Source: Promethearchaeota archaeon (lineage in GTDB: Archaea; Asgardarchaeota; Thorarchaeia; Thorarchaeales; Thorarchaeaceae). From it: a stretch of DNA of 40,024 nucleotides. Below the pieces are notes generated by a model, which was not told where the DNA came from, made no database searches, and saw nothing but the letters and a program-made list of their open reading frames with translations. The position numbers and the translations under genes were made by a program. Each line of letters opens with the position of its first letter. Positions within the stretch are counted from its first letter, which is position 1. Shown here piece after piece: positions 1 through 40,024 of the stretch. The stretch covers positions 19,235 through 59,258 of the forward strand of contig JBHLPF010000023.1 of NCBI GenBank assembly GCA_048939765.1, given 5' to 3'.

Positions 1-780
1 ACTATCTCCTATCAGGAGTTGGCTAATAGAATCGAGGAATTGAAAGCAGATGCCAATGCAGTTGATATGGCTCAAGAAGACACTGAGAGTTATTTGTCAG
101 ACAATGATGTCGAACTCAAAACAGACAAGAGTTTCGTGACTAATGCTTTTTTGCTTGAACGAGTTTTCAGGGACCTGTTGAAAGAAGGCAGCGCACACAT
201 CCTTACAATTGCGGGGTGCATGTCAATCGTCATGCCGATATCTGAAACGACCGCATGCTTACCCATCTGTTTACTAAATGATTCTGGATGCCTAGGATTC
301 TGTGAGTCCGACTTCGTTGCCATCCCAGCAGGAATACTCTTGCACTCTATTTCAAGTAAACCGGTCTTCCTCGTCGATCCTACCCTGCCTCATAAAGGTC
401 AAGTCACTGTTGCACATTGCACGGCACCACGTAGAATGGATGGCTCAAATCTCGAACAAGTGAAGATTCTCACTCACTTTGAATCTGACTATGGAGCAGC
501 ACCACAGGTGAAGATGATGAAGGGCCAAATAGTTACAGTTATCGATCCTTCGTTTAGCGGAGACGAATGGATTGGATTTAGAGGAAAAATAGCAGACAAT
601 CCAACACTTCCTATTTGCCGCACCCAATTGGATATAGAAATTGACGGTGATTGGGAGAAACTGCTGCATGATATGAAAGGGTTTCACTGGCTAGTTGCGT
701 ATGGTGATTATTTGAATGAAATTGAGTATGCTCTGAAGAAAATGGGCGTCAAATGGACGAATCTATCCAAAGGCAACTGA
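1..780 (+). CDS. L-fucose/L-arabinose isomerase (FucI)-like protein, C-terminal part; 5' end lies outside the window
   Basis: Frame is open from base 1. Motifs LNDSG-x4-CESD, AHCTAP, HFESDYGAA, CRTQ and GFHW resemble the FucI/AraA C-terminal family. Confidence 0.7.
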   Translation, partial: TISYQELANRIEELKADANAVDMAQEDTESYLSDNDVELKTDKSFVTNAFLLERVFRDLLKEGSAHILTIAGCMSIVMPISETTACLPICLLNDSGCLGFCESDFVAIPAGILLHSISSKPVFLVDPTLPHKGQVTVAHCTAPRRMDGSNLEQVKILTHFESDYGAAPQVKMMKGQIVTVIDPSFSGDEWIGFRGKIADNPTLPICRTQLDIEIDGDWEKLLHDMKGFHWLVAYGDYLNEIEYALKKMGVKWTNLSKGN

Positions 781-852
781 TTCGAATATGCATCGATGAT
801 CGATCCAAAAAGGCATGAATTTCGCCAGGTGTGAGTCTTGGTATACGACTAT

Positions 853-2400
853 TCATAGAGGGATGTTGCCATGCTTCTTTGGAGGCCGACTCTGACGCTT
901 GCTTGCTAGTACATCTAGACCACTGCAAATCAGCTTGCGTGTTTCATGTGGGAAGATGACCTTGTCGATATACCCCAATCCTGCAGCGACATACGGATTG
1001 GCAAACTTCTCCCTGTACTCCTTCACCAGCTTCGCACGCTTCTTCTCCTTGTCCTTTGCCTTCTCAATCTCCTTGCGGAAGATGATGTTGATTGCACCAT
1101 CAGGCCCCATGACGGCAATCTCAGCACTGGGCCACGCGTAGACCAGATCAGCTCCAATATGCTTTGAGGCCATGACGTCAAAGGCGCCGCCGTACCCCTT
1201 TCTCGTCACAATTGTGATCATGGGCACTGTAGCCTCCGCATAGGCATATAGGATCTTTGCCCCGTGCCGGATGATGCCACCCCATTCCTGTGCAGTTCCA
1301 GGCAGGTATCCCGGCACGTCCATGAACGTGATGATGGGGATATTGAATGCGTCGCAGAACCTCACAAAACGGGCGCATTTGTCCGAGGCGTTTATGTCAA
1401 TGGTGCCTGCGAGATGCGCTGGATTGTTGCCTATTATTCCAACAGACCGACCATCGAATCGAGCAAAGCCTGCCATCATGTTTTGTGCCCAGTGTTCATG
1501 GACTTCGAAGAACTCACCATTATCGACCAGCTTCCTGACGACATCGCGCATATCATATGGCTTGTTGGGGTCATCCGGAACCAATTCATCGATGCTCTCA
1601 TCATAGTCATCTGGAGAATGGCCTGTGTCGACTCGGGGTGGGTCCTCGAGGTTGTTCTGGGGGATGTAGCTAAGAAGCGTCTTAATCTGTTCGAAGCAGT
1701 GGTCCTCATCCTCGCTTGCAAACTGTGCGACTCCGCTCACTGAGTTGTGAGTCATTGCGCCACCCAGCTCTTCGAAGGTGACCTCCTCACCAGTGACCGT
1801 CTTGATCACATCAGGGCCGGTGATGAACATGTGAGCGATATCCTTGACCATGATTGTAAAATCAGTCACTGCCGGACTGTAGACCGCTCCTCCCGCGCAT
1901 GGGCCCATGATTGCAGATATCTGTGGAATGACCCCGCTGGCGAGAGTATTAAGACGAAACACGTCGCAATATACTTTGAGTGCCTTCACGCCCTCCTGCA
2001 CGCGAGCACCAGCTCCTGAGTTCAATCCAATTATAGGGGCACCAGTGGACATAGCATGCTCCATAACTTTGACCATCTTCCCGCCATACATCTCTGCAAG
2101 CGAGCCGCCAAACACAGTGAAGTCTTGACTGAAGATGAAGACCTTTCGTCCAGAGATGGATCCATAGCCTGTTACTACACCATCTCCGAGAATTCTCTTC
2201 TTGTCCATTCCAAAATCAGGCTCACGATGTACAACGAATTCATCGATTTCCACAAAAGATCCTGAATCCAGCAATCTATCAATTCGTTCTCTAGCCGTCA
2301 ATCGTCCAGCTTTATGTTCTTTCTCAATGCGGTCAGCGCCACCGCCGAGCTTGGACTGTTCGCGCATCTCCTTGAGCTTCTCAAACTTTTCATTAGTCAT
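853..2400 (-). CDS. pccB: Acyl-CoA (propionyl-/methylmalonyl-CoA) carboxyltransferase beta subunit
   Basis: 515 aa with GRLTARERI, DGVVTGYG, QDFTVFGGS, GARVQEG, GPCAGGAVYSPA, DVPGYLPG, GIIRHGAK and a terminal KKHGNIPL. Confidence 0.95.
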   Translation of the reverse strand: MTNEKFEKLKEMREQSKLGGGADRIEKEHKAGRLTARERIDRLLDSGSFVEIDEFVVHREPDFGMDKKRILGDGVVTGYGSISGRKVFIFSQDFTVFGGSLAEMYGGKMVKVMEHAMSTGAPIIGLNSGAGARVQEGVKALKVYCDVFRLNTLASGVIPQISAIMGPCAGGAVYSPAVTDFTIMVKDIAHMFITGPDVIKTVTGEEVTFEELGGAMTHNSVSGVAQFASEDEDHCFEQIKTLLSYIPQNNLEDPPRVDTGHSPDDYDESIDELVPDDPNKPYDMRDVVRKLVDNGEFFEVHEHWAQNMMAGFARFDGRSVGIIGNNPAHLAGTIDINASDKCARFVRFCDAFNIPIITFMDVPGYLPGTAQEWGGIIRHGAKILYAYAEATVPMITIVTRKGYGGAFDVMASKHIGADLVYAWPSAEIAVMGPDGAINIIFRKEIEKAKDKEKKRAKLVKEYREKFANPYVAAGLGYIDKVIFPHETRKLICSGLDVLASKRQSRPPKKHGNIPL

Positions 2401-2743
2401 GTCGCTTTCCGCCTTTGAGATAATTCGTCATGACCATATTGCCGCGTTTTGAATCTTATGCTGAATCATGTTCATAGTCTTGTATCACTTTTCTAATAGT
2501 AAGGTTGCGCCTCGCCCGGTCCAGTGTTTCCCATAAGATGCTGCTAATTTCACCTGCGTTGTATGCTTCTGAATGTAAACTCCAAATAATGTGTGATAGA
2601 GGAATGGCATTGGATTTATTATCTCTAATCTATATTATGAAGGCTGTAGGTCAGGGTGATACCGTTTGCAGCTTCAAGGGAAGGTTGGAGATCGATACCT
2701 TCAATCTGGAAGGACTGAGAATGCTGTAGGAGAGAGGCATGGT

Positions 2744-3193
2744 ATGATGCGCATTGGACTGTTGGCCTCTCAAGACATTCGTCTGTTTCTCTGCGTGCTC
2801 GCATTCATCACGCCCTACATAGTTCAAGTGTCGTATGTGCTGGGCGATATCTCAATTCGATTATATGCACCCCTATGGGCTTATGGTTCGTTTGATTTTC
2901 CTATCTTTCGAATCCTGTCCGTCGACTACCTGATAATCGAACTCCCCTTTGGCATTGTCAGGCTCCTGTTTATTCAACAGGTCTACCTGTTCATGAACCA
3001 CCGTACTTCATTTCGCAAATTGGTGCTATACGGAATAGCCACTGAGATACCAGGCACGATCCTTGGATATATCTCATCTTACCTCTCGGCGCATACCGCT
3101 TTCTATGCTCCTGTGCCAATTGTCCTTTTCGTGGGACTATTCTTCGCAGTGAGAACACCAAAGAAGCCACCACATTGGCTTGATTCGGAATAG
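2744..3193 (+). CDS. Hypothetical multi-pass membrane protein
   Basis: ATG at 2744 after a purine-rich stretch. About 4 hydrophobic segments and a C-terminal PVPIVLFVGLFFAVR-x-PKKPPHW. Confidence 0.7.
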   Translation: MMRIGLLASQDIRLFLCVLAFITPYIVQVSYVLGDISIRLYAPLWAYGSFDFPIFRILSVDYLIIELPFGIVRLLFIQQVYLFMNHRTSFRKLVLYGIATEIPGTILGYISSYLSAHTAFYAPVPIVLFVGLFFAVRTPKKPPHWLDSE

Positions 3194-3472
3194 ATCTAGC
3201 AAGTGCTTCTATCAAAGCAGTGGATTACGAATGTACTATTCCTATTAAGGCCTAAGGCCCACCTAAAAAGAGCGTCCAACAAAAGTAGAGAGGATTGATT
3301 GAGAGATATCCTCATAGTAGAAGTAGATTCACAGAGAAACACCACAGAATAGTAACTGAACAAGTGAAGACGGGGACAATTCTGCACCTTTCCTGTATGA
3401 GATGTGGGAGGTGGGTTGAGAGAAACGTGAATCAATGAGAGCGGACGATTTCAATTCAAGATGTCTACCGAC

Positions 3473-3805
3473 CTATGCGAATGGGTCCTGAGGAAGCTGT
3501 GACCTTCTCATTCTCATTACTATGAAATAGACAGTGGCAATCAGCACTCCTATTAGTAGCAAGAGACCCAGCGGACTCAGGAGAAACATTGGCGTTTCTA
3601 TGACAGTAGTCTGAATATTGGCGGGCAGATAGACTAGTTGAGATGGCATTCTCTCCATCCTTCCGATTACACTAATGGACAGAAATCTGATGAGTCTTGT
3701 GTACGCCACATCTATCTCCGCATCATCAACAACTCCGGAAAAAGACGCATCCTTGTAATGAGGACTGCCAGAGGCATAGAACTCACACATCGCTACGCAT
3801 AGCAA
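3473..3805 (-). CDS. Hypothetical protein or gene remnant with a C-terminal TM anchor
   Basis: Ends PLGLLLLIGVLIATVYFIVMRMRR, a TM helix plus basic stop-transfer. Start is uncertain because the frame stays open to the TAA at 3881-3883. Confidence 0.4.
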   Translation of the reverse strand: MLCVAMCEFYASGSPHYKDASFSGVVDDAEIDVAYTRLIRFLSISVIGRMERMPSQLVYLPANIQTTVIETPMFLLSPLGLLLLIGVLIATVYFIVMRMRRSQLPQDPFA

Positions 3806-3880
3806 TGCAAATCCCTTTGCGATATGTACGTGGATCCTCTGATTGTCGAATGCTAACAGTTCATGGCTTTTTGCGTCGGA

Positions 3881-4219
3881 TTACATCTCATAGGCTTGCC
3901 CAATTGAATAGAGCTCCCAGAGAAGGTCAAGGTATCTTCCTCTGTTCTCAAATTTGACACTAAACTCAACCCCTCCCTTCTTCATCTTCTTGGTGGACTC
4001 CATACCCATCAGGAGGACTTCAATCTCCTCTGTTCGTTCCTCGTCAGCAGCTATCTTGAAGGACCTCCGGCCATAACCTACACTTACTGAAATGCCATTA
4101 GGAAATCTGAACATGTCGAGCAGCCCCCAGGTCACTCTACACCGATCTATTTTCATCTGCTTCCAACTATGAAGCACAACATCATCTCTCATAGTATCCG
4201 TGACTTCCAAGGTAATCAC
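3881..4219 (-). CDS. Hypothetical protein (112 aa)
   Basis: Protein-like composition; co-oriented directly downstream of the HNH gene. No motif recognised. Confidence 0.55.
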   Translation of the reverse strand: MITLEVTDTMRDDVVLHSWKQMKIDRCRVTWGLLDMFRFPNGISVSVGYGRRSFKIAADEERTEEIEVLLMGMESTKKMKKGGVEFSVKFENRGRYLDLLWELYSIGQAYEM

Positions 4220-4287
4220 CCAGTATTCTATAGAATGAATCCATGTTAATTCAGTGGTTCTATCTTTGACTGACTTGAAGTTCCATG

Positions 4288-4836
4288 CTATTGCTTCTTT
4301 GCTAGAATGCTCTCCAGACAGTAGACGGTCAGATTGGATTCTTCACAGAGATAGCCAAGTTCACATCTCCCGCAAAGCATCTCAAGCTGCTCCCTTCCAA
4401 TATCCAGAGTTCCCTCGAATTCATGCAGTTGATAGAGAAGTTTCAGGTATTTCCCCTCAGCTATGCGAGGAACCTCATTTCGTTTGTCCAGTCTGAGCCA
4501 TTCATACAAACCTCTTCCTCCCTTCGAAGAGTTGCAGCTCCTGCATGCCATCACAACATTATCAGCAATGTCAGGTCCGCTTCTGCTCTGAGGAACAAGA
4601 TGATCGTATGAGAGATCCTCATTTGCTCCACAATAGATACATTGGTTTGGCATCTCGCGTTCGTGGATGTACTCTTGAATGGATCCGGACCATTCAATCT
4701 CTCCAGACTGGAGTTTCTTGAATCGACTCATAATGAATCCAAACTGCTTCTTTCCAAACCCAGCTGAGGAGGATATTATCTTGGAGTACTGCCAATAGAG
4801 CAGATCCCTAATGGTCTTGACTGCAGACGGTGGCAT
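4288..4836 (-). CDS. HNH endonuclease (Zn-binding, McrA-like core)
   Basis: CIYCG-x7-DHLVP-x3-SG-x5-NVVMACRSCNSSKG forms the HNH motif with two CxxC. Extra C-terminal Cys cluster (CGRC..C..C). Upstream AGGGGT ribosome-binding-like site. Confidence 0.9.
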   Translation of the reverse strand: MPPSAVKTIRDLLYWQYSKIISSSAGFGKKQFGFIMSRFKKLQSGEIEWSGSIQEYIHEREMPNQCIYCGANEDLSYDHLVPQSRSGPDIADNVVMACRSCNSSKGGRGLYEWLRLDKRNEVPRIAEGKYLKLLYQLHEFEGTLDIGREQLEMLCGRCELGYLCEESNLTVYCLESILAKKQ

Positions 4837-5052
4837 CGCATCTTACCCCTTGTGCACAATACAATCTCTCTCCTGACTTATCAGGTTGAGGGTCAATAGT
4901 CCTCTGGAAATACCCTAACTTCGCCTACGGAAAAATCAAATGTGAATAGATAGCGTCGTTAGAAGAGGAAACAGGGCAAGAGACTATCGCGGCATAGAAA
5001 GCCCTAATCCCTTCAACATAGTTTTGAATGTTCTGCTAGACAATTCACCCTG

Positions 5053-5378
5053 AAAAATCTTGGAGAGGGGCTAGCAGTTCCTAGCCAGCCCCAGTAGGCG
5101 TGAAGGCACCTGCTTCAGAAAAGACACCAGTTGGGTCACAACCGGGTCGGGTCGAATGTACTAGTGATCATCATGGAATCGTCCATGCCTCCCGTACCAG
5201 GCGGTGGCTGTGCGGCCACAGTCACTCGAAGCAGGTCCCTGTAGAACAGATGATGCTTGCTGGACTCTGATATGCCGCCCAGTAGGTTGTTGGGGGTGTG
5301 GCCTCCGATAGAAGGGAGACTCTTACTGCGCAACTCATCAGCCGTCCGAAATTGCAATAGAGGACTCATCTGCTCCGC
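5053..5378 (-). ncRNA. Putative highly structured ~320-nt non-coding RNA of unrecognised family
   Basis: More than 12 helices traced by hand; about 9 G-U wobble pairs work only on the minus strand. GC is about 56% versus about 42% in the 4841-5060 flank (hand count). TATA-like box upstream and T5 tract downstream. Confidence 0.75.
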
Positions 5379-5398
5379 TATTATGTGGGAGAATGAGG

Positions 5399-5406
5399 CT
5401 TAAGAA
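5399..5406 (-). promoter_or_regulatory. TATA-like box (TTCTTAAG) for the putative ncRNA
   Basis: About 23-25 nt upstream of the first base of the 5' helix (5376), which is archaeal TATA-to-TSS spacing. Confidence 0.45.
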
Positions 5407-5426
5407 CCACCCATATCTCGAAAATC

Positions 5427-5930
5427 TTACTGATTTGCTCTCTGGACCCTGAGGTCTACCCCAACTACAGCCATCCCCCATTTCTCAAATCGAGAGTCGA
5501 GCTCCTTGGTAACGGCTGATTCAACACGATCTCTGTTTGTGACGAGGTCATCATAATCACGAGCCTCGATCTGTTCAATCATGACGTGCTTTGATGACTG
5601 TTGAGCAGTGGTCCGATAATCCTCAAGACTGAGAAAGGCCCGTTCAATGTCCACAACACGGTAACGAACCTCACCGACCAGTTCGACGGGAGTTCCATCC
5701 CGGCTCATTGCCTCTCCGGTCTCAACCTCTGCTGTCTGCGCTCTGAGCGATATCCTCGCTCCAATCTTATCAATGATAGGCGTCCTCCATACGATACCCG
5801 GACCCTTGACACCCGAGTATTTGCCGAAACGCAGGACTACTATCCGTTCCCATTCTGCGAGGACTTTGATTCCTGAGGCGATGAATATCAATGTGATAAG
5901 CATGAAAACCGCCGCGAATAATAGAGCCAT
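5427..5930 (-). CDS. Short SPFH/band-7 (stomatin-like) membrane protein
   Basis: N-terminal TM, then EWERIVVLRFGK-x5-GPG-x5-PIIDK, SRDG-x-PV and KWGM-x-V. Ends right after the SPFH domain. Confidence 0.88.
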   Translation of the reverse strand: MALLFAAVFMLITLIFIASGIKVLAEWERIVVLRFGKYSGVKGPGIVWRTPIIDKIGARISLRAQTAEVETGEAMSRDGTPVELVGEVRYRVVDIERAFLSLEDYRTTAQQSSKHVMIEQIEARDYDDLVTNRDRVESAVTKELDSRFEKWGMAVVGVDLRVQRANQ

Positions 5931-6067
5931 GTACGTCGGGTCTAACTGAATGAATGCTGCCTCCTGATATCAGGAGATGTTTGGCAAAAGAGGCATATAA
6001 AGGCAATTCCAAATCACATTTGATACGAGAAGGGTTATAGGGAAGAAGCGTGGGCCAGCGGGTGTTG

Positions 6068-7468
6068 ATGATTATGGACTCTGGTGGTCAGCGGAGTATA
6101 GAAGTCCGTAGAGCGGCGCTTCTTTCAGTTGTTGCTGCAGCAGTACTGACCATCATTAAGGTTGCAGTCGGGTTCATCACTGGTTCGCTGGGAATAATCT
6201 CGGAAGCTCTCCACAGTCTTCTTGACTTGGCTGCAGCTGGTATCACCTTCTTTGCAGTAAGAAAGGCATCCCAAGAAGCAGATCAGTCTCATCAGTTCGG
6301 TCATGGAAAGGTAGAGAACTTTGGTGCACTCGCTGAAACCGTTCTAATATGGATCACAGCAGGATGGATTCTCTTTGAAGCTGTAAGGGTGATTCAATTA
6401 GAAGAGTTCCCGGAACCAACTCTGATTGGAATTGCCGTAATGGTCATCAGCATAGTCGTCAATTATGAAAGGAGCCGTGTTCTGTATTCAGCGGCAGAGA
6501 AACATTCCAGCCAAGCCCTAGAGGCGGATGCACTTCATTTTATCACAGATGCCGGCAGCTCTGTAGTGGTTCTCATAGGACTAGCATTTGTCTGGTTTGG
6601 ACTCCCTATTGCTGATCCACTCTCTGCGGTTGGCGTCGCTCTTGTGATACTCTTCGTATCTTTCCAGCTGGCAAAGAGAGCTGTCGATAACTTGCTGGAT
6701 CGTGCGCCAGAAGGAATCAATGAGCAAATCATCGAAATCTGTACTAGGATACCCGGTGTCCTCGAGTGCAATAGAGTGAGAGCACGAGTATCAGGCCATT
6801 TAACGTTTCTTGATGTTGTAATCTCGATTGCAGAGAACACCTCAATAGATGAGGCTCACCAAATAGCAGACGCCGTAGAGCGAGCTCTAGCGAAAACTGG
6901 AAGCCACATTGATGTGATGGTACATATCGAACCAGTTTCTAAGGAAACCACGACGACATCCGAATACAATCCATATGATTTGATTCATAGCGAAATCAAG
7001 CGATGGCCAGAGATCAGAGGGGTGCACAAAGTCCGAATTCATGCTATGAATGGCAGGCTTTACATCTCTGCTGACCTCGAGATGCAGCCAGAATTAACTC
7101 TCGGAAGAGCTCATGACGTTTCCAGTCAACTTGAACAGAAGCTTGCAGAGCATCTCCCTAACTTGGAGAGGATCACATTTCATCTTGAGGCCGATACTTC
7201 TGAAAAGCCAATATACAATGTGACGCTCGAATATGAGGAAATGGTGAAGAGGATCAAACAGATTGTTGAAACTGAAACGCCTGCGCAGGATGCACACGGT
7301 GTTGTTGTGACTGATGATGGCTCAGGACTCACGATCTCGCTGGACTGCAGACTCGATCCAAGCATGTCATTGACTGATAGTCATGATGTTGCCGATCGAA
7401 TTGAGGCAGCAATCAAGAAATCATTCACCAATGTGACTCAGGTCTTCGTTCATATAGAACCGAGATGA
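6068..7468 (+). CDS. Cation diffusion facilitator (FieF-like) with three tandem C-terminal ZT-dimer domains
   Basis: SEALHSLLD, HQFGHGKVE and ADALHFITD, plus three repeats ending VHIEP / FHLEA / VHIEP. Start may be 6050 (GTG), 6068 or 6074. Confidence 0.92.
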   Translation: MIMDSGGQRSIEVRRAALLSVVAAAVLTIIKVAVGFITGSLGIISEALHSLLDLAAAGITFFAVRKASQEADQSHQFGHGKVENFGALAETVLIWITAGWILFEAVRVIQLEEFPEPTLIGIAVMVISIVVNYERSRVLYSAAEKHSSQALEADALHFITDAGSSVVVLIGLAFVWFGLPIADPLSAVGVALVILFVSFQLAKRAVDNLLDRAPEGINEQIIEICTRIPGVLECNRVRARVSGHLTFLDVVISIAENTSIDEAHQIADAVERALAKTGSHIDVMVHIEPVSKETTTTSEYNPYDLIHSEIKRWPEIRGVHKVRIHAMNGRLYISADLEMQPELTLGRAHDVSSQLEQKLAEHLPNLERITFHLEADTSEKPIYNVTLEYEEMVKRIKQIVETETPAQDAHGVVVTDDGSGLTISLDCRLDPSMSLTDSHDVADRIEAAIKKSFTNVTQVFVHIEPR

Positions 7469-7541
7469 ATTTGTAAGGAATTCCGTTGATGTTTTATTCT
7501 GCTGTCTACAAGACATAGATGTCAGGCTGGATGCGATTAAG

Positions 7542-8237
7542 TTGTCAGAGTGCACAGAATGCACGAAGCGAAAAGGTGAGATTAGTTCGGAAGATCTCTT
7601 TCCGTGTGTTCTTTGTGGGGAGCCTAGGTGCGTGGCTCACGCAGTGTGGGTACCCGCCCATATCTTGGATAGACCATTGGACTCAACTCAGGCCATTGTT
7701 AAAATGATGTCTGGGAGTTCAGACAAGGGTTGGTACGCCTTTTGTGGTAGAACCGGGCATGTTCCTAGAGGGATGCCAATATGGTACGGAAAGGAACGTG
7801 ATGGGGGAAAGATTGTCGAAGAAATAATGAACCATGAGAAGCCAGAGGGTCTCGAGATGTTTCCCATGTGGGAGGTGGGATTGGTAGAAGAGAGACTGGA
7901 GAAGCGATGGACAAAGGATCATTTCGAGGTAAGCTGTGATATTGCAGCCACCATCAATCTCGTTCATCGACTCTGGCAAAAGAAGGAAGATCCACGTGCG
8001 TTCCTCGCTACATTGCAGACACTGGTGTTTGAAAACGTCGCTAGCAAGAAAGCGATTTTCTTTGGGGCATCTAAAGAGGAGATAAAGAAGGGCATAGGGG
8101 AGAATCCAACACTCGCCGACGTAGTAAAGTATGTTTGCAGCAGGTGTGCTGTGGTTCCATGTCTTAATAGGCAGGCACCATTTCATAATCAGAAACTCTT
8201 CAAGACACTCATCAAGAGACCCGAGCTACTGAAATGA
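7542..8237 (+). CDS. Cys/His-rich zinc-finger hypothetical protein
   Basis: N-terminal CTEC-x14-CVLC-x4-CVAH, internal C-x4-H and C-terminal CSRC-x4-C. TTG start. Confidence 0.7.
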   Translation: MSECTECTKRKGEISSEDLFPCVLCGEPRCVAHAVWVPAHILDRPLDSTQAIVKMMSGSSDKGWYAFCGRTGHVPRGMPIWYGKERDGGKIVEEIMNHEKPEGLEMFPMWEVGLVEERLEKRWTKDHFEVSCDIAATINLVHRLWQKKEDPRAFLATLQTLVFENVASKKAIFFGASKEEIKKGIGENPTLADVVKYVCSRCAVVPCLNRQAPFHNQKLFKTLIKRPELLK

Positions 8238-8405
8238 TCCTTCAAAGGCATCCATAACAAGAAAGTCAAAAAGGCTTCGAATTTTACGACTGAATGACAG
8301 GGACCGTCTGGAGAGATGATACGCCAGTCATCCTCCTAGTTCTCGAGAACATTTGCACCGAAGCATGTGTGGTGATGGACACAGTCTTCGGTCGGGGTGC
8401 TCACA

Positions 8406-11400
8406 ATGCATGAGAAATCTTGGTCAGAGGAAGAACAGTATCGGCTGCTCTTCGAGAATTTGTCAGATGGAGTGTACAGAACCGATAGAAACGGCATCAT
8501 TACGATGTGTAGTGATATCGGAGCTGAGCTCTTCGGCTATACACGTGAGGAAATGGTAGGCCGGAACTTTGGAAACCTAGTGCACCCCGAGGACTTGCCG
8601 CTTATCCTCGAGGCCCATAGAGAGAGCCAAGAGAGCGGGAAAACTACTCCTGGCGGCATAGAGGCACGAGGAATCAGAAAAGACGGCACTGTATTCCACT
8701 TCCATGTCACCAATACGATTCTAATGGACGATGGAGAGCCTACAGGATATCAATCTCTGATTCGAAACGTATCCGAGAGAAAGGCGGCTGAGGAGGCGCT
8801 CAGGCAGAATGAGCAGAGATATAGGAATCTCTTCAATAACTCTCCAGTTTCAATGTGGGAAGAAGACTTCACCCAAGTGAAGGAGTGGATGGATAGTCTT
8901 CGCGAGGAAGGAATAACTGACTTGAAAGCATATCTCGATGAAAATCGAGAGGCAGCAAGGCATGCTCTCTCGCTGGTTAAGATTGTTGACGTGAATTCCA
9001 GATCCGTCGAAATGTATGAAGCTGATTCCAAAGAGCAGCTTCTCGCTAATTTCAGCGCAATCTTCGCCGATGAGACCTGTCCATGTTTCACCAATGAGCT
9101 TCTAGCAATCTGGAATGGAAGCCCGGATCGGCTCCAATTCGAGAGCACCGCGGTTACTCTAGAGGGAAAACATCTGCATACGGGGATAACATGGAAAGCA
9201 CCAATCATTGAGGGAAAAATGGATCTATCCAGAGTAATGGTGGCGGTCTCGGATATCTCGCATCGGATGGCATTCGAAGACGCATTGAGATCTTCTGAGG
9301 AGAAATACAGGACTATTGTTGATGCAATGGAGGACATGGTCTTCGTTTATGACAGAAACGGAGATTACTCACAGTATTTTGCAGCTGACGACCGCCTCTT
9401 AGCAGTCCCACCTGAGGAATTTCTTGGAAAGAACGTAAAGGACGTGCTTTCACCAGAATTAGCAGAGTCATTTCTCGCATGCTTTGACAAAGTGAGATTG
9501 ACAGGAGAAGCAGAAAGACTGGATTACATGCTTGTGATTCGGGGGGAAATCCTCTGGTTCTCTGCAAGCTTGACTCTTCATGAGGATGGAGAGAGCATTG
9601 TTGCAGTAGTTCGTGATATAACTGCACGCAAAGAAGTGGAAAACGAACTTCGTGATAGTGAGGAACGGTTTGCAGTCTTTGCAGACAACATCCCAGGACC
9701 TGTCTTCATCAAGGACAAAGAATCAAACATGCTCTACGCGAACAGATACATGAAAGAAACTTTCCGCGTGTCAGAGGTGGAGGGCCTTAACACATTAGAA
9801 CTCTTTCCAAAGGCTCTAGCTGAACCAATGGTCGCGGACGACAGAAAGGCAATGGAAGAAGGTCCCGTGCAGGTCTTGCAAAGAGTCCCTGATGCGGAGG
9901 GAGCTATCCATTTCTATCAGACCTCCAAGTTCCCAATTATTAGAGAAGGTAAACCAACCCTGCTAGGTGGCATCGCCCTGGATGTCACTGATCGAATCCA
10001 GGCAGAGGAGGCGATATTAGAGTCGGAGAGAAAATACCGTAGACTCTATGAAACAATGGAAGATGGATTTGTCAGTGCAGATAGAGATGGAAGGTATCTA
10101 GAGTTTAATGCAGCCTATCAACAACTGTCAGGGTACTCAGCTGAGGAATTGAGGGAGAAGACATTCTGGGACTTGACGCCACCTGAATGGCACGAGATGG
10201 AGAGGAGAATATATCAAGATCAAACAATGATGCTGGGATATTCTGACATCTATGAGAAAGAACTCTTGAGAAAGGATGGCACAAGAATCCCGATTGAACT
10301 CAGGGTTACATTGATCAGAGATGAAAAGGGCAATCCAATTGGCACCTGGGCCATTGTTCGCGACATTTCACTTCGAAAGAAAGCGGAGGAAACTCTCCGT
10401 GAGGAGCGAGACACAGCTCAACGATATCTGGACATAGCTGGTGCGGCCATAGTTGTTGTGGGTGTTGATGGCAGAATTCACCTCGTCAATAGGAAGGGGC
10501 TTGAAATATTGGGCTATGAGGCAAGCGAGGTCGTTGGGAAATCATGGTTCGACTACTTCACTCCCAAAAACAAGTCTCAGGAAGAAAGAGATAGCTTCAC
10601 GGGTGTTATCGAGGGCAGCAGTGGACTATCAGGCAAATTCTCGCGAGTTCTGGTAGACAAGTTTGGTGAAGAACGCATAGTAGCCTGGGAGTTTCAGCTT
10701 CTTACTAGTGATGCGGGGAATATCATTGGGATGATAGCCTCAGGCGAGGATATCACAGAGAGAGACCGTGCTGAACGCGCGCTACGGGAATCTGAAGAAC
10801 AGTATAAGTCAACGCTTTGGGCTATCAGTGACGCAATTCATGTGGTAGATACAGATTTGAAAATTCTTCTGGCTAATCCCTATCTTGAGGGCTGGCTGGA
10901 GAGTCTGAATATTAGCCTGGACTTTCTAGGAAAAAGAATTGATGAGGCATTTCCATTCCTTCCCGAATCGATCCTAGACGAGTATAGGACGGTCTTTCAG
11001 ACTGGAGAGATTTTCACTAGCGAAGAGAGGAATGTTCTTGGAGAGCGTGAGATTATCACTGAAACCACCAAGATACCCATAATTCGAGAAGGGAAAGTTG
11101 TCCAAGTAGTGACTATAATCAGGAATGTTACAGAAGCAAGACTTGCAAACCAAGCACTGAGAGACTCCGAGGCGAAATACAAGCAACTAGTGGAACAATA
11201 CACACAGGGTATAGCGATAATTCAAGGAGAACCGCTTAAGATCGCATTCGTTAATGCGGCTCTAGCTAGAATTCTTGACGTAGAACCTGAAGAGATAGTG
11301 GCATACTCCCCAGATGAGATACAAAGAGTCATCCATCCAGACGACTTCAATGAGATAATGAAGCGATTCAGTGGTATGATGCAAGGCAATCCTGGTGGCG

Positions 11401-12998
11401 ATGATCCATTCGGATTCAGACTCGTAAGACCTAGTGGTGAGATTCGAATGGTTGAATTACTGGGGCGCAGAGTCGAGTATGAAGGGGATTTTGCGATTCA
11501 GATTGCTGTGGTAGATGTTACTGACAGAGTTAAGACGGAAAAGGAACTCAGAGAGTCTGAGGAGCGTTACAGAAGGCTGGCTGAGGAATCACTCCAAGGA
11601 CTCGCTATTATTCAGGATGGAAGATATGTCTATGCCAATCCCTCTTTTGCCAGAATCCTAGGACACAAGGTTGATGAAATTCTCAAGTTCACGGCTGACG
11701 AGGTTTGGGAGCTCGTCCATCCAGCTGATCGCGCAGAGTTGCGCCGCAGAAACGAGGATATCAGAGCTGGGCGCGCACCCGCGCCGCGTCATAGATTCCG
11801 CTATGTCAGAGAAGACGGCGAAATCCGATGGGTGGAGTCTTTCGTGGGGCAGATAGAGTATGAGGGACGGCTTGCGATTCAGGTATTGGACATTGATATA
11901 ACTGGACGGATGATGTCTGAGAAGGCACTTCGAGACAGTGAGGCAAAATACCGCCAGCTTGTGGAGCAATCTGCTCTTGGAATCATGATTGTTGAAGGAT
12001 TGCCGCTGCGTATTGCATTTGCCAACGACGCTCTGGCGAGGATATCTGGATTCACCGTTGAGGAGCTACAGTCGTTGTCTCAGGAACAGATTGAAGGGTT
12101 CATCCATCCAGAGGACTTTGAGTCAGTTCTTGAAATGATGTCTGCAGCATTGGGTGGAGCGCCTCTGCTAGACGCGCCATTGACAATCCGAGTCATTCGC
12201 AGCGATGGAAAGATGGTTTGGGTCGAAGTCCTTGGGGATAGAATCGAATTTCAGGATCGAATAGCCATTCAGGCAACTATAGTTGACATCACAGACCGTG
12301 TTATTGCGGGACTGGAGAAAGAAAAGGCTGAGCAAGAACTGAAGACTGCAGCAGAAACGTCTATGCTCTATCTGGACTTGTTAGGCCATGACATGCGAAA
12401 CAGACTTCAAGCAATGCAGATGGCTGTTGAGCTCTTCCAGTTCGATGAAACGAGACCACATGCGATTTCTGTACTGGAGCGAGTGCTAGAGCTGATCGAT
12501 TCATCTGAGGCTTTAATCGATAAGGCACATGCGACACGCGGGCTTCTGTCAGCACCAATGGAGATCATGTCCCTCTATGACGCAGTGAAAGAAACCACGA
12601 ACGCTTTTCGAGCAAAGGAGGAAGATGCTATAATTGAGGTTGAATGTCGAGCCACAGAGGCTCATGTGGTAGCAGATGAGTATCTTGGACACCTCCTAAC
12701 GAATGTGATTGAAAACGCCATCATTCACAATCCGGAAGAAGAGAAACACGTCTGGGTTACTTTGACAGAGGAACGTGGTGGCTTTGAGGTTTCAGTCGCT
12801 GACAATGGCGAAGGTGTACTCGATTCAATGAAGGATGTGCTCTTCGATCAGGAGAGGCGATATGGAGGCTTGGGTCTCCATCAAGCCAAACGGATCCTTA
12901 CCAAGTATGGTGGCAAGATAGAAGTTTCCGATAGAGTCCCAGGAGTCCCCTCCAAGGGTGCACTCTTCAGACTCTGGTTCCCCAAGCGAGTTCTGTAG
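8406..12998 (+). CDS. Cytoplasmic sensor histidine kinase with 10 PAS domains
   Basis: Ten PAS/PAC units, mostly beginning 'EE(R/K)Y(R/K)xL' and ending D(I/V)T/S. H-box LLGHDMRN; HATPase NVIENAIIH, DNGEGV and GGLGL. ATG 8406 follows GGGGTG (ORF track start is 8397). Confidence 0.95.
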   Translation: MHEKSWSEEEQYRLLFENLSDGVYRTDRNGIITMCSDIGAELFGYTREEMVGRNFGNLVHPEDLPLILEAHRESQESGKTTPGGIEARGIRKDGTVFHFHVTNTILMDDGEPTGYQSLIRNVSERKAAEEALRQNEQRYRNLFNNSPVSMWEEDFTQVKEWMDSLREEGITDLKAYLDENREAARHALSLVKIVDVNSRSVEMYEADSKEQLLANFSAIFADETCPCFTNELLAIWNGSPDRLQFESTAVTLEGKHLHTGITWKAPIIEGKMDLSRVMVAVSDISHRMAFEDALRSSEEKYRTIVDAMEDMVFVYDRNGDYSQYFAADDRLLAVPPEEFLGKNVKDVLSPELAESFLACFDKVRLTGEAERLDYMLVIRGEILWFSASLTLHEDGESIVAVVRDITARKEVENELRDSEERFAVFADNIPGPVFIKDKESNMLYANRYMKETFRVSEVEGLNTLELFPKALAEPMVADDRKAMEEGPVQVLQRVPDAEGAIHFYQTSKFPIIREGKPTLLGGIALDVTDRIQAEEAILESERKYRRLYETMEDGFVSADRDGRYLEFNAAYQQLSGYSAEELREKTFWDLTPPEWHEMERRIYQDQTMMLGYSDIYEKELLRKDGTRIPIELRVTLIRDEKGNPIGTWAIVRDISLRKKAEETLREERDTAQRYLDIAGAAIVVVGVDGRIHLVNRKGLEILGYEASEVVGKSWFDYFTPKNKSQEERDSFTGVIEGSSGLSGKFSRVLVDKFGEERIVAWEFQLLTSDAGNIIGMIASGEDITERDRAERALRESEEQYKSTLWAISDAIHVVDTDLKILLANPYLEGWLESLNISLDFLGKRIDEAFPFLPESILDEYRTVFQTGEIFTSEERNVLGEREIITETTKIPIIREGKVVQVVTIIRNVTEARLANQALRDSEAKYKQLVEQYTQGIAIIQGEPLKIAFVNAALARILDVEPEEIVAYSPDEIQRVIHPDDFNEIMKRFSGMMQGNPGGDDPFGFRLVRPSGEIRMVELLGRRVEYEGDFAIQIAVVDVTDRVKTEKELRESEERYRRLAEESLQGLAIIQDGRYVYANPSFARILGHKVDEILKFTADEVWELVHPADRAELRRRNEDIRAGRAPAPRHRFRYVREDGEIRWVESFVGQIEYEGRLAIQVLDIDITGRMMSEKALRDSEAKYRQLVEQSALGIMIVEGLPLRIAFANDALARISGFTVEELQSLSQEQIEGFIHPEDFESVLEMMSAALGGAPLLDAPLTIRVIRSDGKMVWVEVLGDRIEFQDRIAIQATIVDITDRVIAGLEKEKAEQELKTAAETSMLYLDLLGHDMRNRLQAMQMAVELFQFDETRPHAISVLERVLELIDSSEALIDKAHATRGLLSAPMEIMSLYDAVKETTNAFRAKEEDAIIEVECRATEAHVVADEYLGHLLTNVIENAIIHNPEEEKHVWVTLTEERGGFEVSVADNGEGVLDSMKDVLFDQERRYGGLGLHQAKRILTKYGGKIEVSDRVPGVPSKGALFRLWFPKRVL

Positions 12999-13006
12999 AG
13001 TTTCCG

Positions 13007-14092
13007 CTACGAGTCGGACTCGCATGCTGCAGGATCATCTGGCAATCGGCCATAGACTTTCCTGCCTAACCAAATGGCAACATAGACAAGTGCTATCAAC
13101 ACTGGAACCTCAATAAGTGGTCCGACCACCGCTGCAAGGGCTTGCCCAGAATCAATTCCGAATACGCCTATTGCCACAGCAATAGCTAGCTCAAAGTTAT
13201 TGCTAGCCGCAGTGAAAGACACGGTCACGTTCTTGTCGTAGCCGAACTTCAAGAAATAAGAAATGCCAAATGAAAGAAAGAACATCAGCATAAAGTACGA
13301 CAGCAGCGGCAAGGAGATTCTCAAGACGTCAAGGGGCAACGTAAGTATCTTCTCTCCCTGATAGAGGAACATCACTACGACGGTGAAAAGCAAACCAATG
13401 AGAGCTGTAGGTCCAAGTCGAGGAGCAAATTCATTGTCATACCATTCCTTGCTTCGGGTTCGAATCAATGTGAAACGGGTGATGATTCCTGCGAACAGTG
13501 GAATCCCGAGGAATATCAGGACGCTTTTCGCGATATCTATGATAGAGATCGGAACAACTGACCCTGATCCCGGCACTATGAACTCAGACAGAACCTCGAT
13601 ATAGAACCACGCCTCGACACTGTAGAGAAGGATTTGCATGATCGAGTTGATGGCGACAAGGACAGCACAGGACTCGCTGCAACCTCCTGCCATCATGTTC
13701 CAGATGAGTACCATGGCAATACATCTGGCTAGCCCCACAAGAATCAGGCCAACTCGATAGTCAGGCAGGTCTGGGAGGAATATCCATGCTAGAGTAAACA
13801 TCAACATTGGTCCTATGAGCCAATTTAGTGCCAATGAGGTTCCAAACATTCTCTTCTCTGAGCGGAGCTTGCCTAGTTCCTCGTACTTGACCTTTGCAAG
13901 CACAGGATACATCATCCAAATTAGGCCGATAGCAATAGGGAACGAAACCGTGTCGATTCTCCAGAAATCCAAGGCGTCAGCAATTCCGGGGAAGATATAG
14001 CCCAGTAGGAGCCCAATGGCCATTGCCAGAATAATCCAGACAGGCAGAAGCTTGTCAAGTAGATTAAGTGATTTTCGGGGCTGCTGACTCAA
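13007..14092 (-). CDS. acr3: Acr3 family arsenite efflux transporter
   Basis: WMMYPVLAKV, NWLIGP, GLARCIAMVLIWN, SNNFELAIAVAI and GPLIEVPVLI. TTG at 14092 follows GAGGTG. Confidence 0.96.
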   Translation of the reverse strand: MSQQPRKSLNLLDKLLPVWIILAMAIGLLLGYIFPGIADALDFWRIDTVSFPIAIGLIWMMYPVLAKVKYEELGKLRSEKRMFGTSLALNWLIGPMLMFTLAWIFLPDLPDYRVGLILVGLARCIAMVLIWNMMAGGCSESCAVLVAINSIMQILLYSVEAWFYIEVLSEFIVPGSGSVVPISIIDIAKSVLIFLGIPLFAGIITRFTLIRTRSKEWYDNEFAPRLGPTALIGLLFTVVVMFLYQGEKILTLPLDVLRISLPLLSYFMLMFFLSFGISYFLKFGYDKNVTVSFTAASNNFELAIAVAIGVFGIDSGQALAAVVGPLIEVPVLIALVYVAIWLGRKVYGRLPDDPAACESDS

Positions 14093-14152
14093 TCTTGACC
14101 ACCTCAATCTGGATAGGTTTCGTCATCGGGAAATACTGGCTATCTGAAGATT

Positions 14153-14190
14153 TGGCATATGTAGCATATGACAGCTGTTACATTATATGG
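14153..14190 (-). promoter_or_regulatory. acr3 promoter: TATA (TATAAT, ~14188-14183) and a palindromic operator candidate
   Basis: CATATG-TAG-CATATG at 14156-14170, with TG..CA extension, lies over the predicted TSS. Confidence 0.45.
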
Positions 14191-14220
14191 CATGCCAGCC
14201 GAACACATTCACATACTTCA

Positions 14221-15078
14221 TCACTTATATTTGCCAAGATACTGAACCTTTGCGAATCTATGATTCTCTGGATGTGTTCGTGCTTCCTCCTTACTTATCT
14301 CACGAAGATCGATATTCAAGCTTCTTCTTGCGCCGTCTATCCATATCTCTCTAGCCGCGCGAGCTGCAATACTAGCTGCAGCTACAGCAATCTCATCCTC
14401 TGCTTGGTGACGCTGCACCAACTGGACTTGCTCAAGATTCATTACTCGATCAAGCCGTTCTCTGGTTTTTTCTCGTGCGAATTCATCAACCACGATCTGA
14501 ATGCTTGTTCCAGAAGAGTGTCCGACCTCGTTGTAGACATTGGAAATGGCAATAGAATGCGCCCAGGCTAGCAAGTCATTGAGGTTCTTGCCCTCAGCAT
14601 GAAGCTCAGCTAAACGTGTGTTGAATTTTTCTGGCGAGATTAAGACAATATATCGAAACATGCTATTCATCTTGATCAGTTGATCCAAATCCATGATTCT
14701 CTGAATAGACAGAGCCTTACTGTCCATGACTCCATGTGCCCTCAAGATGCTGGATTGATTGGAAGAAACAGCCACTGCTGAAACCACAAGGGGTCCTAGC
14801 CACTCACCTTTTCCAGCTTCGTCGGAACCAATTACGATATCGAATCCATCGCGATCCTCCATTTCAAGGACTGTATCTTTGAGAAGGGATTCAGCGAGCA
14901 ATCCTGAGGCCACAACTTTTCCACTTGTATAGCCAATAATGGTTCCTCCAGCACACTTCAATCGAAAGGCCTCATATTGATTGGTAGGCTTTGCTTTGGT
15001 GACTTGGGAACTCTTGAATAACAACTCGTTGAGCTCTTGCAGTCGATTAGCATCAATTTTGACAACGTATGGGGGCAA
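14221..15078 (-). CDS. rnhC: Ribonuclease HIII
   Basis: N-terminal TBP-like domain (QYEAFRLK...IIGYTSGKVVASG), then IGSDEAGKGEWLGPLVV, DSKAL, VDEF, QAE and AAASIAAR. Confidence 0.88.
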   Translation of the reverse strand: MPPYVVKIDANRLQELNELLFKSSQVTKAKPTNQYEAFRLKCAGGTIIGYTSGKVVASGLLAESLLKDTVLEMEDRDGFDIVIGSDEAGKGEWLGPLVVSAVAVSSNQSSILRAHGVMDSKALSIQRIMDLDQLIKMNSMFRYIVLISPEKFNTRLAELHAEGKNLNDLLAWAHSIAISNVYNEVGHSSGTSIQIVVDEFAREKTRERLDRVMNLEQVQLVQRHQAEDEIAVAAASIAARAAREIWIDGARRSLNIDLREISKEEARTHPENHRFAKVQYLGKYK

Positions 15079-15092
15079 CGTCTATCCTCCGA

Positions 15093-15875
15093 TTATTCGA
15101 GATGCACAACATCACCCAGAGCCACGGTCTCTGTGCCTGCTCCTGTATTCACAATCAATGACCCCGTTTCATTGATATCCTCAGCTACTCCTTCGATAGC
15201 GCCAGCATCCTGCTCAACTCGAACCCTTTTTCCAAGTGTGTCACAGAGACCAACATACTCAATGAGCATTGGAGTAAAGGATTGAGCTGCTCGGATTGCA
15301 ATCAATCTTCTATCAATCTCACCAACGATGCGTGATGCGAGATGTTCGCGGGACGTATTCGAACAAATCTCATCGTAGATTGTTGTCATACTATTTCGTA
15401 CGTCGGGAGGGAAGTCTTCACGTGTGACATTTTGATTTATCCCGACTCCCAGAACGACTCCCTTCACCTGTTCACCTTGTGTAACTAATTCGCTCAGAAT
15501 TCCTCCAATCTTCCTTTGGCCTACTAGGATATCATTTGGCCATTTCAGACGCACTGGAATAACTCCCAGCTTCATTATAGCAGTTGCAGAAGCACATCCC
15601 ATTAGAAGCCCAAGCAGTGGACTCAAGGACTCATTGATCCGCGGTTTCAACACAATTGATAGATATAGACTGCCTTTGGGAGAAACCCAAACCCGGTCGT
15701 GTCTGCCCCGACCCTGTGTCTGTTTATTCGCAACGACAACTAAGCCCTCACCCTCACCTTCCAACACGTGCTGCTTAGCGACTGCATTCGTAGAGCCCAC
15801 TTCGTCCAAAACGATCAACCGTGGTGCCAAGATTTTGGTCTCCGCACACCTCAGAATCTCATCCTGGTCTAACAT
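15093..15875 (-). CDS. birA: Biotin--protein ligase (group I, no HTH)
   Basis: STN, QTQGRGRHDRVWVSP, LKWPNDI, KIGGIL, GVGIN and a C-terminal SH3-like domain. Confidence 0.95.
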   Translation of the reverse strand: MLDQDEILRCAETKILAPRLIVLDEVGSTNAVAKQHVLEGEGEGLVVVANKQTQGRGRHDRVWVSPKGSLYLSIVLKPRINESLSPLLGLLMGCASATAIMKLGVIPVRLKWPNDILVGQRKIGGILSELVTQGEQVKGVVLGVGINQNVTREDFPPDVRNSMTTIYDEICSNTSREHLASRIVGEIDRRLIAIRAAQSFTPMLIEYVGLCDTLGKRVRVEQDAGAIEGVAEDINETGSLIVNTGAGTETVALGDVVHLE

Positions 15876-15958
15876 CTCTCTGCACCTGTTGATGAAGGTT
15901 CTCCGTGAGGTATTCTGAGCCCCAGCGCTTAAAAATGGGGCTTTTTTGGATGCTCTAT

Positions 15959-16798
15959 CTAATACTCATCCAGCGTTGTTTGACTAATTGCAAGCTGGGG
16001 AAGCATTCGCTCAAGCTTACCTTTCTGAACTGGACGGATGCGGTTCATCAATTCTATCATCTGTAAGGCATTTACGGGTCCGAAACCAAAGAAATGATTG
16101 TTGAAGAAAGAATAGACAGTTTCGTTCTCATCAAGAAGACGAATAAATCGCTCCTTCCAGTCCAACAACTCATCATGGGAATATCGATAGTTGTACCAAG
16201 GATTACTCCCATGACCATGGAGACGAACGTAGACAAAGTCTGTTGTCACTCTCGTGTTTATTGGAAGGCGCGGCTCATCAACAATTACATGTGCAATTTG
16301 GTAGTCTTCAAGTAATCGCCAGATTCTCGGATGAATCCAGCTCTCATGACGAAACTCTATTGCATACCGAAAGTCAAGGTCTAGGGCAGAGAAGAATGTT
16401 TCAAGATCTCCAAAGGTGGAAATATCCCACGGAGGTAATTGAATGAGCAAGACGGCTAAGCGCGGACTCATGGGTCGCATCCTGTCAAAGAAGGCGGTCA
16501 ATATTGCGCCCGCCTCTGACTGCAGGTTCAATCTGTTATCGTGAGTCACTCGATGTGGAATCTTTGCTGTGAAATGTTTGGTTTCGGATAGTGCAGCCAT
16601 CAAATATTGGATTATCGACTCTTTAGGAGGCCCATAGAATGTGCTGTTTATCTCAGCGACATCAAAGTAAGTGAAATATTGCTGAAGCATGGTCTGATTC
16701 GAGCTATAGAATATCCCTTTCCACTCCGGATAAGACCATCCACACGTACCAATATGGAGTCCTCTTCTCAGTGGAACTCTGCTCCTCAATACGCTCAT
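15959..16798 (-). CDS. DUF72 (YecE-like) protein
   Basis: IGTCGWSY, EINSTFY, KIP-x3-TH, QLPP, EFRHESW, YVRLHG and FFNN. Confidence 0.92.
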   Translation of the reverse strand: MSVLRSRVPLRRGLHIGTCGWSYPEWKGIFYSSNQTMLQQYFTYFDVAEINSTFYGPPKESIIQYLMAALSETKHFTAKIPHRVTHDNRLNLQSEAGAILTAFFDRMRPMSPRLAVLLIQLPPWDISTFGDLETFFSALDLDFRYAIEFRHESWIHPRIWRLLEDYQIAHVIVDEPRLPINTRVTTDFVYVRLHGHGSNPWYNYRYSHDELLDWKERFIRLLDENETVYSFFNNHFFGFGPVNALQMIELMNRIRPVQKGKLERMLPQLAISQTTLDEY

Positions 16799-16874
16799 AC
16801 AGAATTGTCTTCTCAGTCATTGAAAAGCACCCCCAAACTCAATCCTTTTACCTGTAGGCTGCAATGTTCACTGG

Positions 16875-17549
16875 ATGTGCGGTCGTTTCAATTTCCTTAG
16901 TCACAAGACAGCAGTTGAAGAGAGGTTTGGGGTCACTGACATTGACTTCGATATTGTCCCGCGATACAATATCGCACCTGGACAGAAGATTGCAACAGTG
17001 ATTCAAGACCCAGAGCTCCGCATGGTTGAGATGCGATGGGGTTACATACCCGTCTGGGCCAAGGAAGATAAGATTGGCTACAAGATGATAAACTCGCGTG
17101 CTGAGAAAGTGGCTGAAAGTCGGGTCTTCAAGAGTTCATTCCAGAAGAAGAGATGCCTCATCCCAGCGACCGGCTTCTATGAATGGCAGAGGGTTGGAAA
17201 GGTCAAGAAGCCTATGCATATTCGGTTGGAGTCGAGGGATATCTTCTCCTTTGCGGGAATATACAGCCGCTGGAAATCGCCTCAAGAGAAGACGGTCTTG
17301 AGCTGTTCAATCATCACAACCGCGCCCAACAGTCTAGTTGAGCCAATACATAATCGAATGCCAGTTATTCTACCGAGAGAGAAAGAATCCACTTGGCTTG
17401 ACCCTGACCTGCAGGATGCTGGGATCTTGAAGGAGTTACTCTTGCCCTATGAACCCAATGGAATGGAGGCATACGAGGTTTCGACCTATGTTAACTCTCC
17501 CAGCAATACAGGACCAGTTTGTACTACACCGGTTCAGATGCAGCTGTGA
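16875..17549 (+). CDS. yedK: SRAP family abasic-site-protecting protein (YedK/HMCES-like)
   Basis: N-terminal MCGRF, YNIAPGQ, MRWG, INSRAE, RCLIPATGFYEW and IHNRMPVIL. Confidence 0.95.
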   Translation: MCGRFNFLSHKTAVEERFGVTDIDFDIVPRYNIAPGQKIATVIQDPELRMVEMRWGYIPVWAKEDKIGYKMINSRAEKVAESRVFKSSFQKKRCLIPATGFYEWQRVGKVKKPMHIRLESRDIFSFAGIYSRWKSPQEKTVLSCSIITTAPNSLVEPIHNRMPVILPREKESTWLDPDLQDAGILKELLLPYEPNGMEAYEVSTYVNSPSNTGPVCTTPVQMQL

Positions 17550-17561
17550 TTCTGACAGGAA

Positions 17562-17672
17562 TCAGGTGATGTCTAATTCCTTTTCCAATCTGTCCGCGAT
17601 CCACATACGAGCATCCTTCTTGAAGAGCCTACGCTTGCCCATGTATCCTAGCTTCGCAGCTTGGGTCAACAA
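17562..17672 (-). CDS. Putative 36-aa small protein (not in the ORF track)
   Basis: TTG start 6 nt after AGGAG; MLTQAAKLGYMGKRRLFKKDARMWIADRLEKELDIT. Fills the SRAP-ltaE gap. Confidence 0.3.
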   Translation of the reverse strand: MLTQAAKLGYMGKRRLFKKDARMWIADRLEKELDIT

Positions 17673-17784
17673 TATTCTCTCCTAAGAATCCAAGCAACTC
17701 TGATGGCTGGAAAACTGCCTTTGTTCATTATGCATAAAGCATGTACCGGAAGGCTAAAACTTCGCACATATCACATGCAGAACT

Positions 17785-18825
17785 ATGAAACCCATTGACC
17801 TTCGCAGTGACACCGTCACAAAACCAACCGATGAGATGATTGAGGCCATCGTCAGAGCTCATAAAGAGGACAGATTCGGCGATGATGTAATTGGTGAGGA
17901 CGAGGTCGTCCAAGAGTTGCAGGACAAAGCCGCCAAGATTCTTGGTAAAGAGGCGGCACTCCTTGTCACGTCAGGAACTCAAGGAAATGTTATCTCTCTA
18001 CTTGCACAGACAAGAAGAGGAGACGAGATTGTTGTTGAGAGAAGTTCTCACACATTCCTCTTTGAGGGCGGGGCCATGTCATCACTGGGAGGTCTATACC
18101 CAAAGCCAGTGGATGGAATAAGGGGATACATTACCCCAGAGGCTCTTGAGTCGGTGATAAGCCAGGATGATGCTCACTATGCCAAAACATCAATGGTGGT
18201 CATTGAGAACACTCACAACTATGCTGGAGGGACGACAATTACACCTGAACAAGTGAGAGCACTGACAAAAAGGGCAAGAGAATATGGTCTGAAAGTGCAC
18301 TGCGATGGAGCGCGTCTTTTCAATGCATCAGTAGCTCTCGGAGTCCCCGCACACAGACTTGTGGAAGACTGTGACTCTGTACAGATATGTTTGAGTAAAG
18401 GACTCTCCGCTCCCATCGGGTCCATTGTTGCTGGGACTGAGGATTTCATACATGAAGGTCATAGGATTAGAAAGAAGCTCGGAGGAGGGATGCGCCAGGC
18501 TGGCGTCATAGCGGCTCCGGGTATCATCGCGCTTGAAAAGATGGTCGATCGGTTGAAGGATGACCACGCAAATGCTCAACTGCTCTATGAGCGTCTGTCA
18601 AAAATACCCAATCTGGGTCTGGCGAAACCTGATACCAACATCCTCTTTCTTGAGTTGGACGACCTTGACATCGACACAATGGGCCTTTCACAGGAGCTAG
18701 CAAAGCACGACATCAAGGTGTACGGAAGATACGGAAATCGAACTAGGATCGTACTTCACAGGATGGTTTCCAGAGAGGACACCATAAGAGTGGCAGACGC
18801 TATTGAGCAAATACTTACGCGTTAA
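17785..18825 (+). CDS. ltaE: Low-specificity L-threonine aldolase
   Basis: DLRSDTVT, SGTQGN, ENTHN, HCDGARLFNA, CLSKGLSAPIGS (PLP Lys) and GGGMRQAG. Confidence 0.95.
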   Translation: MKPIDLRSDTVTKPTDEMIEAIVRAHKEDRFGDDVIGEDEVVQELQDKAAKILGKEAALLVTSGTQGNVISLLAQTRRGDEIVVERSSHTFLFEGGAMSSLGGLYPKPVDGIRGYITPEALESVISQDDAHYAKTSMVVIENTHNYAGGTTITPEQVRALTKRAREYGLKVHCDGARLFNASVALGVPAHRLVEDCDSVQICLSKGLSAPIGSIVAGTEDFIHEGHRIRKKLGGGMRQAGVIAAPGIIALEKMVDRLKDDHANAQLLYERLSKIPNLGLAKPDTNILFLELDDLDIDTMGLSQELAKHDIKVYGRYGNRTRIVLHRMVSREDTIRVADAIEQILTR

Positions 18826-19229
18826 TCCTGCTTCTGGCAGAGTTCCACAAGCACACCGCCTGTGGACTTGGGGTGCACGAATGCAATTCGCATATTGTGA
18901 GCTCCAAGACGGGGCTCACGGTCTATGAGGCGAGCGCCATTCTCCTCATGTTGTTGTAGGGCCATTTCAATATCATCAACTCTTACTGCTATGTGATGTA
19001 TGCCTGGACCGCGTTTTTCAAGAAAGCGGGCTATGGGACTATCTTGGGCTATAGGCTCCAGTAGCTCGATGCTGCTCTCTCCAATCCCAAGGAAGGCGAC
19101 GCGCACCTTCTGTTCTTCAATGACTTCTTCGCCTCCATACTCGAGACCTAGCCCATCTTTAAAGTAGGGTAACACGGTCTCAATGCTCTCGACTGCAATA
19201 CCAATATGCTCAATCTTCTCAACTGCCAT
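18822..19229 (-). CDS. mce: Methylmalonyl-CoA epimerase
   Basis: HIGIAV, IELLEP, GIHHIA and FVHPKSTGGVLVEL; adjacent to the mutase. Confidence 0.95.
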   Translation of the reverse strand: MAVEKIEHIGIAVESIETVLPYFKDGLGLEYGGEEVIEEQKVRVAFLGIGESSIELLEPIAQDSPIARFLEKRGPGIHHIAVRVDDIEMALQQHEENGARLIDREPRLGAHNMRIAFVHPKSTGGVLVELCQKQD

Positions 19230-19239
19230 TTCTCATCAC

Positions 19240-20910
19240 CTAAAGAATATCTGGCGCCTTGTACTCACCAAATACATCACGCATCACACTGCATATCTCG
19301 CCTAATGTGGCATACACCTTGACTGCATCGAGAATCAGGGGAACCAAATTGGTATCACCCTCAGCTCCTTCCCTCAATGCATCAAGTGAAGCCCGGACCT
19401 TTGATGGATCGCGCTTGCTTCGAACCTCATTCAATTGTCTGACCTGTTCCGCCTCGGCCGCTGGATTGACTCGGAGATAGTCAAATTGCTGTTCCTCCTC
19501 AACAGTGAACTCATTTACACCGACAACTATTCTCTCTCCTGAGTCAATGCTTCTTTGATACTTGTAGGCGCTATTGTGAATCTCCCGCTGAATGAATCCC
19601 TGCTCAATAGCCACTGGAGCACCGCCCATCTCATCTATCCTCTCGATGTACTCAATGGCACGTTCCTCAATCTCTCTTGTTAAAGCCTCTACAAAGTATG
19701 ACCCTGCCATTGGATCAATCGTATCACCTACTGCAGTCTCGTGCGCAATGATTTGTTGGGTCCTGAGAGCAATTTGAACCGACTCCTCTGTTGGGAGTGA
19801 TAGAGCCTCATCCCGGGAATTGGTGTGCAAGGACTGTGTGCCTCCAAGGACTGCTTGAAGTGCCTGAAGAGTAACGCGGACCACATTATTATCTGGCTGT
19901 TGTGCTGTGAGTGTATAGCCTGCGGTCTGAGTGTGAAATCTCATTCTTGATGACTTGTCGTCTTTCGCTCCGAATCGTTCCTTCATGATCTTAGCCCATA
20001 GTCTGCGGGCAGCCCTGAACTTAGCAACCTCCTCGAAAAATTCGCTTGCTGAACCGAAGAAGAATGAAAGCCGAGAGGCAAAGGAATCGACGTCTAGGCC
20101 TGCTTTTATCGCTGCATCCACGTATGCAATGCCATTTGCTAGAGTAAAGGCAACCTCTTGTACAGCAGTAGAGCCAGCCTCCCGAATGTGATAGCCTGAG
20201 ATGCTGATAGTGTTGAAAAGAGGCATGTTCTCGGAACAGAACTTGAAGGTGTCAGTGATCAATCGCATCGAAGGTTTAGGAGGAAAGATATACGTCCCAC
20301 GGGCCGCATATTCCTTCAGGACATCATTCTGTAGGGTCCCTCTGAGCTTGTCCATAGACACTCCTTGCTTCTCACCTACTGCAATATACATGGCAAGCAA
20401 GACAGCAGCTGGCGAGTTTATGGTCATTGATGTACTGACTTTCTCAAGAGGGATTCCATCAAAGAGCACCTCCATATCGGCTAGTGAGTTTATTGCGACT
20501 CCAACCTTCCCGACTTCTCCTCTGGCTAGCTCATGGTCAGAGTCATATCCGATTTGCGTAGGGAGGTCAAATGCAATCGAGAGACCGGTCTGACCTTGAT
20601 CAAGGAGAAAGCGAAACCGTTCGTTGGTTTCTTTCGCAGTAGCAAATCCGCTATATTGACGCATGGTCCAGAACCGTCCGCGGTATGATGTTGGCTGAAC
20701 CCCGCGAGTAAATGGATATTCACCAGGAAATCCCAATTCCTCTAGATAGTCGATAGATGCAGTGTCCAAGGGCGTATAGATTCTCTTCACAGGGATTCCA
20801 GAAACAGTCATGAATTCCTTCTTACGTTCAGGGAATCTGCTCACAGTCTTATCGACAACAGTCTCCTTCCATCGCTTTAGCGCATGGGGAAGCTCTTCCT
20901 TCTCTCCCAT
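19240..20910 (-). CDS. mcmA: Methylmalonyl-CoA mutase, large (substrate-binding) subunit
   Basis: [18 protein letters not shown] (Tyr at the specificity position), [24 protein letters not shown] and GGTQSLHTN. Confidence 0.95.
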
Positions 20911-20920
20911 GATAGAACAC

Positions 20921-21898
20921 CTACTCTTTACTACTCTTTACAAGGAATTCCGCAATAAGCCTCTCAGCCACGGTGTATGGATCTTCGTTCCTCTTAGCGA
21001 TCCTATCTATGGCTTTAGTATACTCAGGCTCACCCCTAAGTCTGTCGAGAAGCTTGCGCGTCAGCCTGTATCTCATAAGATCCTCAAGCTCTTCTTGACT
21101 TCGTTTGAGGTCCTTTTTCTCCATGAGCCCTGACTTCTTCAAGAACTCAATATGCTCACCAATCTTCTCAACCAATTCGGTGATGCCCTCACCGGACCTA
21201 GCGTTTGTAAGAATGACTGGTGGGTTCCATGCTCTTTCTCGCTGATCCAAGTCCAGCATGGTTTCTATCTCTGACACCTTCTTTTCAGCACCGGGCAAAT
21301 CCGACTTGTTCACGACAAAGATATCGGCTATCTCCATTATACCCGCTTTTATCGCCTGAATGTCATCTCCACTACCGGGAACATCGGTGACAATCACAGT
21401 ATGAGCAATCTCAATGATCTCGACTTCTGATTGCCCTGCACCGACGGTTTCAACAATGATGACGTCCTTACCAAAAGCATCGACAGCTCTCACAGCATCC
21501 GAAGTGCTTCTTGCCAGTCCACCCAGATGACCACGAGTGCCCATGCTTCTTACATAGACATCGTCATCCACGGCGTGTTCCTGCATCCTAATACGGTCAC
21601 CAAGTAGCGCACCGCCAGAGAATGGACTCGATGGGTCCACACAAATGACACCAACAGTCTTCTTGGCCTTTCTGAATTCAGCTATTAACCGGGTCACAAT
21701 TGTGCTCTTTCCTGAACCAGGAGGACCAGTCATGCCAATGATATGCGCATCGCCGGTGTGTTTGTAGAGCTCTGCTAGAGCCTTTGTGGCGGCTGGGTCC
21801 TCATCTTCTATCATTGTGATAAGCTGTGCCAGTGCACGTCTCTTTCCCTTGAGGACTCCCTTGGCAACCTCAGATTTTGACAAACTGGCCGTCCTCAC
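20921..21898 (-). CDS. meaB: Methylmalonyl-CoA mutase-associated GTPase MeaB
   Basis: [36 protein letters not shown] and NKSD. Confidence 0.96.
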
Positions 21899-21906
21899 TT
21901 TTCAGA

Positions 21907-22308
21907 CTATAGCTTCACATTGGTCTTGATGTACTCAGTAATCTCATCAAGTGGAGTTCCAGGACCAAAAATCTCCGCTATGCCTGCCTTCTTCAGCTCA
22001 GCCACATCATCCTCAGGGATTATGCCACCACCCACGACGAGGATGTCATCAGCTCCTTCCTGCTTGAGTAGCTCCAACACCTTTGGGAATAGAGCCATAT
22101 GTGCTCCACTGAGAATACTCAATCCAATGCAGTTTGCGGCTTCATCAATAGCGGCACGAACTATCATTTCAGGGGTCTGTCGGAGTCCGGTGTAAATCAC
22201 TTCCATCCCAGCGTCTCGAAGGGCCCGAGCAACCACTTTAGCGCCCCTGTCATGACCGTCAAGCCCGGGTTTTGCAACCAGAACACGAATCTTCTTCGCT
22301 GAACTCAA
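21907..22308 (-). CDS. Methylmalonyl-CoA mutase, cobalamin-binding small subunit
   Basis: [12 protein letters not shown] (DxHxxG), SILSGAH and GGGIIP. TTG at 22308 follows GAGGTG (ORF track start is 22335). Confidence 0.95.
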
Positions 22309-22428
22309 AAGCCCACCTCTTTCTTGAATGGACACGCTGAAACCCTTAGTGACGATATAAAGCCTTTCGATTCACAACAGGAATCTAGATACGAATCTAT
22401 TAGGAGCACTTGAGAGTCCCGTTTTGAG

Positions 22429-22707
22429 GTGGAAGATGCTATGCCGGTTGCTCCAGATGAAATGACGCAGTACGATTGGTTTGGACAAGCCAGAATATAT
22501 GAAACGACTGATGATTACGAATCAGCGCTTCAAGCGTTTGAAAAGGCAGTGGAGCTAAATCAGGATTTTGCCAAGGCCTGGTTCGATAAGGCAAATCTTC
22601 ACCATCAGCTTGGACAGAACTCTGAAGCTCTAGAATGCGGCAGAAAAGTATTGGAGCTAAGACCGGATTGGAAGAAACATCTTAGGAAGTTTCTACCCAA
22701 CATCTAA
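22429..22707 (+). CDS. Small TPR-repeat protein
   Basis: ALQAFEKAVELNQDFAKAWFDKA...ALECGRKVLELRP, about two TPRs. Start may be ATG 22441. Confidence 0.8.
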   Translation: MEDAMPVAPDEMTQYDWFGQARIYETTDDYESALQAFEKAVELNQDFAKAWFDKANLHHQLGQNSEALECGRKVLELRPDWKKHLRKFLPNI

Positions 22708-22716
22708 GAGAAATCA

Positions 22717-23136
22717 CTACTTCAAGGCCTCAGACGAGTCTGGGTATAGGAGAACATAGACCGCTTGATTCAGAGTCAGTATATTGCTATTCACCCATTG
22801 AAAGACCATGTCTACGTTCTCTTTCGATGAAAGCCTTCCTAGAGCGTCCATTGTTGCAGCCTTGCAGTCAGGGGTTTCAAGAAGGTCTTCAATAGTCTTC
22901 ACAAGAATCATCTGTCTGACATCTGGACTGGTTTCAGTCAACCAGTGAAGCACGCTGTCTTTGACTTCTGACTCGACACCAGAGTGAGCAGCAGCCTCAT
23001 TCAGAGTATTTGAAATCTCCTTCACAACTTCTTTATCTTTGAGATCCTTCAGCTCATTTTCAATGATTGTGACGATAACTTGAGTTATATCAGGATCACT
23101 TCGAAGAATGCCAACAAGATCAGCCCGGGCTTTCAT
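22717..23136 (-). CDS. Hypothetical helical protein
   Basis: Charged helical ORF MKARADLV...VYVLLYPDS. Start is uncertain (up to 23184). Confidence 0.7.
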   Translation of the reverse strand: MKARADLVGILRSDPDITQVIVTIIENELKDLKDKEVVKEISNTLNEAAAHSGVESEVKDSVLHWLTETSPDVRQMILVKTIEDLLETPDCKAATMDALGRLSSKENVDMVFQWVNSNILTLNQAVYVLLYPDSSEALK

Positions 23137-23235
23137 TGGGCCATTCTCTTCATCTCTAGTCAAGGGTGTCGAGACTCCTATCAAGTCTGACTTCTAGAAC
23201 CTTCCATTCCGAATATAGATGTTGCTCGTCTTGTA

Positions 23236-23979
23236 TCAGATATAGATCTCCAATTCCAACAATGAATCAACAATGAGGTCTGGAGCAGTTGACTGCCCAT
23301 ATTTCTCCAGCATCTCCTTAATAGACTGCTGTCGGTGGTTGACCCAGACTGTGTTGAGGCCTATGGACTTGGCGCCAACCATGTCATTGAAATACTCATC
23401 ACCTATCATGACTGAGCTTTCTGGTTTGGCACCCAACTTATCAAGAGCATATTTGAAAGGCGCGCTCTCAGGCTTGAATGCACGTATATCACTCCCATCA
23501 ACAACCACGTAGAAGAATCGGTCAAGTTCAAGCGCCTTCAAGATTTTTTCTGCATGACCCTCAAAGGAATTTGTGACGACTCCCATCTTAATGCCGCACG
23601 ATTGAAGTGATCCAAGTAGAGATTCAACACCAGGCATCTTCCTTGAAAGGTCCATGTGCAAGCGTTTGAAGATCTGTGATGCTTCTTCCAGGAGATCTTC
23701 ACTGAAATCAAGGTCCAGGTCGACTAATGTAGTACGAATGGCATCCTTGACAACTTGAACCGGCGTACGGTAATTTCCACTCTCTGCAACTTCCTTCAAT
23801 TCTAAGCGATAGTTCCGTACCAGAGTCATAACATATGACGCCATTAATTCCTCAGGAGTGGCTGAGTATTTTGCCAGCAACCATTCGCTAGCCCTGAGCG
23901 GATATGACTGCGTATCAGTGAGTGTAGAATCAAGATCGAACAGGATTGCGTCGAATGATCTCAGACTGAACTCTTTCAC
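23236..23979 (-). CDS. HAD-superfamily hydrolase
   Basis: FDLDSTL, VVTNS, KPE and MIGD-x3-D. Confidence 0.92.
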   Translation of the reverse strand: MKEFSLRSFDAILFDLDSTLTDTQSYPLRASEWLLAKYSATPEELMASYVMTLVRNYRLELKEVAESGNYRTPVQVVKDAIRTTLVDLDLDFSEDLLEEASQIFKRLHMDLSRKMPGVESLLGSLQSCGIKMGVVTNSFEGHAEKILKALELDRFFYVVVDGSDIRAFKPESAPFKYALDKLGAKPESSVMIGDEYFNDMVGAKSIGLNTVWVNHRQQSIKEMLEKYGQSTAPDLIVDSLLELEIYI

Positions 23980-23982
23980 AGA

Positions 23983-24753
23983 TTAGCCGCCCTTTCCCAG
24001 GTAGATTCCGTTAGGGTCTAGCTTGTGCATAATATCAATCTGTTCTTGTGTCGGTTCGCTAGTCGTAGGAATGTCATCGGGTACAATCAGATCGAACATG
24101 ATGTTGTCAAGAACATCTTGAACTGTATATCCAGGATGAACTGACATTAGTCGGATCTTCAGAGTATCTGGATCAAAGTCCATTTGACAAATGTCGGTGA
24201 TGACCACATCGGGTCCGCCACCTACCATAGACCATTTCTCACGTGAGCCAGGACCTTCTATATGACCCGGGCTTGTGAAGTAATCGAGTTTCTTGACAAA
24301 TTTACGCTTGTCATGCGTCATCATGACGATGAGACGCTTCGCTGAGGATGCGATGTCATTTCCTCCCCCACTACCAGGAAGCTTCACCAAAGGCTTCTCA
24401 AACGGACCGATATAGGTTGTATTCAGATTGCCGTACTCGTCAATCTGTGCAGCTCCCAAGAACCCAACATCAATGCGACCACCTTGAAGAATGAATCCCA
24501 AGGTTTCGATGAGACCAATGGCCGCTGAGCATCCGTAGTAATATCTAGTGTCAGCGACTGAGAGAGGCACCTCTCTTGGCCGAGCATCAATGAAACCAGC
24601 CTCGGAAATAAGGTTGGCATTTGGAGCATGAGTTTCCTTTGCTAGCAGGGCGGCCAATAAAGGCATTCCAGTACCACCAAAGACTGCCTCACCATCTCTT
24701 ACGTGACTTGATGCACAAGCGACCAAGAACTCTATCTTGCTATATTCGACCAT
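23983..24753 (-). CDS. Family I CoA-transferase beta subunit (GctB-like)
   Basis: GTGMP, ISEAG (catalytic Glu), FLGAAQID-x-YGNLN and LPGSGGGND. ATG 24753 follows GGAGG. Confidence 0.9.
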   Translation of the reverse strand: MVEYSKIEFLVACASSHVRDGEAVFGGTGMPLLAALLAKETHAPNANLISEAGFIDARPREVPLSVADTRYYYGCSAAIGLIETLGFILQGGRIDVGFLGAAQIDEYGNLNTTYIGPFEKPLVKLPGSGGGNDIASSAKRLIVMMTHDKRKFVKKLDYFTSPGHIEGPGSREKWSMVGGGPDVVITDICQMDFDPDTLKIRLMSVHPGYTVQDVLDNIMFDLIVPDDIPTTSEPTQEQIDIMHKLDPNGIYLGKGG

Positions 24754-24764
24754 CAACCTCCCTC

Positions 24765-25679
24765 CTAGTAACCCCAAGGCTTCTTTGCCTTCAGCTTGTT
24801 CAAATTCTCCCATCCTATCTTCTCAAGATACTCAGCGTGGTTCTCAACACCTAGAATGTATGTGTCCAAGTATTCCTGCCACCCCTCTTCTGTCCTTGTC
24901 AGTTTGTGAAACATCTGCAAGTGTTCGAGGTCATAGTCATAGTAGTTGTGGCACATCATCGGGTGAGCAGTGTAAGGCAAAATAACAACATGGTCAACAT
25001 ACATAGCAGGGATCTTTGTCTGGTCAGGATTCGTACGTATCTCCTCTTCATCTATGAGTTCCTCGGCAAGAACAATCAGCTTCTTTCCGCATCTTGAACC
25101 CTCGATGTCTTCCCCTACAATGCCATCTATCTGCGCATTGCCCGTCATGTCCACCCTCTGCACGTGTACTATACTGAAATCGGGCTTTACTGAAGGAACC
25201 AGACATATCTTCTCTCCAGTAAAGGGGCAATCCATGATCTTCAGCTTCTTGTCGCCCTTGAATCGAGCCAGATTTGCCATATCCGTTCCCATCAAGCTTC
25301 TGATGGGCATGAATGGCACATTGAGTGAGCCACCCAGAAACCGCATGGCCATTGCCAGATTACTATAGTCCTCGACCTGCAATCTGCCTTCTGCAACTCG
25401 TCGCCTGGCATTGTTCGACAAGCCTAGGGCCTCAATGGCAGTGAATGCAATCTCGAACTTGTCTGCGACTCCTGCGCCACACATTATTTCGAGATCGACC
25501 TCTGACCCACAGGTCTGGATGTTGAGGTTTCGCTTCTTCTGTCTAGTCAACTCATGTGCAAAAGCAATAGGTGCTCTCTGAAAGCCAAAACCACCCCAGA
25601 AAATCTCCGACCCATTAGGGACCATTTTCGCTGCTTCTGCGAGGGTGATCCTCTTGTCTTCTACTTGTGCCTCAGTCAA
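24765..25679 (-). CDS. Family I CoA-transferase alpha subunit (GctA-like)
   Basis: GGF-x3-RAP, PFMPIRSLMGTD, CPFTGE, HVQRVD-x2-GN and YYDYD. Confidence 0.9.
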   Translation of the reverse strand: MTEAQVEDKRITLAEAAKMVPNGSEIFWGGFGFQRAPIAFAHELTRQKKRNLNIQTCGSEVDLEIMCGAGVADKFEIAFTAIEALGLSNNARRRVAEGRLQVEDYSNLAMAMRFLGGSLNVPFMPIRSLMGTDMANLARFKGDKKLKIMDCPFTGEKICLVPSVKPDFSIVHVQRVDMTGNAQIDGIVGEDIEGSRCGKKLIVLAEELIDEEEIRTNPDQTKIPAMYVDHVVILPYTAHPMMCHNYYDYDLEHLQMFHKLTRTEEGWQEYLDTYILGVENHAEYLEKIGWENLNKLKAKKPWGY

Positions 25680-25763
25680 GACTACTCACCTTGTGTAGAA
25701 CATGGTGTTGCTCGAAGTCGGTCAAAGAAAGGTTCCTTTTATCTTTGACTGGATAAACCACTT

Positions 25764-25916
25764 CTAGGATGATTCCTGCTCGGTTTCATCATCTTCCTTA
25801 TCTCTGGATTTCTTGGGTTTGACGCCTTTTAGCCTCCAGCAATCAATACAAAGCATGCGGCCTGAAGGAACTCGTTTCCCGTACCGTTCAATTGTACCGC
25901 ATTTGTCGCAGGTCAT
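25764..25916 (-). CDS. 50-aa zinc-ribbon microprotein
   Basis: MTCDKCG-x15-CIDCW, then a basic and an acidic tail. ATG 25916 lies downstream of the hairpin terminator. Confidence 0.7.
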   Translation of the reverse strand: MTCDKCGTIERYGKRVPSGRMLCIDCWRLKGVKPKKSRDKEDDETEQESS

Positions 25917-26001
25917 AACGAAACTATGTTCGTGGAATAGTAGATTAATGCTATGATATGTAGAAGGAAAAAGACCTACTTTCGAAGTTCCAGATGAACC
26001 C

Positions 26002-26039
26002 AAAAAAGTAGAAGAGTGGTGTGCGGCAACACCACTCCC
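26002..26039 (-). terminator. Hairpin plus U6 terminator-like element
   Basis: GAGUGGUGU/ACACCACUC perfect 9-bp stem (26014-26037) with two G-U extensions, followed by T6 on the minus strand, just 3' of the 26060 stop. Confidence 0.6.
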
Positions 26040-26059
26040 TCTCTGCAATAATTGTCAGA

Positions 26060-26350
26060 TCACTTGAGCCTGCTCCAAGACGGTACCCCTTTGTACTCAC
26101 TTGATGCTAGGATGCCTCGCTCCTCCATGTTTTGCAAGTGCCATCTAAACTCGTTTCTTCCGACAACGATGTCGCCTGAGAGCAGATGGAACTTATGATA
26201 GAGCGTAGCCTCGAACTCAATGATCGCTTTTCCAAAGGCCCACATAATCAACTCCTCAACTTGCGGAGGGACTGTATTGGGTGGTGCCAATGGGGGCTCA
26301 ATAGACTCTGGTGGGCGTGCGCCTAACATTACCAATTGTATCACCATCAT
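26060..26350 (-). CDS. Small hypothetical protein, possibly winged-helix-like
   Basis: Likely start 26350 or 26329 (after GGTGAT). Helix-helix-'EFRWHLQNMEERGILAS'-beta-hairpin pattern. Confidence 0.6.
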   Translation of the reverse strand: MMVIQLVMLGARPPESIEPPLAPPNTVPPQVEELIMWAFGKAIIEFEATLYHKFHLLSGDIVVGRNEFRWHLQNMEERGILASSEYKGVPSWSRLK

Positions 26351-26664
26351 GCACTTCACTAGAGGATATATAATGACAATTTTGCAGACTATAAAAGCGA
26401 AGAAGAAATTGGAGCCCATAATGCTTGATTTTGTAAAATATGCTTCAAGATTGTTCAGAATACTTGAGTGGATTGTAATATCCCAGTTGTGCCAGTCATG
26501 TCTGCAAATTAGCGGAAAATTCACCGATTTATCGACAGTCTATGTGCTACAAATCCTCAAATTAACTTAGAGTCATGTGTAGACACCTGAAACGCCACAT
26601 TTCGGGATACGCATCCATTGAATGCTATCTCGAATCAATCGCCCATCTATCTGACGTGATTTCG

Positions 26665-29600
26665 ATGAATTCAAACCGAATACCGATCGGCCGCAGACCC
26701 ACAGTGAAACAATGCACAGCGGGTCAAAGAGAGTTGTTACGGATAGGACTACCGCTTATTGCTGTAATCCTCCTTTTGGTACCTATATGTTCATCGGACG
26801 TTGCTATGCAACTATATACTGATACGAACAATCGGGTTGATGGTCGATATGAACCAGCGTCCAATCTAATCAGAGTCAATCTTCCCTATTTTGTACCGTC
26901 AGTCGCGACTGGGAACACAACTTACGGGCGAGGAGTGGCGTGGATCTACAATGACACCCTCCGCTTCAAAGACCCCGTGAATTTGATCGATGCCTCGGTC
27001 AACATTGGACTGGGAGACCCCATGTTCTACACACTTACTGGGGCAGATGTGGATTCGGATGGGTATACAGAGTTCTTGTTCATGAAGTTCAACATGACGA
27101 ACATGAACCTGGTTGTTGTTGATTTTGATGGGGGAGGATCAGCAACGGAGTACAACTATGACGGCGTGCCGGATCCCCAAGGAATCGTTGTTGGGGACTT
27201 CAATGGCGACGCCTCAATCGACGTGGCGGTCTATGATAGAATCAGGGTCATGATGAAGGATCTGAATACCGATGCTTTCATGGGAGGGTTCACTGTCCCT
27301 AATACTGGTACGGATGAACTTGTAAAGACTGTAGTGGGCGACTTTGCACTCGATCCAGGGAGCGAGATTGCCGTTCTATATATCAGCGACGTTGGATCAG
27401 GAATGGAAAGGACGCATGTTCGAACCATAGCTGGAGATGGATCCGTGATAGATTTTGTCGATTCACTTCAAATGATTCGTGGTTTTGACATTGTTTCATT
27501 CCATCATGAGGGGAACTTCGATAATCTTGCAGTGACTATGTTTGAGCATCAACCTATGGAGAGTGTTCTGGTCGGATTCCATGGGAACCTGACACCAAGA
27601 TTCGAGCTTAGAGATGACAAGTACTATGGAGATTCCTACGTGAAGGCGGGCTACTTCAACATGGACTCGCAAGAGGATCTGGTGGTCGTCCCTGCACAGT
27701 ACTTCAGTATGCTCACAGTCAATGGTGCAGATGGAAAGCTCATGAGAACATCAGCGGAAGCATGCATCAGTATGTCTTCGAGAGCATTCGCGGTAGGCCT
27801 TCTCGATTCAGACTCACACTCTGACATCGCAATAGAGGGAGAGAGAGGGCAGTTTGCTTTGTATAGGGGCTCCAATGGTGAAACGGGCTATGAGGATCCA
27901 AGATTGCCTGCACCCTTTGAACAGATTCTTGCCTATGATATCAACGGAGATGGCAGAGATGACGTCGTGACCCTCTATGGACAAATCAATGTCCTTCTCA
28001 GTGATACAGACCCTCCACAGGTGACACTAGACCCACTTTATCCAACGCATCCAACTATCTATGACCCGTACTTGAAGGTGGAATTAACCGCTACAGACGA
28101 GATGTACGTGCAAGAAGCATTGGTCTACATTCGTCCCGTCGATCTCATGGTCCCAGGGTATCAAGTCAATGAGATGACAGAGGCTCAAAATGGGAAATAC
28201 ATCTTCTTCCAAACTGACCTGCAGCCAGGCACTTACGAATACTACATTGAAGTTGTGGACCCATATCTGAATACCTACTCATATGGCAATTCCACGAATC
28301 CGTATACAATGAATGTTGAAGGACATCTTGCATCCGGAGCACAATATAACGTTACATTTGATCAGGCACAGAGACATATCTTGGCTTTGGGGAATAGCTC
28401 TCTTGGTGAAGACCGCATCTACACTGTCGTTTCGGACTCCGAGCTGAGGAGCACGAGCCTGAGGGTCTTCGACACAGATTTCAATAAACTTGGAGAGTTC
28501 ACATTGACCGCAACTACTGGGACAGATGAGGCATTCGAAGTATACACTGGAATGTTCGACGGTGACAATGTACTGGACCCAATTCTCATCAGTAGCAACT
28601 ATACTCATACCAGAATATGGGCGTTTAACGGTGATACTTTCACGTCCTGGAGGAATGCGACCTTCAATCTCTATCCGGCATTATATGACCATGCGATGAT
28701 CATTGTAGACGATGATGGAGATGCTATTGATGAACTGGCATTTATCGGTCAAAACAGTACTGGCTTCTTCCTCATTAGAGCAGATGGCGGTTTCACTTCG
28801 TGGTCCGAGGCGATTCTGAAAGAAACTTCCGCAGTCGTGGATTATGTTTCAATCAACATGTTCGATACGAACCCTCAGCTTGCCATATTGAAATACAACA
28901 GCGAATATAACAACGAACTCGACTTCTATCATCTCAACAATGTGACATACCTAGAGACACTCAACTACACATCCCCAGGCTCAACCTTTTACGACGAACC
29001 ATTCAGTATTCAGGTTTACAAGAATTCTACACACTCAAGTGCGCAGCTGATGGTGGCCTATCGGAGTTGGCTTGTAGATGTGCCAACGAATTATGTCTGT
29101 CTAGTTGACGAGAATACCATCAGCGTAGGTGATTCACCAAGTTACACGTTTACAGGTCAACATATCAGAGTGACGCTTCCATACGACATTGATAATGACG
29201 GGGTCGATGAATTATCATATATTGATGACAGCGGAAACGCGACGCTCCATGAGCTTGCCTCCACAGCGGTCAAATTATGGTCGGTGTATGTTAGTGAGGC
29301 AGTACCAAGAAGTGGTATAGTGCTTGACTTCGATGGAGATGGCGAGATGGAGTTTGTCATCTCGACATCGGACGATTTCCTAACCGCAATCGGTTTTGAT
29401 GGCAGAATTGACTACAGAGCAAATGTAGGCACTGCTTTCAATATGGCTACCATTGGGGATATTGATGTTGGAACGGGAGAAGACATACTAGCATTCCCAA
29501 TTTTCAAGACTCGGAATAGTCTGGGAATAATTCGCAACATTGACTTACTCTATATGCTTGATGTCAGTTTCGAAATTGAAGCGAACATAACAATTCAGGG

Positions 29601-32600
29601 AAGCAGCCTATGGGCAAATGCCACAGTGCAGAATGTGTATGGCGAACCAGTGGATGATGCTTCAGCATCACTTGTGGCTTCATATCGATTTGGTGGTGGT
29701 AGTGCTGAGCAGACAATGGGAATGGTCTATGATGAGTCTACAGAACTGTACACCACAACCGTTGCTCCGAACTGGCCGATGGGGATGGTAAATCTGTCCC
29801 TCTCAGTCAGCCACGAGTACTACGTTGGTGTAGTCCAAGAGTTCGAGAATGCTTTGAGGGTCGAATCGCCCCTGAGCATATCACTCTTCACCGAGTCCGA
29901 AGTGATGCAGGGAGGAGATCTTGAGATTAACATAACTGTAACAGACAGCCTAGGTGCCAAGGTGACAGATGCAGATGTCAATGTCACGCTTGAGGGTGTA
30001 AACTATCCCGCATTTTATGTGGAAGGCTCTTATTTCACTTCGATTTCAGGGATTACACTGGCTCCAGGAAGTCACACCGTTTTTGCCTCAGCTGACCATG
30101 AATATGCAACCACTGGGACAAGTCATTCAAGACCCATATCGGTCTTGGCTGATACTCTGGAAATCCTTCGAAACTCCCCTGAACAAACACTGCAGGACCA
30201 GTTCTTCACGACATGGCTAAATATCACCGATTTATATGGAAACCCGATTGATGGTGCGACTGTTTCAGTAGACTTTGGGGTAATTGACTTCACGTTGGTA
30301 GAAATTCTACCGGGTAAATATCTGCTGGATAGCATTGCTGCAATGCCAGTTGGAAACTACACAGCAGACATCTTCATCCAGCATCCATTTGTTGAAGGAA
30401 GAGAGTTTGGCCAGTATCACATGGCGGTGACTGGGACCCTGGCGCCTGCTGTTGCTTATGAATCCGATGTCGAAGGAGGCCAGAACTTCACTGTTTCCAT
30501 CTTTGTTTATGACTCGTACGGTGTTAAACCCGAAGGAGCATGGGTTGAAGTTGAGCTCAATGGAAACAATCATACTGCCACGAATATTGAAGGAGCAGAA
30601 TTCAGAGTAGAATTGAATGCCTCATTAGGGATTGGTCAGCATAGCTTCATCGTGTATGTCGGAGCCACCTTTGGAGAGCCAAGGGCTGATGCTCACGATC
30701 TGTTTGTTTATTCAGCTGCATACAATGAGGTAGAATCATCGATGGGATGGGTATTGAGCCAAGGGGATTTGACATGGCTGACTGTCACCGTGATGGATTG
30801 GCGAGGAGTCCCAGTGGTTGATGCGACAGTAACGATGCTGAGTCCCAAGAGCGCCCTATTCACTCCAGGCGGCGATGGCACATATTGGGTCGATTTGGAC
30901 ACAACAGGCTATGCGCCTTCGAATTACTCATTGCTCATTCTAGTCGAGCATACCTACCTGTTCGCAAACGACATGTATCTTGATTTGACCGTTAACGGAC
31001 AAGCTGTTGTTGATGTCTATGTTCCAGATTCAGTGTTCAACCATCAAAATGCAACCTTTGAGTTCGGAGTGGTTGACATCTATGGAAACCCGTTGTATGA
31101 ATTTGACTACAACTTCGTCCTCGCTGGCGCCTATGCTAAATCAGGCACATCATATTACTATGAGGTTCTCTGGGACTTCCAGCCCGATATTTACCCGGGT
31201 TCCTATCCACTGAATATGACAATAACGGGTCCATTTCTATCATTGACTGAATATGTAGTCTGGGTAGATGTAATTGGAAACCCTCTATCGAGCGTACCCT
31301 CTCCCGTGAATCAGTCAATATACCTCCAAGGAGACCAGATAAACTTCACAGTCGTGCTGGACGATTTGGCAGGCTATTCCATCTCAGGGGCTTATGTGAC
31401 CGCTACAATCCGCGGGAGCATATACACTTTGACGGAAGGAGCTGCGGGGATCTATTCTAGAGATATACCGACTGCAGGGCTTCCTCTAGGGCAATACAAT
31501 GTGACAATCGGAATATCACAGGATTACCTATTGTCGCAGTCGCTCTCTATGGAATTGTACGTTAAGGGTTATGCCAGTGTAGACCTGTCTATCACACCTA
31601 GTCCAGTTTTGAACCAGTACAATGTGACATTTGATTTCACAATCACCGATACTTATGGAAACCCACTGACTGGCTTTGATTACTATCTTGACTTCGCTGG
31701 GGTCTATAACAAATCCGGGATTTCACTGACCCACAAGATTTCATGGGAAGTGGATCCAAGCTTCATACCAGGAAGCTATTGGCTCAACCTGACCGTCCAG
31801 AGTGCCCTGATTCTGAGGACTACTCACAATGTGAGCATAGGCGTGCAAGGAATTGTCGCAGCGCAGATAATAACACCATTGCCAAGTTCAACATTCGCCC
31901 AGGGAGACACCATCAACTTCAAGGTGGAGGTACGAGACAACGCGACTTCATACATTACGGGTGCCACGGTGACCCTCTACCTACATGGCACAACCTACCC
32001 ACTAACTGAAACGAGTATAGGCACCTATGGGATAAATGTCACGACTTCTGCCCTTCCACTAGGTGAATACAGTGCACAGATAACGGTTTCCGGAGCATTC
32101 ATGGAAACACAACAGCTAACTCGAAGTTTCGATATAATAGGAGACGCAATTGTTAGAGTGGACACTGACCCCTTAGTCATATTGAATTACGAGAATGCCA
32201 CATTTACAATTGCAGTAGAAGATCAGTACGGCAATCCAATAGGCGATTATGACTATATTCTCGACTTTGGGGGACAATATGACAAATCAGGAACCTCCGA
32301 CTACTTCAAGCTAATCTGGGACTTCATACCGCAATTGACTCCCAGTACCTATGTGCTCAATGTGACAATCTCTGGACCCCATATCCCCACGAGCTCGACT
32401 ACTCTACTCATAGATGTGAAGAGTCATACAAATGCCACTGTGCTATCACCAATTGCGGATACGACATTCGTACAAGGAACCGATTCCATAGTGTTCAGGA
32501 CGGACTTGAGAGACATGCTTGACAATGTGATGGATGGCGGTTCGGTTTCGGTTCTCATTCATGACTCATTCTTTGTTCTCACAGATCATGGCAACGGAAC

Positions 32601-34182
32601 CTACTCTAGAGTAGTATCAACTGCAGGCTGGGCCGCTGCTGATTACAACTATACTTTGATGCTCAGCCATCCTTACTTAGCTGAGGAATCCACAGTTAGA
32701 GGAACGGTAGAGATTCTAGCTGAACTGGAGATCAGTGTTAAATTCTTCCCAGAAGTGCCTCAGCAGGGAGAGTTGCTTAACATCACAATTGATGTGGCTG
32801 ATAAGTATGGCAATCCTGTTTCCGGCTTGGATATCACAGTTACATTCCAGAACATCCCAAAGCATCCTATAGAAGCAGAGCAGAGTGGCACCTACTTCGT
32901 AACCTATGTTGTGGCTTCACAAGGTTATGGTGACGAGCAGATTGTGATTGAAGCAGAGGGAGCCAAGTGCGTTTCATTTCTATCGCAGAGTCTCGCGACC
33001 GTCCCAGTCATTGTCGCAGTTCCTCAAATAGCACTGAGCGTTGAATCGTTTGGACCGCTATTTGCTATCTCGTTCTTAATCAGTTTCTTAGGACTGCTCA
33101 TCTACTTTAGAATATCATCAGGCCTATCAATAACAAGAGGGTCTCAAGAGAACCTCCTTAGAGGCTTGCGGAAACTAGACTATCTATACGGAGGAGTCGT
33201 GGCTCTTGCTGGTCTGACAATTTTCCATTCTTATGTATTAGCAGGGGCAGGAGAGTATGGCCTGGCTGTCGCTGAGAGCATATTGGTACTAGGAATCTCA
33301 CTGATACTATACGGGATATGGCTGTATCGAGATGCGTCCTCTTCGATTCTGGCTACTCAGAACATAAGCAGAAGAAGGATGATACTTGGGCTCTGGCATT
33401 TGATTTTCGTGCCAATCGTCATCGCACAGATATTCGACTGGGGGCGAAACATAGAGTGGCTGAAATTCTATGTATTGGATAATGTGTTTCACTTGGGCGA
33501 ACTCCAGGTACCAACCATAATGATGACAATATTCGCGGCGTACATCTCCTCAATTGTCATTGTTGTGGTGAATCTATATAGAGAAATCAGCAAAGGACTC
33601 ACGCGTTTGCACGAGATGGCTGTCCTGGGTACGCCGCCAATAGTCGTAGAGCAAGAATGTGTGGACCTCGTTGAGAATCTGAGTTCGTCAATCCGTATGA
33701 AATTCTTCATGTTCCTGGTCGTCTTAGCTGGAACCACGGTTCTCACCATGGACTTCCTCAGAAGCTATTCCCTGGGCGTCATTGTCCTTCTGCCCGTGGT
33801 GTTCCTTCTTGTTATCCCATATGCATCCTCAAAGGCGGCCAGAGGTCTATCAAGAGCATCAGGAGCAATGCGAAGTAGGAGAGTAGAAAAATCCCTCTCC
33901 GAGATTGCAGACGAAAGGACTGATATTTCAGCTTCAATGGATGTTGAAGAATACGAAATCCCTGAAGTAGATGAAGACATCACTACTGAGGAGGAAATAG
34001 CTGACGAACCTTCAGTCAAGCCTAAGACGCGCCTGACTAAGGCGGAGATCATTGAGAAGCTTCCTGATGAGCTTAAAGAGATAATGGGAATGGAAGAGCT
34101 CGAGAAGCTTACCAAGGCCCAGCTTGAAGACCTGCTACCACCAGGAGAAGAGGATACAGAATCAACCGAATCGGGAGAGTAG
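26665..34182 (+). CDS. Giant cell-surface glycoprotein: 2 FG-GAP beta-propellers, ~12 Ig-like repeats, 7-TM domain and acidic cytoplasmic tail
   Basis: Signal-like LLRIGLPLIAVILLLVPIC; many D-x-D/N-x-D-G loops; repeated D-x-YGNP motifs; many NxS/T sequons; seven hydrophobic segments near the C-terminus. Start is uncertain (26575-26704). Confidence 0.9.
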   Translation: MNSNRIPIGRRPTVKQCTAGQRELLRIGLPLIAVILLLVPICSSDVAMQLYTDTNNRVDGRYEPASNLIRVNLPYFVPSVATGNTTYGRGVAWIYNDTLRFKDPVNLIDASVNIGLGDPMFYTLTGADVDSDGYTEFLFMKFNMTNMNLVVVDFDGGGSATEYNYDGVPDPQGIVVGDFNGDASIDVAVYDRIRVMMKDLNTDAFMGGFTVPNTGTDELVKTVVGDFALDPGSEIAVLYISDVGSGMERTHVRTIAGDGSVIDFVDSLQMIRGFDIVSFHHEGNFDNLAVTMFEHQPMESVLVGFHGNLTPRFELRDDKYYGDSYVKAGYFNMDSQEDLVVVPAQYFSMLTVNGADGKLMRTSAEACISMSSRAFAVGLLDSDSHSDIAIEGERGQFALYRGSNGETGYEDPRLPAPFEQILAYDINGDGRDDVVTLYGQINVLLSDTDPPQVTLDPLYPTHPTIYDPYLKVELTATDEMYVQEALVYIRPVDLMVPGYQVNEMTEAQNGKYIFFQTDLQPGTYEYYIEVVDPYLNTYSYGNSTNPYTMNVEGHLASGAQYNVTFDQAQRHILALGNSSLGEDRIYTVVSDSELRSTSLRVFDTDFNKLGEFTLTATTGTDEAFEVYTGMFDGDNVLDPILISSNYTHTRIWAFNGDTFTSWRNATFNLYPALYDHAMIIVDDDGDAIDELAFIGQNSTGFFLIRADGGFTSWSEAILKETSAVVDYVSINMFDTNPQLAILKYNSEYNNELDFYHLNNVTYLETLNYTSPGSTFYDEPFSIQVYKNSTHSSAQLMVAYRSWLVDVPTNYVCLVDENTISVGDSPSYTFTGQHIRVTLPYDIDNDGVDELSYIDDSGNATLHELASTAVKLWSVYVSEAVPRSGIVLDFDGDGEMEFVISTSDDFLTAIGFDGRIDYRANVGTAFNMATIGDIDVGTGEDILAFPIFKTRNSLGIIRNIDLLYMLDVSFEIEANITIQGSSLWANATVQNVYGEPVDDASASLVASYRFGGGSAEQTMGMVYDESTELYTTTVAPNWPMGMVNLSLSVSHEYYVGVVQEFENALRVESPLSISLFTESEVMQGGDLEINITVTDSLGAKVTDADVNVTLEGVNYPAFYVEGSYFTSISGITLAPGSHTVFASADHEYATTGTSHSRPISVLADTLEILRNSPEQTLQDQFFTTWLNITDLYGNPIDGATVSVDFGVIDFTLVEILPGKYLLDSIAAMPVGNYTADIFIQHPFVEGREFGQYHMAVTGTLAPAVAYESDVEGGQNFTVSIFVYDSYGVKPEGAWVEVELNGNNHTATNIEGAEFRVELNASLGIGQHSFIVYVGATFGEPRADAHDLFVYSAAYNEVESSMGWVLSQGDLTWLTVTVMDWRGVPVVDATVTMLSPKSALFTPGGDGTYWVDLDTTGYAPSNYSLLILVEHTYLFANDMYLDLTVNGQAVVDVYVPDSVFNHQNATFEFGVVDIYGNPLYEFDYNFVLAGAYAKSGTSYYYEVLWDFQPDIYPGSYPLNMTITGPFLSLTEYVVWVDVIGNPLSSVPSPVNQSIYLQGDQINFTVVLDDLAGYSISGAYVTATIRGSIYTLTEGAAGIYSRDIPTAGLPLGQYNVTIGISQDYLLSQSLSMELYVKGYASVDLSITPSPVLNQYNVTFDFTITDTYGNPLTGFDYYLDFAGVYNKSGISLTHKISWEVDPSFIPGSYWLNLTVQSALILRTTHNVSIGVQGIVAAQIITPLPSSTFAQGDTINFKVEVRDNATSYITGATVTLYLHGTTYPLTETSIGTYGINVTTSALPLGEYSAQITVSGAFMETQQLTRSFDIIGDAIVRVDTDPLVILNYENATFTIAVEDQYGNPIGDYDYILDFGGQYDKSGTSDYFKLIWDFIPQLTPSTYVLNVTISGPHIPTSSTTLLIDVKSHTNATVLSPIADTTFVQGTDSIVFRTDLRDMLDNVMDGGSVSVLIHDSFFVLTDHGNGTYSRVVSTAGWAAADYNYTLMLSHPYLAEESTVRGTVEILAELEISVKFFPEVPQQGELLNITIDVADKYGNPVSGLDITVTFQNIPKHPIEAEQSGTYFVTYVVASQGYGDEQIVIEAEGAKCVSFLSQSLATVPVIVAVPQIALSVESFGPLFAISFLISFLGLLIYFRISSGLSITRGSQENLLRGLRKLDYLYGGVVALAGLTIFHSYVLAGAGEYGLAVAESILVLGISLILYGIWLYRDASSSILATQNISRRRMILGLWHLIFVPIVIAQIFDWGRNIEWLKFYVLDNVFHLGELQVPTIMMTIFAAYISSIVIVVVNLYREISKGLTRLHEMAVLGTPPIVVEQECVDLVENLSSSIRMKFFMFLVVLAGTTVLTMDFLRSYSLGVIVLLPVVFLLVIPYASSKAARGLSRASGAMRSRRVEKSLSEIADERTDISASMDVEEYEIPEVDEDITTEEEIADEPSVKPKTRLTKAEIIEKLPDELKEIMGMEELEKLTKAQLEDLLPPGEEDTESTESGE

Positions 34183-35046
34183 TCACTCCAAGTCCTCAAG
34201 TGAAGGATTGCCTTCGATGAACTCGCAGGCCAGACCCAAATTCAAGAAATAATCGACCAGCGCGATACACGCGAATTTCTCGGTCGAGTAGTGGGTGGCT
34301 CCTATCACATTGATTTCGTTCTCTTTACAGACGTCATGGAATATAATCGATGGTTCATAGGACTCCACCATTCTTGTAATTCCTGTAACATACAAATTCA
34401 GTCCGGCCTCTGCGATTTCACTCGCAATGTCCGGTTCCCCCCCACCACCTGCGACTAGCGCAACTTGTGAATCCTTTATCTCCTCAGACCCATAACGCCA
34501 TACCTTCACCCTGTGACCGACCGCGGTCTTGACTACTTCTGCAAGCTCTGAAACAGTGAGCCTATCTGTCTTGCCCATAACTCCAACTTCAGATCCGAAG
34601 TACTCGAAGAAATATCGTTCTGGATTAATCCCCAAGGCCTTGGCTAGTGAAACAGTTGTGCTATACGGACCATTCCTATCCAGAGGGACATGGATGGCAT
34701 AATACGAGATTCTCTGTTCTTTGAGTTCACTTAGAAAATCATGTCGGATATTTCTCCAAGGACGCCCATCGACATTAATATCCCAAATCATTGGATGATG
34801 AGTGAATAGGAGAATATCCTCTTCACCCGAATCAAGTAGACGACGGACAATCTCGTCGCTTGGAAAGACTGCAGTATAGACCTTATTGATTGATTTCGCG
34901 TTATCCAAGGCCAAGCCCTTGTACGTCTTCTTGAAGCTCTCAGTGGCGTAGTCTCCAAGGTCAAAGCCCCAAGTACCTTCGTTGCACTTGTCCAGCTCAA
35001 AGTCCTCATTCAGTTTCTGATATAGACTGCGAGAATCCATAGACAT
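34183..35046 (-). CDS. Nif3-like dinuclear metal-centre protein
   Basis: FTHHP, HVPLD, VALVAGGG, YVTG and THYSTEKFA. Confidence 0.88.
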   Translation of the reverse strand: MSMDSRSLYQKLNEDFELDKCNEGTWGFDLGDYATESFKKTYKGLALDNAKSINKVYTAVFPSDEIVRRLLDSGEEDILLFTHHPMIWDINVDGRPWRNIRHDFLSELKEQRISYYAIHVPLDRNGPYSTTVSLAKALGINPERYFFEYFGSEVGVMGKTDRLTVSELAEVVKTAVGHRVKVWRYGSEEIKDSQVALVAGGGGEPDIASEIAEAGLNLYVTGITRMVESYEPSIIFHDVCKENEINVIGATHYSTEKFACIALVDYFLNLGLACEFIEGNPSLEDLE

Positions 35047-35192
35047 CTCAACCCGCGGCAATAGCCTATTTCACACGTTTGGGAAACTTACTGAAATCAC
35101 TATCGCCTCAACCGCTCTAACGCTCATCGGGCTATTTGAGTCGATGCCCAGTTATGAGAATGCTCTTGTGACGCTCTCAGAAATAATGGGCT

Positions 35193-35945
35193 CTAGGTGA
35201 ATAGTATCTTCAGAAGAGGTAGTGTTGCCAGCACAATAACCACAATGCTGAACAGCAACTCCAACCATTTTGGTTTCGTTTTGATGGAGACTTTGCTTCC
35301 AAGTAGTGCGCCAATGCCAGAACCAACCATTACTGTGATGCCTTGGAGTAGAAGGAGATGTTCCTGGCTCCAGTATAGTAATATTCCTACTAACGATGTG
35401 AAGATTGCAGCGAATAATGCCGTGGCGATTGCCTTATGCATTTCAACATTGAAGGTCTTCAAGATTGGCACAAAGAGAGATCCTTCACTTCCTCCTCTCA
35501 TGCCTGTCAATGTGTTGCTAAAGAACGAGCCGAACGATAAAACAGTGAATGACGGCCTGAGATGCTGGGATACATTTGGGGAAATATGATTCAAGTTCAA
35601 CCCTATGATGGAAACGAGTGAAGCCAGAACGAAGACAGCTGCTAGTATGAGTTGTGAAGCAGCTATGGAGAACGCTATAAGAGTGCCTAGGACCGTACCA
35701 ATTGACCCTCCAAGAATCATGTAGAACCCAAGCCTGAGGTCTATGTTTTGTTTTTGGGAATTGGCACCGACCAGACTTGAAACTGGGATTGACAACAGAT
35801 TCATCCCGAATGCTGAAATCAAGGCAAACCCCATCATATTCAGTAGCGGTATTCTGATTGCTCCACCGCCTATTCCTAAAAGCCCACTTGCAACTCCTGC
35901 AACAAAACCAATGATTCCTACTGACTCCAGCAATAGTATGTCCAA
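35193..35945 (-). CDS. Sulfite exporter TauE/SafE family protein
   Basis: SGLLGIGGGAIRIP, repeated as GMRGGSEGSLFVP, and KAIATAL; about 8 TM. Confidence 0.9.
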   Translation of the reverse strand: MDILLLESVGIIGFVAGVASGLLGIGGGAIRIPLLNMMGFALISAFGMNLLSIPVSSLVGANSQKQNIDLRLGFYMILGGSIGTVLGTLIAFSIAASQLILAAVFVLASLVSIIGLNLNHISPNVSQHLRPSFTVLSFGSFFSNTLTGMRGGSEGSLFVPILKTFNVEMHKAIATALFAAIFTSLVGILLYWSQEHLLLLQGITVMVGSGIGALLGSKVSIKTKPKWLELLFSIVVIVLATLPLLKILFT

Positions 35946-36209
35946 ATCTCGATTCCTCTATCACAACTTATGCATGAAAAATGAATTTCAAGTACGACCT
36001 GAACGTGTTGCTGTTTAAGCATTAGGATATGGCAAAGAGAATTCATGGAGATGGAAGGATTCCATGAGCTTGTCCAGTTACAACTCGGAGAGATTCCACA
36101 GACTGACAAGGATGACATCTATCTCACAAGAGCAGTCGATGCCTATTTATGAGGGTCTTTTCCAGCGAGGTATCGCTTTAGACAAATTACCCTTCAGTCA
36201 TTCTGACTG

Positions 36210-37745
36210 ATGATGGAGGATCATCGAGTGAGTAACTACAACAAGGTCACCGATGAAGTGGTCAAGAAGCTCGTAGCAATATGTGGCGATGAATACGTCA
36301 CGACGAGCGAACCGCTTCGTCACAGCTATATGGCCAAGGGAATCATGGGTCTAGAAGCCGTGGTACCCGAGGTCGTTGTCCGACCTGCAAACCCGGAAGA
36401 GGTTTCAAAGGTACTCGTGGTGGCAAACGAGAACCTTAGTCCTGTTACGCCTGCTGCAGGAGGACTCAGTGGAGGATTTGCATTGCCTGCGATCGAGCCA
36501 GGCGGAATTCTAATGGACATGACTAGGATGGACAAGATGGAGGTTGACACCGAGAACCGAGTCATGATTGTGGAGCCAGGCGTCAAGTCGGGCGATGCGT
36601 GGAGGATTTTCAAGACCAATTATCCTGACTGGGCGCCACCCATTCCGGATGGTGCTCCACCAGCAGCAACTGTATTGGGAGATGCCATTGAGAGAGGTTT
36701 CTCGCTTGTGACCGGAGTATACGGTCCACAGGCAGACATGATCATGGGGATGGAGATTGTCCTGCCTACTGGTGAGATATTCCACACTGGCTCATGGGCG
36801 CTCCCTGGTGCGAAGCCATTCTATCGCTGGGGCGTAGGTCCAAACCCAGATGGACTTTTCCTGGGGTCTCAAGGATCGATGGGTATCATAACGAAGTGCG
36901 CAATTAAGATGGTGCCTCATCCTCATTACAAGACGGTCGTCGCCTACGGAGGAGAAACCTGGGACGACGTCGTCAGACCCGCGTGGGAGATATCCAAGCA
37001 TGAAATGGGAGTTGGTGAGCGCACGGTTATGGTACAAGGCGGGAATTATGAATTGGTCATGACTCGTTGGCCGAAGACCAATGTGCCAACGGAATATGAT
37101 TTCTACAAGAGCATTGGAATCGATAGGAAGTGGATGAACTATGAGTGCTGGGCATGGAGCAAGGAGGAACTCGATTTCACGCTGAAGAAGATTGATGAGG
37201 TCTATAAGGACTACGAGGTGAAGAACTCGAGAAAGACTCCTAAGCAGGACCTGCACCCAAAGCAGGTAGCTTCAAGGCTCAAGAAGCCCAACAAGATTGC
37301 CATTCCGTACTCGCTCTGGCAAGCCGGATTCCTGTTCATCACGTGGTACTGTCCATGGCTAGAGAGCAGCAAGATGATGGATGAATACTGCGCAGCTATG
37401 GAGAACTACGGCTTTCCACCGACTATGTGGGTTGCATCCATTGACCACGCTCGACAGGCAATTGTCATGCCTATCCTTTGCTTCGACATCACGGAGGACG
37501 GCATTATGGACAAGATTCGAGAGTTCAACCTAGAAACAACGAGGAGTTTCCTGAAGCAGGGATGGCTCAATTATCGTCCTGATCCATTCGTCCATGCTCC
37601 ACAGACCTTCAGCAAAACGAAGCAATACTACAAGATGCTGGTGAGGTTTAGGAAAGTCCTGGACCCGAATCTAATCCTGCATCCAGGGCGGTTGGCAATC
37701 CCATGGGAATCTGTAACCGACTTGCCAAATCCCTTTGAGGAGTGA
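36210..37745 (+). CDS. FAD-linked oxidoreductase (GlcD/VAO-PCMH family)
   Basis: VVVRP-x4-EV, P-x2-GG-x-SGG, VEPGV, GMEIVLPTGE, FLGSQGSMGIITK and LDPNLILHPG. Confidence 0.92.
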   Translation: MMEDHRVSNYNKVTDEVVKKLVAICGDEYVTTSEPLRHSYMAKGIMGLEAVVPEVVVRPANPEEVSKVLVVANENLSPVTPAAGGLSGGFALPAIEPGGILMDMTRMDKMEVDTENRVMIVEPGVKSGDAWRIFKTNYPDWAPPIPDGAPPAATVLGDAIERGFSLVTGVYGPQADMIMGMEIVLPTGEIFHTGSWALPGAKPFYRWGVGPNPDGLFLGSQGSMGIITKCAIKMVPHPHYKTVVAYGGETWDDVVRPAWEISKHEMGVGERTVMVQGGNYELVMTRWPKTNVPTEYDFYKSIGIDRKWMNYECWAWSKEELDFTLKKIDEVYKDYEVKNSRKTPKQDLHPKQVASRLKKPNKIAIPYSLWQAGFLFITWYCPWLESSKMMDEYCAAMENYGFPPTMWVASIDHARQAIVMPILCFDITEDGIMDKIREFNLETTRSFLKQGWLNYRPDPFVHAPQTFSKTKQYYKMLVRFRKVLDPNLILHPGRLAIPWESVTDLPNPFEE

Positions 37746-37811
37746 AATCTGGGGGGCGAAAAAAGTTACGCAACGTAACACCTTTAATGTAAGGAGAAAC
37801 AGAGGAGGAAG

Positions 37812-39128
37812 ATGGACATGGTAACGCTAGAAGAACTTCGCAAGATTAACGCAAGATGTATTCACTGTCGAGCCTGTCAGTATGCATACAGCGGCGAGCC
37901 TGACAAAGAGGGTGAAACCGAGGAATACACTGGAATGCTCCAAGGATGTCCTGCAGGGATCTACTTCGGATGGGAGGGCTACTTCAACTCCGGTAAGCAA
38001 TGGATGGCCCGGGCGTTTTTGAACGGCGAATTGCCAGCCAGCAAGGAACTACTCGAGGTAGCTGAGGCGTGCACGACTTGCGGCATGTGCGAAACGCAAT
38101 GCCCCAACTACATTGACACAGTCCACGTCACTGAAGCACTCAGGGCCGCGGTCATTGAGGCAGGCGTGGAACCACTGGACAAGCACAAGATCTTCGGTGA
38201 GAGGGTTGCTAATGAGGAGATGAAGAACCCCTACAAGGAACCATTCGAGGAGCGAACCAAGTGGTTTAGTGGAGAGGTGGATAGGAAGGATGCCAAGGTT
38301 GCTTATTTTGTTGGATGCACAGGAGCATACAGGCAGCAGCATGTGGCAGATCATACAGCTTCCATCTTGAAGAAACTGGGTGTTGATTTCACAGTCCTTT
38401 CAGATGAAGTCTGCTGCGGGTCCCCAATTCTTAGGACAGGTCAGAGAGACGTCTTTAGGGAGGTCATGGAAAGAAACTTGGAACTCTTCAAGGACTTTGA
38501 CCTATTGGTGTTCTCTTGCGCGGGATGCTACAAAACCATTCGCAATGACTATCCGAATATGAGCGGAAAACCTCTGCCCTTCAAGGTGAAACATACTGTT
38601 GATCTGGTCTATGAGTTGCTTCAGGAAGGCAAGCTCAAGATAGACAAGGAGTATGCTGAGAAAGTCACCTGGCATGATCCATGTCACAGCATTCGGCATG
38701 TTGGTCTAGCAATCAAGAAGGAGATTCTCGCAAACTCGGACAACTGGCTCATGGACGAGAGAGGTGCCAAGAAGGCTGAAGCAGACTATCATGAGGTGCC
38801 ACGCGAGGTTCTTCGAGCGATTCCCGGTCTCGAACTGCGAGAGATGTACCGTATTAAGGGAGATAGCTTCTGTTGCGGTGCTGGTGGGGGAGTCAAAGCT
38901 CAGTTCCCAGACATGGCTCTATCAACCGCAAAAGAGCGTTTGAAGGAGGCAGCCTCTACAGGAGCTGATGTGCTCATGACATCATGTCCTTTCTGCATAA
39001 CCAACTTCAATGACGGAATTAAATCATTGAAGCAGGAAGAGGAAGAAACCGGCAATGATCTCTCTCATGTAGGATCAAAGCTCAAAGTCGTTGAGCTTCT
39101 TGAGGTTCTTGACCAGCTAATTGAGTAG
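37812..39128 (+). CDS. Fe-S oxidoreductase (HdrD/GlcF/GlpC-like, 2 ferredoxin motifs plus 2 CCG domains)
   Basis: CIHCRAC...CP, CTTCGMCETQCP, YFVGC, CCGSP, CAGC, HDPCH, CCGAGGG and CPFC. Confidence 0.92.
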   Translation: MDMVTLEELRKINARCIHCRACQYAYSGEPDKEGETEEYTGMLQGCPAGIYFGWEGYFNSGKQWMARAFLNGELPASKELLEVAEACTTCGMCETQCPNYIDTVHVTEALRAAVIEAGVEPLDKHKIFGERVANEEMKNPYKEPFEERTKWFSGEVDRKDAKVAYFVGCTGAYRQQHVADHTASILKKLGVDFTVLSDEVCCGSPILRTGQRDVFREVMERNLELFKDFDLLVFSCAGCYKTIRNDYPNMSGKPLPFKVKHTVDLVYELLQEGKLKIDKEYAEKVTWHDPCHSIRHVGLAIKKEILANSDNWLMDERGAKKAEADYHEVPREVLRAIPGLELREMYRIKGDSFCCGAGGGVKAQFPDMALSTAKERLKEAASTGADVLMTSCPFCITNFNDGIKSLKQEEEETGNDLSHVGSKLKVVELLEVLDQLIE

Positions 39129-39136
39129 TATAACTT

Positions 39137-39158
39137 GAGAGCCCCTCTTGGGGTTCTC
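39137..39158. terminator. Hairpin between convergent genes
   Basis: GAGAGCCCC-TCTT-GGGGTTCTC, 9 nt after the 39128 stop. Confidence 0.5.
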
Positions 39159-39188
39159 TACTCAATGCATCCTCCATTAGCATATTTC

Positions 39189-40022
39189 CTATGCATTTCT
39201 AGGTCTAGTCTTCGCAACAACCAAGACAAGTACAACGCCAGCCACAGCAGTGACTCCAAGGATAAGAATTTGAGTCATATCAAGTGGAAGTCCAAAGGGA
39301 CCATTTGGCAGCTCTACAGTGACATGAATTGTGTCAGAAACTTGATTCCCTGCTGTATCATTGGCCAAGATTGTGAAATTGTAGATACCTTCTGTGTGCA
39401 AGCTAGCAGTCAATGTAATGGGCAAATCAGAGCCCCAGGTACCCGATTCAATCACTACACCATCTCGGTAGACTTCGTACATATTGGGATGCATATCTTG
39501 TAAAGTCCATTGAATATTCGCTACTGCCGGCAGCTCATTCTCAGATACGCTCAGTAGGAGATCTCCAGGAGAAATGATACTCGGACCTGTGTCGTCAGTT
39601 GTTATCATTAGGGTAAGGTTACCAGAGTTCCTTGCATAGTCTTCTGCTCTGACCATCAAAATGTGTTCTATATCATTCGGTATCAAATTCAACTCATAAG
39701 GCCTTTGCAGAACCGAAAAGCCGCTTCCATCCCAACTATATTGAACCTGCATTACTTCACTGAGATCATCAATAGGCACAATCTCGATTCTCTGACCCGA
39801 CTTGTAGACTGAATTATTCACTATGTTTTGAAAGTCGATTAGAGGCGCCTGTTCATCCAGCTGCCTATCAATCTTCAGAATGAATCCATCTCTGGAACCG
39901 AGCAGCTCATCTTGAAATGCTGATTTGGTGATGTAATCTGCGGATAATGTAGTACCTGCAGCGACACATCCATCATCATTGTCGATATGAATTCCACCTA
40001 GAATATCCGTTTCTTCAGCTAT
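39189..40022 (-). CDS. C-terminal part of an SBBP-repeat / Ig-like membrane-anchored surface protein; 5' end lies outside the window
   Basis: Frame is open to the window end. Upstream translation gives GTTLSADYITKSAFQDELLGSRDGFILKI (SBBP-type repeat), then Ig-like units (ANDTAGN) and a C-terminal TM plus KTRPR. Confidence 0.8.
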   Translation of the reverse strand: MAEETDILGGIHIDNDDGCVAAGTTLSADYITKSAFQDELLGSRDGFILKIDRQLDEQAPLIDFQNIVNNSVYKSGQRIEIVPIDDLSEVMQVQYSWDGSGFSVLQRPYELNLIPNDIEHILMVRAEDYARNSGNLTLMITTDDTGPSIISPGDLLLSVSENELPAVANIQWTLQDMHPNMYEVYRDGVVIESGTWGSDLPITLTASLHTEGIYNFTILANDTAGNQVSDTIHVTVELPNGPFGLPLDMTQILILGVTAVAGVVLVLVVAKTRPRNA

Positions 40023-40024
40023 GA

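Follow-up and report, generated by a model that had tools for sequence, protein, structure and literature searches.

A conserved and strongly folded element of one Thorarchaeota genus, descended from a truncated Rad51/RadA-like gene

Is a conserved, strongly folded stretch in an unannotated gap of an archaeal genome an RNA gene, and, if so, from what did it arise? The question is posed by a locus in a Thorarchaeota MAG, here called G000, and thus in an Asgard archaeon, as the earlier note on this DNA had supposed. The window is the whole stretch of DNA that was analysed, 40,024 nucleotides in length. From the sequence alone, that note had described positions 5053-5406 as a heavily folded non-coding RNA with its own promoter and terminator signals, possibly a large and undescribed RNA of Asgard archaea. 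The features discussed below are collected in Table 1, in window coordinates; the minus strand is read for the element.

Table 1. Coordinates of the element, its predicted parts, and its ancestral coding remnants in the window
Feature	Positions	Strand	Basis
Promoter-like block: TATA-like TTCTTAAG (5406-5399), with conserved ATATGGGTGG before it	5399..5417	-	Sequence
Element body, presumed RNA (313 nt)	5064..5376	-	84-91% identity in five other species
Domain 1: long irregular rod with apical hairpin	5243..5376	-	RNAfold; nine-sequence alignment
C-rich bulge CACACCCCCAACAACC, unpaired	5285..5300	-	Fold and alignment
Domain 2: 13-bp closing helix enclosing three nearly invariant small hairpins	5103..5240	-	Fold and alignment
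Domain 3: terminal hairpin GGGGCUGGC/GCUAGCCCC	5067..5092	-	Fold and alignment
T5 run, possible archaeal termination signal	5053..5057	-	Sequence
77-codon ORF (ORF77), N-terminal Rad51/RadA-like remnant	5136..5369	-	BLASTP to P0002
Out-of-frame parental coding remnant	5083..5142	-	DNA alignment to G014 paralogue B

Predicted fold and transcription signals

All of the helices listed in the earlier note lie where they had been placed, and the minimum-free-energy fold from RNAfold reproduces them. Those recovered include P1 (5376-5366/5253-5243), the apical hairpin GUCUCC/GGAGGC, and the helix that closes domain 2 (5240-5228/5116-5103). Predictions made separately for six orthologues arrive at these three domains every time.

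The three domains differ in how they vary. In domain 1, the first 11 nt of the C-rich bulge (CACACCCCCAA), together with the preceding C at 5301, are invariant, barring a 3-nt deletion in JG65, the most divergent orthologue. A complementary target of the bulge was sought across the genome, and no convincing site was found. A telomerase-like template in the bulge was also considered, but no observation favoured it. In the closing helix of domain 2, one-sided changes retain G-U pairs, and a single double change, from A-U to G-C, occurs in JG65. Two inner helices of this domain, AGUGA/UCACU and CCGGUUG/CAACUGG, are present in the window sequence as described but are not conserved in relatives. 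In domain 3, 100% of cells are paired, with variation of the U-A/U-G and G-U/G-C types.

Folding energy supports the choice of strand. The minus strand of 5064-5376 has z = -3.81, and none of 100 dinucleotide shuffles is equally stable. Against shuffles, the minus-strand scores in the six orthologues are -3.8, -2.9, -4.8, -6.1, -4.9, and -3.2. The opposite strand gives z = -1.37 for the plus strand of the 354-nt stretch and z = -0.5 in a second test. In every orthologue tested, stability beyond that of shuffles is found on one strand, as in a structured RNA.

The comparative evidence can be divided into pairing and covariation. RNAalifold, run on eight sequences, gives an SCI of 0.86 and z = -7.4 against column shuffles (other strand, -3.6). 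When nine sequences of domain 1 are aligned to model R1, 95.5% of the cells are paired, a value reached by none of 500 shuffles. Five pairs are doubly changed (reached by 19 of 500 shuffles), and 4 of 500 shuffles equal or exceed the covariation score. Over the whole structure three pairs are doubly changed, and 28 of 500 shuffles do at least as well. All of these pairs (3-5) sit at third codon positions of an old reading frame, described below. In the single-sequence fold, pairing is kept by 55% of substitution types, compared with 25-40% in coding controls and 34% on the opposite strand. About 40-45% of the substitutions in predicted stems break a pair, and the variant X8 keeps six pairs and breaks nine. 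Covariation is modest, and weak for an RNA of 310 nt; the sequences are few and closely related.

The TATA-like box reported upstream was found again, with 23 nt between the end of TTCTTAAG and the first paired base (5376). TTTTTAGG precedes the SRP RNA gene of G000 with the identical 23-nt spacing. Just three differences occur across about 33 nt of the promoter-like block in the four species compared. In the genomes G005 and G013 another gene has been inserted upstream, yet the block remains attached to the element. The block is common to the paralogue B copies described below, where it appears as TGGGTGGTTCAAAAG. Such features suggest that it serves as a promoter. A second occurrence of the motif was sought in the genome, as would be expected of a regulon motif, and none was found; the motif is present once.

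At the other end, conservation stops sharply at 5064. The run of five U residues reported after domain 3 is there, and most orthologues have a T3-T4 run no more than about 20 nt past the terminal hairpin. The hairpin may act as a terminator.

Known RNA families and distribution

No Rfam 15 family matches the window at gathering thresholds. With E-values up to 10, the region 4850-5600 gives a single, chance-level match on the plus strand (11.9 bits versus 56.1). The view that the element belongs to no known Rfam family is upheld both window-wide and locally. Archaeal SRP RNA and RNase P RNA are similar to the element in length and in promoter geometry. However, the element matches neither model, and both RNAs occur on other contigs of the genome, as the earlier note had expected. 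The archaeal RNase P RNA (RF00373), of which a genome normally has a single copy, lies at C46:115653-115990 (163 bits), and the archaeal SRP RNA (RF01857) lies, at full length, at C12:26313-26623 (L002; 87.9 bits). The latter score is below the gathering score of 96.5, and a standard annotation would miss this SRP RNA.

Homologues do exist, as had been anticipated, and all of them are in close relatives. BLASTN, which covered 60 relatives, found full-length copies in five further species of the genus, at the identity given in Table 1. No copy turned up outside the genus, where the search took in 20 genomes from 15 further genera of the family and 24 from other families in the order and phylum. 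A covariance model built from domain 1 was run on 86 genomes of the family. Weak matches to paralogues aside, strong matches occurred only in those six genomes, and the element was found in none of the 69 genomes from 15 other genera. Scanning metagenomic sequence, searching a protein database, and inspecting public contigs added four further variants: L059, L066, L065 (which is JG65), and a contig of run X8. This makes about ten variants in total, all within one subclade of one Thorarchaeota genus. Contigs from four DNA runs yielded nothing beyond extra sequence variants, and a search for RNA-seq runs containing the stretch found none. Partial matches occur in runs from marsh, mangrove, and marine sediment.

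In G000 the element is single-copy. In G005, the element is cut off at the ends of two contigs, L007 (1-273) and L012 (1-151), whose overlap of 77 bases is identical. Rather than two copies, this appears to be a break in the assembly graph, possibly between strain variants.

A short SPFH/Band_7 gene (167-169 aa) precedes the element wherever the contig reaches upstream. It lies directly upstream or, in G005, beyond the inserted gene; the short contig of G013 shows the inserted gene only. Members of the genus without the element are also without the short SPFH gene, and have solely an SPFH protein of 277-287 aa with about 40% identity. In the window, the SPFH/Band_7 gene (5427-5930) codes for 167 aa and is matched by the profile just to position 143 of 176.

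The downstream genes differ across species, and G000, G002, G015, and JG65 each have a different one. The element's 3' flank appears to be a hot spot for insertions. For instance, the roughly 2.6 kb between the terminal hairpin and a carboxyltransferase gene (2391-856, minus strand) in the window (2400-5060) are present only in G000. An HNH endonuclease gene (4288-4836) lies in this insertion, along with several small ORFs without a Pfam match. In G009, the carboxyltransferase gene lies within about 90 nt of the element.

Descent from a Rad51/RadA-like gene

The domain-1 covariance model gave three weak matches of full model length in the same genus, which led to paralogues of the element. Aligned together with their flanks, these matches resemble the element from the promoter-like block through domain 1 to the middle of domain 2, beyond which they run on as plain coding sequence. 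The 77-aa ORF that the earlier note had seen overlapping the RNA is real (5369-5136), and its start codon is the parental ATG. BLASTP aligns it in frame with an intact paralogue, P0002 (276 aa, from the genome G014), with 46% identity over 68 aa (E = 1e-10). P0002 matches Rad51 in Pfam (1.1e-12) and RadA in the PDB (1.8e-15); it is an ATPase-core protein of the Rad51/RadA type whose Walker A motif is degenerate. Between ORF77 and the paralogue, the sequence FRTADEL is retained despite five synonymous differences.

The truncation can be followed in a DNA alignment to paralogue B of G014. The window copy is without 18 nt of the P-loop region, and a further stretch of about 100 nt is missing out of frame. 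A remnant of the parental gene follows, reading VVTQLVSFLKQVPSRLLGLA where the paralogue has LVVNQLEGFFETVPAQLLLLPGLA, and then the similarity ends. ORF77 runs from the former FxxA motif as far as beta-strand 2, with the P-loop region deleted. The frame of the remnant is an untranslated relic, because G002 carries a TAA in it. The same TAA rules out a frameshift product in which ORF77 would be fused with the downstream frame. No Pfam match was found for ORF77. Membership in Rad51/RadA (PF08423) calls for a complete ATPase core with Walker A and Walker B; ORF77 has lost the Walker A region, and its core stops after beta-strand 2.

The element descends from the Rad51/RadA family, as an internally deleted and 3'-truncated copy of a Walker-A-less paralogue. 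Being a cut-down gene copy, it is therefore not an RNA lineage of independent origin. The suggestion of an undescribed large Asgard RNA, taken as an ancient or widespread class, has to be given up on this account, and also on account of the restriction to a subclade of one genus.

The intact relatives show what the fold has gained. For the equivalent 313 nt of intact paralogues, z is -0.13 and +0.99, and their folds are weaker by about 40 kcal/mol; a recently broken copy (a pseudogene) has z = -1.3. The excess stability was thus gained after the truncation. In the parent gene, for instance, the two segments that form the 9-bp core of the helix closing domain 2 show no complementarity.

Also present in the genus are canonical RadA, a Walker-A-less paralogue that is widespread (G000:C57), and broken copies of the G014 type. 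Among the last, G015:C34 (L028 1508-2300) has a TAA after HLF, a TGA and a TAG in frame, plus a frame change. Likewise, G003:C16 (L027) has lost its ATG and has several stops. The G014-type family seems prone to decay in this genus.

Constraint and competing explanations

Within the clade that carries the element, constraint acts on nucleotides and not on codons, and it is purifying. In four species, 5 of 26 four-fold sites in the ORF are variable (19%), compared with 39 of 60 (65%) in the SPFH gene next to it (p = 1.3e-4, Fisher test). Four-fold sites in the ORF are as constrained as second codon positions. Variable columns make up about 24% overall and 25% in the 71 nt past the stop codon, which are thus conserved like the ORF. 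Synonymous sites nearby change about three times faster than the element does. Purifying selection on it follows from the low variability at four-fold sites and past the stop codon, and from the abrupt end of conservation at 5064. A recent transfer or recombination tract was considered as the cause of the low divergence and rejected. Synonymous variability in the SPFH gene is uniform and remains high as far as the stop codon of that gene, which lies 50 nt from the element, so there is no local tract, and pairwise distances scale alike.

Insertions and deletions follow the predicted fold. The eight G000-type sequences have no indels over 313 nt except in the terminal loop. JG65 has three indels (-1, -3, and +19), all in unpaired places. 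The first lies in the apical loop, where the adjoining stem has a double change from C-G to U-A. The second lies in the C-rich bulge, and the third lies at the junction of domains 1 and 2, where it forms its own hairpin. About 30 codons of JG65 are moved to another frame, and their nucleotides stay conserved.

The earlier note had named codon-type conservation of the overlapping ORF as a sign against an RNA. Such conservation is seen between paralogues (pS 0.63, pN 0.34) but not within the element-bearing clade. One competing explanation is a short protein gene (77-89 aa), cut down from a Rad51/RadA-like gene, whose peptide could keep an N-terminal FxxA-type contact motif or the conserved C-terminal half and whose unusually constrained mRNA would account for the nucleotide conservation. 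This is unlikely, although several observations speak for it. The parental ATG is kept, and the ORF is open in all 9-10 variants: in the nine of the G000 type (chance estimate 0.046) and in JG65 too, where the -1 and +1 frame shifts compensate. This is the sole coding-type signal within the clade; no other-frame or antisense ORF is open in all variants. A crude pN/pS is 0.45, the C-terminal half (LLRVTVAAQPPP.TGGMD) is almost invariant, and the most conserved stretches coincide with motifs conserved in the RadA family. However, the nine ORFs have variable columns in the proportion 22/28/34 by codon position, and their 29 synonymous columns are what random placement gives (26 +/- 3.3, p = 0.23). 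Neither an excess of synonymous changes nor a frame kept across indels is found, as the JG65 codons illustrate, and the FxxA motif is absent in G009, G013, and X8. The constrained four-fold sites, the equally conserved 71 nt past the stop, and the lack of a Pfam match point the same way. In addition, a beta-alpha-beta piece of the RecA fold without its P-loop is unlikely to fold alone. Alternatively, the element may be a decaying, functionless pseudogene whose fold and conservation are accidental. Deletions, an out-of-frame remnant, a premature stop, a narrow distribution, and the plainly broken sister copies G015:C34 and G003:C16 would all suit this improbable reading. It does not account for the threefold slower evolution relative to adjacent synonymous sites, the near absence of indels in the eight G000-type sequences, the sharp boundary at 5064, or the excess folding that intact parents are missing.

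Three further explanations have much lower standing. The element could be a cis-acting part of a neighbouring transcript, either the 3' UTR or terminator of the SPFH gene or a leader of the carboxyltransferase gene. In most genomes it lies 50 nt past the SPFH stop codon, and in G009, G005, and G013 a co-oriented carboxyltransferase gene lies about 90-600 nt downstream. This is very unlikely, given the different downstream genes in G000, G002, G015, and JG65 and the opposite-strand gene that parts the element from SPFH in G005 and G013 while the promoter-like block stays with the element. A carboxyltransferase leader or riboswitch in particular is rejected, since the downstream genes vary. Likewise, size, fold, and the lack of a known family might suggest a class of large structured RNA in Asgard archaea that is old and independent in origin, with the ORF being incidental. 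The in-frame homology to a protein gene, with the promoter included, makes this highly improbable, as does absence from the 69 genomes of 15 other genera (covariance model) and from 24 genomes of the order and phylum (BLASTN). Finally, a 182-aa HNH protein is encoded on the same strand about 230 nt downstream in G000, and the element might be its guide RNA, in a module like omega-RNA or HEARO. There is hardly any chance of this. The HNH gene adjoins the element in G000 only and is absent in every other element-bearing genome; it is not a partner, because it lies in the 2.6-kb insertion that only G000 has. Neither HEARO nor any other Rfam family matches, and the protein has HNH domains only. 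An identity of this protein as IshB was also considered and rejected, both for the adjacency restricted to G000 and for the lack, by eye, of such an N-terminal motif.

The preferred reading, with a probability of about 0.55, is a lineage-specific structured RNA that arose from a truncated RadA-like gene, is conserved for its nucleotides and fold, and may still be translated. Most likely, the letter-by-letter conservation is due to its working as a folded RNA of about 310 bases. A duplicate of a Walker-A-less Rad51/RadA-like paralogue lost about 100 nt internally, out of frame, together with its 3' two thirds. Most lineages have also lost 18-19 nt of the former P-loop region, and the parental promoter and start region were kept. 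In this model, the minus strand would be transcribed into some 310-325 nt, from about 5376 to just past the hairpin at 5067. The transcript would form a rod in domain 1 and a closed set of several hairpins in domain 2, and end in the terminal hairpin; selection would now act on nucleotides and fold in place of amino acids. Such an RNA may act in trans through its invariant unpaired parts, which comprise the C-rich bulge and the apical loop of domain 1 as well as the three small hairpins of domain 2. Since the parental promoter is kept, it is probably co-expressed with RadA-like paralogues. The 77-codon frame may still be translated, either as a by-product or as a second function.

A more specific proposal can be offered only tentatively, with the odds against it. 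A large three-domain functional RNA, recently born from a recombinase-paralogue gene, might, by virtue of the parental promoter, have stayed in the same recombination or repair regulon. There it might act as a regulator, for instance as a decoy or scaffold for factors binding either the RadA-like paralogues or the mRNAs of these.

Several large structured RNAs of bacteria, such as OLE, GOLLD, ROOL, and HEARO/omega-RNA, have functions that are unknown or were found recently. Like them, the element is several hundred nucleotides long, has multiple domains, carries its own (predicted) transcription signals, and is under non-coding-type constraint. In contrast to them, it has far weaker covariation, no conserved protein partner gene, a very narrow distribution, and a recent, traceable origin; it matches none of them in Rfam.

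To our knowledge, no case of a gene-derived origin has been described for a 300-nt multi-domain RNA, or for any such RNA in archaea. Small RNAs derived from genes are documented in enteric bacteria. An example is OxyS, whose origin lies in part of a peroxidase mRNA and which has retained the parental regulation (Krieger et al. 2022, PMC8825220). OxyS is the closest documented counterpart. Here too, a putative RNA gene can be traced to a fragment of a protein gene, the parental promoter and with it presumably the parental regulation are kept, and the gene is young and restricted to one lineage. Unlike OxyS, the element is archaeal, is about three times longer, has three heavily folded predicted domains, and has an old frame that is still open.

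If the RNA reading holds, the element would be a rare structured RNA of some size whose protein-gene ancestor can still be recognised. On the more specific proposal above, it would also provide a dated, stepwise example of the passage from coding sequence to structured RNA, in which truncation was followed by a gain of long helices and then by the confinement of indels to loops. The material for comparison includes intact paralogues, fresh pseudogenes, and an intermediate, JG65, which still has a P-loop remnant. The narrow distribution limits the wider importance of the case. The locus also serves as a warning: a strong fold with promoter and terminator signals in an unannotated gap does not amount to an independent RNA class, and a check for distant paralogues is needed.

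The nearest protein-coding relatives are the core-only Rad51/RadA paralogues, which are RadB-like and are represented here by G014:C239 and G000:C57. They share common ancestry, the start codon, and the promoter-like block with the element. In contrast, the element has 77 codons, an out-of-frame internal deletion, and no codon-type constraint, and its P-loop region and 3' two thirds are gone. The paralogue at G000:C57:17600-18328 (locus L032 1474-2292, minus strand) is a core-only protein of 272 aa in which Walker A is replaced (LFYGTRSLHDD). Of the 17 genomes of the genus that were searched, 12 have relatives with 56-59% identity, and in one of these 12 a contig end truncates the relative. 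This type appears to be a conserved recombinase paralogue that is now without the ATPase motif.

Follow-up and report, generated by a model that had tools for sequence, protein, structure and literature searches.

A giant adhesion-type surface protein of a Thorarchaeota archaeon with a conserved seven-helix membrane module and a candidate docking tail

The window, by which we mean the whole 40,024-nucleotide stretch of DNA that was analyzed, carries a gene for a surface protein of ~2,500 residues from a Thorarchaeota (Asgard) archaeon. From the N to the C terminus, the product comprises a signal or anchor segment, an FG-GAP propeller region, ~12 Ig-like domains, a seven-helix module and a cytoplasmic tail. 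The gene and its N-terminal parts lie as follows in window coordinates:

26575..34182, + strand: whole gene, the longest open reading frame (2535 aa), from the ORF list and its translation
26734..26790, + strand: hydrophobic core of an N-terminal signal or signal anchor, aa 54-72 (Kyte-Doolittle peak 2.59)
26870..29550, + strand: FG-GAP (integrin-alpha-like) repeat region, from Pfam matches; outer limits nominal
29572..32994, + strand: Ig-like stalk of about 12 tandem domains, aa ~1000-2140, from Pfam matches and internal repeats

The true start is most likely Met31 at window position 26665, giving a protein of about 2505 aa; the N termini of 14 full-length orthologues fall at the corresponding position. 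In the public gene call (P0002, 2458 aa), a later start removes the signal sequence. The hydrophobic core at aa 54-72 is preceded by a basic stretch, and its position is conserved across orthologues.

The ectodomain was resolved by Pfam into two regions. FG-GAP_3 was matched in three stretches (1.9e-14) and FG-GAP at aa 450-466, while the stalk gave matches to Invasin_D3, Big_1, Big_7, Wzt_C and Filamin. From aa ~1395, the stalk is built of two-domain repeats of ~190 aa each, adjacent units sharing 31-38% identity (E down to 7e-47). The final Ig-like domain (aa ~2064-2117, matched by Big_1, Filamin and BIg21) lies directly before TM1, and Pfam gave no match to a GAIN/GPS domain ahead of that helix. 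The ectodomain contains 42 N-x-S/T sequons compared to 17.2 +/- 3.7 in shuffled sequences, an enrichment that suggests N-glycosylation of this giant protein. Together, the Pfam families and the excess of sequons (42 against 17 expected) place the N-terminal 2,100 residues outside the cell.

A 19-residue Kyte-Doolittle scan and AlphaFold2 modeling, on which all structural statements below are based, defined the membrane module that follows:

33052..33828, + strand: seven-helix membrane module, aa 2160-2418 (hydropathy, AlphaFold2)
33052-33114, + strand: TM1, aa 2160-2180 (hydropathy scan)
33184-33252, + strand: TM2, aa 2204-2226 (hydropathy scan)
33259-33327, + strand: TM3, aa 2229-2251 (hydropathy scan)
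33379-33435, + strand: TM4, aa 2269-2287 (hydropathy scan)
33436..33510, + strand: extracellular TM4-TM5 loop, aa 2288-2312, a short helix and a beta-hairpin (DSSP of the model)
33511-33579, + strand: TM5, aa 2313-2335 (hydropathy scan)
33580..33696, + strand: helical hairpin in the cytoplasm, built from the extended ends of TM5 and TM6, aa 2336-2374 (AlphaFold2 model)
33697-33756, + strand: TM6, aa 2375-2394 (hydropathy scan)
33769-33828, + strand: TM7, aa 2399-2418 (hydropathy scan)

The seven hydrophobic segments listed by the initial annotation are all present in the 26575-34182 translation and coincide with seven hydropathy peaks. The only other peak of similar strength is the N-terminal signal or anchor; two weak peaks (1.6-1.7) fall in the linker just ahead of TM1 (aa 2132-2156). 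Lys and Arg total 19 in the inside segments (four each in loops 1, 3 and 5 and seven in the first 25 tail residues) versus three outside (none in the stretch before TM1 or in loop 2, two in loop 4 and one in loop 6). This distribution fits the N-out/C-in topology originally proposed, as does the sequon-rich ectodomain. With an alignment of 30 sequences, AlphaFold2 predicted seven long helices (pLDDT 85.7, pTM 0.77). The TM5-TM6 loop is indeed the longest, at 39 aa, and is modeled as a helical hairpin protruding into the cytoplasm (helices 174-210 and 215-251 in fragment numbering, pLDDT 92-98). Conserved residues in the hairpin include R-E, G-T-P, E2361 and S-S-I-R, and the conserved Y2335 (TM5) and K2376 (TM6) flank it just outside. 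In the extracellular TM4-TM5 loop, G2290, W2295, Y2299 and G2308 are conserved. A conserved Y-R-D lies at the cytoplasmic end of TM3. The sequence contains no DRY, NPxxY or GPS motif and no Lys in TM7, as had been noted.

The module defines a family of its own. Among 1.84 billion cluster representatives, 97 were matched at E<=1e-3, and nearly all members carry the module at the C terminus of proteins of at least 1,400 residues (1,400-4,200). The seven-peak hydropathy pattern recurs in nearly all of 31 distant homologues checked and cannot be a product of chance, because 128 full-length copies of the module were recovered. Of 400 genomes from the phylum, 87 contain the module, among them 55 of the 85 from the family to which the window belongs. 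Named sources span Thor-, Sif-, Odin-, Loki-/Prometh-, Hermod-, Hod- and Sigynarchaeota; all named members are Asgard except one short fragment, which is probably mis-binned. Positions conserved family-wide, on both membrane faces of the module, are P2150, Y2177, Y2205, D2253, G2290, W2295, P2313, S2326, Y2335, K2376, F2380, L2381 and P2407; across the 128 domains, the residues conserved at >=85% read P, Y, Y, D, G, W, G, P, S, Y, K, F, L, P. Between orthologues, no other part of the protein is as well conserved as the module, which shows 74-83% identity, whereas the ectodomain shows 42-75% and the tail 33-59%. It also recurs beneath different ectodomains, a possibility raised at the outset: the FG-GAP and Ig-like head seen here is replaced elsewhere by a BNR/sialidase propeller (BNR_2/BNR), in proteins of about 1,500 residues that end in a double zinc ribbon. 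Tails likewise vary by member, from an acidic tail with the mini-domain described below to the double zinc ribbon to almost none. No stand-alone module and no link to another family emerged; profile searches of short proteins gave only gene fragments located on short contigs. The window protein, which served as query, thus belongs to an unnamed Asgard seven-helix base family that is not described in the literature searched for this architecture in Asgard archaea.

No known family was identified by Pfam, NCBIfam or PDB sequence profiles, and no known fold by Foldseek or VIA-align. Nor did any of these return a non-signaling family such as a permease or an anchor, the outcome that the initial annotation had weighed against its own reading. 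No 7tm family was matched at E<=0.1 by the whole protein, its C-terminal 393 residues or 30 family members, and Pfam gave no match to 7TMR-DISM_7TM or 7TMR-DISMED1/2 at the same threshold. The Bac_rhodopsin signature and the retinal-binding Lys of TM7 are absent. Many of the top Foldseek matches are GPCR chains (E 0.1-0.5); GPCR and rhodopsin chains align to the model only at an rmsd of 13-18 Å, and neither appears among the 50 best rows of a wide VIA-align search. An ESM Atlas search with the homologue P0080 gave scores of 0.75-0.81, which is the noise level. Overall, these searches detect no sequence relationship to GPCRs, microbial rhodopsins or 7TMR-DISM proteins. Intramembrane enzymes (rhomboid, CPBP/Rce1-like and archaeosortase/sortase) were considered separately and rejected because the conserved catalytic residues are absent: none of the constellations sought (Ser/His; Glu-Glu..Arg plus His; Cys/Arg/His) is conserved in the 128 domains, and Pfam gave no match.

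The cytoplasmic part of the protein comprises three segments:

33829..33918, + strand: basic helix continuing from TM7, aa 2419-2448 (model; seven Lys/Arg in its first 25 residues)
33919..34026, + strand: acidic, variable, disordered linker, aa ~2449-2484 (pLDDT, orthologue comparison)
34027..34146, + strand: C-terminal 'LP' helical mini-domain, aa 2485-2524 (AlphaFold2, orthologue columns)

The basic helix proposed to follow TM7 is reproduced by AlphaFold2 as a direct continuation of that helix (258-308 or 258-296 in fragment numbering, depending on the model). The predicted disordered linker beyond it spans ~50 residues, with a pLDDT of about 35 over aa 2437-2484, and differs in length and sequence between orthologues; the tail as a whole contains 34 Asp/Glu among 117 residues. 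The LP mini-domain is modeled as four short helices (pLDDT about 91) and has 15 invariant columns in 11 orthologues. Its motif reads R-L-T-K-x-E-I-I-x-x-L-P-x-E-x-K-E...E-L-x-K-L-(T/S)-K-x-Q-L-x-x-L-L-P. The tail has no Pfam match even at E<=10, a search covering HeH/SAP/Rho-N-like and UBM domains, and Pfam recognized no signaling output domain in it (kinase, GGDEF/EAL, PAS and the like).

The same motif is found in other proteins. It appears repeatedly in a soluble, conserved protein with HEAT repeats (G000:C16 14255-15550, E 1.7e-8), whose gene adjoins vWA and amidohydrolase genes, and occurs in ORFs of ~390-445 residues from about 30 further genomes as well as in giant ORFs of 2,000-3,850 residues. 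In giant surface proteins of the single-pass type, it forms the end of the tail (E 1.9e-13 to 3.5e-4); all four that were checked combine a signal with one TM helix at the C terminus and an acidic tail closing on the motif. Reciprocal single-sequence searches from the HEAT repeats to the adhesin tail reached only E 0.14, so the link rests on profile searches. Two LP-like copies in the tail of a further giant protein (G000:C38) were not significant (E 0.04-3). The L-P-x-E-L-K-E pattern recalls the ubiquitin-binding UBM, whose signature is a Leu-Pro core (PMC8468184). The HEAT-repeat protein gave no Pfam match to HeH, SAP, Rho-N or UBM at E<=0.1, and a PDB sequence-profile search with the mini-domain at E<=10 returned designed repeat proteins only, with no UBM or HeH chain. 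The mini-domain is most likely a docking handle common to several giant surface proteins. Because the HEAT-repeat protein repeats the motif, the LP-bearing proteins probably share a single binding partner or bind one another.

We compared this build with known systems. Adhesion GPCRs (class B2, for example latrophilins, CELSR and ADGRV1) are generally known to combine a very large modular adhesion ectodomain with seven helices, an N-out/C-in topology and a cytoplasmic tail, all of which the Thorarchaeota protein shares. Unlike them, it lacks the 7tm_2 signature and a GAIN/GPS autoproteolysis domain before TM1, and its predicted helix packing superposes poorly on theirs, at the rmsd given above; we know of no G-protein partner in these organisms. 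The resemblance is architectural, as the initial annotation stated, and probably reflects convergence of layout rather than ancestry. Integrin alpha subunits share the FG-GAP propeller head, Ig-like leg, membrane anchor and a short cytoplasmic segment on which adaptors could dock. They differ in having one helix instead of seven; S-S-K-A-A-R-G follows TM7 here in place of a GFFKR-type motif, and no equivalent of the beta subunit was found. Prokaryotic surface proteins of unrelated kinds commonly contain FG-GAP repeats, too. Bacterial fibrillar adhesins of the invasin/intimin type have the long tandem Ig-like stalk and the Big_1 and Invasin_D3 families in common with this protein but attach through an outer-membrane beta-barrel or a link to the cell wall and do not extend into the cytoplasm, whereas the Thorarchaeota protein is predicted to cross the cytoplasmic membrane with seven helices and reach the cytoplasm. 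Closer to home, the single-pass giants L028, L029 and L030 of the same archaeal family share the signal, an ectodomain of >2,000 residues and the acidic LP-ending tail; they differ in their one C-terminal helix and in their ectodomains (CarboxypepD_reg/SpaA-like, DUF7738), and some tails in this group carry a helix-hairpin-helix domain. Bacterial 7TMR-DISM proteins join 7TMR-DISMED1/2 and 7TMR-DISM_7TM to cytoplasmic kinase, GGDEF, EAL or PAS modules (PMC6107284). These are likewise prokaryotic, with an extracytoplasmic domain, seven helices and variable cytoplasmic modules, but an Asgard tail has either a helical mini-domain of 40 residues, a double zinc ribbon or no module at all, with no recognized signaling enzyme, and the FG-GAP and Ig-like ectodomain is about ten times larger.

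From sequence and models, we consider it probable that the protein acts in adhesion or contact and is mounted on a specific seven-helix platform with a docking-type tail, an adhesion-receptor layout in its own right that, we infer, evolved independently in this Asgard family. As a specific platform and not a bare anchor, the base would hold the very long ectodomain firmly in the membrane and offer inner partners a conserved surface on the cytoplasmic side, comprising the TM3 end with its Y-R-D and the TM5/TM6 hairpin, along with the tethered tail module. Somewhat unlikely, in our judgment, is a plain multi-pass anchor whose helices only fix a long surface fiber, with nothing transmitted or recruited. 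It would account for the lack of a signaling domain, for tails of only 2-18 residues in many members, for genes that stand alone in the five neighborhoods compared, where no conserved neighbor was found, and for the single-helix giants of the same organism family that bear the same tail motif. The short tails mean that tail docking cannot be the general function of the module, and the single-helix giants that tail function needs no seven helices. However, if the module were a passive anchor, much greater variation would be expected: it is better conserved than any other part of the protein, has conserved polar and charged positions both at its cytoplasmic face and in a structured extracellular loop, and is kept beneath two unrelated heads across Asgard lineages.

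The contact-sensing receptor first proposed is borne out in its adhesion ectodomain and N-out/C-in seven-helix base but not in a recognized signaling output domain. Transmembrane signal transduction by the seven-helix protein is possible. We regard as unlikely its strongest form, an Asgard-made adhesion-receptor system in which a lineage-specific base relays engagement of the ectodomain to its conserved inner face and the LP mini-domain plugs receptors into common intracellular adaptor or turnover machinery; such a scheme would be an analogue, not a homologue, of eukaryotic receptor-adaptor coupling. Distinctly improbable is a tethered, perhaps oligomeric, channel or transporter that passes ions or a small molecule when the ectodomain is pulled or contacted. 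Force-gated systems are known in which a multi-pass base bears a long extracellular tether, in-helix polar conservation is moderate to good (H2275 84%, S2326 90%, Y2323 77%, N2333 73%) and prolines lie where TM5 begins and midway along TM7; against this, no transporter or channel family was matched, no such fold ranked above generic bundles in the structural searches and hhalign found no inverted or direct internal repeat (probabilities 1-6%). The chance that the protein is a true diverged archaeal homologue of GPCRs or adhesion GPCRs is close to negligible: the ectodomain, helix number, topology, long third inner loop, post-TM7 helix and Foldseek ranking would agree with it, and the family searches described above do not.

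Among known organisms, Asgard archaea are those most closely related to eukaryotes, and models of eukaryote origin depend on intimate, lasting contact between an archaeon and its partner cell. To our knowledge, little is known of Asgard surface proteins able to make or report such contacts. The family described here indicates that, in several Asgard lineages, a dedicated and strongly conserved seven-helix module reaching the cytoplasm serves to anchor giant proteins of the adhesion type, and it cautions that a GPCR-like appearance may arise through layout alone. New in Thorarchaeota is that several giant surface proteins share a cytoplasmic end-module, the LP mini-domain, with a conserved soluble HEAT-repeat protein. 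The 260-residue membrane module and the 40-residue mini-domain are clonable pieces with which a link between outside contact and inside machinery could be tested.

The giant adhesin was delineated by ORF listing and translation, and the residue numbers used here follow its frame.

Window 26575-34182, + strand: adhesin gene, single open frame of 2535 codons

Fourteen full-length orthologues begin at the equivalent of Met31, so translation most likely starts at window 26665, predicting a product of ~2505 residues. P0002, the public gene call for this sequence, starts at Met78 (2458 aa) and lacks the signal sequence (region 26575-26808). In the signal or signal anchor, a basic stretch precedes the hydrophobic core at aa 54-72 (Kyte-Doolittle 2.59). 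Pfam detected FG-GAP_3 (1.9e-14, three stretches) and the Ig-like families Invasin_D3, Big_1, Big_7, Wzt_C and Filamin in the ectodomain. By self-comparison, the stalk (aa ~1000-2130) is built from about twelve Ig-like domains, each ~95 residues long and arranged from aa ~1395 as ~190-residue two-domain repeats, of which adjacent units are 31-38% identical. The ectodomain contains 42 N-x-S/T sequons, compared to 17.2 +/- 3.7 in shuffled sequences, and only three cysteines, a composition that fits the picture of a glycosylated archaeal surface protein.

The ectodomain is followed by seven hydropathy peaks at aa 2160-2418 (window 33052-33828), which match exactly the seven hydrophobic segments quoted in the initial annotation. 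The N-out/C-in topology proposed there was borne out by the secreted N-terminal part together with the charge bias, with 19 Lys+Arg in the parts proposed to face inward (loops 1, 3 and 5, plus the tail start) versus 3 outside. An AlphaFold2 model of aa 2141-2450, built from a 30-sequence alignment (mean pLDDT 85.7, pTM 0.77), contains seven long helices, and its outer TM4-TM5 loop folds into a short helix plus a beta-hairpin. The long TM5-TM6 loop noted earlier has the anticipated length (39 residues), but is modeled as a cytoplasmic helical hairpin formed by prolonged TM5 and TM6; the basic helix described after TM7 is a continuation of TM7. Of 31 distant homologues checked, nearly all retain the seven-peak pattern.

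This module is an orphan. No match was found in Pfam/NCBIfam (whole protein, module alone and 30 family members scanned singly) or when all PDB sequences were searched with a profile, ESM Atlas scores were at noise level only, and hhalign detected no internal repeat (probabilities 1-6%). As stated in the initial annotation, TM7 has no Lys and no GPS is present; Pfam found no GAIN/GPS domain before TM1, where an Ig-like domain occupies that place. Because the module has no family or PDB match, GAIN/GPS, TM7 Lys or internal repeat, the GPCR likeness of the adhesin, as judged from sequence, is one of layout only, in keeping with the earlier wording that the resemblance was architectural and homology unproven. 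The nearest described prokaryotic concept is 7TMR-DISM (PMC6107284), which differs in all three of its defining domains. Our literature search found no paper describing the seven-helix base family. Across 128 domains, conservation reaches ≥85% at Pro, Gly, Tyr, Trp, Phe and Leu positions and at one Asp, one Ser and one Lys; these positions form no catalytic set, and an enzyme reading was rejected. A known-transporter reading likewise found no support in the family, PDB and repeat searches.

Using the module as query without a word index, we searched 1.84 billion cluster representatives and obtained 97 matches at E<=1e-3, 43 of them <1e-30. In nearly all, the module is C-terminal in a protein of 1,400-2,500 residues. 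Named members belong to Thor-, Sif-, Odin-, Loki-/Prometh-, Hermod-, Hod- and Sigynarchaeota, and are thus confined to Asgard lineages except for P0195, a 141-aa database fragment labelled Theionarchaea that is 84% identical to the module and probably derives from a mis-binned 1.5 kb contig. Of the phylum's 400 genomes searched, 87 contain a module match; 55 of these are among the 85 from the family to which the window belongs. The base is used modularly: in the window type, FG-GAP and Ig-like domains precede the seven helices and a short or acidic tail, and in a second type, ~1,500 residues long, the seven helices and a cytoplasmic double zinc ribbon follow a BNR/sialidase-type propeller. Single-sequence comparison links the two types at E 1e-8 to 1e-12. 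The domain does recur under different ectodomains in Asgard lineages, as the initial annotation had proposed to check. No free-standing module was seen; short matches were gene fragments on short contigs. The window's own genome (G000) encodes a shorter paralogue.

G000 contig C50, 79697-85192 (locus L016, 4198-9693, - strand): module paralogue, 1831 aa, FG-GAP and Ig-like domains, module 45% identical

Long and short adhesin types are both present in many related genomes. Genes next to module-bearing genes differ in every context examined, and module-bearing genes therefore stand alone. In the window, a 154-aa ORF without Pfam match (26060-26524, -) is divergent from the adhesin gene across a gap of only ~50 bases. 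Also present are a second ORF without Pfam match, of 155 aa (22717-23184, -), and the gene of a sensor-kinase-like cytoplasmic protein of 1533 residues, in which at least seven PAS domains are joined to a C-terminal HATPase_c (8397-12998, +).

The cytoplasmic tail of the ~2,500-residue orthologues starts as a basic helix, continues as a variable acidic stretch and ends in ~40 strongly conserved residues. In a second AlphaFold2 run (aa 2141-2535), aa 2437-2484 had pLDDT about 35, and the terminal LP mini-domain (aa 2485-2524) formed four short helices at about 91. It has fifteen invariant columns in eleven orthologues, no Pfam match even at E<=10 and no meaningful match in a PDB sequence search. 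A UBM-like ubiquitin-binding reading found no support in the Pfam or PDB searches, despite the Leu-Pro core that is the UBM signature (PMC8468184). The LP motif is absent from the 1831-aa paralogue and common to other proteins. A tail profile built from adhesin tails only matched in 43 of 61 genomes of the family, hitting seven-helix adhesins, ORFs of ~390-445 residues similar to a HEAT-repeat protein (in about 30 genomes) and other giant ORFs of 2,000-3,850 residues.

G000 contig C16, 14255-15550 (L018, 673-1968, + strand; L022, 6256-7551): HEAT-repeat protein, 431 residues, soluble, N-terminal HEAT repeats
Genome G387 contig C61, 16800-33200 (L029), ORFs 256-7680 and 9160-16008, - strand; also loci L028 and L030: single-pass giants, 2283-3357 aa
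G000 contig C38, 2-5371, - strand: further single-pass giant, at least 1790 residues, running past the contig end, acidic tail

The C16 protein (Pfam HEAT_2, 2.1e-12) carries four tandem LP copies, two strong (E 6.5e-5 and 1.9e-4 in its own genome) and two weak, separated by Lys-rich linkers; the whole protein matches the profile at E 1.7e-8 against 17,401 open frames. Its gene converges on a vWA gene, with an amidohydrolase gene next, and lies downstream of SPFH/Band 7, NfeD and Rce1-like protease genes. Reciprocal single-sequence searches from its repeats were weak, the best non-self matches (E 0.04 and 0.14) being the two giant surface proteins of G000, and the adhesin-HEAT link therefore rests on profiles. 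All four single-pass giants checked combine a signal with one C-terminal helix, and their long acidic cytoplasmic tails terminate in the LP motif, present in two copies in one of them. The three scanned with Pfam have ectodomains of different families, and one contains a helix-hairpin-helix in its cytoplasmic tail (HHH_5, 8.8e-10), an odd stretch for a surface protein's tail; the fourth shows this motif by eye, and both such giants are adjacent L029 genes. The C38 tail has two motif-like copies without significant profile match (E 0.04-3).

The main rival explanation is that the seven-helix base is a plain anchor fixing the adhesin in the membrane. Some members stop 2-18 residues past TM7 and so have no tail, and the single-pass giants bear the same tail motif, both of which favor an anchor. 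The conservation pattern opposes it: identity among orthologues is 74-83% in the module, compared to 42-75% in ectodomain segments and 33-59% in the tail. Among the conserved features, a Y-R-D lies where TM3 ends on the inner side, Y-R-E, G-T-P and S-S-I-R-x-K are found around the cytoplasmic hairpin, the outer loop keeps G2290, W2295 and Y2299, and prolines occur at the TM5 start and in mid-TM7. Two minor rivals to a specific platform are a tethered channel and, on grounds of layout, true kinship with GPCRs. We favor a picture in which the adhesin probably acts as a contact or adhesion protein, its seven-helix base is probably a specific platform offering a conserved cytoplasmic face, and the LP mini-domain most likely serves as a common docking handle.
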